Assembly: GCA_003243275.1 (NCBI GenBank) | Contig: QFQR01000008.1 | Span: 11,618 to 75,617 of the forward strand | Length of the DNA: 64,000 bases | Reading direction: 5' to 3' | Source of the DNA: Leifsonia xyli | Lineage (GTDB): Bacteria; Actinomycetota; Actinomycetes; Actinomycetales; Microbacteriaceae | Shown: positions 1 through 64,000 of the stretch, one piece after another | Layout of the letters: every line of letters begins with the position of its first letter | Numbering within the stretch: position 1 is the stretch's first letter | Translations under genes and position numbers: made by a program | Notes under the pieces: generated by a model | Database searches by the model: none | The model's input: only the letters and a program-made list of their open reading frames with translations | Told to the model about the DNA's origin: nothing

Positions 1-175
1 CAGCCTCGGGGAGTCGCACGTGCGCCAGAAGTACGGCATCACGGTGGTCGGGGTGAAGAGCCCCGGCAAGGATTTCACCTACGCGACCCCCGAGACCGTG
101 ATCTCGAACCACGACCTCATCATCGCCTCGGGTTCCACCTCGGATCTCGAGAAGTTCGCGGCGCTGCAGTCGTAG
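1..175 (+). CDS. C-terminal end of a TrkA-C (RCK_C) domain potassium-transport protein; 5' part lies outside the window
   Basis: Open frame from the window edge (phase starts at nt 2) reads SLGESHVRQKYGITVVGVKSPGKDFTYATPETVISNHDLIIASGSTSDLEKFAALQS, with stop TAG at 173-175. The sequence pattern is typical of TrkA-C domains. Confidence 0.6.
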   Translation, partial: SLGESHVRQKYGITVVGVKSPGKDFTYATPETVISNHDLIIASGSTSDLEKFAALQS

Positions 176-201
176 CGTCGCGCGGAAGAAGGGAAACCCC
201 C

Positions 202-468
202 ATGGCCGGTTTCGATCTCGGAGGGCTCGGCGACGCGGTCGGCGGACTGCTCGGCGGCAAGGGCCTCGACGCGAGCGCGCTGCAGAACCTGTGGGAGCAG
301 GTGCAGCCGACGCTCAAGGGTCTCGACACCGATCAGATCCTCGACACGATCGGCGGGTGGGCGAAGGACCTCGACCTGCCGCTCGTCAACAACATCCCCG
401 ACCAGACCATCGAAGACGTCAAGAACGGCGTCAAGGTGCCCGTGAAGGACTTCATCCAGGGGCTGTAG
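202..468 (+). CDS. small hypothetical protein (88 aa, Gly/Asp/Leu-rich)
   Basis: ATG at 202 follows a purine-rich stretch (gaagaagggaaa). The product MAGFDLGGLGDAVGG...VKDFIQGL has normal amino-acid composition, unlike the Arg/Pro-rich shadow ORFs overlapping it. No family recognised. Confidence 0.5.
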   Translation: MAGFDLGGLGDAVGGLLGGKGLDASALQNLWEQVQPTLKGLDTDQILDTIGGWAKDLDLPLVNNIPDQTIEDVKNGVKVPVKDFIQGL

Positions 469-488
469 CCGACCCCCACCGGCGGCGG

Positions 489-1310
489 TCAGCCCGCGGC
501 GAGCTCCCTCGCGCGGGCGATCGCGGCGTCGGCCGCGCGCTCGAAGACATCCGTCAACCGCGCCTCCTCGAGCACCGCGACGATGCGCTCGGTCGTGCCC
601 TTCGGGCTCGTGACGCGTCGACGCAGCTCGGCAGGCTCCTCCCCCGTCGACTCGAGCAGGTACGCCGATCCGATCAGCGTCTGCTCGGCCATGAGGCGTG
701 CGTCCTCGCGGGCGAAGCCGAGCCTCTCGGCGGTCTCGGTGAGCTTCTCGACGAGGAAGTAGACGGTCGCCGGGCCCGAGCCGGAGATCGCGGAGAGGGC
801 GTCGATCCGCTCCTCGGGCAGCTCGACGACCACCCCGACGGCCGCGAACAGCTCGCGGGCGAGCGCGAGCTCCGCCTCCCCCACGCGTGACCCGGCTGCG
901 ACACCCGTCACCGCGCGGCGCACGAGGGCTGGGGTGTTGGGCATGGTGCGGATGACGGGGTTCGGCACGACGGCCTCCATCGCGGCCGTCGTGATGCCGG
1001 CAGCCACGCTGACCACCACGGCATCCGCCGGAAGCACCGCCGCGACCTCGCGCAGGGTGCCCAGCACCATGCCCGGCTTGACACCCAGCAGCACGACCCC
1101 GGCCCCGGCGACGACCGCGGCGTTCGCATCCGGGTCGTCCTCGAGCGCGACGGCGCGCACCCCCTCCGCGCGCCACGCCGCGGCGGAGGCGGAGCTGCGC
1201 GTCGAGACCGCGACGGATGCGGGGTCGACCCCGGCGGCGATCAGGCCGCGCACGATGGCTCCCGCCATCGAGCCGGCGCCCAGCACGGCGAGGGGCGGAA
1301 GGGTCGTCAT
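489..1310 (-). CDS. proC: pyrroline-5-carboxylate reductase
   Basis: Rossmann motif LAVLGAGSMAGAIVRGL, plus MPNTPALV and SPKGTTE motifs characteristic of ProC. ATG 1310 (MTTLPP...) is preferred over ATG 1319, so the start is uncertain by 9 nt. Confidence 0.9.
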   Translation of the reverse strand: MTTLPPLAVLGAGSMAGAIVRGLIAAGVDPASVAVSTRSSASAAAWRAEGVRAVALEDDPDANAAVVAGAGVVLLGVKPGMVLGTLREVAAVLPADAVVVSVAAGITTAAMEAVVPNPVIRTMPNTPALVRRAVTGVAAGSRVGEAELALARELFAAVGVVVELPEERIDALSAISGSGPATVYFLVEKLTETAERLGFAREDARLMAEQTLIGSAYLLESTGEEPAELRRRVTSPKGTTERIVAVLEEARLTDVFERAADAAIARARELAAG

Positions 1311-1333
1311 ATGGCACATCCTAGAATCGAGGC

Positions 1334-2296
1334 ATGAGCGCGTCCGGCGGTACGAAGGCGATCATCGCGGCACTCCTGGCGAACCTGGGGATCGCGATCA
1401 CCAAGTTCATCGCGGCGGCCGTCTCGGGCTCCGCCTCGATGCTCGCCGAGGGCGTGCACTCGGTCGCCGACTCCGGCAACCAGCTGCTGTTGCTGATCGG
1501 CGGACGCCGCTCCCGCCGCCAGGCCGACCTCGAGCACCCCTTCGGCTACGGCCGGGAACGCTACGTCTACGCCTTCGTCGTCGCCATCATCCTGTTCTCG
1601 ATCGGCGGCGTGTTCTCGCTCTACGAGGGCGTCAAGAAGGTCTCCGAACCGCATCCGCTCGAGAACGTCTGGCTGCCGCTGCTCGTGCTCGGGATCGCGG
1701 TGGTGCTGGAGTCGTTCTCGCTGCGCACCGCGATGAAGGAGTCGAACCGGGTGCGCGGCACCCAGAGTTGGATCCAGTTCGTGCGGCGCGCCAAGCAGCC
1801 GGAGCTGCCGGTCGTGCTGCTCGAAGACATCGCGGCGCTCACCGGCCTGCTCTTCGCCGCGAGCGGCATCGGCCTCACCCTGCTGACCGGCAACCCGGTG
1901 TGGGATGGCGTGGCGACCATCGCGATCGGCGTGCTGCTGGTGCTCGTCGCCGTCATCCTCGGCGTGGAGACGAAGAGCCTGCTGGTCGGCGAGGGTGCGA
2001 ACGCCGACGACCACGCGAAGATCCTCGCCGCCTTCAACGGCCACCCGCAGGTGGAGGCCGTCATCCACATGAAGACCCTCTACCTCGGCCCCGACGAGCT
2101 GATGGTGGCGGCCAAGGTCGCCGTGCCGAAGGCGACGCGGGCGGCCGAGGTGGCCGCCGCGATCGACGCCATCGAGAAGGACGTGCGCGCAGCGGTGCCC
2201 GCCGCGCGCGTCATCTACCTCGAACCCGACATCTACGTGCCCCGCGACTCCGAGCATCCGCCCACGGATGCGGTCGTCATCAAGAGCGCGGACTGA
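1334..2296 (+). CDS. cation diffusion facilitator (CDF) family metal efflux transporter
   Basis: HSVADSGNQ metal-site motif in TM2, HPFGYGRERY loop, six hydrophobic helices and a C-terminal cytoplasmic domain. Confidence 0.9.
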   Translation: MSASGGTKAIIAALLANLGIAITKFIAAAVSGSASMLAEGVHSVADSGNQLLLLIGGRRSRRQADLEHPFGYGRERYVYAFVVAIILFSIGGVFSLYEGVKKVSEPHPLENVWLPLLVLGIAVVLESFSLRTAMKESNRVRGTQSWIQFVRRAKQPELPVVLLEDIAALTGLLFAASGIGLTLLTGNPVWDGVATIAIGVLLVLVAVILGVETKSLLVGEGANADDHAKILAAFNGHPQVEAVIHMKTLYLGPDELMVAAKVAVPKATRAAEVAAAIDAIEKDVRAAVPAARVIYLEPDIYVPRDSEHPPTDAVVIKSAD

Positions 2297-2317
2297 GTCC
2301 GCGAGAACGGACCCGAC

Positions 2318-2671
2318 ATGGAACTCCTGCAGAGCATCCTGCTCGCCCTGCACATCCTCGGCCTCGCCGCGATCATCGGCACCTTCTTCGTGCAGATGCG
2401 CAAGAACGAGGGATTCGCGGTCAACATCATCCTCGCCGGGGCGATCACGCAGGTGCTCACCGGCGTCGCACTCGTCGGCGTGGGCGAGGCGAGCGGCTAC
2501 GACATCAACATGATCAAGATCACCGTCAAGCTCGTGCTCGCACTCGTCGTGCTGGGTGCCGCCATCGCCGCCGTGGTGGCCGACAGGCGTGGCGCGCGGG
2601 TGAAGCCCTGGTTCCACGTGGCCGGTGGCATCGCGATCATCAACGTGCTCGTCGCCGTCATCTGGCGCTGA
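2318..2671 (+). CDS. small integral membrane protein (4 predicted TM helices), function unknown
   Basis: 117-aa hydrophobic product MELLQSILLALHILGLAAIIGTFFV...IAIINVLVAVIWR, 21 nt after the CDF gene. Confidence 0.6.
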   Translation: MELLQSILLALHILGLAAIIGTFFVQMRKNEGFAVNIILAGAITQVLTGVALVGVGEASGYDINMIKITVKLVLALVVLGAAIAAVVADRRGARVKPWFHVAGGIAIINVLVAVIWR

Positions 2672-2718
2672 GCCCCATAGCCCTGCCCAGCTCCCCAGCC
2701 CTCCCAGCTCCTCACTCG

Positions 2719-2778
2719 CTGAGGCGTCGCTTTGTGTCGCGTCAGGGGCGCGCGGGGCGACACAAAGTGACGCCTCAG
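2719..2778. terminator. long hairpin between convergent genes (probable bidirectional terminator)
   Basis: Arms are CTGAGGCGTCGCTTTGTGTCGC (2719-2740) and GCGACACAAAGTGACGCCTCAG (2757-2778), giving 22 bp with one G:T position and a 16-nt loop. The right arm overlaps the tadA stop codon. No U-tract follows. Confidence 0.5.
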
Positions 2779-3245
2779 AGTTCGGATGCGCGGGTGTCGG
2801 CGAAGAAGCGGGTGAGCACCGCGGCGCACTCGGCCTCGAGCACGCCCGCGACCACCTCGGCGCGGTAGGGCAGGCGGCGGTCGCGCAGCAGGTCGTGAAC
2901 ACTGCCGGATGCCCCCGCCTTCGCATCCCACGCACCGAACACGACGCGCGGGATGCGGGCCGCCAGGATCGCCCCCGCGCACATGACGCACGGTTCGAGC
3001 GTCACGACGAGCGTCGTGTCGTCGAGCCGCCACTCGCCACGCGCCTCGGCAGCCCGGCGGATCGCGACGACCTCGGCATGGGCGGTCGGATCCCCGTGCT
3101 TCTCGCGCTCGTTGCGCCCGTGCGCGAGCACCGTGCCGTCGGCCGCGAGCAGCACCGCACCGACCGGCACGTCGCCGGAGACGAAGGCGAGCTCCGCCTC
3201 GGCGAGGGCGAGGCGCATGGCCTCCGCGTCGGAGCCTGAGGGCAT
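2775..3245 (-). CDS. tadA: tRNA-specific adenosine deaminase
   Basis: Cytidine/deoxycytidylate deaminase zinc motifs HAE (PTAHAEVVAIR) and PCVMCAGA. The size (156 aa) is typical of TadA. Confidence 0.9.
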   Translation of the reverse strand: MPSGSDAEAMRLALAEAELAFVSGDVPVGAVLLAADGTVLAHGRNEREKHGDPTAHAEVVAIRRAAEARGEWRLDDTTLVVTLEPCVMCAGAILAARIPRVVFGAWDAKAGASGSVHDLLRDRRLPYRAEVVAGVLEAECAAVLTRFFADTRASEL

Positions 3246-3256
3246 AGATTGAGCCT

Positions 3257-3889
3257 ATGCGAGTGCACGTCGCCGACCACCCCCTCATCACCCACAAGCT
3301 CACGGTGCTGCGCGACGAGCGCACCCCGTCGCCGGTCTTCCGCGCGCTCGCCGAGGAGCTCGTGACGCTGCTCGCCTATGAGGCGACCCGCAACGTGCGC
3401 ACCACCGAGGTGACCGTGCAGACGCCCGTCGCCGAGGCGAAGGGTCTCGCGATCGCGACCCCGCGGCCGCTCGTGGTGCCCATCCTGCGCGCCGGGCTCG
3501 GGATGCTGGAGGGCATGGTCAAGCTCGTCCCCACCGCGGAGGTCGGCTTCCTCGGCATGGTGCGCGACGAGGAGACCCTGCAGCCCACCACCTACGCCGA
3601 GCGGCTGCCGGAGGACCTCTCGAACCGGCAGTGCTTCATCCTCGACCCCATGCTCGCGACCGGCGGATCGCTCGGCGCGGCCATCGAGTTCCTGTTCCAG
3701 CGGGGTGCCGTCGACGTGACGGCGGTCTGCCTCATCGCCGCCCCCGAGGGCCTCGAGGCCGTGCGGAAGGCCACCGAGGGGCGCGAGGTGACCATCGTGA
3801 TCGGCGCCCTCGACGAGAAGCTCAACGAGAAGGGCTACATCGTGCCGGGCCTCGGCGACGCGGGCGACCGGCTCTACGGCCTCGTTTGA
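3257..3889 (+). CDS. upp: uracil phosphoribosyltransferase
   Basis: Colinear Upp signatures: [17 protein letters not shown] loop [11 protein letters not shown], and C-terminal [15 protein letters not shown]. Confidence 0.95.
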
Positions 3890-4083
3890 CCTTCTGTTAC
3901 GCGCCGACACGCCGCGGTTGACACACGGCGTAACCCTCACCCAAGATTGCACGCATGACCGTTCACGCGCGCCCCGCGACCTCCCTCGAGGCCTTCGGGA
4001 ACGTCGGCACGATGATGCCGGCGAGCGCGGGTCAGTGTTGTCGAATGTGCGCCTAAGCCGCCCCGCGCCCGAGTGAGCCCGCA

Positions 4084-4923
4084 ATGGTGAACTCCCCGAC
4101 ATCCGGTTCCGAGAACTCGGATGGCGTCTCCCGCTTCGACAACCCCCGGCCTGCCGCCTCCCTCGACGAGGCGGCCGCCGACACCTCGCAAGGATTCGAC
4201 GACATGTCTCTCGCCACCCTCGACACCCTCCGCCCCCCGACCCGCCCCTACCCCGCCCCGCGCGCCCTCCCGCAGCCGGAGGCGGAGCAGGAGCGCCCCC
4301 GCATCCGCGCCGTGCCCGACGGCACCGAGGCGCGCGGTTTCGCCCTCTACGTGGGCGTCGACGAGCTGAAGGCCGCCACCTCCGGCGTCTCGCTGCCGCA
4401 GCTCGTCGAGGCCATCAAGCGCACCGTCGCCGAGCTGGTTCCGGATGCCGAGACCTACGCCGCCGTCGCCCTCGCCCCGCGCGGGGCGGGTGGCCGCGAC
4501 GTCGAGGTGGTGCGCCTCGCCCTGCAGGACCCGGCCGCGCTCGCCAAGCACCGCCAGAGCGTCGCCCCGATCGAGCCGCCGGAGCCGAAGGGCGGCGTCG
4601 TCATCGACATCTCCCGCAAGCGCGTGCAGCTCGACGGCGAGGTCGCGCCGCTCACCTACAAGGAGTTCGAGCTGCTGCAGTTCCTGGTGCTCCGCGAGGG
4701 CCGCACGATCGACCGGCACGAGATCATCGGGGTGCTGTGGTCGGAGGGCGGCGACGACGTTCCCAACGAGCGCACCATCGACGTCCACGTGCGGCGGCTG
4801 CGTTCCAAGCTCGGCGCCTACGAGGACATCGTGCGCACGGTGCGCGGCTCCGGCTACCGTTTCGACCGCCACGCGGACGTCACCATCCGCTGGGCGTCGA
4901 CGCCATCGCCCGACGTGTTCTGA
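4084..4923 (+). CDS. OmpR/PhoB-type winged-helix DNA-binding protein without receiver domain
   Basis: The C-terminal ~100 aa is LTYKEFELLQFLVLREGRTIDRHEIIGVLW...TIDVHVRRLRSKL...VRGSGYRF (Trans_reg_C pattern). The N-terminal half is Pro/Ala-rich and lacks the D-D-K receiver motifs. The start codon is uncertain. Confidence 0.75.
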   Translation: MVNSPTSGSENSDGVSRFDNPRPAASLDEAAADTSQGFDDMSLATLDTLRPPTRPYPAPRALPQPEAEQERPRIRAVPDGTEARGFALYVGVDELKAATSGVSLPQLVEAIKRTVAELVPDAETYAAVALAPRGAGGRDVEVVRLALQDPAALAKHRQSVAPIEPPEPKGGVVIDISRKRVQLDGEVAPLTYKEFELLQFLVLREGRTIDRHEIIGVLWSEGGDDVPNERTIDVHVRRLRSKLGAYEDIVRTVRGSGYRFDRHADVTIRWASTPSPDVF

Positions 4924-4941
4924 GGCGCGCGGGGGCGGCGG

Positions 4942-5610
4942 ATGGGTGAGCTGCTCGGCGAGCTGGTGCCGTTCGCGATCGTGGTCGCGGTGAGCCCGCT
5001 GCCGATCATCGCGGTGCTGTTGCTGCTGGCCGCGCCGATCGGCCTCCGCGGGGGCGCGCTGTTCGCGCTCGCCCGCCTCGTCTGCCTCGCGGCCGTCGTG
5101 GCGGTGACCACCTTCCTCGCCGACCTCCTCGACGACGCCGCCGAGTCGACCTGGCCGGTCGCCGTCATCCGGATCGTGGTCGGGCTCGGGCTGGTCGGCC
5201 TCGCCGCGAGCAAGTGGCTGCGTCGTCCGCGCGGCGACGAGGCGAGCGAGCTGCCCGGGTGGATGCGTGCCATCGATGCGATGGGCGCGGGCGCTGCGCT
5301 CCGCCTCGGTGCGCTGGTGACCGTCGTGAACCCGAAGGAGCTCGCGATGGCCGCCGGCGCCGGCCTCGCTCTCGGGGGTGCGATGGCGTCGCTCGGCGAG
5401 ATCGCGGCCGCGGGTGCGGTGTTCCTCGTGATCGCGACGCTCGGGGTGACGCTCCCCGTGATCGCGCTCGCGCTCGGCCGGGAGCGGGTCGCTCCGGGCC
5501 TCGCCGACGCGCGCGACTGGTTCGTGCGCAACAGTGCCACCCTGCTGGTCGTGACGCTCCTCGTGCTCGGCGGCCTCCTGATCGGCGGCGGGATCTCCGG
5601 GCTAGGCTGA
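4942..5610 (+). CDS. GAP/LysE-like multi-pass membrane protein
   Basis: 222-aa product with about 6 hydrophobic helices (PFAIVVAVSPLPIIAVLLLL...). It resembles the GAP (DUF2910) family. Its 3' end overlaps the convergent EamA gene by 9 nt. Confidence 0.7.
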   Translation: MGELLGELVPFAIVVAVSPLPIIAVLLLLAAPIGLRGGALFALARLVCLAAVVAVTTFLADLLDDAAESTWPVAVIRIVVGLGLVGLAASKWLRRPRGDEASELPGWMRAIDAMGAGAALRLGALVTVVNPKELAMAAGAGLALGGAMASLGEIAAAGAVFLVIATLGVTLPVIALALGRERVAPGLADARDWFVRNSATLLVVTLLVLGGLLIGGGISGLG

Positions 5611-6462
5611 CGCGCGCCGCGCGGGCAGCTGGCCCACGAGGATGCCCCCCAGCACGAGCAGGATGCCGATCAGCTGCAGCGCCGCGAGGGTCTCGCCGCC
5701 CGCGAGCACGCCGAGCAGCACGCCCGTGACGGGGTTGAGCAGCCCGATCACGCCGACCACGCCGGCGCTCAGGTGCTGGAGGCCGTGGAACCAGGCGACG
5801 TTGGCGAGCGCCGTGCCGATGAGGGTCACGAAGGCGAGCCCGGCCCATCCGCTGCCGTCGAGCGCGGGTGGGGCGCCCTCGACCGCGAGCGCGACGACGA
5901 GCAGCATCCCGCCGCCGAACAGCAGCTGCCAGGCGCTCGCCATGACGGGGGTCGCGGTGCCGCCCCACCGGCGGGTGAGCACGTAGCCGAGGGAGGAGGA
6001 GACGACACCGGCAACCGACGCCGCGACGCCCCAGCCGTCGATCGCGCCGAGCCCGCCCGCGACGAGCAGCAGCACGCCGAGGATGCCGACCGCGGCCCCC
6101 GCGAGCATGCGGACGGCGGGACGTTGGCCGAGCAGCGCCCACGCGAATCCGGCGAGCATGAGGGGCGAGGCGGCCATGATCGAGGAGGCGACGCTCGTCG
6201 GCAGCAACTGGGCGGCGATGTAGAGCAGCAGGAAGAAGCCGCCGACGTTGAGCACCCCGAGCAGAGCGGTGCGCGCCCATTCGCGTCCGTGCGGGCGGGC
6301 GCGGGCGATGAGCAGCAGCACGAGCCCGGCCGGAAGCGCACGCAGGGCGGAGCCCCAGAGGGGACTGTCGGCGGGCAGGGTGTGCTGGGTCACGAAGTAG
6401 GTGGCGCCCCAGGCGATCGGCGCGATGGCCGTGATGAGCGGGCTCCGCCAATTCGCTTCCAT
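5602..6462 (-). CDS. EamA/DMT family transporter
   Basis: Ten hydrophobic helices in a duplicated EamA pattern. The start is placed at ATG 6462 (MEANWRSPLITAIAPIAWGATYF) because the 144 upstream codons of the ORF-track entry run antisense to the MarR gene. Confidence 0.85.
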   Translation of the reverse strand: MEANWRSPLITAIAPIAWGATYFVTQHTLPADSPLWGSALRALPAGLVLLLIARARPHGREWARTALLGVLNVGGFFLLLYIAAQLLPTSVASSIMAASPLMLAGFAWALLGQRPAVRMLAGAAVGILGVLLLVAGGLGAIDGWGVAASVAGVVSSSLGYVLTRRWGGTATPVMASAWQLLFGGGMLLVVALAVEGAPPALDGSGWAGLAFVTLIGTALANVAWFHGLQHLSAGVVGVIGLLNPVTGVLLGVLAGGETLAALQLIGILLVLGGILVGQLPARRASA

Positions 6463-6501
6463 AGAAGATAAAATACCTGAGCGGGAAGATACTATTCCCG
6501 C

Positions 6502-7008
6502 ATGATCCGTGATCGCGTCGACCGCATCCAAGATCAGTGGCGCCTCGAGCGGCCCGACCTCGACCCCACGCCGCAGGGCGTCATCGGCCGACTCCACCGG
6601 CTCGCCGCGCGACTCCACGACGAACTCGTCGTCGTCTACCGCGAACACGGGCTCGGCGAAGGCGACTTCGACGTGCTCGCCTCGCTCCGGCGATCCGGCC
6701 CGCACTACGAACTCCCCGCGGGTGAACTCGCCGAGCACACCATGATCACCACGGGAGGCATGAGCAAGCGCCTCGACCGCCTGGAGAAGCTCGGGCTCGT
6801 CGAGCGGAGAGTGGATGCGCACGACGCTCGCGTTCGCCGCGTCGCCCTGACGGCCCGCGGCAGAAGCGTCATCGACGCCGCCTTCACCGACCACCTCGCC
6901 AACGAGGCGCGGCTGCTCGCCGAGCTCCCGCCCCTGGACCGCCTCGCCCTCGAACGCATCCTGCGCGACTGGCTCGTGCGCGCCGAGGGCGCCGCCGACG
7001 AGAACTGA
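6502..7008 (+). CDS. MarR family transcriptional regulator
   Basis: Winged-helix core DFDVLASLRR...ELAEHTMITTGGMSKRLDRLEKLGLVERRVDAHDARVRRVALTARG. The gene is divergent from the EamA transporter gene. Confidence 0.85.
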   Translation: MIRDRVDRIQDQWRLERPDLDPTPQGVIGRLHRLAARLHDELVVVYREHGLGEGDFDVLASLRRSGPHYELPAGELAEHTMITTGGMSKRLDRLEKLGLVERRVDAHDARVRRVALTARGRSVIDAAFTDHLANEARLLAELPPLDRLALERILRDWLVRAEGAADEN

Positions 7009-7091
7009 CCGTCGGGTATCACCGCGCCATCCCGAGACTCCTCTCCTCTGCGGGCCCCCGCTCGCAGCCCCCGGAGAGGAAGGCCTCGATC

Positions 7092-8690
7092 ATGAGCACC
7101 ACGACCCCCGCGCGACGCGCGACCGCATCCCGCACGCGCAGCGCGACCCCGACGGAGAGCGACACGCGCTCCGCCCCGACGCCGAAAGGCCAGGTCGAGC
7201 CCCTCGCCACGACCGGTGCCCCCAACCCCTACGCCCTCGCCTCGCTCGTCGCGGGGCGCCGCATCGACTGGGATGGTGCGGGCGACGTCCGCCGGATCCT
7301 GGAGGACGTCTTCGAGCTGCCCTACACCGAGATCATCGGCTCGGCCGAGTCGCCGCTGTTCTACGGCAGCACCTTCCGCGGCGCGCACCCGACCCGCACG
7401 CGTCCGCCCGCACCTCCCGAGCGCGCGAGCGACGACACCGACGACCGCGAGGCCACCACGCCCGACGTCTCGCGCGCCAAGAACCTCGCCGACCTCCTCG
7501 CGGCGCTCGGGCATAAGAGCCCAGCGGAGGTGCCCGTGCGCGGCGCGACCCTCACCCGCGACGGGGTGCTCGCCGAGATCGGGCGGGCCGGCGACGCGGC
7601 GATCCGCTACGCGCGGCTGTTCGACACGCGGGTGCTCGACGTGCTGTTCCCGCGCGAGCCCGGCTACCACCCGCCGGGGTTCAGCTGGCAGGACGCGGGC
7701 CGCTTCTTCAACGAGACGACCGAGTTCTTCGACCCGGTGCAGGGCCAGGTGGCCGACTGCTACTTCATCGCCGCGATGTCGTCGGTGGCGTGGGCCTCGC
7801 CGTTCACGATCGCCGACCGCACCCGCGCGACGGCTGCCGGGCAGGATGAGTTCACCCACCGGGTGAGCTTCTTCGGCGGGAGCGGCGGATACGGCGCGGG
7901 CGGCTGGGGCGATGTCGAGGTGTCGGATCGGGTGCTCGTGGCATCCGGCGGCAACAGCTCGTACTTCGCGCACTCCGCCGAGCAGGGTGAGCTCTGGCCC
8001 GCCATCTACGAGAAGGCCTTCGCGAAGTGGCGCTTCGGCACCGCCGACGACTTCCCCGACATCCCGAACCTCGCCTGGGGCGACACGGTCGCCGCGTGCG
8101 TCTCGCTCACGGGCGGCCACGGCTACTACCGCGGGCACGCCTCGCTGAGCGACGCACAGCTGCTGACGCTCGTGAAGTCGCACAGCTCCGGCGGGCGCAC
8201 CACGACCCCCATGGTGTGCTGGACCTATGGAGCGGGTTCCGACGAGGCCATCCGCGCCGCGAACGAGGCGGGCATCGTCGCCTCCCACGCCTACTCGGTG
8301 CTCGGCTGGATGCAGCGCTACGAGTGGATGCCGCGCCTGCGGCTCGAGGTCGAGGTGCCGCGCCTCATCCCCGAGTGGCGGCTTCCGGGGCCCGGGCCCG
8401 TGGAGATGCGGGAGCTGCTCGGCGGCACCTCGCTCGAGCAGCTCGCGCGCACCCACGTCGACCTGCCGTCGGAGGTGTTCCAGCGCTTCGAGCTGCGCCC
8501 CGTCGACTACGTCATCGTGCGCAACCCCTGGGGCTCGACCCCCGGCACGGGCGCGTCGACCGCGGCCGGCGACTTCCGTGCGCGCGACGTGAGCTGGTGG
8601 CGTGATGTGCCGCTCGGTCTCGACGGCGTGTTCGCGATGGAGGTCGGCGCGTTCCGCCGCTACTTCGCGGGCACAGGCGGCGCCGAGTGA
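7092..8690 (+). CDS. calpain-like cysteine peptidase (family C2) with disordered N-terminal region
   Basis: Catalytic triad contexts match the calpain consensus. Cys is in QGQVADCYFIAAMSS (cf. QGxLGDCWLLAA), His is in IVASHAYSVLG (cf. GHAYSV), and Asn is in IVRNPWG (cf. RNPWG). Confidence 0.8.
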   Translation: MSTTTPARRATASRTRSATPTESDTRSAPTPKGQVEPLATTGAPNPYALASLVAGRRIDWDGAGDVRRILEDVFELPYTEIIGSAESPLFYGSTFRGAHPTRTRPPAPPERASDDTDDREATTPDVSRAKNLADLLAALGHKSPAEVPVRGATLTRDGVLAEIGRAGDAAIRYARLFDTRVLDVLFPREPGYHPPGFSWQDAGRFFNETTEFFDPVQGQVADCYFIAAMSSVAWASPFTIADRTRATAAGQDEFTHRVSFFGGSGGYGAGGWGDVEVSDRVLVASGGNSSYFAHSAEQGELWPAIYEKAFAKWRFGTADDFPDIPNLAWGDTVAACVSLTGGHGYYRGHASLSDAQLLTLVKSHSSGGRTTTPMVCWTYGAGSDEAIRAANEAGIVASHAYSVLGWMQRYEWMPRLRLEVEVPRLIPEWRLPGPGPVEMRELLGGTSLEQLARTHVDLPSEVFQRFELRPVDYVIVRNPWGSTPGTGASTAAGDFRARDVSWWRDVPLGLDGVFAMEVGAFRRYFAGTGGAE

Positions 8691-8706
8691 GCGCTGGCCA
8701 AACTCG

Positions 8707-8740
8707 GAGAAAAATAACGGTCTGATAACTAGACAGCGTT
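8707..8740 (-). terminator. candidate intrinsic terminator readable on the minus strand
   Basis: Stem is 8716-8723 / 8731-8740 (AACGGTCT...AGAC-AG-CGTT, 8 bp with a 2-nt bulge and a 7-nt loop). On the minus strand it is followed by ATTTTTCTC (complement of 8707-8715), and a T-run is rare in this GC-rich DNA. Confidence 0.35.
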
Positions 8741-8875
8741 ACCTTCTCGTTATACATTCAAAGAGCTTGATTCGTTTGCTGTGGCGGACCAAGCGGAATG
8801 TGATTGCAGGACACTCTTGGTGCAAGGGAGAGGGTCGGCCGCGCGCCTCTGCGGCCGGCCCTCAATCACGTTAAC
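8707..8875 (-). ncRNA. candidate small RNA (boundaries approximate) in an AT-rich non-coding island
   Basis: No credible ORF lies in 8691-8918. The region holds a 13-bp GC hairpin at 8830-8863 (GAGGGTCGGCCGC/GCGGCCGGCCCTC) and a terminator-like hairpin plus T-run at the minus-strand 3' end. GC content is visibly far below its surroundings. Confidence 0.25.
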
Positions 8876-8918
8876 GCCCGCCATCTCGAGCGTCGGTCGC
8901 GTTCCGTAGGCTGAGCCC

Positions 8919-9359
8919 GTGACCGATCGCGCGGATGCCGTCGACGCCTGGGAGTCCCTCTACCGGGCGCAGGTCGCCGTGCTGCGACAACTGCTCGCCG
9001 AGTTCCCCGACGACGAGGTGAACTTCACCGAGTACGACGTGCTCTTCAACCTCTACCGGCAGCCCGGCCACTCGCTCCGCATCCGCGACCTCAACACGCA
9101 CCTGCTGCTCACCCAGCCGAGCGTCAGCCGCCTGCTCGACCGACTCGCGGCACGCGACCTCGTCGTGAAGCGCCGCGACCCCTCAGACGCGCGCGGCACC
9201 ATCGTCACCCTCACCGACCACGGGGTCGAGGTGTTCCGCCGGGTCGGCGCGCAGCACGCCCGCTCGATCATCGCCCGGATGTCGGTGCTCAGTCGCGCCC
9301 AGCAGCAGCAGTTGAGCGCGCTCACCGACACGCTGCGATCGGGCGCGGCGCCGGGGTGA
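8919..9359 (+). CDS. MarR family transcriptional regulator
   Basis: GTG start. Winged-helix core YDVLFNLYRQPGHSLRIRDLNTHLLLTQPSVSRLLDRLAARDLVVKRRDPSDARGTIVTLTDHG. A 4-nt overlap (GTGA) links it to the photolyase gene. Confidence 0.8.
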   Translation: MTDRADAVDAWESLYRAQVAVLRQLLAEFPDDEVNFTEYDVLFNLYRQPGHSLRIRDLNTHLLLTQPSVSRLLDRLAARDLVVKRRDPSDARGTIVTLTDHGVEVFRRVGAQHARSIIARMSVLSRAQQQQLSALTDTLRSGAAPG

Positions 9360-10702
9360 CCGCGAGCCTCACGCTCGTCTGGTTCCGCGACGATCTGCGC
9401 GTGACCGACCACCCCGCGCTCCTCGCAGCCGTCCAGCGGGGCGCGCCCGTGCTCGGCCTCTACGTGCTCGACGAGCACGGCGAGGGAGTGCGCCCGCCCG
9501 GCGCCGCGGCGCGCTGGTGGCTGCACCATTCGCTCCACGAGCTGCACGCGACGCTCGCGGGTCTCGGCATCCCGCTCGTGCTGAGACGCGGGCTCGCCGC
9601 CGAGATCGTGCCGGCGATGGTGGCCGAGACCGGTGCGGATGCGGTGCTCTGGAACCGGCGATACGGACCCTCCCGAGCGATCGACGCGAGACTCAAGGCC
9701 GGGCTGCGCGCGGCCGGCATCACCACGACCTCGTTCCCGGGCGACGTGCTCGCCGAACCGCAGGAGGTGCGCACGGCATCCGGAACGCCCTACCGGGTGT
9801 TCACCCCGTTCTGGAACACGCTCCGCGCTCTCCCGGTCGCCTCCCCGCTCCCGGCACCGGATGCCATGGTCGCGCCCGCCGCGGAGGCGCCGAGCGAGCG
9901 GCTCGACGACTGGGGGCTGCTTCCGCGCGACCCCGACTGGGCGGGCGGACTGCGGGCCGCCTGGGTGGCGGGCGAGAGCGCCGCGCGGGCGCGACTGGAG
10001 CGGTTCGCCGGCGAGCTCGACGGCTACGCCGACCGCGACCTTCCCGCCGCCGACGCGAGCTCCCGGCTGAGCCCGCGACTGCGCTGGGGCGAGCTCTCAC
10101 CGCGCCAGGTGGCGCACCGCATCCGCCGCGCGGGCGGGCCGCAGGCCGAGGCGTTCCTGCGGCAGCTCGGCTGGCGCGACTTCTTCCGCCACACCCTCTT
10201 CCACGAGCCCCGGCTCGCGACCCGCAACCTGCGCCCCGCCTTCGACCGCTTCCCGTGGGCGGACCCCGATCCCGCCGAACTCGACGCCTGGCGGCGCGGC
10301 CGCACCGGCATCCCGCTCGTGGACGCCGGGATGCGCGAGCTGTGGACGACCGGCACCATGCACAACCGGGTACGGATGAGCGCGGCGAGCCTGCTGGTGA
10401 AGAACCTGCTCGTCGACTGGCGGGTCGGCGAGGCCTGGTTCTGGGACACCCTGGTAGACGCCGACGAGGCATCCAACCCGGGCAACTGGCAGTGGGTGGC
10501 CGGCAGCGGGCAGGACGCCGCGCCCTACTTCCGCATCTTCAACCCGGAGCGGCAGGCCGCGCGCTTCGACCCCGACGGCGCCTACCGGCGACGCTGGGTC
10601 TCCGAGCTCTCCACGGAGGCCTCCCGCGAGCCGATCGTCGACCTCGCCGCATCCCGCGAGCGCGCGCTCGCCGCCTACGCGGCCCTCACCGGCCGCAGGT
10701 AG
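9356..10702 (+). CDS. phr: deoxyribodipyrimidine photolyase (cryptochrome/photolyase family)
   Basis: N-terminal LVWFRDDLRVTDHPAL, and FAD-binding domain motifs TGIPLVDAGMRELWTTGTMHNRVRM and WFWDTLVDAD..NPGNWQW. Confidence 0.9.
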   Translation: MTASLTLVWFRDDLRVTDHPALLAAVQRGAPVLGLYVLDEHGEGVRPPGAAARWWLHHSLHELHATLAGLGIPLVLRRGLAAEIVPAMVAETGADAVLWNRRYGPSRAIDARLKAGLRAAGITTTSFPGDVLAEPQEVRTASGTPYRVFTPFWNTLRALPVASPLPAPDAMVAPAAEAPSERLDDWGLLPRDPDWAGGLRAAWVAGESAARARLERFAGELDGYADRDLPAADASSRLSPRLRWGELSPRQVAHRIRRAGGPQAEAFLRQLGWRDFFRHTLFHEPRLATRNLRPAFDRFPWADPDPAELDAWRRGRTGIPLVDAGMRELWTTGTMHNRVRMSAASLLVKNLLVDWRVGEAWFWDTLVDADEASNPGNWQWVAGSGQDAAPYFRIFNPERQAARFDPDGAYRRRWVSELSTEASREPIVDLAASRERALAAYAALTGRR

Positions 10703-10705
10703 TCG

Positions 10706-11593
10706 TCAGAGCGGAGGCCGCCCGCCGATCATGGTGACGGCCCTCGCGGCGACGCGGACGCCCGTGCGGGCCGCCTCGAGCGGATCACGCGTGCGCACCC
10801 AGCTGTCGAGGAAGCCCGCGGTGAACGCGTCACCCGCACCCGTCGGGTCGACCATGCGGGTGGCGGGCGCCGGCACGTGCACGGGCGCGGCGCCGTCGGC
10901 GACCACGAGCACACCCTCCGAGCCGAGCGTCATCGCGACCACCGGGAATCGCCGCCCGAGCGCGCGCGCAGCCGCCTCCGGGTCGTCGACCCCGGCGAGC
11001 TGCTGCGCCTCGGCACGGTTCGGGAACAGCACCGTCGCACCCTCGATCGCCGCGGCGAAGGCGGCGACCCCGAAGTCGGCGACATAGCCGGTCGATGCGG
11101 GGTTGACCGACACCGGCACACCGGCCGCCGCCGCACGCGCGAGAAGCTCGCGCGTGCGGGTCGCGCCGAAGCCGTCGAGGATCGAGTACCCGCTCACGTG
11201 CAGCACGGCGGCGTCCGCGAGCAGCGCATCGGTGACCGCGTCGACCCGGAGGGCCGCGTTCGCACCGCGCTCGGTGAACATCGAGCGCGTCTCGCCGTCG
11301 ACCAGGATGATGATCGTGCCGGTCGGGATGCCGACCTCCACCTGGAGGTGCGGCTCGACACCCGCCTCGCGGAACTCCTGCTCGTGCGCGGCCGCATCCT
11401 GCACGCCGACCGCACCGACGAAGTCGACCGCCGCGCCCCGTGAGCCGAGCCAGACCGCGGTGTTCGCGGCGGAGCCCCCAGGACGCGGGCGGATGCTCGC
11501 GCTCGTGTCGGTGTCGGGCCGCACCGGACTGCGCGGCACGACCACGATGTCGTTGATGACGTCGCCGACCACGACGATGCGGTCAGCCGTCAT
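10706..11593 (-). CDS. psuK: PfkB-family carbohydrate kinase, probably pseudouridine kinase
   Basis: Ribokinase-family motifs GGSAANTAV and DPTGAGDAF. Start is ATG 11593 (MTADRIVVVGD...), which overlaps the psuG stop (ATGA). The substrate is inferred from that coupling. Confidence 0.75.
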   Translation of the reverse strand: MTADRIVVVGDVINDIVVVPRSPVRPDTDTSASIRPRPGGSAANTAVWLGSRGAAVDFVGAVGVQDAAAHEQEFREAGVEPHLQVEVGIPTGTIIILVDGETRSMFTERGANAALRVDAVTDALLADAAVLHVSGYSILDGFGATRTRELLARAAAAGVPVSVNPASTGYVADFGVAAFAAAIEGATVLFPNRAEAQQLAGVDDPEAAARALGRRFPVVAMTLGSEGVLVVADGAAPVHVPAPATRMVDPTGAGDAFTAGFLDSWVRTRDPLEAARTGVRVAARAVTMIGGRPPL

Positions 11594-12507
11594 CGACGGG
11601 ATGCGAGCGTCGCCCACGCCGTGGCGACATCCGCGGCGACGCGCACATTGTTGCGGGCCAGGTCGAGGTTCACCTCGAGGCTCTTGCCGCCCGAGGCCTC
11701 CACGATGTAGCCGAGCAGGAACGGCGTGACGGCCTTGCCCCGCACGCCTGCCTCCTCCGCCGCGGCGAACGCGGTGGCGAGCACGCGGTCGTGCTCGGCG
11801 GGCTCCCACTGCTGCTCGAGCGGGATCGGGTTGGCGAGCACGATGCCGCTCGTCGAGCCGAAGGCGTCGCGCGCGGCCATCGCGGCCGCGACCTGCTCCG
11901 CCGATTCGACCTTCCAGTCGAGCTCGTAGCCGGATTCGCGCAGCCAGAAGGCCGGGAACATCGTGGTCCCGTAGCCGATCACCGGCACGCTGAGGGTCTC
12001 GAGGCGCTCGAGCGTCGCCGGGATGTCGAGCACGCTCTTGACCCCCGCGCTCACCACGGTGACGGGCGAGGAGGCGAGCGTCGTGAGGTCGGCGGACTCG
12101 TCGAAGGTGGAGGATGCGCCGCGGTGCACGCCGCCGAGCCCCCCGGTCGCGAACACCCGCACCCCGGCGAGCCCCGCGAGGTAGGCGGTGGCGGCGACGG
12201 TGGTGGCGCCCGAGCGGCCGAGCGCTGCGAGCACGGGCAGGTCGCGCACGGATGCCTTGGCGAGGTCCTCTTCGGCGATGCGACGCACGCCATCCGCATC
12301 CAGCCCGATCTGCGGCACCCCGTCGAGCACCGCGATCGTGGCGGGGGTGACACCCCGCGCCCGCAGGATCTCCTCGAACTCGATCGCGGCCTCGTGGTTG
12401 CGGGGGCGCGGGAGGCCGTGGCTGATGATGGTCGACTCGAGTGCGACGACGGGACGGCCGTCGGCGAGTGCGTCGGCGACCTCGGAGGAGAGCTGGAAAG
12501 CGGTCAT
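11590..12507 (-). CDS. psuG: pseudouridine-5'-phosphate glycosidase
   Basis: Colinear PsuG signatures: VALESTIISHGLPRP, ATGGLGGVHRG and VVSAGVKSVLD. Confidence 0.9.
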   Translation of the reverse strand: MTAFQLSSEVADALADGRPVVALESTIISHGLPRPRNHEAAIEFEEILRARGVTPATIAVLDGVPQIGLDADGVRRIAEEDLAKASVRDLPVLAALGRSGATTVAATAYLAGLAGVRVFATGGLGGVHRGASSTFDESADLTTLASSPVTVVSAGVKSVLDIPATLERLETLSVPVIGYGTTMFPAFWLRESGYELDWKVESAEQVAAAMAARDAFGSTSGIVLANPIPLEQQWEPAEHDRVLATAFAAAEEAGVRGKAVTPFLLGYIVEASGGKSLEVNLDLARNNVRVAADVATAWATLASRR

Positions 12508-12609
12508 CCCTCCACGGTAATACGCGCCGCGAGTGGCCAGGTGCGCCGCGGGCGGCGACGGCCCGCTGCTGAGCCGAACGTCGTGCCGCAGTCGGAGGTC
12601 GCGCGTACC

Positions 12610-12837
12610 ATGAGCCCCATGGTTGACAGCGCACTTCTCGAGCAGGTGCTTCGTCTCGACGCCGAGTCGAGACGCGAACTGATCAGCGCCGTCGAGGATT
12701 CGCTCGAGCCCGAGGTCGACCCCGCGATTCTGGCGGAGATCGACCGTCGCCTCGCGATCCTCGGTGCCGGCCCAGCCTCTGACGGGTCGCCGTTGGAGGA
12801 CTTCCTCCTCCGTCGCCGGATCCGCCGTAGCGCGTGA
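12610..12837 (+). CDS. type II antitoxin (addiction-module component, ParD/CHP02574-like)
   Basis: 75-aa product MSPMVDSALLEQVLRLDAESRRELISAVEDSLEPE.... A GGAGG lies 11 nt upstream of ATG 12610. The stop overlaps the toxin start (GTGA). Confidence 0.65.
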   Translation: MSPMVDSALLEQVLRLDAESRRELISAVEDSLEPEVDPAILAEIDRRLAILGAGPASDGSPLEDFLLRRRIRRSA

Positions 12838-13136
12838 CCTGGCGGATCCAGATCCTCGACATCGCTCAGCGGGATTTCGAGGCGATCGAAAGCTACCTGG
12901 ATGAGGTCGCGCCCGAACAGACCGAGCGCTTCATCGACGATTTCGAGGCGACTGTCGGCCGCGTTGCGGAGCAACCACTCCTGCGTCCCGAGATCCGCAC
13001 CGAGGTACGGCGTGCGAGTCTGAGGATCTTCCGCTACCACGTCTGGTATCGGGTCTTCCCCGAACTCGAGTACCTGGAGATCCTCGCGATCCTGCACCAT
13101 GCCCGTGGGCCGCAGGCTTCCGCCGACCGTCTCTGA
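12834..13136 (+). CDS. type II toxin, RelE/ParE family
   Basis: 100-aa product with the ParE-like pattern A..DF..I..YL.......ERF......V..........P......R...IFRYHVWYRV....LEILAILHHAR. Confidence 0.8.
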   Translation: MTWRIQILDIAQRDFEAIESYLDEVAPEQTERFIDDFEATVGRVAEQPLLRPEIRTEVRRASLRIFRYHVWYRVFPELEYLEILAILHHARGPQASADRL

Positions 13137-13137
13137 G

Positions 13138-14841
13138 TTACGACACGCGCTCGCGCGCCGCGGGCAGCACCTTGCCGGGGTTGAAGTTGTCGCCCGGGTC
13201 GACCGCGGCGAAGAGGCCCCGCATCACCGCGACGCCCTCCGGCGAGATGTCCTGCTCGATCCATGGCGAGTGCTCGAGGCCCACACCGTGGTGGTGCGAG
13301 ATCGTGCCGCCGTTGTCGACGAAGGCCTGCTGGATGGCGCCCTTCACGATGTCGTAGTCGGCGAGCATGTCGTCGCCCGCGACGAAGGCGAAGGTGAAGT
13401 AGAGGCACGCGCCCGAGTGGTACGAGTGCGAGAGGTGGCACATGACCCAGCCCTTGCGGCCGATCTGCGCGTAGGCGCCCTCGGCCGCCGCGACGACCGC
13501 GTTGTAGAGCGGGAGCAGCTTCGACCACGGGGCCGCGGTCTCCGACACATCGCCCGCCGCGCCCCGGTCGAGCAGGAAGTCGCGCAGGTACGGGGTGTCG
13601 AACTTCTTCTGGTCGTAGAGCACGCCGGGGCCGGTGCCGACGCCCATGCCGCCGTGCTTCTTGACGATCGCGCCGACGAGCTTCTTCTGCCGCGCCACGT
13701 GCTGCGGCGAGCCCTCGAAGCCGATGAACGAGAGGCAGATGTCGGTGAGCGTCCAACCCTTCGACCGCATGAGCCCCGGCAGCACCTTCTCGGCGAGCAC
13801 CGCATCCATCCCGTGCCGCGCCTTGCTGGTCGCCATCGAGAAGCCCGTCTCGCGGGAGTCGGAGACGCGCGTGATGATGGGGCTCGCATCCGATTCGGAG
13901 ATCGCCTGCATGGCCGAGAGCCCCGCCTCCCAGTTCGGGAAGAAGTACGCCTGGATCTCACGCAGCTCGGCGACCCGGTGCACCTGCGCCGTGATCTCCG
14001 TGATCACGCCGAGGCGACCCTCCGAGCCGACGATCATGTCGCGCACGCTCGGGCCGGTCGACGCCGAGGGGATCGCCGGGATCACGAGCACGCCGTCGCG
14101 ATCCGGATGCGAGGGCCGCACCACGCGGATGCCGCGCACGATCTGCGCGATGTCACCGTACTTGTCCGACTGCATGCCGGAGGATCGGGTGGCCGCCCAG
14201 CCGCCGATCGTGGAGTGGGTGAAGCTGTCGGGGAAGTGGCCGATCGTCCAGCCCTGCGCGGCGAGCTGCGCCTCCAGGTGCGGACCGAGCGCGCCGGCCT
14301 GGATGCGGGCGAGGCCGGAGTCGGTGTCGATGCCGAGCACCCGGTTCATGCGGCCCATGTCGAGCGACACGACCGTGCGCGTCTCGCCGGCGATCGGTTC
14401 GAGACTGCCCGCGATGTTGCTGCCGCCGCCGAAGGGGATGAGCACCGCGTCCTCGGCGACCGCCGCATCCACGACGCGCTGCACCTCAGCCTCGTCGGCC
14501 GGATAGACCACGACGTCGACGGCACGCTCGATGCGACCCGAGCGGATGCGCACCAGGTCGCGCAGGCTCTTGCCGTAGCTGTGCACGACACGCTCCATGG
14601 CATCCGTCGTCACGAAGTCCTCGCCGACGATGCCCGCGAGCACGGCCACGAACGCGGGGGACGCGGCGGAGTCCGCCAGGTCGAACTCCTCGAACGCCGG
14701 CTGCTGCGCGGTGCCCGCCGTCGCGAGGTCGAGACCGACCGCCTGCAGCACGAAGGGGGCGAAACCGGGCTTGTCCTCGTGGTGGAAGCCGACACCGTCG
14801 ATGCCCCAGCCCCACCACTTCATGTGCTCGACGTCGGTCAC
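13138..14841 (-). CDS. FAD-linked alkyldihydroxyacetonephosphate synthase (AGPS) homologue
   Basis: The N-terminal KWWGWG matches the RWNGWG of animal AGPS. FAD_binding_4 region: VVYPADEAEVQRVV...LIPFGGGSNIAGS and GHFPDS..STIGGWAATRSSGM. AGPS-specific loops: SETAAPW, GACLYFTFAF and NGGTISHHHGVG. GTG start at 14841 follows AAGGAGAG and overlaps the upstream stop (GTGA). Confidence 0.85.
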   Translation of the reverse strand: MTDVEHMKWWGWGIDGVGFHHEDKPGFAPFVLQAVGLDLATAGTAQQPAFEEFDLADSAASPAFVAVLAGIVGEDFVTTDAMERVVHSYGKSLRDLVRIRSGRIERAVDVVVYPADEAEVQRVVDAAVAEDAVLIPFGGGSNIAGSLEPIAGETRTVVSLDMGRMNRVLGIDTDSGLARIQAGALGPHLEAQLAAQGWTIGHFPDSFTHSTIGGWAATRSSGMQSDKYGDIAQIVRGIRVVRPSHPDRDGVLVIPAIPSASTGPSVRDMIVGSEGRLGVITEITAQVHRVAELREIQAYFFPNWEAGLSAMQAISESDASPIITRVSDSRETGFSMATSKARHGMDAVLAEKVLPGLMRSKGWTLTDICLSFIGFEGSPQHVARQKKLVGAIVKKHGGMGVGTGPGVLYDQKKFDTPYLRDFLLDRGAAGDVSETAAPWSKLLPLYNAVVAAAEGAYAQIGRKGWVMCHLSHSYHSGACLYFTFAFVAGDDMLADYDIVKGAIQQAFVDNGGTISHHHGVGLEHSPWIEQDISPEGVAVMRGLFAAVDPGDNFNPGKVLPAARERVS

Positions 14842-15593
14842 GGTCTCTCTCCTTCGGGCGACGGATGCGCACCAGGCGCCTGGCCGGGTGACGCGCTCAG
14901 GATACGGGGTGCGTAGGCCTCGTGCAGGTGAACGATCTGGGCGCGCACCCGCCCGATGAAGGCGGCGGAGGTCTCCCCCTCCTCGGCACGCATCGGCTCG
15001 CCGAAGACGACGCCGACCGGCAGCCGCCCGCGCTTGGGCCAACTGCTGCCGCGAGGGTGGGCGATGCCCGCCCCGACCAAGGCGATCGGCACGATGGGCA
15101 CCTCGGTCGCGATCGCGAGGGATGCCGCCCCCGGCTTGAAGTGCCCCATCTCGCCCGTCTTCGAGCGCGTGCCCTCCGGGAACACCAGCAGCGGCACACC
15201 GCGTTCCAGCAGCGACTTGGCCGACACGCTGCGCGGGTTCACCCCGCCGCGGTCGACGGGGAAGGCGTTGAAGAACAGGGCGGTGAGCCCGCGGCGCCAC
15301 CACACGTCGAAGAAGTAGTCGGCTGCCGCGCCCGCGGCCAGGTAGCGCGCGTGCTTGCGCGGCAGCGCGCCCAGCACGAGCGGGGCGTCGAGGTGGCTCG
15401 AGTGGTTCGCGACGGCGACGAAGGCCTTCGGCAGGCCGCGCAGCTTCTTCGCCCCGACGACGGTCACCTTGACGGTCGACCAGGCGACGGGCTTGAGGAT
15501 GCCGCGCTGCGCCACGAAGCGCGCCGCCGCCTGGGTCTTCGACGTGAACCGGTCACGGCGCGGAGTCCCGGGGCCCGCGGCGGTCGTCACCAT
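14838..15593 (-). CDS. PlsC-type lysophospholipid/(DHAP) acyltransferase
   Basis: Acyltransferase blocks NHSSHLDA (HX4D) and FPEGTRS. It is translationally coupled to the AGPS homologue. Confidence 0.85.
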   Translation of the reverse strand: MVTTAAGPGTPRRDRFTSKTQAAARFVAQRGILKPVAWSTVKVTVVGAKKLRGLPKAFVAVANHSSHLDAPLVLGALPRKHARYLAAGAAADYFFDVWWRRGLTALFFNAFPVDRGGVNPRSVSAKSLLERGVPLLVFPEGTRSKTGEMGHFKPGAASLAIATEVPIVPIALVGAGIAHPRGSSWPKRGRLPVGVVFGEPMRAEEGETSAAFIGRVRAQIVHLHEAYAPRILSASPGQAPGAHPSPEGERP

Positions 15594-15602
15594 GCAGCCA
15601 GG

Positions 15603-16373
15603 CTAGTCCCGGTGCCGGGAGCTGGAGATCTTTCGTGAAACCCAGCGCACCGTGCGCGGGGGCAGGTGCCGCAGCCACCAGGTGAGGAATCGGTAGCGCA
15701 GCGACGGGATCGAGACGGCGCGACCGCGTTCGGCATCCCGCAGGCAGGCAGCCACGAGGTCGTCGGCCGACAGCCACAGCCAGGAGGGGATCGAGGAGGT
15801 GCGGATGTCGGCGCGCCCGTGGAACTCGGTGCGCACCCAACCGGGAAGCAGGGCGGTGACCGTGACGCCGGTGCCGACGAGGGCGTTCGAGAGGCTCTCG
15901 GAGTAGACCCGCATCCAGGCTTTGATCGCGGAGTAGAGGCCCATCGAGAGGTAGCCGGCGACGCTCGCGACGTTGATGATGGTGCCGTGGCCGCGCTCGC
16001 GCATCCCCGGCACCACGGCGGCGGCGAGCACGAGCGGGGTCTGCATCATCACCTGGAGGGCGTCGGCCGCCTCGGCGAGGTCGGGGTCGGCGAGGCGCGA
16101 GGTCATGCCGTAGCCCGCGTTGTTGACGAGCAGCTCGACGGGTCGCGAGGCGTCGGCGAGGCGTGCCGCGACGCGGGCGGCATCCGCCGGGTCGCCGAGG
16201 TCGGCCGCGATGGTCTCCACCTGACGGCCGGTGGCACGCAGTTCGGTGGCGATCTCCTCGAGCCGGGATGCGGTGCGCGCGACGAGCACGAGGTCGTAGC
16301 CGCGGGCGGCGAGGGCGCGCGCGAATGCGGCACCGATGCCGGCCGTGCCGCCGGTGACGAGAGCGATGGGCAT
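15603..16373 (-). CDS. classical short-chain dehydrogenase/reductase (SDR)
   Basis: TGGTAGIGAAFA cofactor motif, NNAG, and catalytic YSAIKAW (YxxxK). Start is ATG 16373 (MPIALVTGG), 9 nt upstream of the acyltransferase gene. Confidence 0.85.
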   Translation of the reverse strand: MPIALVTGGTAGIGAAFARALAARGYDLVLVARTASRLEEIATELRATGRQVETIAADLGDPADAARVAARLADASRPVELLVNNAGYGMTSRLADPDLAEAADALQVMMQTPLVLAAAVVPGMRERGHGTIINVASVAGYLSMGLYSAIKAWMRVYSESLSNALVGTGVTVTALLPGWVRTEFHGRADIRTSSIPSWLWLSADDLVAACLRDAERGRAVSIPSLRYRFLTWWLRHLPPRTVRWVSRKISSSRHRD

Positions 16374-16410
16374 GGGGTTCACCCTACGGTTCGTCGCGCA
16401 GCCCGTGCGG

Positions 16411-16779
16411 TCACACCTCGACGACGTCGACGTAGCGCCGCGCGGTGCGCGCGAGTTTGCGGTCGGCGGTGAGGAGCGGCGCACCGAGCGCCTCGGCGAG
16501 CGCCACGTAGGCCGCGTCGAAGGTTGTGATGTCGTGGCGGAGCTGCCAGATGCGCGGGAGCAGCAGGATGTGGTCGCGTCGCTCGATCTTCAGCCCTGCG
16601 TAGATCTCGATGCCCTCGCGGGCGGCCGATGCCGTGATCGCCCCGCTCAGCATCAATCGCCTCCAGACGCCGAACACCTCCAGGTCGACGACCGAGGGTG
16701 CGACGATGTCGCGCCCGTCGAGCACCGGCTGCGACGCGAGCAGATGCTCGACGAAGACACTCGCATCGACGACCCGCAT
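16411..16779 (-). CDS. vapC: PIN-domain toxin VapC
   Basis: MRVVDASVFVEHL... gives the N-terminal acidic residue, and ...FDAAYVALAE...LLTADRKL gives the PIN acidic residues. The start overlaps the vapB stop (ATGA at 16779). Confidence 0.8.
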   Translation of the reverse strand: MRVVDASVFVEHLLASQPVLDGRDIVAPSVVDLEVFGVWRRLMLSGAITASAAREGIEIYAGLKIERRDHILLLPRIWQLRHDITTFDAAYVALAEALGAPLLTADRKLARTARRYVDVVEV

Positions 16780-17048
16780 CAGTACTCGCGAGGGCCGAGG
16801 CCCTCGTCCCAACCCGGCATCTCCTCATCGCGCGCTTCGTGCAAGGCGCGCAGGATCGTCTCCCGGTCGACCCGCGGCAGCCGCCGCTCGGCCTCCGCGC
16901 GGATCTCGGCCATCGTGCGGTACTGCACGAGCTTCGCGAGCTCGCGCGCGACGTAGTCCGACAGCGTCATCCGCTCGGCGGCGGCGCGCTCCTTGAGCTT
17001 CTCGTGCACCTCGTCGGGGAGGTTCCTCACCTGCAGCATGCGGGCCAT
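16779..17048 (-). CDS. vapB: ribbon-helix-helix antitoxin VapB (FitA/Arc-like)
   Basis: MARMLQVRNLPDEVHEKLKERAAAERMTLSDYV is the typical RHH N-terminus of plasmid-stability-type antitoxins. Confidence 0.75.
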   Translation of the reverse strand: MARMLQVRNLPDEVHEKLKERAAAERMTLSDYVARELAKLVQYRTMAEIRAEAERRLPRVDRETILRALHEARDEEMPGWDEGLGPREY

Positions 17049-17058
17049 CCCGGCAGAC

Positions 17059-17075
17059 TACATGTGCTCCACATG
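17059..17075. promoter_or_regulatory. candidate VapB operator: two ACATGT palindromes 11 bp apart
   Basis: ACATGT occurs at 17059-17064 and 17070-17075 (one helical turn apart), 11 nt upstream of the vapB start, in the divergent intergenic region. Confidence 0.3.
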
Positions 17076-17219
17076 TTGTGCCATCGCAATCTGTGGATAA
17101 CATTGGCTGGCAGGCTGCGGTGAGGGGTCGCCGAAGGCACCAACGGAATGCCCGGTGCGCTACGGTCGAATCCGGGCGCGCCCTTCGCCCGCGCCCGCCG
17201 CAGGAAGGCCCACCACCCC

Positions 17220-18026
17220 ATGACCCCCCGAGCAACGACGACGTCCGAGTCGTTCGACGTGCGGGAGTTCGCGGCCACCGCCCGAGGCAGCCACCGCGCC
17301 GAGATCGACGGCGAGGCGATCGCGCGCGCGGGCCTCACGCCCGACGCCGTCCGGCTCATCCGGGTGCTCCGCGATCTGGAACGCGGCACCCTCGACCGGA
17401 TGCGCAACCTGCTCGTCACCGCCACCCACAAGGATGCGCGCGTCACCGCGTTCCTGGCGACCTGGGCGTTCGAGAAGTACTGGGTGGCCGACGCCCTCGA
17501 CGCCGTGCTGGGCGCGGTCGGCGCCGACACCGAGCCGCTCGCCGGCCCGCGTCGGCGCACGGCGACCGAGCGCGCGGAACGCCGCGGCCCCGTCCGACGC
17601 GCGCTCTCCGGCAACCTCGCCGGTGCCGACATCGTCGCCGGCCACGTGACCACGGGGCTGGTCGACGAGCTCATCACCCAACAGGCCTACCGCCGTCTCG
17701 GCGAGGCGGCCACCTCGCTCACCTCGCTCGCCACGAGCCTCATCGCCCTGAAGGACCGGCACGTGCGCTTCCTCGCCGAGGAGGCCGAGCACAAGCTCGC
17801 CGCATCCGCACGCGCGGTACGCCTCGCGCGCAAGGCGCTGGCGCAGGCCGCCTGGCCGGTCGGCGCGAGCGAGATCCCGGATGCCGACCGCAGCTTCTTC
17901 GAGACCTTCGTCTTCGGCGACGAGGAGGGTCGCACCGCGGCCGCGCGCATCGGCGAGCGCCTCGCCGCGCTCCCCGGCCTCGGCACCGCACAGGGCGCAT
18001 CCCTCGTGGCGAGGCTCGTGCCGTGA
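17220..18026 (+). CDS. ferritin-like four-helix-bundle protein, degenerate paralogue of 20352-21146 (metal ligands lost)
   Basis: It aligns by eye with the downstream paralogue: AVRLIRVLRDLERGT vs TLRTLRYMCDIEYHT, TWAFEKYWVADAL vs MWNREEFWHGEAL, and LIALKDRHVRFLAEEAE vs IAKQETRHVAFYASQAR. The start could be ATG 17220 or ATG 17148. Confidence 0.65.
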   Translation: MTPRATTTSESFDVREFAATARGSHRAEIDGEAIARAGLTPDAVRLIRVLRDLERGTLDRMRNLLVTATHKDARVTAFLATWAFEKYWVADALDAVLGAVGADTEPLAGPRRRTATERAERRGPVRRALSGNLAGADIVAGHVTTGLVDELITQQAYRRLGEAATSLTSLATSLIALKDRHVRFLAEEAEHKLAASARAVRLARKALAQAAWPVGASEIPDADRSFFETFVFGDEEGRTAAARIGERLAALPGLGTAQGASLVARLVP

Positions 18027-20335
18027 CCCCGAAGCGCGCACGGACCGAACTCGGCGACGCCCACGTCTTCCTCACGGGCGGCACCGGCTTCGTCGGGCAG
18101 GCCGTGCTCGAGCGGCTGCTCACCACCCACCCCGACACCACGATCTCGCTGCTCGTTCGCACCAAGGGCTCGGCGGCCGGCGACGACCGGCTGCGCACCC
18201 TGCTGCGGAAGCCCGTGTTCCGCGCCTGGCGGGAGGCCGTGGGCGACGCGGGCGTCGAGGATGCGGTGGCCCGCCGCATCTGGATCGTCGAGGGCGGACT
18301 CGGCTCGGTGCCCGAGCTGCCGGGCGACATCGACGTCGTCATCCACTCGGCGTCCACCGTCTCCTTCGACCCGCCCATCGACCAGGCCTTCGACACCAAC
18401 GTCGGCGGGGCGATCGGGCTCTACGAGGCGCTGCGCGCATCCGGCTCGACCCCGCACGTCGTGCACGTCTCCACCTGCTACGTCGGGGGCCTGCGGAAAG
18501 GCGTCGTGCCGGAGGCGCGGCTCGGCCACGAGGTCGACTGGCGCGCCGAGTACGCGGCCGCGCTCTCGGCCCGCGAGCGCGTCGAGATGCTCTCGCGCCA
18601 ACCCGCGCAGCTGCGTGAGTTCATGGACCGCGCCCGCGCCGTGCACGGCAAGGAGGGCCCACAGTCGGTCGCGCGAGCGAGCGAGGAGGCCCGCGTCGCC
18701 TGGGTGACGAGCGCCCTCGTGGATGCCGGCCGCACCCGCGCCGAATCGCTCGGCTGGACCGACGTCTACACCCTCACCAAGGCCTTCGCCGAGCGCGCCG
18801 CCGAGGAGCTGTGGGCGGGGACAGGCGGGTCGCTCTCCGTCGTGCGCCCCGCGATCATCGAGTCGGCGCTCGCGCATCCGTTCCCCGGCTGGATCGACGG
18901 CTTCAAGGTCGCCGACCCGCTCATCCTCGCCTACGGACGCGGGCTGCTGCCCGAGTTCCCGGGGCTGCCCGACAGCGTGCTCGACCTCATCCCGGTCGAC
19001 TACGTCGTGAATGCGATCCTCGCCGCAGCCGCCAACCCGCCTGAGGGCGAGCCCGAGTACTTCCACGTGAGCTCGGGGGCCTCCAACCCGCTGCCGTTCC
19101 ACCGGATGTACGAGAACGTGCGCGAGTACTTCACCGCGAACCCGATGCCCTCACCGGGCGGGGGCGAGGTCCGCGTGCCCACCTGGCGCTTCCCCGGTGG
19201 GCGCACGGTGGAGCGGGCGCTGCGCCGGGCGCGCGTGCGCCTGGAACGCCGCGAGCGCCAGCTCTCCCGCGGACGCTCGACCGCCCGCACCCGCGCCCAG
19301 CTCACCGAGCTCGCCACCAAGAGATCCGACCTCGAGACGCTCGAGAACTTCGCCGAGCTCTACCGCGCGTACGTGCAGACCGAGATCATCTTCGACGACA
19401 GCAACACGCGCGCCCTGCACGCCGCGATCCCGAAGAAGCTGCAGGCCGACCGCGGCTTCGACCTCGCCGCGATCGACTGGGAGGACTACCTGCAGCGGGT
19501 GCACTTCCCCGCCATCACGACCCTCACGCGCGCGTTCTCGCGGCGTCCCGAGGCGAGCACCACCGAGGGCCGCCCCGCGAAGGCGCTCCCGGAGCGCACG
19601 GATGTGGTGGCCGTCTTCGACCTGGAGGGCACGGTCGTCGACACCAACCTCGTCGAGCAGTACCTGTGGGTGCGCGCGGCCGGATGGGGCTGGACGGCCT
19701 GGCCGGCATCCGTCGTCTCGATCCTGGCGCGACTGCCCGGCTACCTGCGCGCCGAGCGCCGGGACCGCGGCGAGTTCATCCGCACCTTCCTGCGCCGCTA
19801 CGAGGGGATGCCGGAGGCGCGCCTCGAGAAGACGGTTCACGGCGGCTACGCCGACCGGGTGCTCGGGCACACCGCCACCGCGGCGCTCGAGCGGGCCGCC
19901 GCCCACCGGGCCGCCGGGCACCGCACGGTGCTCGTGACCGGGTCGATCGGCACCCTCGCCGAACCCGTCGCGGCCGCCTTCGACGAGGTGGTCGCGGGTG
20001 CCATGCACGTGAAGGACGGCCAGCTCACCGGCTACCTCGCACGCCCGCCGCTCGTCGACGAGGCCCGCGCCAACTGGCTGCGCCTCTACGCCGAGCGCGG
20101 CGGCTACGACCTCTCCGCCTCCTACGGCTACGGTGACAGCCACGCCGACCTGGTGTGGCTCGAGCTCCTCGGCCACCCGCACGCCGTCAACCCCGACAGC
20201 CGCCTCGCCCGCGAGGCCGGACGCCGCCGCTGGCGCATCGACTCGTGGAAGAGCGGGTCGCGCGCGGCGAACCGTGCTTTGATGGCCGAAGGCACCGCAT
20301 CCCGCACCCAGGAAGGAGCGGGCGGCTCCCGCTGA
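18023..20335 (+). CDS. fusion protein: fatty acyl-CoA/ACP reductase (FAR, NAD_binding_4) domain plus HAD-IB phosphatase domain
   Basis: N-terminal VFLTGGTGFVGQAVLERLL, STCYVGG and YTLTKAFAE (YxxxK) mark the FAR domain. C-terminal VAVFDLEGTVVDTN (HAD motif I) and GYGDSHADLVWLE (motif IV) mark the HAD domain. The GTG start at 18023 overlaps the upstream stop (GTGA). Confidence 0.85.
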   Translation: MTPKRARTELGDAHVFLTGGTGFVGQAVLERLLTTHPDTTISLLVRTKGSAAGDDRLRTLLRKPVFRAWREAVGDAGVEDAVARRIWIVEGGLGSVPELPGDIDVVIHSASTVSFDPPIDQAFDTNVGGAIGLYEALRASGSTPHVVHVSTCYVGGLRKGVVPEARLGHEVDWRAEYAAALSARERVEMLSRQPAQLREFMDRARAVHGKEGPQSVARASEEARVAWVTSALVDAGRTRAESLGWTDVYTLTKAFAERAAEELWAGTGGSLSVVRPAIIESALAHPFPGWIDGFKVADPLILAYGRGLLPEFPGLPDSVLDLIPVDYVVNAILAAAANPPEGEPEYFHVSSGASNPLPFHRMYENVREYFTANPMPSPGGGEVRVPTWRFPGGRTVERALRRARVRLERRERQLSRGRSTARTRAQLTELATKRSDLETLENFAELYRAYVQTEIIFDDSNTRALHAAIPKKLQADRGFDLAAIDWEDYLQRVHFPAITTLTRAFSRRPEASTTEGRPAKALPERTDVVAVFDLEGTVVDTNLVEQYLWVRAAGWGWTAWPASVVSILARLPGYLRAERRDRGEFIRTFLRRYEGMPEARLEKTVHGGYADRVLGHTATAALERAAAHRAAGHRTVLVTGSIGTLAEPVAAAFDEVVAGAMHVKDGQLTGYLARPPLVDEARANWLRLYAERGGYDLSASYGYGDSHADLVWLELLGHPHAVNPDSRLAREAGRRRWRIDSWKSGSRAANRALMAEGTASRTQEGAGGSR

Positions 20336-20351
20336 CGCCGCCCGGACCGCC

Positions 20352-21146
20352 ATGGCATTCGACATCGACAAGTACACGACGAACTCGACGGCCGTCGGGT
20401 GGGACGACCTCGACTTCGACGTGTTCGACGAGCATCCGCTGCCCGAGAGCACGCTGCGCACCCTGCGCTACATGTGCGACATCGAGTACCACACCACGTG
20501 CTACCTGCGCGATCTGCTCACCACCCCCTCGCACAACGAGCCCGAGGTGGGCGCCTTCATGACGATGTGGAACCGCGAGGAGTTCTGGCACGGCGAGGCG
20601 CTCGCCGCCGTGCTGGCGAAGCACGGCGTCACCGTCGACTACGACATCCTCAAGGCCACCCGGCTGAAGCTCGGCTGGAAGGACCGCCTCGACCCGATCA
20701 AGCAGTCGATCATGGGCGGGCTCGTCGGCAACGACTTCGTCGCCGTGCACATGTCGTGGGGCGCTGCCAACGAATGGTCGGCGAACGCCGCCTACCTGCG
20801 GATGGCGGAGCTCGAAGGCAACCCGGTGCTCGCCGAACTGCTCAAGCGCATCGCGAAGCAGGAGACCCGGCACGTGGCCTTCTACGCATCCCAGGCCCGC
20901 GACCGCCTCAAGGACTCCAAGAAGGCGCAGAAGATCACCCGCTTCGCGCTCTCCAAGTTCTGGGGTCCGGTCGGCTCGGGTGTGCAGGATGACGCCGAGG
21001 TGACCCACGTCATGACGCAGCTCTTCGGCGGGCCGGAAGGACGCAAGCTCATCCGCGACGTCGACTCGCACATCGCGAAGCTCCCGGGCATGGCAGGTCT
21101 CACGATCGTCGAGGACTCGCTCGAGAAACGCGGCATCGCGGCGTGA
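20352..21146 (+). CDS. ferritin-like di-iron oxygenase/desaturase-family protein
   Basis: A complete E...EXXH...E...EXXH ligand set is spaced as in di-iron carboxylate proteins: CDIEYH, NREEFWH, ANEWS and KQETRH. Confidence 0.8.
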   Translation: MAFDIDKYTTNSTAVGWDDLDFDVFDEHPLPESTLRTLRYMCDIEYHTTCYLRDLLTTPSHNEPEVGAFMTMWNREEFWHGEALAAVLAKHGVTVDYDILKATRLKLGWKDRLDPIKQSIMGGLVGNDFVAVHMSWGAANEWSANAAYLRMAELEGNPVLAELLKRIAKQETRHVAFYASQARDRLKDSKKAQKITRFALSKFWGPVGSGVQDDAEVTHVMTQLFGGPEGRKLIRDVDSHIAKLPGMAGLTIVEDSLEKRGIAA

Positions 21147-21826
21147 TCCCCGCACCGCTGCGCACCGCGGGGCTCTGGCTGGACGTCGCCATCTACCTCG
21201 TGCTGCCGCTCGTCGGGCTCTTCGTGTGGGGCTGGGACTGGCGCCCGATCGTGTTGCTCTACTGGCTCGAGAACATCACCATCGGCGGCACCGTGTTCAT
21301 CTCGCTCGTGCGCCGCGCGCGCGGTGGCGACGGCGTGCAGGCCGGGCTGCCTGCCGCGTTCTTCCTCGTGCACTACGGCATCTTCACCTTCGTGCACGGG
21401 GTGTTCGTGATCGTGCTGATCAACCTCGTGCCGGTCATGACCGACACCCCCGGCGCTCCGTTCAACCCCTGGTGGCTGCTGCTGGCCTGGCTCGTGACGA
21501 CGCTCATCCAGTGGTGGCTGGCGCTGCGGACGAACCCGCCGCGCATCGACGGGATCGCGAAGGCGTACGGTCGGGTCATCGTGCTGCACGTCGTGATCCT
21601 CGGCGCGGTGTGGCTGATCGCGGCGTTCGGGCTGCCGTCGATCGTCGCGGTCGCACTCGTCGTGCTGCACGCCGTGATCGACGTCATCGGTCTCGTCGTC
21701 ACCTCGCGGATGGCGAGCGGCCGCTACCGCTGGGAGGCGACCGGCACCGGCGCCTGGATGCTGCGCCGCATCCCGGATGCGGATGCGGCTGCGGCGCAGC
21801 CGCCCGCGACGCCGCCGACGGGCTGA
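21143..21826 (+). CDS. multi-pass membrane protein (DUF6498-like)
   Basis: About six hydrophobic helices with membrane-embedded His residues (FFLVHYGIFTFVHGVF, VIVLHVV, VVLHAVID). The GTG start overlaps the stop of the di-iron gene (GTGA). Confidence 0.7.
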   Translation: MIPAPLRTAGLWLDVAIYLVLPLVGLFVWGWDWRPIVLLYWLENITIGGTVFISLVRRARGGDGVQAGLPAAFFLVHYGIFTFVHGVFVIVLINLVPVMTDTPGAPFNPWWLLLAWLVTTLIQWWLALRTNPPRIDGIAKAYGRVIVLHVVILGAVWLIAAFGLPSIVAVALVVLHAVIDVIGLVVTSRMASGRYRWEATGTGAWMLRRIPDADAAAAQPPATPPTG

Positions 21827-21842
21827 GGCGGGTCGGGCCGGC

Positions 21843-22484
21843 TCAGCCCCGTGGCGCGCGGATGCCGCGGATGAGCAGGTAGCCGAGCATCCAGAGCTCG
21901 CCGACGGTGGCCGGCAGCACCATCACCTCGCCGAGCCAGGCGGGGGTCGCCGGCGCGGCGATCGCGAGGAAGGCGTTCAGCACGTACCCGCCGCCTCCCG
22001 CGACGAGCACGATGCCGAGCGCCCGCGGCATCCGGGAGGTGACGAGCACGAAGCTTCCCATCGGGATCAGCCACAGGCCGAAGAAGAGGGCCCCGGCATC
22101 CCAGAACGCGTCGGCGATCCCGAACAGCACGGGGAAGGCGTCGTCGTCCACGCCGAGCCGGGCGGCCGCCGTGATGAGTGCCGCACTTGCGAGAATCGCT
22201 GTAGCGTTTGTCATCCCCAGCACCGCCACCGCGAACGCCTCGACCGGACGATCGCGCCGGAACAGTGCGTAGAAGCCGATCGCGGCGGCGGCCTGGCTGA
22301 CCACGACGAGCAGCTCGAGCGCGAGCAGCAGGTGGATGCCGTCGCCGGAATCACGGGCGGTGGGCCGCACCAGCAGGAAGCCGAGCATGCCGACGACGGC
22401 GAGCGCGAGGTAGGCGCCGCCCGTGGCGCGGGCGATGCGACGGTCGGTGCGGATGCGGGTGAGCGTTGGCGTTGCGGTGGTCAT
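21843..22484 (-). CDS. DUF4386-like membrane protein
   Basis: Hydrophobic product ...ARATGGAYLALAVVGMLGFLLV...LWLIPMGSFVLVTSRMPR...ELWMLGYLLIRG. The start is uncertain: ATG 22484 or ATG 22499. The GTG at 22517 in the ORF track lies in AT-rich promoter-like DNA. Confidence 0.65.
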   Translation of the reverse strand: MTTATPTLTRIRTDRRIARATGGAYLALAVVGMLGFLLVRPTARDSGDGIHLLLALELLVVVSQAAAAIGFYALFRRDRPVEAFAVAVLGMTNATAILASAALITAAARLGVDDDAFPVLFGIADAFWDAGALFFGLWLIPMGSFVLVTSRMPRALGIVLVAGGGGYVLNAFLAIAAPATPAWLGEVMVLPATVGELWMLGYLLIRGIRAPRG

Positions 22485-22510
22485 GCGGATTCCCATCATG
22501 TAAAAAATTG

Positions 22511-22538
22511 TTGACACCGCACGCTAAGCGGCTACGCT
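22511..22538 (+). promoter_or_regulatory. candidate sigma-A type promoter for 22575-23227
   Basis: TTGACA (22511-22516), 16-nt spacer, then TACGCT (22533-22538, fits TANNNT). It sits about 35 nt upstream of ATG 22575, which has a GGGAGG RBS. Confidence 0.35.
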
Positions 22539-22574
22539 CGCAATGTCAAGAAAATTTGACACACGGGAGGCCAG

Positions 22575-23009
22575 ATGAACTACGCACAACGCAACACCTG
22601 GACCCAGCTCGTCGCCATGAGTCTGGGGGTCGCGATCTACCTCGCGATCGTGCTGCCGCAGCTCGCCACCCGCGCGCCGGCCGAGGTCGCCTGGCAATGG
22701 CCCATGATCTGGACCTGCGTCGGCGCGATCGCCGCCTCGATCGCCTCCAGCATCCTGTGGGGCATCGTCGCCGGCATGATCGACCGCGACGAAGAGCACG
22801 CCGCCGACCACCGCGACCGGGAGATCGGATGGTACGGAGACCGCGTCGGGCAGGCGTTCGCGATCGCCGGCGGGCTCGGCGCGCTCGTGCTCACCATGCT
22901 GCAGGCGCACTGGTTCTGGATCGGCAACGCGCTCTACCTCGGCTTCTTCCTCGCCGCCTTCGCCGGCGCCGTCGCCCGTCTCGCCGCCTACCGCCGCGGG
23001 ACGCCCTGA
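22575..23009 (+). CDS. small membrane protein (DUF2178-like, 4 TM)
   Basis: 144-aa hydrophobic product. The stop overlaps the start of an XRE HTH gene (TGATG), which is the usual pairing for this family. Confidence 0.65.
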   Translation: MNYAQRNTWTQLVAMSLGVAIYLAIVLPQLATRAPAEVAWQWPMIWTCVGAIAASIASSILWGIVAGMIDRDEEHAADHRDREIGWYGDRVGQAFAIAGGLGALVLTMLQAHWFWIGNALYLGFFLAAFAGAVARLAAYRRGTP

Positions 23010-23227
23010 TGGTCAAACCCACCCGCGTCACCAACACCATCCGCGCGACCCGCGAGACGGCGGGGCTCACCCAGGCCGAGCTGGCACGGCGGATCGGGGT
23101 CACCCGGCAGACGCTCATCGCCATCGAGCAGGGCAGGTACTCGCCGACCCTCGAGCTCGCGTTCCAGCTCGCCCGGGTCTTCGGTGTGCCGCTCGAGGAG
23201 CTGTTCGCCTACCCCGACGAGCGCTGA
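23009..23227 (+). CDS. XRE-family helix-turn-helix transcriptional regulator (72 aa)
   Basis: IRATRETAGLTQAELARRIGVTRQTLIAIEQGRYSPTLELAFQLARVFGVPLEELF is a canonical Cro/C1 HTH. Confidence 0.8.
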   Translation: MVKPTRVTNTIRATRETAGLTQAELARRIGVTRQTLIAIEQGRYSPTLELAFQLARVFGVPLEELFAYPDER

Positions 23228-23280
23228 GTGGTCGGTTTCTGGCCTCACACCTCCCGTGTGAGGCCAGAAACCGACCACTC
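23226..23280. terminator. perfect 25-bp hairpin (probable terminator)
   Basis: Arms are GAGTGGTCGGTTTCTGGCCTCACAC (23226-23250) and GTGTGAGGCCAGAAACCGACCACTC (23256-23280) with a 5-nt loop CTCCC. It starts inside the stop codon of the XRE gene. No U-tract follows. Confidence 0.5.
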
Positions 23281-23314
23281 ACATGGCCCGAGTCGCGCAG
23301 CGTAGAGTCGCGGG

Positions 23315-23860
23315 GTGACCGCGCCGCGCCCCACCACGAAGGACGCCATCCACCGGGCCGCCGCGAGGCTCTTCCCCCTGCACGGCTACGCCGGAACCTC
23401 GGTACGCGACATCGCCGCCGAAGCCGGCGTCGACCCGGCGCTCGTCATCCGCCACTTCGGGTCGAAAGAGGAACTGTTCCTCGAGATCATGCAGCTCGAC
23501 GAGGAGACGCAACCGCTGCTCGACGGTCCGCTCGATCAGCTCGGCGAGCACTTCATCGACTTCGTGCTGAGATCGGGCGAACAGGTGCGCGGGGTGTTCC
23601 TCGCGCTCATCCGGGCCAGCGATTCCGAGGGGGTGGCACCGCGCCTGCGCGAGGTGCACGACGCGGCGTTCGTCACACCGCTGCTGTCGCGGCTCGAGGG
23701 TCCGGATGCCGAACTGCGCGCACGACTCGCGGCCGCGCTCGTCGGCGGGCTGCTCTACAGCCTGTGGGTGGTCGGCGACGAAGCGCTGCTCGCCACCGAC
23801 CGCACCGAGCTCGTGCGCCGCTACGGCACCCTGCTGCAGGGGCTCGTCACGCCCCGCTGA
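23315..23860 (+). CDS. TetR family transcriptional regulator
   Basis: N-terminal HTH: IHRAAARLFPLHGYAGTSVRDIAAEAGVDPALVIRHFGSKEELF. GTG start. Confidence 0.85.
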   Translation: MTAPRPTTKDAIHRAAARLFPLHGYAGTSVRDIAAEAGVDPALVIRHFGSKEELFLEIMQLDEETQPLLDGPLDQLGEHFIDFVLRSGEQVRGVFLALIRASDSEGVAPRLREVHDAAFVTPLLSRLEGPDAELRARLAAALVGGLLYSLWVVGDEALLATDRTELVRRYGTLLQGLVTPR

Positions 23861-23874
23861 GTGCGCATGTCGCC

Positions 23875-24900
23875 CTATTGCACCGCCCAGCCTCCGTCGG
23901 AGGCGAGCACCTGACCCGTCACGTTGGTGGCGTCGTCGCTCAGCAGCCAGGTGATGGATGCGGCGAGCTGCGCCGCCTCTGCGACCGGCGGGATCGTCTC
24001 GAGCAGCGCGCCCACCCGCTCCTGCCCGAGCTCGGAGGCGAAGCTCGCCTCGATGCTCGTGGCCACCGGGCCGGGAGCGACCGCGTTCACTCGGATGCCT
24101 TTGCCGGCATACATGAATGCGGTCGAGCGGGTGAGGCCCACGACGGCATGCTTGGACGTCGTGTAGGCGAGTCCGGCTGCCGAACCGCGCAGCGCCGCCT
24201 CGGAGGCGACGTTGACGATCGTGCCCCGACCGGCCTCGAGCATGAGCGGCAGCACGGCGCGCGTCAGCTTGAACATCCCGTTCACGTTGACGTTCATCAC
24301 GCGCTCCCACACGGCATCCGTCACCTCGTGCAGGGGGGTCATGTCGTCCATGATCCCGGCGACGTTCGCGAGCGCGTCGACGCGTGAGCCCGCCGCCGCG
24401 ACGATTGTGGCGATCGACGCATCCGCGGTGATGTCGCCCGCGACCGCGACGATGTCACCGGCTCCCTCGGCGAGGAAGTCGTCGAGGCGCTCCTGGGACA
24501 CGTCGACCGCGATCACGCGCCCGCCCTCGCGCGCGATGCGGGATGCCGTGGCGCGACCGATTCCGGCACCCGCGCCCGTGACGATGACCGTCATTCCGGC
24601 GAATCGGGACGGCGTGACGCGCTCGGCCCACCCGGCGGCGGGAGCGTCATCCGCCTCGTCCTCCTCGGCGGGAGCCGCGCCGCCGTTCACCTGGGCGACC
24701 ATCTCGTCGATGACGGCTTGCGGAAGCTGGCCTCGGCTGAGGGCGACGAGCCGCTGCAACGGGAACAGCTTGACGGGGGCGAGCGCCTTCTCCGTCTGAC
24801 CGCCCTGCGCGAGGAGGTCGCGCAGCAGCGGACCCCCGACCGGATGCTTGAGCCAGTCCCCGACGGAGCTCTTGGCGGTGAGCGGCTTGTCTGCGGCCAT
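23875..24900 (-). CDS. SDR-family oxidoreductase with ~105-aa N-terminal extension
   Basis: The SDR core has VIVTGAGAGIGRATA, NVAG and YTTSKHAVVGL (YxxxK). The preceding ~105 residues (MAADKPLTAKSSVGDWLKHPVGG...) are not part of the Rossmann fold. Start is ATG 24900. Confidence 0.8.
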   Translation of the reverse strand: MAADKPLTAKSSVGDWLKHPVGGPLLRDLLAQGGQTEKALAPVKLFPLQRLVALSRGQLPQAVIDEMVAQVNGGAAPAEEDEADDAPAAGWAERVTPSRFAGMTVIVTGAGAGIGRATASRIAREGGRVIAVDVSQERLDDFLAEGAGDIVAVAGDITADASIATIVAAAGSRVDALANVAGIMDDMTPLHEVTDAVWERVMNVNVNGMFKLTRAVLPLMLEAGRGTIVNVASEAALRGSAAGLAYTTSKHAVVGLTRSTAFMYAGKGIRVNAVAPGPVATSIEASFASELGQERVGALLETIPPVAEAAQLAASITWLLSDDATNVTGQVLASDGGWAVQ

Positions 24901-25039
24901 GATGAGGCGTCCTCTCCGACGGCCCCCTCGTCGGCACCGTCGGCACCAGTCTGCGCCCGCGACCCCGCGGGTGTCAACGGTGTTGACTCGGCTCAGGTGC
25001 CGTGCATCCGTCTCCGTCTGCGCATCCGTCTCCGCGCAT

Positions 25040-25097
25040 GTTGCGGTTTCGGCGCTGTGTGGCCGGCGCGCGGCCCACACAGCGCCGAAACCGCAAC
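25040..25097. terminator. long hairpin after the ace operon (probable terminator)
   Basis: A perfect 22-bp stem pairs 25040-25061 (GTTGCGGTTTCGGCGCTGTGTG) with 25076-25097. It is extendable by 4 pairs with a 1-nt bulge. It lies 12 nt downstream of the adk-like stop on the minus strand. Confidence 0.5.
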
Positions 25098-25108
25098 ACG
25101 GATGGGGC

Positions 25109-25663
25109 TCAGGCCGCGACGAGCGCCTCCCGGAGGCCGTCGAGGACGCGGTCGTGCACCTCGCCGACCCCGCCCACGGCGTCGAGCTCCACCACGCGCC
25201 CGCGGTAGTGCTCGAGCAGCGCCTCCTCGGTCGCGCGGAAGCCGGCGATCCGCCTCGCGACGACCTCGGGCGCATCATCCGCCCGGGCCCGCGCCGCCAG
25301 ACGCTCGGCGACCACCGCATCCGGCGCGTCGAAGTGCAGCGCGACGTCGAGCTCGGCGCCCCGGCTGCGCAAGAAACGGTCGAGGATGCGCGCCTGCGCG
25401 ACCGACCGCGGGAAGCCGTCGAGCACGAAACCCGCGGTGTGCGGCTCGAGCGCGTGCTCGACCATGCCCAGCACGAGGTGGTCGGGCACGAGCTCGCCGC
25501 GCTCGACGTGCGCGCGCGCCCCCTCACCGAGTGCGCTTCCGGATGCGATCTCCCCGCGAAGCAGCTCCCCCACGACCACCAGCGGAACACGCAGCCGCTC
25601 CGCGATGAGCGTGCCCTGGGTGCCTTTGCCCGAGCCCGGAGCGCCGACCAACACGATGCGCAT
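25109..25663 (-). CDS. adenylate kinase-like nucleoside monophosphate kinase (short, lid-less type)
   Basis: P-loop MRIVLVGAPGSGKGTQ, GFVLDGFPRSVAQA, and C-terminal RRIAGFRATEEALLEHY. The start overlaps the aceB stop (TGATG at 25661-25665). Confidence 0.8.
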   Translation of the reverse strand: MRIVLVGAPGSGKGTQGTLIAERLRVPLVVVGELLRGEIASGSALGEGARAHVERGELVPDHLVLGMVEHALEPHTAGFVLDGFPRSVAQARILDRFLRSRGAELDVALHFDAPDAVVAERLAARARADDAPEVVARRIAGFRATEEALLEHYRGRVVELDAVGGVGEVHDRVLDGLREALVAA

Positions 25664-27321
25664 CAGGCTGCCCGTCCCGCGGTCGGCACGGCGCCGGTGG
25701 AGAGCGCCGACAGCGCGGCATTCACCTCGGGCTCCACGAGGAAGCGGGAATATGCCTCGATCGTGAGGAAGGTCGGGAACTCGTCTCCCAGCGCGAGGCT
25801 GCGCACGAGCTCCGCGGCGTCGTCGAAGCGGCCCTCGGGAGTGCGGCGCGCCGCGAGCTCCGCATCGAGGAGGTTCTCGACGTGCGCACCCGTCACACGG
25901 GTGCCCTCCGTCGTCACGACGCCCTGGCGGATCCATTGCCAGAGCTGCGAGCGGCTGATCTCGGCGGTCGCCGCGTCCTCCATCAGGTCGTCGATCGCCG
26001 CGGCGCCGACGCCCCGCAGCCACGACTCGAGGTAGCGCAAGGCGATCGACACGTTCGCGGCGACCCCGGCATCCGTCACCTCGCCGTCGAGCGCCAGGTC
26101 GACGAGCTGCCTCGCCTCGACGTGCACGTCATCGCGCAGCCGCCCGAGCTGGTTCGGCCGCTCGCCGAGCACCGCATCGAACTCGGCCCGCGCGGTGGGA
26201 ATCAGGTCGGGATGCGCGACCCAGGTGCCGTCGAAGCCGTCACCCGCCTCGCGCCGCTTGTCGTTCGCGACCTGTTCGAGGGCGCGCGCGGTGACCTCCG
26301 GGTCGCGTCGGTTCGGGATGAACGCGCTCATGCCGCCGATGGCATGAGCACCGCGCCGGTGGCACGTCGCGACCAGCAGCTCGGTGTAGGCGCGCATGAA
26401 CGGCACCGTCATCGTGATCTTCGCGCGGTCGGGCAGCGTGAACGCCGCCCCGCGACCGCGGAAGTTCTTGATGATCGAGAAGATGTAGTCCCAGCGCCCC
26501 GCGTTGAGTCCCGCGCAGTGGTCGCGCAGCTCGTAGAGGATCTCCTCCATCTCGAAGGCCGCCGGGATCGTCTCGATGAGCACCGTCGCGCGGATGGTGC
26601 CGTGCGGGATGCCGAGCAGCTCCTCGCTGACGCTGAACACCTCGTCCCAGAGCCGCGCTTCGAGGTGCGACTCGAGCTTCGGCAGGTAGAAGTACGGCCC
26701 CGAGCCGCGGGCGATCAACTCATGCGCGTTGTGGAATGCATACAGCCCGAAGTCGACGAGCGACGCGGATGCAGGGCTCGCGATGCCCGGCGCGTCGGTG
26801 TAGCGCAGGTGCTTCTCGACGAGGTGCCAGCCGCGCGGTCGGAACACGATCGTCGGGGTCTCGGCGCCGAGCCGGTACTCCTTGCCGTCGGGGCTCGTGA
26901 AGTCGATCTGCCGACGGATCGCGTCGAACAGATTGAGCTGGCCGCCGACGATGTTCGCCCAGGTGGGGCTCGTGGCATCCTCGTGGTCGGCCAGCCAGAC
27001 CTTCGCACCCGAGTTCATCGCGTTGACCGTCATCTTGCGGTCGGTGGGTCCGGTGATCTCGACGCGGCGATCCTCGAGGCCGGCGCCGGCGCCGGCGACC
27101 CGCCAGCTCGCATCCTCGCGGATCTCGCGGGTCTCCGGCAGGAACCTCAGATCGCGCCCGTTCTCGATGGCGCGACGCCGCTCCATCCGGGTGGCGAGGA
27201 TCTCGTGGCGGCGCCCGACGAAGCGGTCGTGCAGCCGGGTGAGGAAGCGCAGCGCCTCCGGGGTGAGGATCTCGTCGAAGCGCTCGCCCTGCGGGCCGAG
27301 CACCTCCATCCGTGCGTTCAT
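25663..27321 (-). CDS. aceB: malate synthase A
   Basis: 552 aa, colinear with the AceB family: RVEITGPTDRKM, WLADHEDATSPTW, RGWHL, and the catalytic region GGMSAFIP...DGTWVAHPDL. Confidence 0.95.
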   Translation of the reverse strand: MNARMEVLGPQGERFDEILTPEALRFLTRLHDRFVGRRHEILATRMERRRAIENGRDLRFLPETREIREDASWRVAGAGAGLEDRRVEITGPTDRKMTVNAMNSGAKVWLADHEDATSPTWANIVGGQLNLFDAIRRQIDFTSPDGKEYRLGAETPTIVFRPRGWHLVEKHLRYTDAPGIASPASASLVDFGLYAFHNAHELIARGSGPYFYLPKLESHLEARLWDEVFSVSEELLGIPHGTIRATVLIETIPAAFEMEEILYELRDHCAGLNAGRWDYIFSIIKNFRGRGAAFTLPDRAKITMTVPFMRAYTELLVATCHRRGAHAIGGMSAFIPNRRDPEVTARALEQVANDKRREAGDGFDGTWVAHPDLIPTARAEFDAVLGERPNQLGRLRDDVHVEARQLVDLALDGEVTDAGVAANVSIALRYLESWLRGVGAAAIDDLMEDAATAEISRSQLWQWIRQGVVTTEGTRVTGAHVENLLDAELAARRTPEGRFDDAAELVRSLALGDEFPTFLTIEAYSRFLVEPEVNAALSALSTGAVPTAGRAA

Positions 27322-27340
27322 GGTCTCGTCTCCTGATGTC

Positions 27341-28657
<1,317 letters not shown>

Positions 28658-28803
28658 GATCGGTTCCTTCCGATGTCGGTCCGCGGGATGCGGTGCGTGT
28701 CATCGATCGTGCGCCCCGCGCAAGGCACTTTTCCGGTCGAATGCGCGCGAAATTCCCAGCTTTTTCTCTTGAGCGCAAGAACCGACCCTGCGAGCATCGA
28801 CGC

Positions 28804-30264
28804 ATGGGCAGTGCAGCCGACGAGACGTTCGACGATGGGGACGTGCTCGACACCCTCACCGTCGGACGACGCATCCGACAGATCCGCCAGAGCCGCGGCA
28901 TGACGCTCGACGACGTCGCGACCGCGATGGGCCGCGCCATCTCGCAGGTGTCGCTCATCGAGAACGGCAAGCGCGAGCTGAAGCTCGGCGAGCTGCAGCG
29001 CCTCGCCCGCATCCTCGGCACGACCGTCGACGAGCTGCTCACGCAGGAGCCGCCGTCGCACCGCGCGGCGCTCGAGATCGCGCTCGAGCGGGCGCAGCGC
29101 GGTCCGCTCTTCCAGAGCCTCGGGCTGGAGCCGCTGCCGATCCGCAAGACGCTCAGCGACGACGCGATCGAGACGATCCTCGCGCTGCACGACGAGCTCG
29201 GCCGCCTCCACCGCGAGCGCGCGGCGACCCCCGAGGAGGCGCGCCGTGCGAACGCCGAGCTGCGGCGCGAGCAGCGCGCGCGCGGCAACTACTTCCCCGA
29301 GCTCGAGGCCACCGCGTCCGAGCTGCTGACCGCCGTCGGCCACGAGGGCGGTCCGCTCTCCCAGCGCGTCGCATCCGAGCTCGCCCGGCACCTCGGGTTC
29401 ACCCTGCACTACGTCGCCGACCTGCCGCCGACCACGCGATCCGTCACCGACCACGCCAACGGCCGGCTCTACCTGCCGGTGCGGCAGGGCGGCGACCCGC
29501 GCTCGGCGCTGCTGCAGGCGCTCGCGGCCCACGTGCTCGGCAAGCAGGAGCCGCGCGACTACGCCGAGCTGCTGCGCCAGCGCGTGGAGACGAACTACCT
29601 CGCGGGCGCCCTGCTCATCCCCGAGAACAGCGCCGTCGAGTTCCTGACCGCCGCGAAGGCCAAGCGCGAGCTCTCGGTCGAGGATCTCCGCGACGCCTTC
29701 GCCGTGAGCTACGAGACGGCCGCCCACCGCTTCACCAACCTCGCCACCCAGCACCTCGGCATCCCGCTGCACTTCCTCAAGGTGCACGAATCGGGGGCCA
29801 TCTCGAAGGCGTACGAGAACGACGGTGCCCTGTTCCCGACGGATGCGCTGGGCGCGGTCGAGGGGCAGGTCGTCTGCCGCTTCTGGTCGGCACGCCAGGT
29901 GTTCGACGTGGAGGACCGCTTCAGTCCGTACCACCAGTACACCGACAAGCCGAACGGCACCTACTGGTGCACCTCGTCGATCCAGTCGACCGCCAACGGC
30001 TCGTTCTCGGTGAGCGTCGGCACGCCGTTCGTGCACGTGAAGTGGTTCCGCGGGCGCGACACCCCGGTGCGGCGCGCGTCGACCTGCCCCGACCCGGCGT
30101 GCTGCCGGAGGCCGCCGGCCGAGCTCGCCGCGCGGTGGGGGGAGGCGGCCTGGCCGAGCGCGCGCCTGCACTCCTCGCTGCTCGCGGCGATGCCGACCGG
30201 CACCTTCACCGGGGTCGACCTCACCGAGGTGTACGAGTTCCTGGAGGCCCACTCGCCGGAGTGA
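28804..30264 (+). CDS. ramB: RamB/PrpR-type regulator (XRE HTH plus ImmA/IrrE-like plus DUF2083-type domains)
   Basis: HTH is VGRRIRQIRQSRGMTLDDVATAMGRAISQVSLIENGKRELKLGELQRLARILG, followed by a long C-terminal region with a Cys cluster (STCPDPACC). It is divergent from aceA, as for RamB. Start is placed at ATG 28804. Confidence 0.8.
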   Translation: MGSAADETFDDGDVLDTLTVGRRIRQIRQSRGMTLDDVATAMGRAISQVSLIENGKRELKLGELQRLARILGTTVDELLTQEPPSHRAALEIALERAQRGPLFQSLGLEPLPIRKTLSDDAIETILALHDELGRLHRERAATPEEARRANAELRREQRARGNYFPELEATASELLTAVGHEGGPLSQRVASELARHLGFTLHYVADLPPTTRSVTDHANGRLYLPVRQGGDPRSALLQALAAHVLGKQEPRDYAELLRQRVETNYLAGALLIPENSAVEFLTAAKAKRELSVEDLRDAFAVSYETAAHRFTNLATQHLGIPLHFLKVHESGAISKAYENDGALFPTDALGAVEGQVVCRFWSARQVFDVEDRFSPYHQYTDKPNGTYWCTSSIQSTANGSFSVSVGTPFVHVKWFRGRDTPVRRASTCPDPACCRRPPAELAARWGEAAWPSARLHSSLLAAMPTGTFTGVDLTEVYEFLEAHSPE

Positions 30265-30270
30265 GGGTCG

Positions 30271-30810
30271 TCAGGGCGCTCGGAGCCCGGCCAGCAGCAC
30301 CGGGAGCAGCCGCTCGCGGTCCGCTGGTTCGCCGAGGCGGACCGCGTACTCGACACCGCAGACGAGGTGCTCGACCTGGCGCACCGTGAGGCCAGGGCGG
30401 ACCGCACCCGCGCGCTGCGCGCGGTCGAGCACCGCCTGGAAGGCGGAGACGATCTCCGCTTTCGCCTCCCGGACCTCGGGGGCGTCATCCGCGGGGGCGA
30501 GCAGCACCGACTGCAGCCCGCCGTCGGAGAGCTGCAGGGCGAGCGCGCCCGTCAGGTAGTCGGTGAAGGCTCGGCCGGCGTCGGGCTCCTCGGCGGCCGC
30601 CCGGGCGAGGTCGCGCATCCGCTCGAGGGTGTCGACGGTGAGTGCCGCGACGAGCGCGGGCACGGTGGGGAAGTGCCGGTACACCGTGCCGACTCCGACA
30701 CCCGCGTCGCGTGCCACCTCGTTGAGCCGGAGGTGCCGCACGTCGTGGCCGCGCGCAGCCTCGAGGATGCGGGCCCGGCTGCGTGCGGCGTCGGCGCGGA
30801 GGGTGGTCAC
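30271..30810 (-). CDS. TetR family transcriptional regulator
   Basis: HTH is ILEAARGHDVRHLRLNEVARDAGVGVGTVYRHFPTVPALV. GTG start. It is divergent from an SDR gene. Confidence 0.85.
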   Translation of the reverse strand: MTTLRADAARSRARILEAARGHDVRHLRLNEVARDAGVGVGTVYRHFPTVPALVAALTVDTLERMRDLARAAAEEPDAGRAFTDYLTGALALQLSDGGLQSVLLAPADDAPEVREAKAEIVSAFQAVLDRAQRAGAVRPGLTVRQVEHLVCGVEYAVRLGEPADRERLLPVLLAGLRAP

Positions 30811-30827
30811 GCGTCGATCCTACCCCG

Positions 30828-30883
30828 AAACGGATCGCTCATCCGCTTTCGTGCTAGCGTCAAACGGATTACTCATCCGCTTT
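30828..30883. promoter_or_regulatory. two 22-bp direct repeats (candidate TetR operators)
   Basis: AAACGGATCGCTCATCCGCTTT (30828-30849) and AAACGGATTACTCATCCGCTTT (30862-30883) are 20/22 identical. Each is an imperfect palindrome (AAACGGAT / ATCCGCTTT). They lie in the TetR/SDR divergent intergenic region. Confidence 0.45.
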
Positions 30884-30892
30884 GGAGGACCC

Positions 30893-31852
30893 ATGAACCG
30901 CACCCGATTCACCCCGCCCATGCAACGGGGTCGCACGATCGTCGTCACCGGGGCCACGGCGGGCATCGGCTACTTCGCAGCCGAGCAGCTCGCCGCGGCC
31001 GGGGCGCACGTGGTGCTCGCCTCGCGGACACCCGCGAAGCTCGTCGCCGCGCGCGACGCGATCCTCGCCCAGGTGACGGGGGCCCGGGTCGACACCGTGC
31101 GCCTCGACCTGGCATCCCCCGACTCGGTCGGCGAGGCGGTCGCCGAGCTCGCCGGTCGCGAACGTCTCGACGCGCTGCTGCTCAACGGCGGAGCCATGGA
31201 GGGCCGAAACGCCCCCACCGCCTGGGGGCGGCCGGCGATCATCTCCACCCACGTGCTCGGGAACGCGGCGCTCGTCGCAGGTCTCCTCCCCCTCCTCGCG
31301 CGCACCGGCACGGAGGCACGGCCCTCCCGGATCGTGCACACCTCGTCGGGATTCGTCGACCGCGCGCGGCGACTCGACCTCCGCGATCCGCTGCGGACCC
31401 CGCGCAACGCGATCGTCGCGTACACCCGGGCGAAGCTCGTCACCGAGGTGTACGCGCTCGAACTCGACCGCCGGATGGCCGCCGCGGGCGCACCCGTGAT
31501 CTCGCTGATCAGCCGGCCGGGGGTGGGCGTCGACGCGCGCACCCCGGATCGCCCCGGAGTGCACGACGCGACGACCCGGCACCGCCGCAACCCCTTCACC
31601 CCGTGGGCGCAGGGCAAGGACACCGCGGCCTGGTCGGCGGTGCGGGCCGTCACCGACCCGGCCGCCCGCGGGGGCGAGCTCTACGCGCCGGCCGGGGGCC
31701 TCATCGGGGAACCCGAGCGGCGGCCCGTCGCGGCGCACGTGGTCGGCGTCGACGGGGAGATCGTCCAGGCCGTGTGGCGTGAGGTGAACGCGGCGGCCGG
31801 CGTCGACGTCAGCGGGGATCTCCCGGCGCCGTCCGGGCGGCTCCCCCGCTGA
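30893..31852 (+). CDS. SDR-family oxidoreductase (retinol-dehydrogenase-like, 319 aa)
   Basis: IVVTGATAGIGYFAA cofactor motif, NGGA, and YTRAKL (YxxxK). A GGAGGA RBS sits upstream of ATG 30893. Confidence 0.8.
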   Translation: MNRTRFTPPMQRGRTIVVTGATAGIGYFAAEQLAAAGAHVVLASRTPAKLVAARDAILAQVTGARVDTVRLDLASPDSVGEAVAELAGRERLDALLLNGGAMEGRNAPTAWGRPAIISTHVLGNAALVAGLLPLLARTGTEARPSRIVHTSSGFVDRARRLDLRDPLRTPRNAIVAYTRAKLVTEVYALELDRRMAAAGAPVISLISRPGVGVDARTPDRPGVHDATTRHRRNPFTPWAQGKDTAAWSAVRAVTDPAARGGELYAPAGGLIGEPERRPVAAHVVGVDGEIVQAVWREVNAAAGVDVSGDLPAPSGRLPR

Positions 31853-32007
31853 GCGCGTCGGCGTCGGGCTCCTGCTGGTCGCCGGACGCCGCATCCGCCT
31901 GGGTGCGACGTCGCGCGTCGCGCCCGCGCTCCCGAGCGCTCAGCTCCTGGGGCTCGACGTAGGTCCTCCCGGCCCGGTGGTCCTTCTCGTGGGCCATGGC
32001 GCGGGGC

Positions 32008-32472
32008 TCAGTGGAAGGCGGTGCCGCCCACCGTGCGCTGCGGGTCGGCGGCCTCCGCCGCCTCGTCCGGGGCGAACGGCGCGGGCTCGTCGGGGGTGAT
32101 GTCGGGGTCGATCGGCACGCCGTCGGGTGCGCCCGGGACCGGCTCGGCGGGCGGGCCGGCCGGCGGGGGCGCGATCGACGCGTCGGTGTCTGCGAGCACC
32201 GAGCCGTCGGGCTCCGACAGCTCGCCATCGGTGGTCGGCATCCGCTGGCTGTCGAACTGGCCGTCGGGACTCGCCGGAGCCTGGGTCCCCGCTTCGGGGA
32301 CGGTCACGACCTCGTCGGGCTGGGACAGCAGTCCGTCGGGTCCGAGTTCGTCGGATGCGACGGTGTCGTGATGCGGGTGGCCGACGACGTAGCCGTCGGC
32401 GTCGAAGTGCTGCGGCTGGATGCCGGTCGACTCGTCGAGGGGGTGGTCCTGGATGTTCTGAGCGTCGGTCAT
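32008..32472 (-). CDS. acidic Pro/Asp-rich, probably disordered protein (154 aa)
   Basis: ATG 32472 is preceded by GGAGAGGAG. The product MTDAQNIQDHPLDES... has recurring xPDG...D segments (GPDGLLSQPD, SPDGQFDSQ, EPDGSVLADTD, APDGVPIDPD). No family recognised. Confidence 0.5.
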   Translation of the reverse strand: MTDAQNIQDHPLDESTGIQPQHFDADGYVVGHPHHDTVASDELGPDGLLSQPDEVVTVPEAGTQAPASPDGQFDSQRMPTTDGELSEPDGSVLADTDASIAPPPAGPPAEPVPGAPDGVPIDPDITPDEPAPFAPDEAAEAADPQRTVGGTAFH

Positions 32473-32590
32473 GGCTGCTCCTCTCCGGCACCCAGTCCAC
32501 GCCGGATCGCCCCGCCGCGCGAGGGGGTGACAGCGCACCCCGGGAGGGTTACCATCCCCGGCGCGCGGAGCGCCCTCCGGCGCGAGAGGC

Positions 32591-33829
32591 TCAGCGGGCG
32601 GGGGTGCGGATGAGCGCCTCGATCGGCATGAGGGCCGAGCCGAGGGCCACGGTGTCGCCTCCGAAGCTCGCGACGGCGAGCTCGAACTGGCCCCCGGCGC
32701 GCTGCAGGCAGTTGTCGTCGACCGCCGCCCGGATACGGTCGGCGTGTCGCTCCATGAGCCGCAGACCGACCCAGCCCCCGACGACCACCCGCTGCGGGTT
32801 GGTCAGGTTGACCATGCTGCCGAGCGCCGCGCCCAGCACGGCGATCACACGATCCAGCACGGACGCCGCCGCCGGATCGGCAGCGTCGGCGGCGTCGAGC
32901 AGGGACCCGAGCGCCTGCCATCCGCTGCCCTCGAACACGCCACCGGCATCCCGCCAGGCGGCGAGCACGGCGTCGGCCCCCAGGTAGGCCTCGACGCAGC
33001 CGCGGTCACCGCAGCGGCAGCGCTCCCCGTCGTAGCGCACCTTCGTGTGGCCCCACTCGGTGGCACTCGAGTGCGCGCCGCGGAAGAGCTCGCCGTCGCG
33101 CACCACCCCGAGCCCCACACCGCGGCCGAGGAGGGCGATGAGCGCGTGGTCGGCCCCGCGAGCGGCCCCGAACCAGAGCTCCGCGCGCGCCTGCGTCTTC
33201 GCGCCGTTCTCGGCGAACACGGGCAGGTCCGGGTCGAGATCGAGGGGGATCGGCAGGGCGGGCCAGTGGAGGCTCTGGGCGTAGAGGGTCTGCCGCCCGG
33301 CGGCATCCGTCTCGACCACGCCCGGGAGGCCGAGCCCGATGCCGAGCACCCGCGGCCAGCGCGCGGCGTTGCGGGCGCGCAGCGCCGCGATCGCCTCGCG
33401 CAGATCGACGACGATGCCCTCGGGCGTCTCCTGCTCGCGGCCGCCGCGGAACTCGCGGTCGACCATCGTGAGGCTGAGGTCGAAGAGCTCCACCGCGACG
33501 CCGCGCTCGCCGACATCCGCCCCGATCGCATAGGCGCCATCGGCGTTCGGGGCGATGAGCGAGATCGGCCGGCCCCCACGAGAGCTGACGGTGCCGGTCT
33601 CCACGACGAGGCCGTCGGCCAAGAGCTCGGCCACGAGGTTCGCGGCGGATGCGGCCGAGAGCCCGCACCGGCGCGCCACTTCCGCCCGGGTCGTCTCCCG
33701 GTCGCGCAGGACCACCTGCAGCGCGGCGGCGCGGTTGCGCTGGCGCAGCGAGGTGACCGTCGACGCCTCGGGCAGGGGGGCACCCGGCACGGCGTCGCGC
33801 AGCGTCATGCTGAGACCGTAGCGGGTCAT
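32591..33829 (-). CDS. ROK family transcriptional regulator
   Basis: N-terminal winged helix is RNRAAALQVVLRDRETTRAEVARRCGLSAASAANLVAELLADGLV. The ROK sugar-kinase fold has the zinc motif GHTKVRYDGERCRCGDRGCVE. The start overlaps the GH5 stop (ATGA). Confidence 0.85.
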   Translation of the reverse strand: MTRYGLSMTLRDAVPGAPLPEASTVTSLRQRNRAAALQVVLRDRETTRAEVARRCGLSAASAANLVAELLADGLVVETGTVSSRGGRPISLIAPNADGAYAIGADVGERGVAVELFDLSLTMVDREFRGGREQETPEGIVVDLREAIAALRARNAARWPRVLGIGLGLPGVVETDAAGRQTLYAQSLHWPALPIPLDLDPDLPVFAENGAKTQARAELWFGAARGADHALIALLGRGVGLGVVRDGELFRGAHSSATEWGHTKVRYDGERCRCGDRGCVEAYLGADAVLAAWRDAGGVFEGSGWQALGSLLDAADAADPAAASVLDRVIAVLGAALGSMVNLTNPQRVVVGGWVGLRLMERHADRIRAAVDDNCLQRAGGQFELAVASFGGDTVALGSALMPIEALIRTPAR

Positions 33830-35265
33830 GGCGCGGCGTCGACACCGCGCACGCGCGCCGCCCCACGAGCCTCGACGACGAGTGCCGCGCCGTCCCAGTG
33901 CGCGTCGACCGGGCCGTCCGCGTCCACGGTCCAACTCCCGGGGGCCTCCGACAACGGGAACGCGATCCGCGATCCCGCCTCGAGCCGCACGGCGACCGCG
34001 ACCTCCTCCTCCGAGTACGGTGCGCCGGCGGTGTGATGCCAGAGGCCCTCCGGCAGTGGTCCGTCGACGAGCCCGGCGATCGGCGTCTCGACGCCGTCGC
34101 GGAGACCCGACCACGCGGGGATGCGGAAGCCGGGGCGACCGACGAGCGCGTCGATCACCGGCTGCCGCCGCTCGCAGTTCTCCAGCCGCACGGCGTCGAG
34201 GAACCCGTCGAGCAGTGCGGTCGCCCGGACGGCATCCGGGCGCTCCGCGGGGTCGGCGACGAGCTCCCACCCGTCGGGCACCGGCGCCGAGAACGGCGAC
34301 GTGAGGGTGCCGAGCTTCTTCCACGGCCAGAAGTTCCAGCCGATGCCGTGCCGCTCGTAGAGCTGGGTGGCGGCGTAGATCCACCCGGGGGTGTTCTCGC
34401 CCCCTTCTCCCATGTAGATCGGGGTGTCGAGGGCGTCGCGCACCTCGAGGTACTCGGCGATGCTCGTCTCGTCGGGCGGGCACCAGTAGCGGTGGAACTG
34501 AAGCAGCTGGTTGTCGTCGAACCGCCCCCGCAGCACCGACCAGTTGGTGGCCCAGTGGCTGCCCTCGTAGACCAGCAGGTGGCGGTCGTCGATCGCCCGG
34601 ATCGCGGAGGTCAGCTCGCGATAGAGCTCGACGAGCTCGTCGGCGTACCGGTGCTGCCACTCGTTGGGCAGCGGCTCGTTGAGCAGGTCGTAGCCGAGCA
34701 CGCTCTCGCGGTCGCGGTAGCGCCGGGCGAGCTCCTCCCACAGGGCGATCGTCTGCGCCCGGAATCGCGGGTTCTCGAAGAGCTCGGGTCGCCCGTTCGG
34801 GGAGTCGTCGATGTTGGTGCCCGTCTGGCCGCCGGGAGCGCCGTGCAGGTCGAGCAGGATGCGCAGGCCGTGGGCCTCGCTCCAGGCGACGGCGCGCTCG
34901 ATGAGCGCGAACCCCTCCTCCCGCCACGCGCCGTCGTCGTCCATCACCCCGCGGGCATTGATCGGCAGCCGCACGTGATCGAAGCCGAGGCCGGCGATCT
35001 CGCGGATGTCGGCCTCCGTGATGAAGTCGTCGCGGAACCTCCGCCAGAACGCCTCCGCCGCATCCGCCCCCACGAGCTGCGCGACGCGCCCCTCGATCTG
35101 CCGCGGCGAGGACTGCTCGTCGCCGAACCTCCACATGTAGCCCTCGGCGAGCAGCCAGTTGCCGAGACCGATGCCGCGCAGCAGGAGCGGCCCCTGGTCG
35201 TCGACGAGGCGGGTGCCGTCTGCCCGCACGAATCCGGTGCGGGGGGCGGGGCGGGGAAGGGACAT
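33826..35265 (-). CDS. glycoside hydrolase family 5 (exo-beta-glucanase-like)
   Basis: GFDHVRLPI, LLDLHGAPGGQTGTNIDDS and YDLLNEP (acid/base Glu) are typical GH5 blocks. Confidence 0.8.
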   Translation of the reverse strand: MSLPRPAPRTGFVRADGTRLVDDQGPLLLRGIGLGNWLLAEGYMWRFGDEQSSPRQIEGRVAQLVGADAAEAFWRRFRDDFITEADIREIAGLGFDHVRLPINARGVMDDDGAWREEGFALIERAVAWSEAHGLRILLDLHGAPGGQTGTNIDDSPNGRPELFENPRFRAQTIALWEELARRYRDRESVLGYDLLNEPLPNEWQHRYADELVELYRELTSAIRAIDDRHLLVYEGSHWATNWSVLRGRFDDNQLLQFHRYWCPPDETSIAEYLEVRDALDTPIYMGEGGENTPGWIYAATQLYERHGIGWNFWPWKKLGTLTSPFSAPVPDGWELVADPAERPDAVRATALLDGFLDAVRLENCERRQPVIDALVGRPGFRIPAWSGLRDGVETPIAGLVDGPLPEGLWHHTAGAPYSEEEVAVAVRLEAGSRIAFPLSEAPGSWTVDADGPVDAHWDGAALVVEARGAARVRGVDAAP

Positions 35266-35281
35266 GCGGGGCGGGCTCCTC

Positions 35282-36127
35282 TTACTTGAGTCCGGACAGG
35301 GCGAAGCCCTGCACGACGTAACGCTGGAAGACGACGAAAACGATGAGGATCGGCACGACCATGAGGGTCGACGCCGCCATCTGCAGCGAAGGGTTGGTGG
35401 CGATCTGCTGGTTGAGGAGGGCGACTCCGACCGACAGCGTGTAGAGCCGCTGATCGTTGGCGATGATGAGCGGCCACAGGAAGCTGTTCCATCCGGCGAT
35501 GAACGTCAGCACGACCTGCACGGCCAGGATCGGCCGCGACATCGGCAGGATGATGCGGAGGAAGATGCGCCACTCCCCCGCCCCGTCGATGCGCGCCGCC
35601 TCGATGACCTCGGTGGGGATGGTCGACATGAACTGCCGGAACAGGAAGATGCTGAAGCCCGAGACGAGCGTCGGCAGCGCGATGCCCACGAGGGTGTTGG
35701 TGAGCTTCATGCCGTTGAGGATGAGATAGGTCGGGATCATCGTCACCTGCACCGGGATCATCATCGTGACGAGCACGAGGAAGAACAGCGCGTCGCGACC
35801 CGGGAAGCTGAACTTGGCGAACCCGTAGCCGCAGGCCGCCATGAGCACGAGGCCGACCATGCTGATGAGCACGATCGCGATGGTGTTCACCAGATAGCGG
35901 CCGAAGTCGAGCTCGACGAACAACTGCTGGAAGTACTCGAGGGTGGGGTTCTGGGGCAGCAGCTGAGGCGGGTAGGCGACGGATTCGCTGCGCGGCTTGA
36001 CGGAGGCGAACACCATCCAGATGAACGGGAAGGCGACGCCGAACGCGCCGAGGGCGAGCAGCGCGCCGATGACGATCGTGGCGGTGCGGCCCTGACGCGG
36101 GCCGCGGAGGCGCTCAATAGTCGACAT
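35282..36127 (-). CDS. carbohydrate ABC transporter permease
   Basis: Six TM helices with the EAA loop IEAARIDGAGEWRIFLRIILP. Confidence 0.9.
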   Translation of the reverse strand: MSTIERLRGPRQGRTATIVIGALLALGAFGVAFPFIWMVFASVKPRSESVAYPPQLLPQNPTLEYFQQLFVELDFGRYLVNTIAIVLISMVGLVLMAACGYGFAKFSFPGRDALFFLVLVTMMIPVQVTMIPTYLILNGMKLTNTLVGIALPTLVSGFSIFLFRQFMSTIPTEVIEAARIDGAGEWRIFLRIILPMSRPILAVQVVLTFIAGWNSFLWPLIIANDQRLYTLSVGVALLNQQIATNPSLQMAASTLMVVPILIVFVVFQRYVVQGFALSGLK

Positions 36128-36992
36128 CGGCCCTCCGAGCCCGCAGCTGGATCACGGTGACGATCGCGATGATCGCGAACAGCACGACCGACCCGGCGCT
36201 CGCGTAGCCGAACTGGCTCGACGAGAAGCCCTTCTGGTAGAGGAAGAGCGCGATCGAGGTGGAGGCGCCGAGCGGCCCGCCCTTCGTGAGCACGAACGGC
36301 TCGTCGAAGAACTGCAGCCATGCGATGACGGTGGTGATGGTCACGAAGAAGATCGCGAACCTGAGCAGCGGGATGACGATCGACCAGGTGCGCCGCACCG
36401 ATCCCGCCCCGTCGATCGAGGCGGCCTCCAGGTACTCCTTCGGCACGCCCTGGAGGGCCGCGAGGAAGATGATCACGTTGAGCCCGAGCCCACGCCAGAT
36501 CGCGACCGCCGCGACGGAGAACTTGACGACGACCGGGTCGGAGAGCCAGGGAACGGGCGGCAGCCCGACGAGCGACAGCAGGTGGTTGAAGAGCCCGAAC
36601 TGGGTGTTGTAGAGGTAGCCCCAGACGAGGGCGACGGCGACGATGGCCGTGATCGCGGGAACGAAGTAGAAAGAGCGCAGCGCGCGGAAGAACCGGCTCT
36701 GCGAGCGGTTCAGGGCGAGCGCGATGACGAGCGAGAGGATGATGACGCTCGGCACCCCCATGAGCGCGAAGATCGCCGTGTTGCCGAGGGCCTGCCAGAA
36801 GGCCGGGTCGCCGAACAGCTCGACGTAGTTCTCCAGCCCGATGAAGCGGATGCGCGACCAGTTGCCGAGTCCCGCGAGGTTCATGTCGGTGAAGCTCACG
36901 AGCAGGGCGACCGCGATCGGGAGCACACCGAAGGCGATGAGCAGGATCATCGCCGGCGTGATGAAGCCGTAGGGCGCGAAGCGAGTTCTCAT
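36114..36992 (-). CDS. carbohydrate ABC transporter permease
   Basis: Six TM helices with the EAA loop LEAASIDGAGSVRRTWSIVIP. It overlaps the next permease gene by 14 nt. Confidence 0.9.
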   Translation of the reverse strand: MRTRFAPYGFITPAMILLIAFGVLPIAVALLVSFTDMNLAGLGNWSRIRFIGLENYVELFGDPAFWQALGNTAIFALMGVPSVIILSLVIALALNRSQSRFFRALRSFYFVPAITAIVAVALVWGYLYNTQFGLFNHLLSLVGLPPVPWLSDPVVVKFSVAAVAIWRGLGLNVIIFLAALQGVPKEYLEAASIDGAGSVRRTWSIVIPLLRFAIFFVTITTVIAWLQFFDEPFVLTKGGPLGASTSIALFLYQKGFSSSQFGYASAGSVVLFAIIAIVTVIQLRARRADVDY

Positions 36993-37044
36993 GGGTCCGA
37001 TGCTGGTGGTGCGGGCCGACCGCGGCCGGCCCGCACCACCGGGG

Positions 37045-38292
37045 TCAGTTGACGGAGGTGCTGCTCGTCGCGTCGACGAGCGACTGCAGGGTCTGGTCGC
37101 GGTCGGCGCCGGTCAGCACGATCGCGTTGAGCGCGTCGAGCAGGGCCTTGCCGGTCTCGCCGTCCCAGTTCGGAACGAGCGGCAGGAGCCGCGCGTTGGC
37201 GAGCTGCTCCGAGTACACCGCGACGAGCGGGTCGGAGGTGAGCGCGTCATCCGTGAGGGCGTCCTTCGCGGTCGGCAGCTGACCGTCGAGGCCGTACCAG
37301 CTCACCTGGGTGTCGGGCTTCGAGAGGAAGTCGAGCAGCTGCAGCGCACCCTTCTCGTTCTTCGTCGACCCCCACACGCCGAGGTTCGAGCCGGCGAGCA
37401 GCGAGGTGTTGTCGCTCGCGGAGGGGAGCACCGAGACGCTCCACTTCCCGTCGAGCTCGGGGGCGGCGCCCTCGATGGCCGCGGCCAGGTACGGACCGCT
37501 CACGAGCATCGGCGCGACGCCGGAGGTGAACCCCTGCGTCTGGTCGAAGTCGCTGTTGGTCGGAACGGAGCCGTCGGCGTAGAGGCCCGTGTACAGGTCG
37601 ACCGCCTTCTCGAACTCGGGGGTGCCGAAGTCGATCATCCCGTCGCCGTTCACGACCTCGCCACCCTGGTCCCACGTCATGACGACGGGGAGGGCGCTGT
37701 CCCACTGGGGGATGTAGTAGCCGTACTGGCCGTCGCCGCGCGCCGCGAGGGTCTTGGCATCCGCCCGCAGCTCGTCCCAGGTGGTGGGGGCGGCGTCGAT
37801 GCCGTTCTCGGCGAGGATGTCGGTGCGCGTGAAGAGCACACGGGTGTCGGACACCCACGGCACCGAGACGATCTGACCGCCGATCGCCGTCGCGTCGCCC
37901 GCGACGCCGTCGATGAAGTTCGACGCGGCCAGGTTCGGATAGTCGGCGATCGTGGCGTCGTCGAGGGTCAGCAGCGCGCCGCTGTCGGCGAAGGTGCGGA
38001 GCTTCGAGATGCCGATCTGCAGGATGTCGGGCCCGTTGCCCGAGGCGACCGCGGTCGTGAACTTCTGGTCGATGGAGTCCCACGGGATGGCGACCGTCTC
38101 GACGTCGATGCCGGTCTCGTCCTCGAAGGGCTTCACGAGCGCGTCGAAGTGCTCCGAGCTGTCGCCCATGATCCAGACGGTGAGGCTCTTCGCGGCGGCG
38201 GGGTCGTCTCCCCCGTCGCCGGCGCTGCAGCCGGCGAGGGCGATCCCGGCGATGGCCACCGTGCTGACGGCGACCAGGCGGTTTCTCTTCAT
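37045..38292 (-). CDS. sugar ABC transporter substrate-binding lipoprotein
   Basis: Lipobox MKRNRLVAVSTVAIAGIALAGCS, and an extracellular solute-binding family 1 pattern. Start is ATG 38292. Confidence 0.9.
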   Translation of the reverse strand: MKRNRLVAVSTVAIAGIALAGCSAGDGGDDPAAAKSLTVWIMGDSSEHFDALVKPFEDETGIDVETVAIPWDSIDQKFTTAVASGNGPDILQIGISKLRTFADSGALLTLDDATIADYPNLAASNFIDGVAGDATAIGGQIVSVPWVSDTRVLFTRTDILAENGIDAAPTTWDELRADAKTLAARGDGQYGYYIPQWDSALPVVMTWDQGGEVVNGDGMIDFGTPEFEKAVDLYTGLYADGSVPTNSDFDQTQGFTSGVAPMLVSGPYLAAAIEGAAPELDGKWSVSVLPSASDNTSLLAGSNLGVWGSTKNEKGALQLLDFLSKPDTQVSWYGLDGQLPTAKDALTDDALTSDPLVAVYSEQLANARLLPLVPNWDGETGKALLDALNAIVLTGADRDQTLQSLVDATSSTSVN

Positions 38293-38326
38293 TGAGGTTC
38301 CTTTCGGATGTGGTGCAGGTGATCGT

Positions 38327-39766
38327 CTAGCCGAGCGGGGCGTCGACGGTGGCGGATGCCGTGGAGGGGAGGTCGGTTCGGAGGTTCTGGAGCAGGGCGC
38401 GGTACCAATGGGCGCTGGCCTTGGGCAGGCGCTCCTGCGTGCGGTAGTCGACGTAGACGAGGCCGAAGCGCTTGCTGTAGCCCTCGCCCCACTCGAAGTT
38501 GTCGAGCAGTGACCACACGAAGTAGCCACGCAGATCGACGCCGTCGCGGATCGCGCGACCCGCCGCGTCGAAGTACCCGGAGAGGTAGGCGATGCGCTCG
38601 AGGTCGTCGATCCCGCCCTCGGGGTCGACGTAGTCGTCGAAGCTCGCGCCGGACTCGGTGATGTAGAGCGGAAGCCGGGTGTAGTCGCGCGCGACCCGGG
38701 TCAGCACGGCGTGCAGCGACTCGGGGATCACCGACCAGCCGAAGGAAGTGGTCGCGGGCTGGGCCGGCGTCTCCTCGACGGCGAAGGGGTGCGCGGCGCT
38801 CGCCGGCACGGCGCGTGCGATGACGCGCTGGTAGTGGTTGACGCCCGCGAAGTCGACGGGCGCGGCGATCGTCTCGAGGTCGCCCGGCAGGATGAGCTCG
38901 GCGAGCCCGTGCGGGTCGAGCTGCGCGTGCACTCCCGCGCCGTAGGCGCCGAGATACACGGGATCGAGGAAGACCCGATTGCTGACGGCGTCGAGGCGGT
39001 CGGCCGCGTCGAGGTCGGCGACGGCGTCGGACGCCGGGACCACCTCGGTGACGATGTCGGTGACCCCGACGCGCGCATCCGGGGCCACCTCGCGGATCGC
39101 GCGCACGGCGAGCCCGTGGGCCAGGTTGAGGTGGTGCGCGGCGGCGGTCGCCTCGCGCAGGTCGCGATGCCCGGGGGCGTGCGGGCCGTAGCCGTAGCCG
39201 AGGAACGCGGAGCACCACTTCTCGTTGAGCGTGATCCAGTCGGCGGCGAAGTCACCGAGCGCGGCGAGGGTGCGGCGGGCGTACTCGCCGAAGCGCTCGG
39301 CGGTCGCGCGGGCGGGCCAGCCGCCGGCATCCTGCAGCGGCTGGGGCAGGTCCCAGTGATAGAGGGTGACGAACGGGCGGATGCCCCGGTCGCGCAGTCC
39401 GGCGAGGAGGTCGCGGTAGAAGGCGACCGCCTCGGGGTTCAGCTCACCGTGGCCGCTCGGCTGCAGCCGCGACCACGACACGGAGAACCGGTACACGTCG
39501 ATGCCGAGCTCTGCCATCAGGTCGAGGTCGGCGGCCCAGCGGTGGTAGTGGTCGCAGGCGGTGTCGCCGGTGTCGCCGCGGTGCACCCGGCCGGGCGTGT
39601 GCGCGAAGGTGTCCCAGATGCTCGGCCCGCGGCCGCCCTCCTGGGCTGCCCCCTCGATCTGGTAGGCGGCGGTGGCGACGCCCCAGGAGAAGTCGGCGGG
39701 GAACGCGGTCAGCTCGGGGACGGGGGAACCCGCCGGGTGGCCGGGGGTGCGGGTGAAATAGCTCAT
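38327..39766 (-). CDS. glycoside hydrolase family 1 beta-glucosidase
   Basis: FSWGVATAAYQIEGA, DHYHRW, YRFSVSWSRLQP, an acid/base region ITLNEKW, and a nucleophile region YITESGA. Confidence 0.9.
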   Translation of the reverse strand: MSYFTRTPGHPAGSPVPELTAFPADFSWGVATAAYQIEGAAQEGGRGPSIWDTFAHTPGRVHRGDTGDTACDHYHRWAADLDLMAELGIDVYRFSVSWSRLQPSGHGELNPEAVAFYRDLLAGLRDRGIRPFVTLYHWDLPQPLQDAGGWPARATAERFGEYARRTLAALGDFAADWITLNEKWCSAFLGYGYGPHAPGHRDLREATAAAHHLNLAHGLAVRAIREVAPDARVGVTDIVTEVVPASDAVADLDAADRLDAVSNRVFLDPVYLGAYGAGVHAQLDPHGLAELILPGDLETIAAPVDFAGVNHYQRVIARAVPASAAHPFAVEETPAQPATTSFGWSVIPESLHAVLTRVARDYTRLPLYITESGASFDDYVDPEGGIDDLERIAYLSGYFDAAGRAIRDGVDLRGYFVWSLLDNFEWGEGYSKRFGLVYVDYRTQERLPKASAHWYRALLQNLRTDLPSTASATVDAPLG

Positions 39767-39850
39767 CGGGCGCCTTCGCTCTTTGTCTAGGCCTTAGAGT
39801 AAGTCCTGGACGAGGGGGACGCAAGTCCTGTCCCGGATCGCTCATCGGAG

Positions 39851-39867
39851 GTATACCACGGGTATAC
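39851..39867. promoter_or_regulatory. palindrome GTATACC-N3-GGTATAC overlapping a -10-like TATACT just upstream of the antitoxin ATG
   Basis: Perfect 7-bp inverted repeat at 39851-39857 / 39861-39867. TATACT (39863-39868) ends 6 nt before ATG 39875, which suggests a leaderless, autoregulated mazE-like transcript. Confidence 0.35.
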
Positions 39868-39874
39868 TTCCGGC

Positions 39875-40147
39875 ATGGTGACGACGATCAAGGTCAGCGA
39901 GGAGGTGCGCGACCGGCTCAAGGAGCAGGCGGCGATCCACGGCCGCACGATCGGCGAGCAGATCGCGGAGCTGGTCGCCCGAGCCGAACGCGACGAGCGG
40001 TTCGCGCGGCTGCGCCGCCAGATCGCCGCGACGCCCGCCGCCGAGCGCGACGCCCGCGCGGCCGAGATCGCGGCCTGGCAGGAGGCATCCGGCGACGGCC
40101 TCCCGGCCGACGACTTCCGCGCCTGGCCGGGGTATGCAGAGCACTGA
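39875..40147 (+). CDS. type II antitoxin (RHH/MazE-like)
   Basis: MVTTIKVSEEVRDRLKEQAAIHGRTIGEQIAELV is an RHH-type N-terminus. It overlaps the MazF gene by 14 nt. Confidence 0.65.
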   Translation: MVTTIKVSEEVRDRLKEQAAIHGRTIGEQIAELVARAERDERFARLRRQIAATPAAERDARAAEIAAWQEASGDGLPADDFRAWPGYAEH

Positions 40148-40472
40148 GCTCTGGCCGGGCGACATCGTCTGGGCGGACCTCGCTCCCACCCGCGGGCGGG
40201 AGCAGGCGGGGCGACGACCCGTGCTCGTCGTGGCCAACCGCGCCTACCTCGGGCTCGTCGCCGACCTGGCGATCGTCGTGCCGCTGACCACACGTGACCG
40301 CGGCTGGGACAACCACGTCGAGGTCGGCGCCGAGCTCCCCGAGCGGTCCTGGGCGATGACCGAGCAGGTGCGCACCGTCGACAGGCTGCGCCTGCGGGGG
40401 CTCATCGCGGGAGCCGACGACGAGACGATGGATGCCATCCGCGTCTGGCTCGTCGACTTCCTCGACCTCTGA
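40134..40472 (+). CDS. mazF: type II toxin, MazF/PemK family endoribonuclease
   Basis: PGDIVWADLAPTRGREQAGRRPVLVV...VVPLTT... is the PemK signature. Confidence 0.85.
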   Translation: MQSTELWPGDIVWADLAPTRGREQAGRRPVLVVANRAYLGLVADLAIVVPLTTRDRGWDNHVEVGAELPERSWAMTEQVRTVDRLRLRGLIAGADDETMDAIRVWLVDFLDL

Positions 40473-40479
40473 GCTCGCC

Positions 40480-41244
40480 TCAGCCGAGCTTGCGCCGGTA
40501 GATGAGCGCGGCCGCCGTCCACGCCACCGCGAGGATGCCGACCAACCAGGCCAGCGCGATCCACAGCTCGCCTCCCACCGGCTGCCCGGCGAAGAGGGCG
40601 CGGATGCTGTCGACGATCGAGGTGACCGGCTGGTGCTCGGCGAACCACGCGACCGGGCCCGGCATCGAGTCGGTCGGCACGAACGCCGAGCTGATGAACG
40701 GCAGGAAGATCAGCGGGTAGCTGAAGGCGCTCGCGCCGTCGACGGACTTCGCCGAGAGCCCGGCGATGACGGCGAGCCAGGTGAGGGCGAGCGTGAACAG
40801 CACGAGGATGCCGGCCACCGAGAGCCAGGCGCCGATCGACGCCCCGGTGCGGAAGCCCATGAGCAGCGCGACGCCGACCACGATCGCGAGCGACACGAGG
40901 TTCGCGACGAGCGAGGTGAGCACGTGGCCCCACAGCACGCTCGAGCGCGCGATCGGCATCGACTGGAACCGTTCGACGATGCCGCCCTGCAGGTCGAGGA
41001 AGAGCCGGTACGAGGTGTACGCGACGCCGGACGCGACCGTGATGAGCAGGATGCCGGGCAGCAGGTAGTCGATGTACGACCCGCCCGTGCCGGTGTCGAT
41101 GGCGCCGCCCAGGACGAACACGAACAGCAGCATGAGCGCGACAGGGGTGACCGCGGTCGTGATGATCGTGTCGGGGCTGCGCAGGATGTGCCGCAGGGAG
41201 CGGCCGGTGAGCGTGGCGGTGTCGCCGAGGGCGTGAGCGGTCAT
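40480..41244 (-). CDS. ABC-2 type transporter permease (DrrB-like)
   Basis: Six TM helices in the ABC-2 pattern (RSLRHILRSPDTIITT...). The start overlaps the ATPase stop (ATGA). Confidence 0.85.
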   Translation of the reverse strand: MTAHALGDTATLTGRSLRHILRSPDTIITTAVTPVALMLLFVFVLGGAIDTGTGGSYIDYLLPGILLITVASGVAYTSYRLFLDLQGGIVERFQSMPIARSSVLWGHVLTSLVANLVSLAIVVGVALLMGFRTGASIGAWLSVAGILVLFTLALTWLAVIAGLSAKSVDGASAFSYPLIFLPFISSAFVPTDSMPGPVAWFAEHQPVTSIVDSIRALFAGQPVGGELWIALAWLVGILAVAWTAAALIYRRKLG

Positions 41245-42023
41245 GCCGCGTCCTTCTTTCCGGTGTCGGTGCCGACGAGGGCGAGGAAGACCTCCTCGAG
41301 GGTGGGCTGCTTCTCGACGTACTCGACCGTCGCGGGCGGCAGCAGCGCCTTCAGCTCGGCGAGGGTGCCGTTCTGGATGATGACCCCCGCGTGCAGGATG
41401 GCGATGCGGTCGGCGAGCTGCTCGGCCTCGTCGAGGTACTGGGTGGTGAGCAGCACGGTGGTGCCGCCCGCGGCGAGCTCGGTGATCGTGCGCCACACCT
41501 CGAGGCGCGCCTGAGGGTCGAGGCCCGTCGTCGGCTCGTCGAGGACCACGACGGACGGGTCGCCGATGAGGCTCATGGCGATGTCGAGGCGCCGCCGCAT
41601 ACCGCCGGAGTAGGTGCCGGCCCGACGAGGCCCGGCGTCGGTGAGCGCGAAACGGGCGAGCAGCGCGTCGGCGACGGTGCCGGGGTCGGGAAGGTGCCGC
41701 AGCCGCGCCACGAGCACGAGGTTCTCCCGCCCGCTGAGCACCTCGTCGACCGCCGCGAACTGGCCGGTGAGGCTGATCGCCTCGCGCACCCGGCCGGGCT
41801 CTCGCGCCACGTCGACGCCGTCGACGGATGCCGTGCCGGCATCCGCGCGCAGGAGGGTGGCGAGGATGCGCACGAGCGTCGTCTTGCCCGCGCCGTTCGA
41901 GCCGAGCAGCGCGACGATGCTTCCGCGCGCGACCTCGAGGTCGACGCCGCGCAGCACGGCGAGCTCGCCGAACGCCTTCTCGAGCCCCGTGACGCGGATG
42001 GCGGGTGCGGTGGCGGCGGTCAT
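41241..42023 (-). CDS. ABC transporter ATP-binding protein (DrrA-like)
   Basis: Walker A GSNGAGKTT, signature YSGGMRRRL, and Walker B VVVLDEPTTGLD. Confidence 0.9.
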   Translation of the reverse strand: MTAATAPAIRVTGLEKAFGELAVLRGVDLEVARGSIVALLGSNGAGKTTLVRILATLLRADAGTASVDGVDVAREPGRVREAISLTGQFAAVDEVLSGRENLVLVARLRHLPDPGTVADALLARFALTDAGPRRAGTYSGGMRRRLDIAMSLIGDPSVVVLDEPTTGLDPQARLEVWRTITELAAGGTTVLLTTQYLDEAEQLADRIAILHAGVIIQNGTLAELKALLPPATVEYVEKQPTLEEVFLALVGTDTGKKDAA

Positions 42024-42394
42024 CGCTCCTCCTCCTTCTCGAGTCCCGTGATGGTGTCGGTGAGCCGGTTGCGCTCCTTGTCGATCCAGCGCTTGCCCGA
42101 GTAGGCGGCGGCGAAGGCCTCCGCGAACTCGACGGGGTCGTCGCCCACGATCGACGCGATGGGTGCGCCGTCGGCGGCGGCACGCTCCCACAGGTCGGCG
42201 AAGTCGCCGAGCATCGTCAGCATGACGGCGCTGTCGCCGTCGGTGATGCCGCCGTTGTGCATGAGGTAGCGCTCGAACGCCTCGGCGGCCGTGCGGTACG
42301 GCTCGGGCAGCGCGGCGATCCGCGCCTTGTACTGGCGGTAGGCCTTCTTGTCGGCGAGCGATCCGGTGACCAGCTCGTACCATTTGGCAGCCAT
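42020..42394 (-). CDS. DUF1048 domain protein
   Basis: MAAKWYELVTGSLADKKAYRQYKARIAALPEPYR matches the DUF1048 N-terminus. It has the usual position between PadR and ABC genes. Confidence 0.7.
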   Translation of the reverse strand: MAAKWYELVTGSLADKKAYRQYKARIAALPEPYRTAAEAFERYLMHNGGITDGDSAVMLTMLGDFADLWERAAADGAPIASIVGDDPVEFAEAFAAAYSGKRWIDKERNRLTDTITGLEKEEER

Positions 42395-42395
42395 C

Positions 42396-42749
42396 TCAGC
42401 TGTCTCCTTCCGGGGTGGTGGGGGTGGGTGCGCCGCGCAGGCTCTCGATGTGGGCGGCGAGGAAGCTCCAGGTGCTCCAGAACTCCTCGAGCTGGGCCCG
42501 GCCCGCCGCGTTGAGCGTGTAGACCTTGCGCGGCGGCCCCTTCTCGGACGGCACCTTCTCGACGTCGACGAAGCCGCGCTGCTCGATGCGCACGAGGAGT
42601 GCGTAGACGGTGCCCTCGACGAGGTCGGAGAACCCCTGCTCGCGCAGGCGTGCCGTGATCTCGTATCCGTAGGCCGATCTCTCGGCCAGCACGGCGAGCA
42701 CGATGCCCTCGAGGGTGCCCTTGAGCATCTCGGTCATCTGGTTGGCCAT
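42396..42749 (-). CDS. PadR family transcriptional regulator
   Basis: LKGTLEGIVLAVLAERSAYGYEITARLRE...GTVYALLVRIEQRGFV...KVYTLNAAG. Confidence 0.85.
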   Translation of the reverse strand: MANQMTEMLKGTLEGIVLAVLAERSAYGYEITARLREQGFSDLVEGTVYALLVRIEQRGFVDVEKVPSEKGPPRKVYTLNAAGRAQLEEFWSTWSFLAAHIESLRGAPTPTTPEGDS

Positions 42750-42840
42750 CCCGGCTCCCCACTACTCTGCGATGTTGACTACCGGTAGACGGTAACACTG
42801 AGTACCGCTACTTGGCAACACCGAGTACCGGATGTATGTC

Positions 42841-42922
42841 TCAGAAATGCAGGAGAACCCGACCGGAAGAGGTCAGCGCCCCGCGTTCGCGGGGGGAGAC
42901 GACGGATCTCCTGCATTTCTGA
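42841..42922 (+). promoter_or_regulatory. structured element (three-way junction) in the putative 5' leader of the TauE gene
   Basis: A perfect 16-bp outer stem pairs TCAGAAATGCAGGAGA (42841-42856) with TCTCCTGCATTTCTGA (42907-42922). It encloses two small hairpins (GACC-ggaaga-GGTC and CCCCGC-gttc-GCGGGG). It ends 8 nt before ATG 42931. Confidence 0.35.
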
Positions 42923-42930
42923 GGGGACGG

Positions 42931-43740
42931 ATGCGGAGTCGACCGGGTGCGACGACGCCAGAATGGAGTGTGACCCCGCCCACGACTCGCCCGCCCGTCT
43001 GGGCGCTCCTCGGGATCGGCGCCGTCACCGGCCTCGTGTCGGGTCTCTTCGGGGTCGGCGGCGGGGTGGTGATCGTGCCCGCGCTCGTCGCAGCGTTTCG
43101 GATGGACCAGCGCCGCGCATCCGCCACCTCGCTCGTGGCGCTGCTGCCCATCTCGATCGCGGGCACCGTCAGCTACGCGATCAGCGGCCAGGTGGACGTG
43201 CCCGCCGCCGCGCTGCTCGCCGTCGGCAGCGTCGTCGGCTCGCCGATCGGGGTGCGGCTGCTGCACCGGCTGCCGTCGCACGCGCTTCCCTGGATCTTCG
43301 TCGGCTTCATCGGCGTAGTCATCGTCTCCCTCCTGCTCTCGCCCGCCACCCGCGACGGCGACATCGAGATCGGATGGGCGTCCGGCGCGGCGCTCGTCGG
43401 CATCGGGCTCGTCGCCGGCATCCTCTCCGGGCTCGTCGGCGTGGGCGGCGGGGTAGTCGCCGTGCCGGGGCTCGAAGTGGTGGTCGGTGCGGGCGACCTG
43501 CTGGCGCGCGGCACCTCGCTCGCCATGATGATCCCCACCACCGTGGTCGGCATCCTGTCGCACCGGAAGCATGTGGACGTCGACCTGCGCTCCGGGCTGT
43601 CGCTCGGCGCGGCGGCCGTGCTCGTCACCCCGCTCGGCTCATGGCTCGCCCACCAGCTCGATCCACGCGTCGGCTCGATCTTCTTCGCGGCGTTCCTCGT
43701 CGCGGTCTGCGTCGTCGTCGTGCTGCGCGCCCGCCGATAG
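42931..43740 (+). CDS. sulfite exporter TauE/SafE family membrane protein
   Basis: Duplicated GLxGxGGGxxxVP motif (GLFGVGGGVVIVPAL and GLVGVGGGVVAVPGL) and 8 TM helices. The start is uncertain: ATG 42931 is preferred, and the ORF track starts at 42832 inside the hairpin. Confidence 0.8.
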   Translation: MRSRPGATTPEWSVTPPTTRPPVWALLGIGAVTGLVSGLFGVGGGVVIVPALVAAFRMDQRRASATSLVALLPISIAGTVSYAISGQVDVPAAALLAVGSVVGSPIGVRLLHRLPSHALPWIFVGFIGVVIVSLLLSPATRDGDIEIGWASGAALVGIGLVAGILSGLVGVGGGVVAVPGLEVVVGAGDLLARGTSLAMMIPTTVVGILSHRKHVDVDLRSGLSLGAAAVLVTPLGSWLAHQLDPRVGSIFFAAFLVAVCVVVVLRARR

Positions 43741-43801
43741 CGGCGTTCGCAGGTCGCGTCAAGGGCGGGCACCGCCCCGACCGCCGGAGCATCGTTGTGC
43801 C

Positions 43802-44221
43802 GTGCACGCCGCCCGCAGGATCACCGCCGCCGCGCTGGCGCTCGCGGCGGGCCTCGCGCTCACCGCCTGCGCCTCCCTCGATGACACCCTCGGCGACGCG
43901 GCCGACGCCGGCGTCGCCGCCCTCGGATCCTCCGCGATCGCGACCGAACTGCACGGCGAGGGCGCGCTCGTCGCCCCGACCGCCGACACGGTGCTCTCCG
44001 ACGCCGTGACCGAGTTGACGGACGCGTCGCGCACCGTGCTCGAGCTCACGCCGACCGACCCCGACGCCGAGGCGCGCCGCGACGCCGTCGAGGGCGCCCT
44101 CCGCGACGCGCTCGACGCCGTCGTCGGCGCGCGGGCGGCGCTCGCCCGCGGAGACGGGCTCGACGCCTGGACCGGACGACTCCACGACGCCCGCGACCGG
44201 CTGGAGGCGGCATCCTCGTGA
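43802..44221 (+). CDS. putative lipoprotein (139 aa)
   Basis: GTG 43802 gives VHAARRITAAALALAAGLALTAC, a signal peptide with a lipobox. The helical Ala/Asp-rich remainder follows, and the stop overlaps the Nramp start. Confidence 0.55.
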   Translation: MHAARRITAAALALAAGLALTACASLDDTLGDAADAGVAALGSSAIATELHGEGALVAPTADTVLSDAVTELTDASRTVLELTPTDPDAEARRDAVEGALRDALDAVVGARAALARGDGLDAWTGRLHDARDRLEAASS

Positions 44222-45447
44222 AGAAGCTCTTCGCCGTCGCCCTCGGCGTGCTCACCGCGATCGGCGGCTTCGTCGACATCGGCGACCTGGTGACGAACGC
44301 CGTCGTCGGTTCGCGCTTCGGGATGTCGCTCGCCTGGGTGGTGCTTGTCGGCGTCGTCGGCATCTGCCTGTTCGCCAACATGTCGGGGCGCGTCGCCGCG
44401 GTGAGCGGACGCGCCACCTTCGAGATCATCCGCGAGCGCCTCGGGCCGCGCGCCGGGCTCGCCAACCTCGGTGCGAGCTTCTTCATCAACCTCATGACGA
44501 TGGCCGCCGAGATCGGCGGCATCGCCCTCGTGCTGCAGCTCGTCACCGGCATCGGCCCGCTGCTCTGGATGCCGCTGGCCGCCTTCGCCGTGTGGATCGT
44601 GGTGTGGCGTGCCAAGTTCTCCCAGCTCGAGAACGCCGCCGGGCTGCTGGGGCTCAGCCTGATCGTGTTCGCCGTCTCCGTGGTGATGCTCGGGCCCGAC
44701 TGGGGCGAGCTCGCGCATCAGGCGCTGCAGCCGAGCGTTCCGGCATCCGAGAACCCGGCCAGCTACTGGTACTACGCGGTCGCCCTGTTCGGGGCCGCGA
44801 TGACGCCGTACGAGGTGTTCTTCTTCTCCTCCGGGGCCATCGAAGAGGGCTGGACCCGCAAGGACCTCGGCCAGGAGCGGATCAACGTGCTCGTCGGCTT
44901 CCCGCTCGGCGGGCTGCTGTCGCTCGCCATCGCGGCATCCGCGACCATCGTGCTGCTGCCGCAGGCGATCGCCGTGACCTCGCTGTCGCAGGTGGTGCTG
45001 CCCGTCGTGCAGGCGGGCGGCACGATCGCGTTCTGCTTCCTCGTGGTCGGGATGCTGGCCGCCTTCTTCGGGGCCGCTCTCGAGACGACCCTGTCGAGCG
45101 GGTACACGATCGCGCAGTACTTCGGATGGTCGTGGGGCAAGTTCCGCCGCCCGGCGCAGGCCGCGCGGTTCCACCTCGTGATGATCGTCGGGCTGCTGCT
45201 GGCCCTCGCGATCCTGCTGACGGGTGTCGACCCGGTCGCGGTGACCGAGTACTCGGTGGTGTTCTCCGCGGTCGCGCTGCCGCTCACCTACATCCCGATC
45301 CTGATCATCTCGAACGACCCCGACTACATGGGCGCCGACGTCAACGGCCGCGCCGTGAACGGGATGGCGCTCGTCTACCTCGTGCTGATCCTGGTCGCCG
45401 CGGTGGCGGCGATCCCCCTCATGATCGTGACCGGGGCGGGCGCATGA
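44218..45447 (+). CDS. Nramp-family divalent metal (Mn/Fe or Mg) transporter
   Basis: 409 aa with 11 TM helices. The N-terminal AIGGFVDIGDLVTNAVVGSRFG corresponds to the Nramp DPGN-region variant. GTG start. Confidence 0.8.
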   Translation: MKKLFAVALGVLTAIGGFVDIGDLVTNAVVGSRFGMSLAWVVLVGVVGICLFANMSGRVAAVSGRATFEIIRERLGPRAGLANLGASFFINLMTMAAEIGGIALVLQLVTGIGPLLWMPLAAFAVWIVVWRAKFSQLENAAGLLGLSLIVFAVSVVMLGPDWGELAHQALQPSVPASENPASYWYYAVALFGAAMTPYEVFFFSSGAIEEGWTRKDLGQERINVLVGFPLGGLLSLAIAASATIVLLPQAIAVTSLSQVVLPVVQAGGTIAFCFLVVGMLAAFFGAALETTLSSGYTIAQYFGWSWGKFRRPAQAARFHLVMIVGLLLALAILLTGVDPVAVTEYSVVFSAVALPLTYIPILIISNDPDYMGADVNGRAVNGMALVYLVLILVAAVAAIPLMIVTGAGA

Positions 45448-45833
45448 GCAAGCACCCCTCGGTGCGCGCCGGGCGCATCATCGACGCGCAGCTGCACCTG
45501 CTCGACCGGCAGGTGCTCGATCGCGAGGGCGTGCCGGTGACCGCGGTCGACGACCTCGAGCTGAGCGACATCCCCTTCGACGCCGACCTCGACGGTGTCG
45601 CCGCGCCCGTCGTCGAGAACCTGCTGAGCGGGGCGGTGCTCGGCACCCGCATCTTCGGGGGCCGCCCACCGGCGAGCCGCTGGCACCGCATCCCGTGGGG
45701 CTCGATCGCGGAGCTCGGCATCGCGCTCAGCCTCGACGCGCACGCGGAGGACTTCGAGCTCACCTGGCCGGAGCGCTGGGTGCGCGACCACATCATCGGC
45801 CGCATCCCCGGAGGTCGCCATGATCCTGAGTGA
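45444..45833 (+). CDS. hypothetical cytoplasmic protein (possibly PRC-barrel-like), coupled to the Nramp gene
   Basis: ATGA overlap with the Nramp stop. The product is MSKHPSVRAGRIIDAQLHLLDRQVLDREGVPVTAVDDLEL.... Confidence 0.6.
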   Translation: MSKHPSVRAGRIIDAQLHLLDRQVLDREGVPVTAVDDLELSDIPFDADLDGVAAPVVENLLSGAVLGTRIFGGRPPASRWHRIPWGSIAELGIALSLDAHAEDFELTWPERWVRDHIIGRIPGGRHDPE

Positions 45834-46158
45834 CGTGCTCGGTCACGAGGTGCGCGAGGTCGACAGCACGCGCGTCGGCCGGGTCATCGACGCGCGCTTC
45901 CGGCTCGAGGGCTCGGGCACGCCGTCGCAGGCGCGGCTCGTGGGGTTCATCGTGAGTCCGCGGTCGGCGGCGTCGTTCCTCGGCTACGAGCGCACGGTCG
46001 CCTCCCGGCCCGTCATCGTCGACCGCATCCTGCGGCACCTGCACCGCGGCTCGTTCCTCGTGCGGTGGGAGGATGTGGCGCGGATCGAGTCGGCCGGGCG
46101 CGTGCTGCTGCGCGACGGCTACGAGCGGCTGCCGTCGGAGCTGGACGCGGAGGGGTAG
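45820..46158 (+). CDS. PRC-barrel domain protein
   Basis: MILSDVLGHEVREVDSTRVGRVIDARFRLE fits the L.G..V....G..lG.V.D PRC-barrel N-terminus. It overlaps the previous gene by 14 nt. Confidence 0.65.
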   Translation: MILSDVLGHEVREVDSTRVGRVIDARFRLEGSGTPSQARLVGFIVSPRSAASFLGYERTVASRPVIVDRILRHLHRGSFLVRWEDVARIESAGRVLLRDGYERLPSELDAEG

Positions 46159-46164
46159 GACGCC

Positions 46165-47421
46165 TCACGGCCCCAGCATCGTGATCGGAACGACGAGCAC
46201 GCCGTCTTCCCGACGGAACATGTACCGGCCCGCCGTGACGACCACGAGCGCGGTCGGCGATCCGTGGCGGTCGGCGTCCACCCTGGTCGCGAAGGAGAGA
46301 AGCGACTCGGCCGCCGAGTCCGCCGCCGCCTCACCGAGCTTGAACTCGAAGGCCGCCCAGCGCCCGCCGGGAAGTTCCAGCACAGCATCGACTTCGCGAC
46401 CCGACTTCGTGTCGCGCCATGACGAGAGCCACCCGCCGAGCGCCTGCGCGTAGACCCGGAGATCACGCAGGACGAGCGACTCGAAGTGGAAGCCTGCGGC
46501 CCCGAGGTCGGCGAGCAGTTCGCGCGTGCCCACTCGCAGCGCGGCGAGACCGAGCGAAGGATCCACGAAATGATGCACCGGCGTGGTCCTGAGTTGCGCC
46601 CGCGACCTCATGTGCGGGCGCCACGCAGGGAGGGGCTCGAGCAGCATGAGCCGCTCGAGCACATCAAGGTAGTGGGTGAGAGTCTCGGTAGCCACCGGCC
46701 CCCCGGCGCCGCCCACCTCGCCGGCAAGAACCGAACGGTTGAGCGGGGTGCCCACCGCGCGGCCCAAGGCCGAGAACAGGCGCGCGAGTCTCACCGGATC
46801 TCGGCGCGGCCCCATCGCGGGGACATCCACTTCGGCGACGTTCGCAAGATAGGCCTCGACCCAGGCTCGTGCGTCCCGCTCGTCGAACCCCTGGGTCGCC
46901 GGCCACCCGCCGACCACCATCCGCTCGAAGACCTCGGGGATGGTCAGCGCTGCCGGCCTGGCCACGGCCGGATCGCTTCCCTCCATGAGATGCGCGAGTC
47001 TCACCGAGCCCGATGAGTGACCCGACTCGAAAAGACTCATCGGGCGCATGCTCAGACGTCCGATGCGGCCCGCACCCGAGTGCATTCGCGCGGTATCACG
47101 CGGCCGCGCCGAGCCGGTCAACAGGTAGAGCCCACGCTCGTCGTGGTCGTCGACGGCTCGTCGTACGAGGTTCCAGATCTCCGGCGCCTCTTGCCACTCG
47201 TCGAACAAGATCGGCGCCGGGTACTCGAACAACTGAGCGGGATAGGTCTCGATCGCCGCCCGCGCGGCGGAGTCCTCGTCCATACGCAGTGTCGTTCGAG
47301 CATGCTGGGATGCGGTCCTCGTCTTCCCGACTGCTTTCGGACCTTCGATGAGAACGGCACCCATGATCCGGAGGCGCTGCTGCAGCTCATGATCTACGAC
47401 GCGCGGACGATAGTCTGTCAT
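46165..47421 (-). CDS. AAA-type ATPase with DUF4143 C-terminal domain
   Basis: Walker A IEGPKAVGKT, Walker B-like LFDEWQE, then the DUF4143-type region (...HYLDVLERLMLLEPLPAW...). 418 aa. Confidence 0.8.
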   Translation of the reverse strand: MTDYRPRVVDHELQQRLRIMGAVLIEGPKAVGKTRTASQHARTTLRMDEDSAARAAIETYPAQLFEYPAPILFDEWQEAPEIWNLVRRAVDDHDERGLYLLTGSARPRDTARMHSGAGRIGRLSMRPMSLFESGHSSGSVRLAHLMEGSDPAVARPAALTIPEVFERMVVGGWPATQGFDERDARAWVEAYLANVAEVDVPAMGPRRDPVRLARLFSALGRAVGTPLNRSVLAGEVGGAGGPVATETLTHYLDVLERLMLLEPLPAWRPHMRSRAQLRTTPVHHFVDPSLGLAALRVGTRELLADLGAAGFHFESLVLRDLRVYAQALGGWLSSWRDTKSGREVDAVLELPGGRWAAFEFKLGEAAADSAAESLLSFATRVDADRHGSPTALVVVTAGRYMFRREDGVLVVPITMLGP

Positions 47422-47436
47422 CGCCGGAGTCTAACT

Positions 47437-47489
47437 TTTATCCCAAGACAACTCTATGATTTATCCGATGTGAAATCGTCTTTTTATCC
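47437..47489. repeat. three TTTATCC direct repeats at exact 23-bp spacing in an AT-rich intergenic region
   Basis: TTTATCC occurs at 47437-47443, 47460-47466 and 47483-47489, between the divergent AAA-ATPase and alcohol-dehydrogenase genes. Confidence 0.6.
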
Positions 47490-47582
47490 GGATGATCCAA
47501 GTTGACGGCCGATCGGTAACCCGTCCCGCAGCCGACGTCAAGGGGCTGTCGACCACGCCCGGCCCTCGCGTAGACCGGGAGC

Positions 47583-48758
47583 ATGCGAGCAGTCACCTGG
47601 CAGGGCACGGGCAAGGTCGGAGCGGCGGACGTCGACGAGCCACGCATCATCGAACCGACCGATGCCGTCATCCGCGTCACCTCGGCGGCCGTCTGCGGAT
47701 CCGACCTGCACCTGCTGAGCGTGCTGGGTCCCTTCATGGACGCGGGCGACGTGCTCGGCCACGAGACGATGGGCGTCGTCGAGGAGGTCGGCCCCGCCGT
47801 GAGGAAGCTCGCGCCGGGCGACCGCGTGGTGATCCCCTTCGTCATCGCGTGCGGCGAGTGCTTCATGTGCGAACGCGGCCTGCAGACCCAGTGCGAGACG
47901 ACCCAGGGCCGCGAGCAGGGCACCGGCGCGACCCTCTACGGGTACAGCGAGCTCTACGGATCGGTTCCGGGCGGGCAGGCGGAGCGGCTGCGCGTCCTCC
48001 GCGCCGACTACAACGCGCTGAAGGTCGGCTCCGAGCTCCCCGACGAGCGCTACCTCTTCCTCAGCGACATCCTGCCCACCGCCTGGCAGGGGGTGCAGTA
48101 CGCGAACGTGCCCGGGGGCGGCACCATCGGCATCCTGGGCCTCGGCCCGGTCGGGCAGTTCGCGAGCCGCATCGCGCGGCACCTGGGCTACGAGGTGCTC
48201 GCCGTTGACCCGGTGCCCGAGCGCCGCGCGATGGCGGAGCGACACGGCATCGAGACCGCCGACCTCGACGAGCACGCCGCGGCATGGCTGCGGCAGCGCA
48301 CGATGGGGCGGGGTCCGGATGCGATGCTCGACGCCGTCGGGCTGGAGGCCCACGGCAACCCTGTGGCCGGTTTCGCGCAGTTCGCGACCGGGCTGCTGCC
48401 CGACCCGATCGCCCAGAAGCTCGCGAAGACCGTCGGCGTCGACCGCCTCGCCGCGATGATGCTCGCGATCGATTCGGTGCGCCGGGGCGGAACCGTCTCG
48501 CTCAGCGGGGTGTACGGAGGCGTCGCCGATCCGATGCCCCTCATGACCCTGTTCGACAAGCAGATCGCTCTGCGGATGGGGCAGTGCAACGTGCACCACT
48601 GGCGCGAGGAGCTGCTGACGCTCGTCGAGGACCCGGCCGACCCGCTCGGCACCGAGGACCTGGTGACCCATCGCGGCACGCTCGACGACGCGGCAGAGCT
48701 CTACACGACCTTCCGCGACAAGGAGCACGGCTGCATCAAGGTGGTGCTCCAGCCGTGA
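47583..48758 (+). CDS. zinc-dependent alcohol/formaldehyde dehydrogenase family (MDR) oxidoreductase
   Basis: Catalytic zinc motif CGSDLH...GHETMG, structural zinc cluster CGECFMCERGLQTQC, and Rossmann motif GLGPVG. Confidence 0.85.
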   Translation: MRAVTWQGTGKVGAADVDEPRIIEPTDAVIRVTSAAVCGSDLHLLSVLGPFMDAGDVLGHETMGVVEEVGPAVRKLAPGDRVVIPFVIACGECFMCERGLQTQCETTQGREQGTGATLYGYSELYGSVPGGQAERLRVLRADYNALKVGSELPDERYLFLSDILPTAWQGVQYANVPGGGTIGILGLGPVGQFASRIARHLGYEVLAVDPVPERRAMAERHGIETADLDEHAAAWLRQRTMGRGPDAMLDAVGLEAHGNPVAGFAQFATGLLPDPIAQKLAKTVGVDRLAAMMLAIDSVRRGGTVSLSGVYGGVADPMPLMTLFDKQIALRMGQCNVHHWREELLTLVEDPADPLGTEDLVTHRGTLDDAAELYTTFRDKEHGCIKVVLQP

Positions 48759-48775
48759 CGGAGAAGGAGAACACG

Positions 48776-48925
48776 ATGACGGACACCCAGGGATTCGGCG
48801 ATCGGCCGGACGACGAGGTCGACGACGACCCTCAGGGCATGAAGGGTCAACTGGATGACTCGATGAACGGCCTCGAAGAGGACGACAACGAGGGCGAGGC
48901 CTCTCGCGGGATCCCGCAAGGCTGA
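48776..48925 (+). CDS. small highly acidic protein (49 aa)
   Basis: A strong RBS GAGAAGGAGA lies 5 nt upstream of ATG 48776. The product is MTDTQGFGDRPDDEVDDDPQGMKGQLDDSMNGLEEDDNEGEASRGIPQG. Confidence 0.4.
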   Translation: MTDTQGFGDRPDDEVDDDPQGMKGQLDDSMNGLEEDDNEGEASRGIPQG

Positions 48926-48951
48926 GCCGAAGGCCGAAAGACGGGACGACC

Positions 48952-49917
48952 ATGACGAACTGGGGCTACACCCTGATGACCGAGCAGAGCGGTCCGCGTG
49001 AGCTGGTCGGCTACGCGGCGCGCGCCGAGGAGGCGGGGTTCTCGTTCGAGGTGGCGAGCGACCACTTCTCACCGTGGCTCGTCGAGCAAGGCCACGCGCC
49101 CTACGCGTGGAGCGTGCTCGGCGCGGTGATGCAGGCGACGCGCGAGGTGGAGCTCATGACGTACGTCACCTGCCCGACGCTCCGGTACCACCCCGCGGTC
49201 GTGGCGCAGAAGGCGGCGACCATGTCGCTGTTGAGCGAGGGTCGCTTCACGCTGAACGTGGGTTCGGGCGAGAACCTGAACGAGCACGTCGTCGGCGAGG
49301 GCTGGCCGGCGGTCGACGCGCGACAGGACATGCTCGCGGAGGCGCTGGAGATCATCCGCGAGCTGCACACGGGCGAGCTGGTGACCTACGACGGCGCGTA
49401 CTTCCGCGTCGACTCGGCGCGCATCTGGGACTGCCCGGACGAGGGGGTGCCGCTCGGCGTGGCCGTCTTCGGCGAGAAGTCGGTGGAGCGGTTCGGGCCG
49501 CTCGCCGACCACCTCGTGCAGGTGACGCCGGACGCGCAGCTCATCGAGCAGTGGACGTCGACCCACGACGGGCCCTCGCGGGTGATCGGCCAGCTGCCGA
49601 TCGCCTGGGCGCCCGATGAGGAGACGGCGGTCCGCATCGCGCACGAGCAGTTCCGCTGGTTCGGCGGCGGATGGGGCGTCAACGCCGACCTGCCGACCCC
49701 GGCCGGCTTCGAGGCTGCGTCGCAGTTCGTGCGCCCGGAGGACGTGGCGGAGGCGATCGCGTGCGGGCCCGACCTCGACAGGCTCGCGGAGAGCGCGCGC
49801 CCGTTCGTCGAGGCGGGCTTCACGGATGTCGCCCTCGTGCAGATCGGCGATCAGCTGCAGGAGCGCTTCCTCGCGGAGGCCGCCGAACCGCTGCTCGAGC
49901 GGCTGCGGGCGCTCTGA
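48952..49917 (+). CDS. LLM-class (luciferase-like) flavin/F420-dependent oxidoreductase, G6PDH-related subgroup
   Basis: GYTLMTEQSGPRELV...EVASDHFSPW...YAWSVLGAV...RFTLNVGSGENLNEHV is the pattern of the F420-dependent G6PDH-family LLM proteins. Confidence 0.8.
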   Translation: MTNWGYTLMTEQSGPRELVGYAARAEEAGFSFEVASDHFSPWLVEQGHAPYAWSVLGAVMQATREVELMTYVTCPTLRYHPAVVAQKAATMSLLSEGRFTLNVGSGENLNEHVVGEGWPAVDARQDMLAEALEIIRELHTGELVTYDGAYFRVDSARIWDCPDEGVPLGVAVFGEKSVERFGPLADHLVQVTPDAQLIEQWTSTHDGPSRVIGQLPIAWAPDEETAVRIAHEQFRWFGGGWGVNADLPTPAGFEAASQFVRPEDVAEAIACGPDLDRLAESARPFVEAGFTDVALVQIGDQLQERFLAEAAEPLLERLRAL

Positions 49918-49936
49918 CCTCGGCCCACGGCGCGGG

Positions 49937-50821
49937 TCAGAAGCCGAGCTCGGCGAGCGCGCGCGGCAGCTCCGGCGGGAGTTCGCGCGCGAGGTAGCCG
50001 AGGGTGCCGATGCGGGCGCCGAGACGCTCGCCTGCCACCGCGTGCAGGTAGCTTCCCCAGACGGCGGCCCGCGCCGGCTCCACGCCCCGGGCGGCGAGCC
50101 CGGCCACGGCCCCCGCCAGCACGTCACCGCTGCCCGAGGTGCCGAGTCCGCTCGATCCCTCCGGTGCCCTCCAGGTGCGTCCGTCCGGGGCGGCGACGCT
50201 GCCGTAGCAGGCGACCACGGCATCCAAGCGTCGGGCGATGGTCGCGCACGCGACGGCGAGCTCGTCGAGTTCTCCGCCCAGCAGCAGCTCCGCCTCGTCA
50301 AGATTCGGGGTGAGGATGAGGCGCTCCGGCAGCCCGCGGCGCAGCGCGGGGTCGCGCGCGAGGGCGCCGAGCGCGTAGGCGTCGAGCACGGCGACGGCGT
50401 CGGCATCCGGGTACGCCCCGAGCAGCGCGGCCGTCTCGTCGATGTCGTCGAGGCCCGGGCCCACGAGCACCGCGTCGGCCGCGTCGAGGTCGTCGGCGAT
50501 CGCGGATGCCGCCGCGGCGCCGTCGATGTGACCGCGGCGCTCCGCGAGCGGCACCACGCCGCACTCGGGAAGCGCCACGGCGAACTGCGGCGCGACGGAT
50601 GCGGCGATCGCCACGGTGAGCCGGCCCGCGCCCACGCGCAGCGCCGCCTCCCCGGCTAGCCTCGCGGCACCCGGCGAGCGGGCGTCCCCGCCGACGACCA
50701 GCACCTGGCCGCGGCTGTACTTCGACTCCCCGCCGTCGGGCAGGCCCCAATCGCGGAGCAGTTCGGGCGTCACCTCGGTGACGGAGGCCTCCGGGCCGCC
50801 GCTCTCAGAGGACGTCGGCAT
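49937..50821 (-). CDS. nnrD: ADP-dependent NAD(P)H-hydrate dehydratase
   Basis: KYSRGQVLVVGG, GAARLAGEAALRVGAG and GTSGSGDVLAG are YjeF C-terminal domain motifs. The start is uncertain (ATG 50821 preferred, alternative 50854). Confidence 0.8.
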   Translation of the reverse strand: MPTSSESGGPEASVTEVTPELLRDWGLPDGGESKYSRGQVLVVGGDARSPGAARLAGEAALRVGAGRLTVAIAASVAPQFAVALPECGVVPLAERRGHIDGAAAASAIADDLDAADAVLVGPGLDDIDETAALLGAYPDADAVAVLDAYALGALARDPALRRGLPERLILTPNLDEAELLLGGELDELAVACATIARRLDAVVACYGSVAAPDGRTWRAPEGSSGLGTSGSGDVLAGAVAGLAARGVEPARAAVWGSYLHAVAGERLGARIGTLGYLARELPPELPRALAELGF

Positions 50822-51545
50822 GGGGGTCCTCCTGGTGCACGGTGACGGGAGCATCGTCGGCGTGCAGGTGGGCGGTGTCGGCGAAGCCCGCCACGCGCCA
50901 CCCGTCGCCCTCCGGTAGCAGGGTCGTGACGGTGGCGTTCCCGACCGGGCGGCAGGCCACGGCCTCCAGGATCTCGGCCTCCGACATCCCGCACAGCACG
51001 TAGACGATGAGGCTCACGACCACATCGTGAGCGACGATGAGCGTCGGCCGACCGGATGCGGTGATCTCGGGCAGCACCGAGCGCAGGCGCAGCGCGACAT
51101 CCGCCCACGACTCCCCGCCGGGCGGGCGGTACCAGAACTTGCCGAGCCGCAGGCGTCGCTCGGCCTCCTCGGGGAATCTCGCCTGCACGCCGTGCGAACT
51201 GAGCAGGTCGAGGATCCCGAGCTCGCGGTCACGCAGCCGATCGTCGACGTGCAACTCGGCGGGGAAACCGGCACGCGCGCAGGCGAGTGCGGCCGTGTCG
51301 CGGGCGCGCAGGTACGGAGAGCACCAGATCGCGGGGACGGGCTGCCGCTCGGCGAGCCACTCGCCGAGCGCCGCCGCCTGTTCGCGCCCCGCCTCGGTGA
51401 GCGGGGTGTCGGCGTCGCGTGTCTCGATCGCGAGCCGCTCCTCGCCGGCGAGCTCCGCGCGGGTGGCCGCCACGTTGCCCGCGCTCTCGCCGTGGCGTGC
51501 CAGCCACAGCGGGGCGGCGGGCGCGCGCGTTGCAGGCTCGGACAT
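50805..51545 (-). CDS. histidine phosphatase (phosphoglycerate mutase-like) family protein
   Basis: The RHGE catalytic motif is in LWLARHGESAGN, followed by TEAGREQA and SPYLRARDTA. Confidence 0.8.
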   Translation of the reverse strand: MSEPATRAPAAPLWLARHGESAGNVAATRAELAGEERLAIETRDADTPLTEAGREQAAALGEWLAERQPVPAIWCSPYLRARDTAALACARAGFPAELHVDDRLRDRELGILDLLSSHGVQARFPEEAERRLRLGKFWYRPPGGESWADVALRLRSVLPEITASGRPTLIVAHDVVVSLIVYVLCGMSEAEILEAVACRPVGNATVTTLLPEGDGWRVAGFADTAHLHADDAPVTVHQEDPHADVL

Positions 51546-51559
51546 CCGCGGGCCTCCCG

Positions 51560-52108
51560 CTACTTCGATCCCGCCGGCTTCCGGTTCTCGGCCGACACCA
51601 TCCAGGCGTACTGCTCCAGCGACTCGATGATCTGATGCAGAATGTCGGCGGTCGTCGGGTCCTCCTCGTCGACCGGGTCGTGCACCTCGCGCATCGTGCC
51701 GACCACCGCCTCGAGCCGCACCGTGACGAGGTCGATGACGTCGTTCGTGTCGATCTCCCCGTTCGGGAACTCGGGCAGCGTGGTGGTCGCGGCGACGGTG
51801 TCGCTGCGGCCGTCCGGGATGCCGTGCAGCGCCCGCATCCGCTCCGCGACCTCGTCGCTGAACCCGCGAGCCGCGTCGATGATCTCGTCGAGGATGCGGT
51901 GGGTGTCGCGGAAGTTGCGGCCGACGACGTTCCAGTGGGCCTGCTTGCCCTGACCGGCCAGCTCGATGAGGTCGACGAGCACCTTCTGCAGGTTGTCGAT
52001 CAGCTCCTTCGAGGCGGTGAAGCCGCGCTCGGCATTCTGCCGACGGCTGGTGCGCGCGCCGGCTCCCGCCGCGGGACGCTTGGCGGCGGACGCGGCGGCG
52101 GGGCTCAT
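51560..52108 (-). CDS. dps: Dps (DNA protection during starvation) ferritin-like protein with basic N-terminal tail
   Basis: QAHWNVVGRNFRDTHRILDE is the ferroxidase-site helix, with DPTTADIL downstream. The Lys/Arg-rich tail is AAKRPAAGAGARTSRRQ. Confidence 0.9.
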   Translation of the reverse strand: MSPAAASAAKRPAAGAGARTSRRQNAERGFTASKELIDNLQKVLVDLIELAGQGKQAHWNVVGRNFRDTHRILDEIIDAARGFSDEVAERMRALHGIPDGRSDTVAATTTLPEFPNGEIDTNDVIDLVTVRLEAVVGTMREVHDPVDEEDPTTADILHQIIESLEQYAWMVSAENRKPAGSK

Positions 52109-52308
52109 TCTTCGCCCTCCCGCCGGATGTCCTCGAGCGTCTCGTGCCCCGTCACGCCCTGCGCGGTGAGGCTGCTCTCGATGTCCTCCGACTGCCCAGA
52201 GTCGACGATGTCGTAGGTCTGGGCCGAATCCGACTGGCTGCCGCTCGCGTTGCTGCCGGGATCGTCCGTCTGCGGTTCGTTCGTGTGCGTGCCGTTCGTG
52301 TCGCTCAT
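52105..52308 (-). CDS. small acidic Ser/Asp/Glu-rich protein (67 aa) coupled to dps
   Basis: ATG 52308 gives MSDTNGTHTNEPQTDDPGSNASGSQSDSAQTYDIVDSGQSEDIESS...RREGEE. The stop overlaps the dps start (ATGA). Confidence 0.45.
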   Translation of the reverse strand: MSDTNGTHTNEPQTDDPGSNASGSQSDSAQTYDIVDSGQSEDIESSLTAQGVTGHETLEDIRREGEE

Positions 52309-52370
52309 GCGGGCGACGCTACGCGCGGCGTTCCGGGCCGGGCAGGGGGTTGACGCCGCGGAACCTACCG

Positions 52371-54053
52371 CTACCGGCGCCGCCAGGTGAGCAGCACGTG
52401 CAACAGGGGGATGACGGATGCCGCCATCAGCACCCAGCCGAGCACGGCATCCGAGCGGTGCAGCAGCACACCGGTGAACAGCATCGCCGCGAACACGATC
52501 GCCGAGATGAGGCGGTTGAAGAGCCGCTCGAGCGAGGTGAGGCGCTGCTCGACCCCCGGGGCCCGGATGGCGAGCTGGCCGCGGTCGATGCGGGCGGCCA
52601 GCTCGTCGACTCGGCGCGGCAGCCCGGCGAGGGTGGTGGCGTAGCCGAGGGCGCGCTGGCCGAGCGCCTTCAGGTCGCGACTCGAGCCGGTGAGCACGGC
52701 GCGGGCGAACGGGTCGACGGCGTCCCACATGTTGAAGTCGCGATCGAGCGCGCTCGTGACGCCCGAGATGAGCGAGATCGCGCGGATCAGCAGCAGGAAG
52801 TTCTCGGGCAGCTGGAACGGCAGGGTGCGGATGGTGTCGCCGAACTGCCGCGCGAACGCCTCCAGCTCGCGCGGGTCGACGTCGCGCAGCTCGGCCACCC
52901 CCATGCCGCCGAAACGGTCGAAGGAGACCGACATCGCGCGCTCGAGCTCCTCGGTGTCGGCGCCGGGCAGCAGCACGCCGACCCGCTCCAGCGCAGCCAC
53001 CAGCGCGCGACCGTCGCGGGCGACGACGGCGAGGATGAACTCGCGCAGGCCAGCGCGCAGGGCATCCGGGATCTCGCCCATCATCCCGAAGTCGACGAAG
53101 GTGAGCCGCCAATCCTGCCCCGTGCCGGGCGCGCCGGGGGTGACGAAGATGTTGCCCGGATGCGGGTCGGCGTGGAAGAAGCCGGCGACGAAGATCTGCT
53201 GGAAGGTCGCCCGCGCGAGCTGCTGGGCCACCTCGGCGGGGTCGATGCCCGCGGCACCGAGCGCGGCGATGTCGGTGATCTTGATGGCCGTGACGTCCGA
53301 CAGCGTCAACACCCGCAGCGTGGTGCGCTCCCAGAGGATCACGGGAACCGAGACGCGCGCGTCGGCGGCGAAGTCGGCCGCGAACCGCTCGGCGTTCGCT
53401 GCCTCGTGCAGGTAGTCGATCTCGGCGAGGCTCGTGGTGGCGAACTCCTCGACGAGCGCCGGGGCGTCCACCCGCGTCGACACGAGACGGATGCGCGAGA
53501 GCCAGCGCCCCACCCGGCGCAGCGCCGCCAGGTCGACCGCCACGACCTCCTCGATGCCGGGCCGCTGCACCTTCACCACGACCTCCGCGAAGCCGGCATC
53601 CGCGGCGAGCCCGGGGCTGAGGGTGGCCCGGTGGGCCTGGCCGAGGGATGCGGCGGCGATCGGCACCGGGTCGAAGCTCGCGTAGGCGGTCTCCAGCGGG
53701 ATGCCGAGTTCGGCCTCCGCGTGAGCGCGGATGCTCTCGAACGACTCCGCCGCGACCTCGTCTTGCAGGCCCTCGAGCTCGCGGGTGATCTCGGGCGGCA
53801 GCACGTCGAGCCGCGACGACAGGAACTGCCCCACCTTGATCATGAGCCCGCCGAGCTCGATCGCGAGTCCGTGGAAGCGACGGGCCAGCTTCTGCAGGCG
53901 CGCGGCCTGCCCGCGAGCGGCGAAGCGCCGCAGCCCGATGCGCGGCAGGAACAGCTCGAACCACCAGGCCTGCACGAGGGCGCGCGCGGCGAAGCGCATG
54001 ATGCGCCGGTAGCGTCGGCGCAGCGCCTGGGTGCCGCCGCCCGGCTGGGGCAT
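52371..54053 (-). CDS. ABC1/UbiB (AarF) atypical kinase family protein
   Basis: LGGLMIKVGQFLSSRLDVLPPE, AAASLGQAH, VVKVQRPG and HADPHPGNIFV are hallmark ABC1 motifs. There is a C-terminal TM segment. Confidence 0.9.
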   Translation of the reverse strand: MPQPGGGTQALRRRYRRIMRFAARALVQAWWFELFLPRIGLRRFAARGQAARLQKLARRFHGLAIELGGLMIKVGQFLSSRLDVLPPEITRELEGLQDEVAAESFESIRAHAEAELGIPLETAYASFDPVPIAAASLGQAHRATLSPGLAADAGFAEVVVKVQRPGIEEVVAVDLAALRRVGRWLSRIRLVSTRVDAPALVEEFATTSLAEIDYLHEAANAERFAADFAADARVSVPVILWERTTLRVLTLSDVTAIKITDIAALGAAGIDPAEVAQQLARATFQQIFVAGFFHADPHPGNIFVTPGAPGTGQDWRLTFVDFGMMGEIPDALRAGLREFILAVVARDGRALVAALERVGVLLPGADTEELERAMSVSFDRFGGMGVAELRDVDPRELEAFARQFGDTIRTLPFQLPENFLLLIRAISLISGVTSALDRDFNMWDAVDPFARAVLTGSSRDLKALGQRALGYATTLAGLPRRVDELAARIDRGQLAIRAPGVEQRLTSLERLFNRLISAIVFAAMLFTGVLLHRSDAVLGWVLMAASVIPLLHVLLTWRRR

Positions 54054-54057
54054 CCGG

Positions 54058-54579
54058 TCAGTCCTCGGCGAGGAGGGCGTAGAGCTTCTTGCGTGCCTCG
54101 TCGACGATCGCGACGGCGCGCTCGTTCTGCTCGGGGGTGCCGTGCTGGGCCACCTGGGATGCGGCCTGCGCGAGCTTCACGCCCGCCTTCGGCAGCGCGA
54201 GGTTGCGTTCGGCGCGGGCGCGGGCACCCTCGGCCTCGGGGGTCGCGGCGGCGGCCTCGGCCACCTCGCGGCCGCTGTCGGTGAGCGCGAACACCTTGCG
54301 TTCGCCGTCCTGCGTGCCGGCGACCAGCTTCTCGTCCTCCAGCAGTTGGAGGGTCGGGTACACCTCCCCCGCGGTCGGCGTCCAGCTGCCGCCGGTGCGC
54401 TCCTCGATCGCCCGGATCACCTGGTAGCCGTTGAGCGGACCGGCGAGCAGTGCTCCCAGCACGGCCTCCCGGATGTCACCGGCTCCCCCGCGGCGCATCA
54501 CCCCCGCGGCGAGCGTCTCGCGGATGCCGTCGACGGCCTCCCAGAAGTCGAACCCGTTGTTGGTAGCTGATGCGCGCAT
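54058..54579 (-). CDS. PadR family transcriptional regulator (with C-terminal dimerisation helix)
   Basis: LGALLAGPLNGYQVIRAIEERTGGSWTPTAGEVYPTLQLLEDEKLV...KVFALTDSG. Confidence 0.8.
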   Translation of the reverse strand: MRASATNNGFDFWEAVDGIRETLAAGVMRRGGAGDIREAVLGALLAGPLNGYQVIRAIEERTGGSWTPTAGEVYPTLQLLEDEKLVAGTQDGERKVFALTDSGREVAEAAAATPEAEGARARAERNLALPKAGVKLAQAASQVAQHGTPEQNERAVAIVDEARKKLYALLAED

Positions 54580-54646
54580 GTCGGAGTCCTCTCGGCGATC
54601 AGGTCACCCTACGCCTGCGAGGTGAACCCTCCCCGGGACGAAGGGC

Positions 54647-55747
54647 CTACGGGGCGCCCTCCTCAGGCACTCGCACCAGCTCCGCGACGCCGATCGAGGA
54701 GTCCGCCATCCCGTAGAAGACGAACCGGCGCCCGCCGAACTCCTCGATCGCGGTCGGGAAGACCACGTTCGCGAGGGTTCCGGAGGTCTCCTCGGCGGTC
54801 TCGGGGGTCAGCAGCGGCTCGGTGGTGCGGGCGAGCACGCGGCGCGGGTCGGCCGCATCCAGCAGCATCGCGCCGGCCGCGTAGACGGAGCCGTGGGCGA
54901 GCTCGAATCCCTTCGGCATCGCGCCCGACACCCCGTGGTGCACGACGAGCCAGCCCTCCGGAACCCGCAACGGCGACGGTCCGGCACCGATCTTGGCCGC
55001 CTCGTAGCCCTCCCCCGCCGCCGCGAGTAGCTCCGAGCGCTCCACGTAGCAGAGCGCGCGGAGGTCGCGGGTGGCCGCCTCCAGGTCGACGTAGCCGATC
55101 CAGATCGCGGGACGCTCATCGTCGACCCCGGCAGGCGTCGGGGATCCCTCGCCGGGGCGGAGCCAGTCGAGGTCCCACATCGGACGGTGCAGGAGCGCCA
55201 GCGTCGGGCGCCCGTCGGGACCCGGCACGGCCTCAGGGAAGAACACGATGTCCTTGTTGGGGAACAGGTTCAGGTCGGTGTCGAGCTCGGGCTGATAGGC
55301 GAAGCGGATGGGGCCGAGCCGCTCCCAGGTGACCGTGTCGCGCGACACCGCGAGCGCCGGCTTCGGGCCGAGCGGGCCGTACGCCACGTAGCTCATCACG
55401 TGGATGCCGAGCGGTTCGAGGAAGGTGATGCGGGGATCCTCGACGCCCGCGTTCTGGCGCCCGCGCTCCCAGCCCTCGTCGGGGGAGAGCACCACGCCGA
55501 GCCGTTCCACGCCCACCGGCTCGCCGTCCGCGAACTCGACCCGCGCCCGCGCGATCCGCGAGACGTTCCCCGCCGCGACGATCCGCGGGTACAGGTACAG
55601 CTCGCCGTCCGGCCCCCACGCGGTGCCCGGGTTCAGCACCCCCTCCGCCTCGTTCGGGTCGGCGGGGTCGGCCGACATCAGCACCCCGAGCCTGCGCAGC
55701 GCGTACGGGACGGTGGTCGCGACGACCGGATTGATGGACTGGTTCAT
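54647..55747 (-). CDS. glycoside hydrolase family 130 protein (beta-mannoside phosphorylase-like)
   Basis: GH130/DUF377 blocks by eye: GVLNPG, GVEDPRITF, GAGPSPLRVPEGWLVVHHGV, YAAGAMLLDAADPRRVL and NVVFPTA...FYGMADSSIGVA. Confidence 0.8.
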   Translation of the reverse strand: MNQSINPVVATTVPYALRRLGVLMSADPADPNEAEGVLNPGTAWGPDGELYLYPRIVAAGNVSRIARARVEFADGEPVGVERLGVVLSPDEGWERGRQNAGVEDPRITFLEPLGIHVMSYVAYGPLGPKPALAVSRDTVTWERLGPIRFAYQPELDTDLNLFPNKDIVFFPEAVPGPDGRPTLALLHRPMWDLDWLRPGEGSPTPAGVDDERPAIWIGYVDLEAATRDLRALCYVERSELLAAAGEGYEAAKIGAGPSPLRVPEGWLVVHHGVSGAMPKGFELAHGSVYAAGAMLLDAADPRRVLARTTEPLLTPETAEETSGTLANVVFPTAIEEFGGRRFVFYGMADSSIGVAELVRVPEEGAP

Positions 55748-55795
55748 TACCTTGCCTTGAGATCGAGGGGAGAGTGGTTCGAGCCGGGCGACGCG

Positions 55796-56674
55796 TCAGC
55801 CCTTGACGGCCGAGCCGAGGTTCGCCGAGGTGAAGTGACGCTGGAACACCAGGAACAGCACCACCACCGGCACCGCCAGCACGCACGCGCCCGCCAGCAC
55901 CGCCCCCATGGGGTTGTCGACGAAGTTGCCGTTGGACTGGGAGAAGTTCGCGAGGCTCACGGCGAGCGGCTGCATCGCGGCGGTCTTGGTCACGAGGAAC
56001 GGCCACAGGAACTCGTTCCACGGGCCGATGAAGGTCACCAGCATCGCGGTCAGGATGGCGGGGCGCACGAGCGGCACCGCGACGGTGCGCAGGATGCGCA
56101 GCTCGCTGGCGCCGTCGATCCGCGCCGCGTCGAAGATCTCCTTCGGGATCTGCAGGAAGTACTGCCGGAAGATCAGCACCGCCACCGAGTTGATCGCGAA
56201 CGGCAGGATCATGCCGAGGTAGTTGTCGGCCAGGTTCAGGTAGCGCACCACCATGACGTACAGCGGGATCATCAGCAGCTGGAACGGGATCGCCTGCACG
56301 AGCAGCACGAGGGCGAAGACGAGCCCACGCCCACGGAAGGAGAGCACGGCGAGGGCGTATCCCACCAGCAGGCCGAAGACGAGGGTGCAGCCGACGACGC
56401 CCGCGGTCATGATGAGCGAGTTCAGCAACGACTGCGCCAGGTTGATCGAGTCGTTGATCTCGGCGAAGTTGTTGAGGGTGAGGTTGCCGGGAAGCGGCAG
56501 CAGACCGAGGAGCGAGGTGTCGCGCTTGGTCTGCAGGGCGCCGATGATCATGTAGTAGAACGGCACGAGCGCCGCGATCGCCCCGATCGCCAGCAGCACG
56601 AACTGCAGGGCGCGCAGCAGGCGCGAGGGGCGGCGACGGATGCCATCCCGGGCGGGCGCGATCGTCTCGGTCAC
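55796..56674 (-). CDS. carbohydrate ABC transporter permease
   Basis: EAA loop FDAARIDGASELRILRTVAVP. The GTG start overlaps the upstream permease stop (GTGA). Confidence 0.9.
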   Translation of the reverse strand: MTETIAPARDGIRRRPSRLLRALQFVLLAIGAIAALVPFYYMIIGALQTKRDTSLLGLLPLPGNLTLNNFAEINDSINLAQSLLNSLIMTAGVVGCTLVFGLLVGYALAVLSFRGRGLVFALVLLVQAIPFQLLMIPLYVMVVRYLNLADNYLGMILPFAINSVAVLIFRQYFLQIPKEIFDAARIDGASELRILRTVAVPLVRPAILTAMLVTFIGPWNEFLWPFLVTKTAAMQPLAVSLANFSQSNGNFVDNPMGAVLAGACVLAVPVVVLFLVFQRHFTSANLGSAVKG

Positions 56675-57621
56675 GAGTTCTTCCCTTCGGTGACGCGCCG
56701 GGCCACGAGCGACACGGTCATGACGGCGAGCACGAGGATCATGCCGATCGCGGCCGCGATGTCGGGCTGGCCCTGCTGGATGCCCTTCTGGTACATGAGC
56801 AGCGCGGGCGTCATCGATGCGCCGTTCGGGCCGCCGCCGGTGAGCAGGTACGGCTCGGTGAAGATCTGCCCGGTCGTGATGATCGACAGCAGCACGACGA
56901 GCGAGGTGACGGGGCGCACGGCGGGGAGCGTGACCGAGCGGAACCGGTCCCAGCGCCCCGCGCCGTCGAGCTGCGCGGCCTCGTGCAGCTCCTTGGGCAC
57001 GTTCTGCAGCGCCGCCAGGTAGAGCAGGATGTAGAACCCGAGGTTCTTCCAGGTCACGTAGACGGCGATGAGCGGCATGATGAGCGCCGGGTTCGCGAGC
57101 CACGACGGGTCGGGCGCGAGTTGGCCGAGGAGCGAGTTCACGACGCCGTTGCCGCTGAACAGGAAGATCCAGACGGAGATCGTCGCGACCGAGGCGGTCA
57201 CGTAGGGGATGTAGTACGAGACCCGGAAGAACACCTTCCACCGCACGACGGCGTCGAGCCCGGATGCGAGCAGCAGACCCAGCACCACGGTGAGCGGCAC
57301 GTTGATGACGAGGAAGATCAGCAGATTGAGGAAGGCCTGGTGCACGACGGGATCGCCGAGCACCTCCTGGAAGTTCTCGAGGCCGACGAACGGACGCGGC
57401 ACCTCGACGCCGGGCGCGGTGAAGTAGAAGTCGTGGAACGCCATCCAGACGCCGAAGCCGAACGGGATGAGGAAGACCACGACCACGAAGGCGATGTAGG
57501 GGCTGCTGAGCAGGAGCCCGAGCGGGTTCTCGCCGAGGAAGCGCTGGACGGTCCGGCCCACGGGGCGTCGGCGGAGGGCCACCGCGCCGCCCGCGTCCTG
57601 CCGCTGTGTCTCACGCTTCAT
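56671..57621 (-). CDS. carbohydrate ABC transporter permease
   Basis: EAA loop HEAAQLDGAGRWDRFRSVTLP. Start is ATG 57621 (MKRETQRQD...). Confidence 0.9.
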   Translation of the reverse strand: MKRETQRQDAGGAVALRRRPVGRTVQRFLGENPLGLLLSSPYIAFVVVVFLIPFGFGVWMAFHDFYFTAPGVEVPRPFVGLENFQEVLGDPVVHQAFLNLLIFLVINVPLTVVLGLLLASGLDAVVRWKVFFRVSYYIPYVTASVATISVWIFLFSGNGVVNSLLGQLAPDPSWLANPALIMPLIAVYVTWKNLGFYILLYLAALQNVPKELHEAAQLDGAGRWDRFRSVTLPAVRPVTSLVVLLSIITTGQIFTEPYLLTGGGPNGASMTPALLMYQKGIQQGQPDIAAAIGMILVLAVMTVSLVARRVTEGKNS

Positions 57622-57664
57622 CGCGCCCCATCTTTCGCCGAGAGCCGTTGTGGCTCCGACTAGT

Positions 57665-57674
57665 AAACCGGTTT
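57665..57674. promoter_or_regulatory. candidate LacI-family operator core AAACCGGTTT
   Basis: A perfect 10-bp palindrome lies 44 bp upstream of the permease operon start, in the intergenic region shared with the divergent LacI gene. It fits the TG-AAACCGGTTT-CA style of LacI/GalR operators. Confidence 0.4.
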
Positions 57675-57789
57675 TGATCAGAGACGTCAAACGCCCCAGG
57701 AGGCTCACGGCCCATGCCCCGCAAATGATGGCGAAGAGCGTGCAAAACCGCACTACTAAAGCGGCGCTAAACACCGCTATGCTCGTCCC

Positions 57790-58893
57790 GTGACCAGCGA
57801 ACCACCGATCGCGGAGCCCGCCGACGCGCCCCGCGCATCCGGGCGCCGCGCGGAGCAGCGCGAGCGCAAGGCGACGATCGGCGACGTCGCCGCGCGAGCC
57901 CACGTCTCCAAGAGCGCCGTCTCCTTCGTGTTCAACGGCCGCGGCGGCGTCGGCCCGGAAGCGCGCGAGCGGATCCTGCGGGCTGCCGAGGAGCTCGACT
58001 GGCGCCCCGACGCCCGCGCCCGCGCCCTCTCGCGCAGCCGCGCGCAGGCGCTCGGCCTCGTCATCCGCCGGGAACCCGAGCTGCTCAGCACCGACCCGTT
58101 CTTCCCGCAGTTCGTCGGCGGCGTCGAGAGCGGCCTTGCGAAGGTCGAGTACGCACTCGTGCTGCAGGTGGTCGACGGCGAGCAGAGCGAGACCGACGCC
58201 TACGTGCGCTTCGCCCACGAGTCGCGCGTCGACGGCGTCTTCCTGACCGATCTGCGCACCCACGACGAACGGGCGGCCGAACTCGCCGCGCTGGGGCTGC
58301 CGTGCGTGCTCGTGGGTCCGGCCGCCTCCCCCTCGGGCGAGCTCCGTCCGATCGGACTCGACGACGCGGCCGGCATCCGGCGGGCCGTGCGGCACCTCTA
58401 CGCCCTCGGGCATCGCCGCATCGCGCACGTCGCGGGAGCCGCGCGCTACATCCACTCCGACGTGCGCCGGGAGGCCTGGGCCGACGAGCTCGAACAGCTC
58501 GGACTCGAACCCGGTGCGCTCGTCGAGGCCGACTTCACCGGCGCCGCGGGCGCGCGGGCGACGCACGAGCTGCTCGACCTCGCGCGGCCGCCGAGCGCCA
58601 TCATCTACGCGAACGACCTCATGGCCATCGCCGGGATGTCGGCGGCGACCGACCGCGGCATCCGCGTGCCCCACGACCTGTCGATCGTCGGCTTCGACGA
58701 CATCCCGCTGGCGCCCTACATCGTGCCGCCGCTCACGACCGTGCGACAAGATGTCTTCGAGTGGGGCCGCGCCTGCGCCCGCACCCTGGTCGCCATCGTC
58801 GAGGGACGCGAGCCCGAGCCCGTGGCGCTGCCCCCCGTGGAGTTCATCGTCCGCGGAAGCACCGGACCGGCGCGCGCGTCGTCCGAGGCGTAA
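57790..58893 (+). CDS. LacI family transcriptional regulator
   Basis: HTH is ATIGDVAARAHVSKSAVSFVFNGRGGVGPEARERILRAAEELDWRPDARARAL, followed by a periplasmic-binding-protein-like core. GTG start. Confidence 0.85.
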   Translation: MTSEPPIAEPADAPRASGRRAEQRERKATIGDVAARAHVSKSAVSFVFNGRGGVGPEARERILRAAEELDWRPDARARALSRSRAQALGLVIRREPELLSTDPFFPQFVGGVESGLAKVEYALVLQVVDGEQSETDAYVRFAHESRVDGVFLTDLRTHDERAAELAALGLPCVLVGPAASPSGELRPIGLDDAAGIRRAVRHLYALGHRRIAHVAGAARYIHSDVRREAWADELEQLGLEPGALVEADFTGAAGARATHELLDLARPPSAIIYANDLMAIAGMSAATDRGIRVPHDLSIVGFDDIPLAPYIVPPLTTVRQDVFEWGRACARTLVAIVEGREPEPVALPPVEFIVRGSTGPARASSEA

Positions 58894-58921
58894 TCCGAAC
58901 ACCCGCACCGAGGAGTCCCCC

Positions 58922-59695
58922 GTGTCCACCCCCCGCCTCGTCGCCTTCGACCTCGACGACACCCTCGCCCCGTCGAAGAGCCCCATCGACCCGCGCGTCG
59001 CCGAACTGCTCACCGAGCTCGCGGCGCGGGTGGAGGTCGCGGTCATCTCCGGCGGGCAGCTCGCGCAGTTCACGATGCAGCTCGTCGACCGCCTCCCCGA
59101 GCTGGACGCCGACATCCTGGCGCGTTTCCACCTCATGCCGACGTGCGGCACGCAGTACTACCGCCTCACCCCCGGCGGGGTGGAGACCGTCTACGCCCGC
59201 TCGCTCAGCGCGACGCAGAAGGCGGATGCGATGACGGCCCTGCGGGAGGAGGCGGTGCGCCTCGGACTGTGGGAGGGCGACCGCGGCTGGGGCGAGATCA
59301 TCGAGGATCGCGGATCCCAGATCACCTTCTCCGCGCTCGGGCAGCAGGCGCCGATCGACGCCAAGGCCGCCTGGGATCCGAGCGGAGCCAAGAAGAACGC
59401 GCTGCGGGCCGCGGTCGCCGAGCGGCTGCCGGAGCTGGAGGTGCGCTCGGGCGGCTCGACCTCCATCGACATCACCGAGCACGGCATCGACAAGGCCTAC
59501 GGGATGCGGCAGCTCGCCGAGCAGACCGGCATCCCGCTCGAGGACATGCTGTTCGTGGGCGACCGGCTCGACGAGGACGGCAACGACTACCCGGTGCTCG
59601 CGATGGGGGTCGCCTGCCAGGCGGTCGACGGCTGGGAGCACACCGCGGCCTGGCTCGCGGAGTTCATCCCCACGCTCCCGCCCCGCGGCAACTGA
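58922..59695 (+). CDS. HAD-IIB hydrolase resembling eukaryotic-type phosphomannomutase
   Basis: LVAFDLDDTLAPSKSPIDPRVAELLTELAARVEVAVISGGQ parallels the PMM pattern FDVDGTLT.R..ID.....FL..LR..V.IG.VGGSD. There is a C-terminal GDRLDEDGNDY. GTG 58922 follows GAGGAG. Confidence 0.7.
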   Translation: MSTPRLVAFDLDDTLAPSKSPIDPRVAELLTELAARVEVAVISGGQLAQFTMQLVDRLPELDADILARFHLMPTCGTQYYRLTPGGVETVYARSLSATQKADAMTALREEAVRLGLWEGDRGWGEIIEDRGSQITFSALGQQAPIDAKAAWDPSGAKKNALRAAVAERLPELEVRSGGSTSIDITEHGIDKAYGMRQLAEQTGIPLEDMLFVGDRLDEDGNDYPVLAMGVACQAVDGWEHTAAWLAEFIPTLPPRGN

Positions 59696-59698
59696 CGA

Positions 59699-59738
59699 GG
59701 AAGGGACCCCGGTGGCTTCGGCCCCCGGGGTCCCTTCC
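59699..59738. terminator. bidirectional terminator hairpin between convergent genes
   Basis: GGAAGGGACCCCGG (59699-59712) pairs with CCGGGGTCCCTTCC (59725-59738), a 14-bp perfect stem with a 12-nt loop. Confidence 0.55.
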
Positions 59739-59763
59739 TGTGTCGCGGTAGCGGACTACCGCC

Positions 59764-62700
59764 TCAGTGCTGCGAGCGTCGACGGCGAACCGTCACGAGC
59801 ACGATGCCCGCAGCGAGCAGCAGCGCTGCGGCTGCTCCCCCCATCCAGATCCCGGCGGCGTCGAGCCCGGTCGAGGCGAGCGGCCTCGTTCCCGGTCCTG
59901 CCGGTCCGGTGCCCGTGCCGCCTCCCCCGTCGACGGCGGCACGGATCGTCACGGCCAGCGTGGCGAGCTGGGTGCCGCCCGCGAGCACCACGAGCGAGTG
60001 CTGGCCCGCGGGCGTGCCGGCGGGGATCGTCGCGGCGAGGCTGAAGGCGCCGCCCGCGCCGACGGTCGTCGTGCCCAGCACGACCGGATCCGAGTGCAAC
60101 TCGACGGTGATCGCGGTCCCCGGCTCGAACGCGGTGCCGGTCACCGTGATCCGCCCACCCGCGACGAGCGCACCGCTCGTCTCGATGGTCGGCGTGCCGG
60201 GCTCCGCGAGTGCGTCGAGCGCCGAGCCGAGCGCCACGGCGGCCGCGTCGATCTGCGCCTGAGTGGAACCGGATGCCGCGAGCGCGGCCTTCGCCGCCTC
60301 GAGCGCGGGGATCAGCGGCGCCCAGCTCGCCGCCGTGTAGCGGGTGCTGTCGAGTGCGTCGGCGCGATCCACGAGTTGCTGCAGCGCCGCCGTGTCGACC
60401 GCGACCGTCACGGGGCAGGCGACGAACTCGTCGCCGTTGCCGTGCGAGATCACGATCGAGGTCCTCCCCGCGGCGCCCGCCGCCAGGTCGAACTCGATCC
60501 GGCCGCTGCCGTCCACGCGCGGGGAGCCCACGACCGCGGCGACCGCAGGGTCGAGCGAGGTCGCGGTGAAGGTGTCGTTCGCGTCGATCGGGCTGATGGT
60601 GGCCTGGACCACCGCGGTGCCGCCCCGCTGCGCGGTGACGGGAGCGACGCATCCGAGGCTGTAGCCGCCGTAGACCTCGAGCTCCCAGATGTTCAGGCCG
60701 TACTTGGTCGCCGGGGCGCCGATCACCCGCAGGTAGCGCAGCTGTGCGGAGGCGAAGTCGACGGTGTCCCGCCGGTGGTTCGCGGTGCCCGTGTTCTGCA
60801 CGCGACGGAGCTCGGTCCAGTTCAGGCCGTCGATGGACCCCTCGACCCGGTAGTCGACGGAGTTGCCCGACTCCCAGTCGATCACGGCCTGCGACACCGA
60901 ACGCACCCGACCCAGATCCACCCGCAGCCAGTTCTCGTTCGTGTACGGCGCCGCCCCGGTGGGCCGGCTCGAGGACCACTTCGTGGTGAGGGATCCGTCG
61001 GTGGCCATCGGAGCCACGATGTTCGTGAGGTTGTTGTAGACGCTGTCGGCGGTGGTCGGCTGACCGAGCGCGAGGTTCACCCGGCCGGAGGCCACCGGGG
61101 CGCGCAGCACGGCATCCGTGTCGAACACCTCGAACTCCCACAGCGAGACCCCGTAGGCCAGCGCCCGCGCCACCGTCTGCATCCGCACGTAGCGGCCGCT
61201 CGCGTTGACGGCCACGAGGTCCATGCCCCCGTCACCCGCGGCGGGCGTCGTATAGGCGTCGCGCCAGCTGGTGCCGTTATCCGAGACCTGGATCTTGTAC
61301 CGGCTCGCGTACGACGCCTCCCACCACAGCCGCACCGCGGAGATCGGCGTGACCGCGCCGAGATCCACCTGCAGCCAGGCCGTGTCGGGGCTGCCGGTGC
61401 GATCCGCGATCCAGCGCGAGTTCAGGTTGCCGTCGGTCGCGCTGTCGGGCGCCGTGCCGTCGGATGCGGTGGTCGGCTTGCCGAGCGCCAGGTTCACGCT
61501 GGAGGAGACGGCGAGCTCGCGCACCGAGTAGGCGCTGGCACCCGCGAGCATCACGACGCGCACGTAGCTCGCCGCGGTCGCCGGGAACTGGACCCGCTCG
61601 TCGCCGCCCGCGCCGTCCTGCACGAGCTTCTGGTCGACCCAGGTGATCCCGTCGACGGAGGTCTGCACCAGGTAGCGCGTCGCGAACTCCGCACCCCAGG
61701 CGATGTCGACGCCGGTCGCGAAGGAACCGGCCGGCAGCTGCGCCCGCAGCCACGGGAGCTCGCCTGCCGACTGCCAGAAGGTGGCGGAGTCGGCGTCGCC
61801 CGCGAGGCTCGGCCCGTGGCCCGCGCTCGAACCGCTCGCGCTGTACGCGGAGCCGTTCGAGTCGTCGGCGACGAGCGCCGCCGTGACGGTCTTGCCGAGG
61901 TTGGCGCCCGATCCGAGCACGAAGGTGCCGCGCTGCGCCGTTCCTGCACCGTTCAGCGTGACGTCGACGAGGAGGCCGGGCTGGCTCGGATTCGAGATGC
62001 TCACGACGGGCGCGGCACCCGACTCGTCGAGCATCACGATCGCCGGGCTGCTCACCGTGAGGGTGCGTCCGTCGCCCAGGTCGAGCGAACCCGCGCGGTA
62101 GAAGGTCGCCATGGTGCGCTTCAGGCCCGCGTGCCGCACCGCCTGCACGGAGGTGTCGTTGCGGAGGGTGGTCACGGCGGGGTTCGCCGCGTAGCTGCGG
62201 GTCTCCTCCGCGCTCGCCGCCGGGAGCACGATGTACTCGTAGCCGGCATCCGTGGGGGCAACCCCGTGGTCGAGGTACAGCGTGAACGCGTCGGCGCTCT
62301 GCGCCTGCTCGCCGTAGTAGCTGCCGGTCTGGGTCTTGTTCGACACCGTGACCGCGCCACGTGTCGGGAAGACGTAGCCGACCTTGTCGTTGTAGGCCCA
62401 TCCCGGGTTCGTCACGAGCTTCGCGTCGGTGCCCGCCGCGACCGCACGACCGTCGACCGAGGCGTTGTCCTTCGCCGCGACCTGGTTGATGGTCGTGTGG
62501 ATCGGCGCCGCGTTCGTGGAGCGGATGCCGGCGCCGAGCGCCACCATCTCGTCGTCGAAGTAGAAGTAGCTCTTCTGCGCCTGCGTCGAGGCGCGGTCGA
62601 GGCTGTGCACGGCGACGCTGTAGCGCCCATCCGAGACCCCGCCCGTGAAGCTGCCGCCGTTGCCGGAGCGGCCCGCGGAGCCGAGGGTGGTCTCCTTCAC

Positions 62701-64000
62701 GTAGGGAACCGTCGTTCCGGGGTAGTGGTACCAGTCGAAGGCCGGGCCGAGGGCCGTGTACTCCTCGTTGGTGACCTGGATGGCGGTCGCGCCCGCCTTC
62801 GCCCACACCACCTCGTTGCCGACGTCGCGCCGCAGGGTGGAGCGGTACTCGCTGCCCACCGTCCGGCTCGAGTTGAGCGCCGTGAAGATGCCGTAGTCCT
62901 CGCGCACGTGCGAGAGGAACTCGGAGCGCCAGAAGTACTTGTCGCCGGTCTTGCCGGTGCCCTCGGTGGCGCCGCGGATGTTGGCGGCGAGCGCCCGGTA
63001 GTCGCGCGCGTAGAGCGCGTCGGCGCGCGCCATCTGGTCGAGCGGGGCCAGGAACTCGGCGCTGTAGCTGGTGACGCCGTCGATGGTCTTCGCCGGGCGG
63101 TAGAGCAGGTACAGCAGCCCGAACTCCTGCCGGATCATCCAGCGGGTGCCGTCGATGATGTAGAACGCGATCGTGTCGAGCTGGGCGCGGGTGAACGCGA
63201 GGCTCGTGCCGCGGGCGACATCCGCCCACATCGCCACCATCGTGAACAGGGCCATCCCGTAGCCCTCGCTGTAGAGCTGGGCGCCGTGGGCCCAGAAGCT
63301 CGCGTCGGGCTGTACGGCCTCCTGCACCGTGCCGGAGCCGTCGACCTCGACGGTCTGCACGAGGGTGGCGAAGCCGGTGGTGATCTTGGCGAAGTCGCGG
63401 GTGGCGACCGCCTCGAAGAGGTAGTTGGTGGTGCGCCAGGCGCCGTTCGCGCCGGCCGGGTCGAGCTTGCCGGTGTTGTGCTTCAGCGCGACGGCCATCG
63501 CGTCGGGGCTGAGCTCCGCGTCGAGGAAGATCGAGATGCGACCCATCGCGATCGACTCGCCGATCTCGGTCTCCCACCAGTTGCTGTTGCCGGGGTCGAC
63601 CGCGTCCCAGTAGAGGAGGGCGCGGTCGGATGCGGCGAGCACGGCGGGGTCGTTGTAGCCGTCGGCCTGCGGGTCGCGGTACGCCTGCGCGAGTGCCAGC
63701 ATCCGGTACAGGGCGATGTAGGCCGACCAGGTGGCGCCGTTCGCGGAGCTCGTGCGGTCGGCGTAGTTGACGTCCGACCAGGAGCCGTCGGGGTTCTGCG
63801 AGTCGACGTAGTCGAGCGCTTCCGAGGTGCGGGCGAGGTAGATGCCGTTGGCGATGATGACATCGTCGCCCTGGGCGAGGTAGTAGTCCTCGATGCGCGA
63901 GATCATCGTCGTCACGTCGTCGTCGGGGGTCGCGGCGGGTGCGGCGGATGCGGTCGAGGCGACGCCGGTCACGCCGAGCGTGAGCGCGAGGGCGGACGCG
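59764..64000 (-). CDS. cell-wall-anchored polysaccharide lyase family 8 protein with three F5/8 type C (discoidin) modules; N-terminus outside window
   Basis: PL8 blocks: NWWETEIG, FWAHGAQLYSEGYG and KSYFYFDDEMVALGAGI. There are three discoidin-like repeats (NLALG.PTTA...W..DLG...WE.EV), Ig-like and FIVAR-like segments, and a C-terminal LASTG motif plus a hydrophobic helix and RRRR (sortase signal). The frame stays open to nt 64000 through signal-peptide-like residues. Confidence 0.85.
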   Translation of the reverse strand, partial: ASALALTLGVTGVASTASAAPAATPDDDVTTMISRIEDYYLAQGDDVIIANGIYLARTSEALDYVDSQNPDGSWSDVNYADRTSSANGATWSAYIALYRMLALAQAYRDPQADGYNDPAVLAASDRALLYWDAVDPGNSNWWETEIGESIAMGRISIFLDAELSPDAMAVALKHNTGKLDPAGANGAWRTTNYLFEAVATRDFAKITTGFATLVQTVEVDGSGTVQEAVQPDASFWAHGAQLYSEGYGMALFTMVAMWADVARGTSLAFTRAQLDTIAFYIIDGTRWMIRQEFGLLYLLYRPAKTIDGVTSYSAEFLAPLDQMARADALYARDYRALAANIRGATEGTGKTGDKYFWRSEFLSHVREDYGIFTALNSSRTVGSEYRSTLRRDVGNEVVWAKAGATAIQVTNEEYTALGPAFDWYHYPGTTVPYVKETTLGSAGRSGNGGSFTGGVSDGRYSVAVHSLDRASTQAQKSYFYFDDEMVALGAGIRSTNAAPIHTTINQVAAKDNASVDGRAVAAGTDAKLVTNPGWAYNDKVGYVFPTRGAVTVSNKTQTGSYYGEQAQSADAFTLYLDHGVAPTDAGYEYIVLPAASAEETRSYAANPAVTTLRNDTSVQAVRHAGLKRTMATFYRAGSLDLGDGRTLTVSSPAIVMLDESGAAPVVSISNPSQPGLLVDVTLNGAGTAQRGTFVLGSGANLGKTVTAALVADDSNGSAYSASGSSAGHGPSLAGDADSATFWQSAGELPWLRAQLPAGSFATGVDIAWGAEFATRYLVQTSVDGITWVDQKLVQDGAGGDERVQFPATAASYVRVVMLAGASAYSVRELAVSSSVNLALGKPTTASDGTAPDSATDGNLNSRWIADRTGSPDTAWLQVDLGAVTPISAVRLWWEASYASRYKIQVSDNGTSWRDAYTTPAAGDGGMDLVAVNASGRYVRMQTVARALAYGVSLWEFEVFDTDAVLRAPVASGRVNLALGQPTTADSVYNNLTNIVAPMATDGSLTTKWSSSRPTGAAPYTNENWLRVDLGRVRSVSQAVIDWESGNSVDYRVEGSIDGLNWTELRRVQNTGTANHRRDTVDFASAQLRYLRVIGAPATKYGLNIWELEVYGGYSLGCVAPVTAQRGGTAVVQATISPIDANDTFTATSLDPAVAAVVGSPRVDGSGRIEFDLAAGAAGRTSIVISHGNGDEFVACPVTVAVDTAALQQLVDRADALDSTRYTAASWAPLIPALEAAKAALAASGSTQAQIDAAAVALGSALDALAEPGTPTIETSGALVAGGRITVTGTAFEPGTAITVELHSDPVVLGTTTVGAGGAFSLAATIPAGTPAGQHSLVVLAGGTQLATLAVTIRAAVDGGGGTGTGPAGPGTRPLASTGLDAAGIWMGGAAAALLLAAGIVLVTVRRRRSQH

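Follow-up and report, generated by a model that had tools for sequence, protein, structure and literature searches.

Known routes to ether lipids

In eukaryotes, ether lipids are made by a peroxisomal pathway of four activities, namely GNPAT, the alkyl-DHAP synthase AGPS, the fatty acyl reductases (FARs) FAR1/2 and PexRAP/DHRS7B, and the membrane desaturase PEDS1 forms the vinyl ether. The nearest known system to the locus described here is MXAN_1674-1676 in Myxococcus xanthus, which encodes an NAD reductase, a FAR-acyltransferase and an AGPS, and which is genetically tied to ether lipids (bioRxiv 10.1101/2025.10.10.681575; PMC13159169). Two other bacterial routes lack AGPS. One is the ElbD route of the M. 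xanthus genes elbA-E; ElbD is a large multidomain protein, and the elb cluster also has FAR, acyltransferase and HAD-like functions. The other is the anaerobic PlsA/PlsR (Ger) route, in which an existing ester is reduced. We found nothing like elbA-E or PlsA/PlsR in the region studied here; PlsA/PlsR homologues occur in Propionibacteriales. Ether lipids are already known from Actinomycetota in the form of P. propionicum glycolipids and Cutibacterium PG-O.

Organization of the gene cluster

We analyzed a stretch of 64,000 nucleotides (the window) from a soil-type actinobacterium of the family Microbacteriaceae, for which an earlier note had proposed a complete ether-lipid pathway. Judging from sequence and gene context, six genes probably form a cluster for the biosynthesis of 1-O-alkyl glycerolipids via the AGPS route. 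All seven open reading frames that the note listed were found at its coordinates and on its strands, together with the quoted motifs and start/stop overlaps. The minus-strand operon begins with a classical short-chain dehydrogenase/reductase (SDR; 15,603-16,373), followed after 9 nt by a PlsC-type acyltransferase (14,838-15,593) and then by an AGPS homologue (13,138-14,841). The plus strand carries the ferritin-like gene FerA (17,220-18,026), a FAR-HAD fusion (18,023-20,335), the ferritin-like gene FerB after a spacer of 16 nt (20,352-21,146) and a multi-pass membrane protein (21,143-21,826). GTGA start/stop overlaps occur at the PlsC/AGPS, FerA/FAR-HAD and FerB/DUF6498 junctions.

The four activities of the eukaryotic pathway are predicted here too, but their genes lie together and show translational coupling, in place of targeting to an organelle, and the eukaryotic pathway has nothing that corresponds to the HAD and ferritin-like components. 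No CarF/PEDS1 was found among the open reading frames scanned in the window. The Myxococcus system likewise clusters AGPS, an acyltransferase, a FAR and an NAD(P)-dependent reductase. However, its FAR is fused to an acyltransferase (FARAT), whereas the FAR of the present cluster carries a HAD-IB domain and a separate 251-aa PlsC-type protein is coupled to AGPS. The reductase belongs to the epimerase/dehydratase family in Myxococcus and to the classical SDRs here, and the single Myxococcus operon contrasts with two divergent operons and an added FerA/FerB di-iron pair.

The AGPS homologue and its operon partners

The 567-aa AGPS homologue has the Pfam domains FAD_binding_4 and FAD-oxidase_C. 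This generic architecture is shared with 2-hydroxy-acid oxidases and dehydrogenases of the D-lactate/glycolate type, and the best NCBIfam match is in fact GlcD. If the enzyme were of that type, the operon would have its place elsewhere in redox or acyl metabolism. We consider this extremely improbable. The GlcD match reaches only 114 bits where 568 are required, and GlcD models in general score far under their cutoffs. By contrast, similarity to two solved AGPS structures extends over the full length and is far above that to all other VAO/PCMH flavoenzymes: 370 bits (E 2.4e-109) for the Dictyostelium enzyme (PDB 2uuu) and 271 bits (E 2e-79) for that of guinea pig (PDB 4bby), compared to 81 bits (E 6e-22) for the best non-AGPS structure, a glycolate oxidase, and 79 bits for D-lactate dehydrogenase.

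The translation contains KWWGWG, SETAAPW, GACLYFTFAF and NGGTISHHHGVG. The N-terminal KWWGWG, which fits the AGPS-specific pattern KWxGWG, is present in 109 of 111 loci, and GACLYF, from the catalytic Tyr loop, in all 111. R325, R420 and Y481 align with Dictyostelium R352, R447 and Y508, whose importance was shown by mutagenesis (PMC3509576). These three residues and the HHH loop (H516-518) are invariant among 12 diverse homologues. Homology and the conserved catalytic residues strongly support the assignment as AGPS, which was upheld by every sequence test that we ran. We therefore read the FAD enzyme as a true AGPS, a clear member of the eukaryotic family, and not as a glycolate or D-lactate oxidase.

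The acyltransferase (PF01553, E 2e-21) has the HX4D motif NHSSHLD as well as FPEGTRS. Its gene is adjacent to that for AGPS in all loci and is translationally coupled to it here through the GTGA overlap; an overlap of this type (-4) occurs in 83 of 111 loci. The 256-aa SDR matches adh_short (E 2e-40), and no NCBIfam equivalog matched it at or above its cutoff. From their context, we propose that the two proteins are a DHAP acyltransferase and an acyl/alkyl-DHAP reductase, the latter also by analogy to PexRAP/DHRS7B and MXAN_1674. The earlier note had made the same two calls. Homology to GNPAT and PexRAP holds at the superfamily level only, and it is the gene context that suggests the DHAP roles. 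The acyltransferase is of the short PlsC type, is not a GNPAT orthologue and could equally be an sn-2 acyltransferase.

The FAR-HAD fusion and the ferritin-like proteins

As previously noted, a FAR and a HAD-IB domain are fused in one 770-aa protein, which matches NAD_binding_4 (3e-44) and HAD PF12710 (1e-29) and contains the motifs TGGTGFVGQ, YTLTK, FDLEGTV and GDSHADL. The FAR domain spans roughly aa 1-500 (nt 18,023-19,522). Residues 10-498 match a fatty acyl-CoA reductase (PDB 7eoz, E 3e-52), and the layout is that of eukaryotic FARs, NAD_binding_4 plus Sterile, with a weak Sterile domain (28.6 bits, under the cutoff of 35.4). Homology thus supports a predicted conversion of acyl-CoA/ACP to fatty alcohol.

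The HAD-IB hydrolase occupies approximately aa 525-740 (nt 19,595-20,242) and scores 90.5 with TIGR01490, whose cutoff is 98.3. In its motif I, FDLEGTV, Glu replaces the canonical second Asp at Asp+2, as in about 100 loci. The NAD_binding_4 and HAD combination is common to the best 120 of 3027 homologues, most of which also have Sterile. The same HAD-IB-type domain occurs on a glycerolipid enzyme in the AGPAT-HAD fusions (PF01553 + PF12710) of Rhodococcus and other actinomycetes, where PF12710 domains are proposed to be lipid-phosphate phosphatases and the fusion to take over the part of phosphatidate phosphatase (PMC10351704). The fusion partner is an acyltransferase there and a FAR here, and the functions of both fusions are predictions. 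Speculatively, the HAD-IB domain of the cluster dephosphorylates alkyl(acyl)glycerol phosphate.

FerB (264 aa) has a complete E/ExxH/E/ExxH ligand set (E45, E77xxH80, E141, E171xxH174) that is invariant in 26 homologues, in line with the intact di-iron protein that the earlier note described downstream of FAR-HAD. FerA and FerB are paralogues (29% identical, BLASTP E 7e-35). Relative to FerB, FerA has lost metal ligands (E77→K, H80→V, E171→D), which bears out its earlier description as degenerate, and it has no Pfam match. It is probably a non-catalytic partner subunit. The pair recalls others with one degenerate subunit, e.g., DesA2 or PaaC.

FerB has weak Pfam matches to Rubrerythrin and FA_desaturase_2 (19.3 for the latter, cutoff 22.7), and members of its family match FA_desaturase_2 weakly, one of them above the cutoff. 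Its AF2 model (pLDDT 84.7) gave R2lox, DesA2 (TMt 0.61) and castor desaturase as best Foldseek matches, all weak (E >= 2e-3, TM 0.45-0.62), and a FerB profile found DesA2 among PDB structures at E 2e-3. FerB is remotely like the soluble acyl-ACP desaturases, such as plant stearoyl-ACP desaturase and M. tuberculosis DesA1/DesA2, and the R2-like ligand-binding oxidases, with which it shares the ligand pattern on a helical bundle. DesA2, plant desaturases and R2lox all bind long acyl chains, and the fold and profile of FerB are nearest to such lipid-binding di-metal proteins. The FerB family (1202 clusters at 50% identity, E <= 1e-3) is nonetheless small and separate from them. Given that all structural matches are weak, the chemistry is a guess; on this speculative basis FerB would be an O2-dependent di-iron enzyme, most likely desaturating or hydroxylating the alkyl chain. 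The vinyl-ether formation that the earlier note suggested for the di-iron protein is equally speculative.

Conservation of the two arms

SDR, PlsC and AGPS form a fixed operon in 65 of 65 related genome loci. FAR-HAD lies beside this trio in 47 of them and FerA plus FerB in 44, and the divergent FerA-FAR-HAD-FerB arm adjoins the trio in Microbacteriaceae, Streptomyces and Phytoactinopolyspora. The FerA/FAR-HAD overlap (-4) is found in 86 of 88 loci. Conversely, a search anchored on FerB recovered the full six-gene set with unchanged order in 29 of 30 long metagenome loci, and the loci with an adjacent, divergent AGPS trio span at least three orders. Co-conservation of the two operons, which had been posed as a test, is thus seen from both sides, and this reciprocal synteny supports the view that the arms function together. 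The arrangement is more than chance, since over 100 independent loci show this order of genes. A point against a joint pathway is that Propionibacteriales, Microlunatus and one Actinoplanes record have the trio with no FAR inside 10 kb.

The cyanobacterial aldehyde-deformylating oxygenase (ADO) is a ferritin-like di-iron enzyme encoded beside a reductase. The plus-strand arm could be a fatty-alcohol, wax-ester or hydrocarbon module, with its FAR making alcohols or aldehydes for wax esters or with FerAB as an ADO-like alkane maker, and with its position next to AGPS incidental. Consistent with such independence, 18 of the 65 loci have the trio without the plus-strand arm, and FerA-FerB stand alone beside a lipase gene in two loci (L153, L160). 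FAR enzymes also feed wax-ester synthesis in many Actinomycetota (PMC10351704). Against this stand the 29 complete FerB loci and the fact that AGPS needs a fatty alcohol, the predicted FAR product. Moreover, the neighbours scanned include no wax synthase (WS/DGAT) domain, FerB has no ADO Pfam match, and no ADO structure is among its best 50 Foldseek matches. A separate wax or hydrocarbon module is therefore very unlikely.

The product of the cluster could also be ether-linked without being a bulk membrane lipid, for example free alkylglycerol, a storage lipid of the alkyl-diacylglycerol type, or a specialized metabolite or signal, with HAD and FerAB setting the final structure. The phosphatase domain fused to FAR would fit, as would the patchy distribution in Streptomyces, where only some species are among the loci. 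AGPS identity is unusually high across orders (68-75%), as could result if an accessory trait had spread horizontally, and the ether lipids of M. xanthus are reportedly developmental signals. However, the cluster is near-universal among sampled Microbacteriaceae genera, in a conserved chromosomal context (one locus, L162, shares the flanks of the window), and so looks like core lipid metabolism; in addition, the neighbours scanned include no conserved gene for a regulator, a transporter or further tailoring. On balance a non-membrane product seems unlikely.

The membrane protein encoded after FerB matches DUF6498 (PF20108, 1.4e-28). It is present and GTGA-coupled as described previously, but it is confined to the closest relatives, occurring in some Protaetiibacter-like loci (L001-L005, L081-L086, L088, L092) and absent elsewhere. 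It is a lineage-specific accessory, not a conserved cluster member.

The intergenic region

The two arms had been described as facing each other. Their orientation is indeed divergent, but they do not face each other directly, since a toxin-antitoxin module (16,411-17,048, minus strand) sits between them. It comprises a PIN toxin (16,411-16,812; Pfam 7e-8) and a FitA-like RHH antitoxin (16,779-17,048; 1.6e-7). The intergenic distance is about 775-850 bp here compared to mostly less than 200 bp in relatives. The pair is an insertion that splits the divergent promoter region, and it lies outside the pathway.

A conserved element, TACGNTACGG, keeps a constant spacing to the SDR start, 7 or 12 nt, in 53 of 79 related intergenic regions, and is rare overall (61 occurrences in 2.34 Mb). 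A degenerate copy (16,381-16,391, minus strand) precedes the SDR gene here, with a -10-type TAGGGT 7 nt ahead of the ATG, a distance that suggests a leaderless mRNA. A second copy, CGCTACGGTC, with a -10-like TACGGT, is located upstream of FerA (17,158-17,167, plus strand). The element may be a shared promoter element of both arms.

The FerA start had been placed at 17,148, which is probably too early. The ATG at 17,220 is preceded by a Shine-Dalgarno sequence, AGGAAGG (17,202-17,208), as in relatives, and the conserved element at 17,158-17,167 falls inside the earlier reading frame. Therefore, 17,220 is most likely the start.

A proposed pathway

The minus-strand operon would provide the three steps specific to the DHAP branch. 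In this scheme, the PlsC-type acyltransferase would form 1-acyl-DHAP, as its context suggests, and AGPS would produce 1-alkyl-DHAP through an FAD-bound intermediate on which a fatty alcohol takes the place of the acyl chain. The SDR, judging by context and the PexRAP and MXAN_1674 analogy, would then reduce the ketone to yield 1-alkyl-sn-glycerol-3-phosphate. Housekeeping enzymes would subsequently acylate sn-2 and attach head groups. The plus-strand operon would supply and tailor the alkyl chain. Its FAR domain would convert acyl-CoA/ACP to the fatty alcohol; more speculatively, the fused HAD-IB domain would feed glycolipid or neutral-lipid synthesis by its dephosphorylation, and FerB with its degenerate FerA partner, as in PaaA/PaaC or DesA1/DesA2, would carry out O2-dependent desaturation or hydroxylation of the chain. 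Both arms would normally share one short promoter region with TACGNTACGG, which the toxin-antitoxin insertion splits in this genome.

Of the complete pathway claimed earlier, the AGPS and FAR homology and the linkage of the arms are thus borne out, and the roles of the acyltransferase and SDR are assigned by inference. Our literature search found no lipid data for this organism or for any cluster-bearing Microbacteriaceae or Streptomyces.

The earlier note knew of no such cluster characterized in Actinomycetota, and we likewise found no paper characterizing an AGPS-type cluster in that phylum. However, because a clustered bacterial AGPS, FAR, acyltransferase and reductase are already known from Myxococcus, only the occurrence in Actinomycetota and the FAR-HAD and FerAB additions are new. 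If our reading is correct, an actinobacterium makes ether-linked glycerolipids by the flavoenzyme route of animal peroxisomes.

Organization of the candidate cluster

The window has a G+C content of about 71%. The closest matches to its AGPS homologue are 87–92% identical, and its genome is that of a member of the Microbacteriaceae close to Protaetiibacter. An earlier note, made from the sequence, had claimed that two operons here form a complete gene cluster for ether lipids of the AGPS type. All of the ORFs that it named exist, every motif that it quoted is found in the translations, and its domain calls agree with Pfam and NCBIfam. The minus strand carries a trio of genes, encoding an SDR (15603–16373; adh_short), a PlsC-type acyltransferase (14838–15593; PF01553) and the AGPS homologue (13138–14841; FAD_binding_4 and FAD-oxidase_C). 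The plus strand carries the ferritin-like protein FerA, a fusion of a fatty acyl reductase to a HAD-IB phosphatase-type domain (FAR-HAD, 18023–20335; NAD_binding_4, a sub-threshold Sterile domain and HAD PF12710) and FerB (20352–21146; Rubrerythrin and FA_desaturase_2, both weak). A gene for a membrane protein with a DUF6498 domain (21143–21826, plus strand) follows.

The start/stop coupling of these genes is visible in the sequence. GTGA overlaps join PlsC to AGPS, FerA to FAR-HAD and FerB to the DUF6498 gene, while spacers of 9 nt and 16 nt separate SDR from PlsC and FAR-HAD from FerB, respectively. Three details of the earlier reading require revision, one of which, the adjacency of the two arms, is treated with the intergenic region below. 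FerA was thought to start at 17148, but it probably begins at ATG 17220, which is preceded by a Shine-Dalgarno sequence (AGGAAGG, 17202–17208) as in the relatives. The DUF6498 protein had been counted as part of the cluster, but its gene is not conserved and is confined to the nearest relatives.

The FAD enzyme resembles alkyl-DHAP synthase

The predicted FAD enzyme matches the PCMH/VAO-type FAD-binding domain (PF01565, 3.7e-32) and the FAD-oxidase C-terminal cap (PF02913, 2e-38). We compared it with all PDB chains using phmmer. The best-matching structures are AGPS from Dictyostelium (2uuu; 370 bits, E 2.4e-109, residues 60–558) and from guinea pig (4bby; 271 bits, E 2e-79), as against 81 bits for glycolate oxidase (E 6e-22) and 79 bits for D-lactate dehydrogenase. 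The NCBIfam models for GlcD score far under their cutoffs (114 bits vs 568, and 61 vs 897).

In Dictyostelium AGPS, mutagenesis has demonstrated the importance of R352, R447 and Y508 (PMC3509576). These residues align, with an offset of 3 in the chain index, to R325 (in TRVSD), R420 (PYLRDF) and Y481 (GACLYF), which are invariant across 12 AGPS homologues of 72–87% identity, as are H516–H518 of the HHH loop. The N-terminal KWWGWG, an instance of the K/R-W-x-G-W-G motif, aligns to KWNGWG in the Dictyostelium enzyme. A motif scan of 160 loci, 111 of which were counted for the AGPS motif, found GACLYF in 111/111 and KWWGWG in 109/111. The alternative that the protein is a 2-hydroxy-acid oxidase shares the same FAD-binding fold, but is effectively excluded at the level of sequence by the separation of the scores and by the catalytic residues. 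Domains, score gap over other VAO enzymes, catalytic residues and N-terminal motif thus all agree with the proposal that the enzyme is AGPS.

Partner enzymes

The acyltransferase (251 aa; PF01553, 2e-21) has both NHSSHLD, an HX4D motif, and the glycerol-phosphate-binding motif FPEGTR. Its best NCBIfam match is an AGPAT domain, below that model's cutoff. Pfam confirms the fold of the SDR, while all NCBIfam equivalogs fall below cutoff for this protein. Its candidate role as the acyl/alkyl-DHAP reductase is suggested by its constant synteny with the other trio genes, described below.

The reductase half of the FAR-HAD fusion is a clear NAD_binding_4 protein (PF07993, 3e-44), whose GxxGxxG (TGGTGFVG) and YxxxK (YTLTK) motifs are conserved across loci, and amino acids 10–498 match the solved fatty acyl-CoA reductase 7eoz (E 3e-52). 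The Sterile domain (PF03015) in the window reaches 28.6 bits, below the cutoff of 35.4. Among the best 120 of 3027 homologues of the fusion in precomputed data, all have NAD_binding_4 and HAD domains and most also have Sterile PF03015; the sources annotate such homologues as SDR, HAD-IB hydrolase or fatty acyl-CoA reductase.

The HAD domain (19595–20242) scores 104 bits with PF12710 (cutoff 27) and 90.5 with TIGR01490 (cutoff 98.3). Its motif IV is canonical (GDSHADL, matching GDxxxD). Motif I is FDLEGTV in the window and uniformly F-D-[LMF]-E-G-T-[VI] in about 100 related loci, so that a Glu occupies the Asp+2 position, where phosphatases normally carry a second Asp. Enolase-phosphatase E1 also uses D-x-E-G-T and, given this analogy, it is plausible that the domain is active. 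For PF12710 domains fused to AGPAT, a function as lipid-phosphate phosphatases in actinomycetes has been proposed (PMC10351704).

Conservation of the two arms

We scanned one genome per GTDB species using a pattern derived from the AGPS alignment. The scan identified at least 510 relatives and supplied 80 loci, each with 10-kb flanks, whose gene content we determined by tblastn with each window protein. For the counts, we used the 65 genome loci that extend 7.5 kb or more upstream of AGPS. All of these have SDR and PlsC in an unchanged order (65/65); FAR-HAD occurs in 47/65, and FerA and FerB are found together in 44/65. The complete six-gene arrangement is shared by many genera of Microbacteriaceae, by Streptomyces and Actinacidiphila, and by one Phytoactinopolyspora locus out of two. 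In four loci, among them both from Amnibacterium, FAR-HAD is present and FerA and FerB are missing. Only the trio is found in Propionibacteriales, Microlunatus and one Actinoplanes record, in unrelated flanks. In Propionibacteriales and Microlunatus, these flanks contain pta-ackA, ABC permeases, xylose-isomerase-like genes, a histidine kinase and an MFS transporter, and no reductase that could serve as an alternative FAR was found in them.

The reciprocal search was a metagenome scan anchored on FerB, in which we counted the 30 loci that reach 7.5 kb or farther upstream. Of these, 29 have FerA, FAR-HAD, SDR, PlsC and AGPS, with the gene order conserved; the exceptions in the scan are locus L160 and the shorter L153. 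Overlaps of 4 nt are also conserved, between PlsC and AGPS in 83/111 loci and between FerA and FAR-HAD in 86/88. DUF6498 lies 3′ of FerB only in some Protaetiibacter-like loci. Five Protaetiibacter-like loci (L001, L003, L087, L091 and L094) have roughly 1–2.8 kb of extra DNA between SDR and PlsC.

According to the earlier note, the pathway would be called into question if the two operons were not co-conserved in related genomes. Given the synteny in both the genome loci (47/65) and the FerB-anchored loci (29/30), the arms are therefore strongly linked, and the trio is an autonomous core.

An AGPS match labeled “Acidobacteria” (P0061) could be taken as spread across phyla, but the flanks of its contig are the same as in the window, and it is evidently a mis-binned Microbacteriaceae sequence. 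Locus L162 (GCA_017884045.1, “Acidobacteria bacterium”) has the order FerB, FAR-HAD, FerA / SDR, PlsC, AGPS, Indigoidine_A-like, PfkB, photolyase, MarR. This gene order is that of the window, and L162 is almost certainly a mis-binned Microbacteriaceae contig. Within the phylum, AGPS proteins of Microbacteriaceae are 68–75% identical to those of Actinoplanes sp. NBRC 103695 (L161), a Solirubrobacteraceae MAG (L009) and the Streptomyces loci, and only some species of Streptomyces carry the cluster. This level of identity and the patchy occurrence in Streptomyces would fit horizontal spread among Actinomycetota or contamination in individual records.

Neighboring genes

Directly downstream of AGPS, on the minus strand, is a PfkB-family kinase with an Indigoidine_A-like protein (10706–12507), a pair of the pseudouridine kinase/glycosidase type, followed by a photolyase (9356–10702) and a MarR regulator (8919–9359). 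This flank, which also occurs in L162, is unrelated to lipids. Farther out, two plus-strand ORFs encode a protein with a calpain-family cysteine protease domain (6726–8690; PF00648, 2e-18), a domain rarely seen in bacteria, and a membrane protein of the sulfolipid-1-addressing protein (SfLAP) family (4924–5610).

On the other side, the region 21843–25590 contains genes for a DUF4386 membrane protein (21843–22517, minus), an HTH_3 regulator (22466–23227, plus), a TetR regulator (23315–23860, plus) and a second SDR (23875–25590, minus). A glyoxylate-shunt locus lies about 4 kb from the cluster, with malate synthase (25663–27321) beside isocitrate lyase (approximately 27341–28699). A divergent regulator with an HTH_3 domain (28660–30264) adjoins this pair.

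The intergenic region

The two arms were described as facing each other. They are indeed divergent, but in the window they are not directly adjacent, as a toxin-antitoxin pair is inserted between them. It is encoded on the minus strand and consists of a PIN toxin (16411–16812) and a FitA-like RHH antitoxin (16779–17048). The distance between the SDR and FerA starts is mostly less than 200 bp in the relatives and approximately 775–850 bp in the window, where the insertion accounts for the length.

By comparing loci, we found a TANNNT-type element in this region. In 53/79 related loci, the 10-nt sequence TACGNTACGG keeps a constant distance of either 7 or 12 nt to the SDR start; all loci together (2.34 Mb) contain just 61 copies of it. 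In the orientation of SDR, the element presents a TANNNT -10 hexamer 7 nt 5′ of the ATG, which implies that the mRNA of the SDR operon would be leaderless. On the opposite strand, it presents TACGAT or TACGGT hexamers directed toward FerA. In one clade of Microbacteriaceae the element is a perfect palindrome, CGCTACGG-N3-CCGTAGCG. Judging from these arrangements, the element probably corresponds to overlapping divergent promoters (-10 boxes), an operator or both. The window itself has degenerate copies of TACGNTACGG at 16381–16391 and 17158–17167, flanking the toxin-antitoxin insertion. A scan of 12900–22100 for sigma-70 promoters and intrinsic terminators found nothing, using a consensus that is unsuitable for high-GC actinobacteria.

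In eight loci from Streptomyces and Actinacidiphila (L027, L028, L031, L033, L035, L047, L053 and L058), the region between SDR and FerA spans 290–590 bp, and repeated TGTGACAC / GTGTCACA inverted repeats replace TACGNTACGG. These repeats suggest a different regulator in these organisms.

The ferritin-like pair

FerA is a paralogue of FerB, with 29% identity between the two (E 7e-35). The earlier note's description of FerB as an intact di-iron protein is borne out by a complete E/ExxH/E/ExxH ligand set (E45, E77-x-x-H80, E141 and E171-x-x-H174), which is invariant in 26 homologues, and by an all-helical AlphaFold2 model with a mean pLDDT of 84.7. FerA, relative to FerB, has lost ligands (E77→K, H80→V and E171→D) and does not have the di-iron set.

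The best Foldseek matches of the FerB model are R2-like ligand-binding oxidases, DesA2 of M. tuberculosis, plant acyl-ACP desaturases and PaaA/PaaC, all of them weak (E ≥ 2e-3, TM 0.45–0.62; 0.61 for DesA2, as TMt). A FerB profile searched against the PDB also has DesA2 as its best natural match (E 2e-3). We considered whether FerB belongs to the soluble acyl-ACP desaturases (PF03405, FA_desaturase_2). Several members of the FerB family match this model weakly, but only one exceeds the cutoff and FerB itself does not (19.3 vs 22.7); we rejected membership on this score and the weak structural matches. An aldehyde decarbonylase similar to ADO was likewise rejected: FerB has no match to the ADO Pfam family, and no ADO structure is among the top 50 Foldseek matches. 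A scan of the family for domain fusions revealed weak FA_desaturase_2 and Rubrerythrin matches and no informative fusion partner. The family is small, with 1202 clusters at 50% identity for E ≤ 1e-3. From its weak matches to DesA2, R2lox and desaturases and its small family, FerB is therefore a remote relative of soluble lipid-binding di-iron enzymes, outside any characterized family and not ADO-like.

The Pfam family of PEDS1/CarF, the TMEM189-family membrane desaturase with His boxes, is absent from all proteins of the cluster. The DUF6498 protein was weighed as a possible His-rich desaturase conserved in the pathway and set aside, as it is found only in the nearest relatives.

An adjacent FerA-FerB pair without FAR-HAD or the trio occurs in L160 (9075–10795) and L153 (3534–5230). 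In both, it lies downstream of a conserved run of genes that starts with a secretory-lipase gene (PF03583) and also encodes an ABC ATPase and a PLDc_N/SHOCT protein, so that the pair can stand as an independent unit.

As to function, we tentatively entertain that FerAB desaturates or hydroxylates the chain; formation of the vinyl ether specifically seems unlikely. It is similarly doubtful that FerA and FerB form an unrecognized di-iron enzyme, soluble and heterodimeric, that is dedicated to ether lipids and would perform an O2-dependent step on the alkyl chain, e.g., a 1′-desaturation to a vinyl ether in place of the non-homologous PEDS1/CarF. If this were true, plasmalogen-type or otherwise oxidized ether lipids would be made in many aerobic Actinomycetota (Microbacteriaceae and some Streptomyces), by a route that is fully soluble and coupled to FAR.

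Proposed pathway and relation to known systems

Overall, the cluster likely directs the biosynthesis of ether lipids; within what sequence analysis can show, the earlier note's reading of the pathway is supported. In this pathway, the PlsC-type enzyme would acylate DHAP, AGPS would exchange the acyl for an alkyl group (the best supported assignment) and the SDR would reduce the ketone. These are exactly the three steps that set the DHAP branch apart, and the predicted product, 1-O-alkyl-G3P, would enter the general synthesis of phospholipids and glycolipids. The fatty alcohol would come from FAR, the HAD domain could give alkyl(acyl)glycerol, and FerAB could modify the chain with O2.

The closest system is in M. 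xanthus, where MXAN_1674–1676 encode an NAD-dependent reductase, a FAR-acyltransferase fusion and AGPS, and where genetic evidence connects AGPS to ether lipids (bioRxiv 10.1101/2025.10.10.681575; PMC13159169). As in the Myxococcus operon, the genes clustered with AGPS in the window include those for an acyltransferase, a FAR and an NAD(P) reductase, but the FAR-acyltransferase fusion is absent. In the current view, aerobic bacterial synthesis of ether lipids and plasmalogens is centered on Myxococcota. A 2025 preprint that does not mention Actinomycetota found the full aerobic pathway, PEDS1 included, in no more than 73 bacterial genomes, of which 61 are from Myxococcota (bioRxiv 10.1101/2025.10.10.681575). 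Surveys have only counted AGPS homologues outside Myxococcota, with those in Actinobacteria MAGs counted and not analyzed. Our literature searches found no characterized actinobacterial AGPS cluster and nothing relevant on Rv3107c or on ether lipids in Microbacteriaceae or Streptomyces; given the incomplete coverage of these searches, such a negative result carries little weight.

The core chemistry was already known, and what is new is the phylum, the organization, the FAR-HAD fusion and the associated pair of di-iron proteins. The three DHAP-specific steps are seen to travel as one operon, and a FAR-HAD fusion and a ferritin-like pair, the latter unstudied, are now linked to the AGPS pathway. 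The breadth and tight conservation of the cluster in aerobic Gram-positives and its link to FerAB are notable.

Ether lipids on record in Actinomycetota are the ether glycolipids of P. propionicum and the PG-O of Cutibacterium. The trio may bear on the origin of ether lipids in Propionibacteriaceae, where it occurs in other genera of the family than the reported producers. PlsA/PlsR, homologues of which occur in Propionibacteriales, could account for these lipids instead.

The cluster provides a concrete, testable gene set for ether lipids in aerobic Gram-positives that can be cultured and are genetically tractable and, if confirmed, would offer new enzymes for making such lipids. Confirmation would also mean that the “eukaryotic” AGPS route is more widely distributed, which would bear on models of its evolutionary origin.
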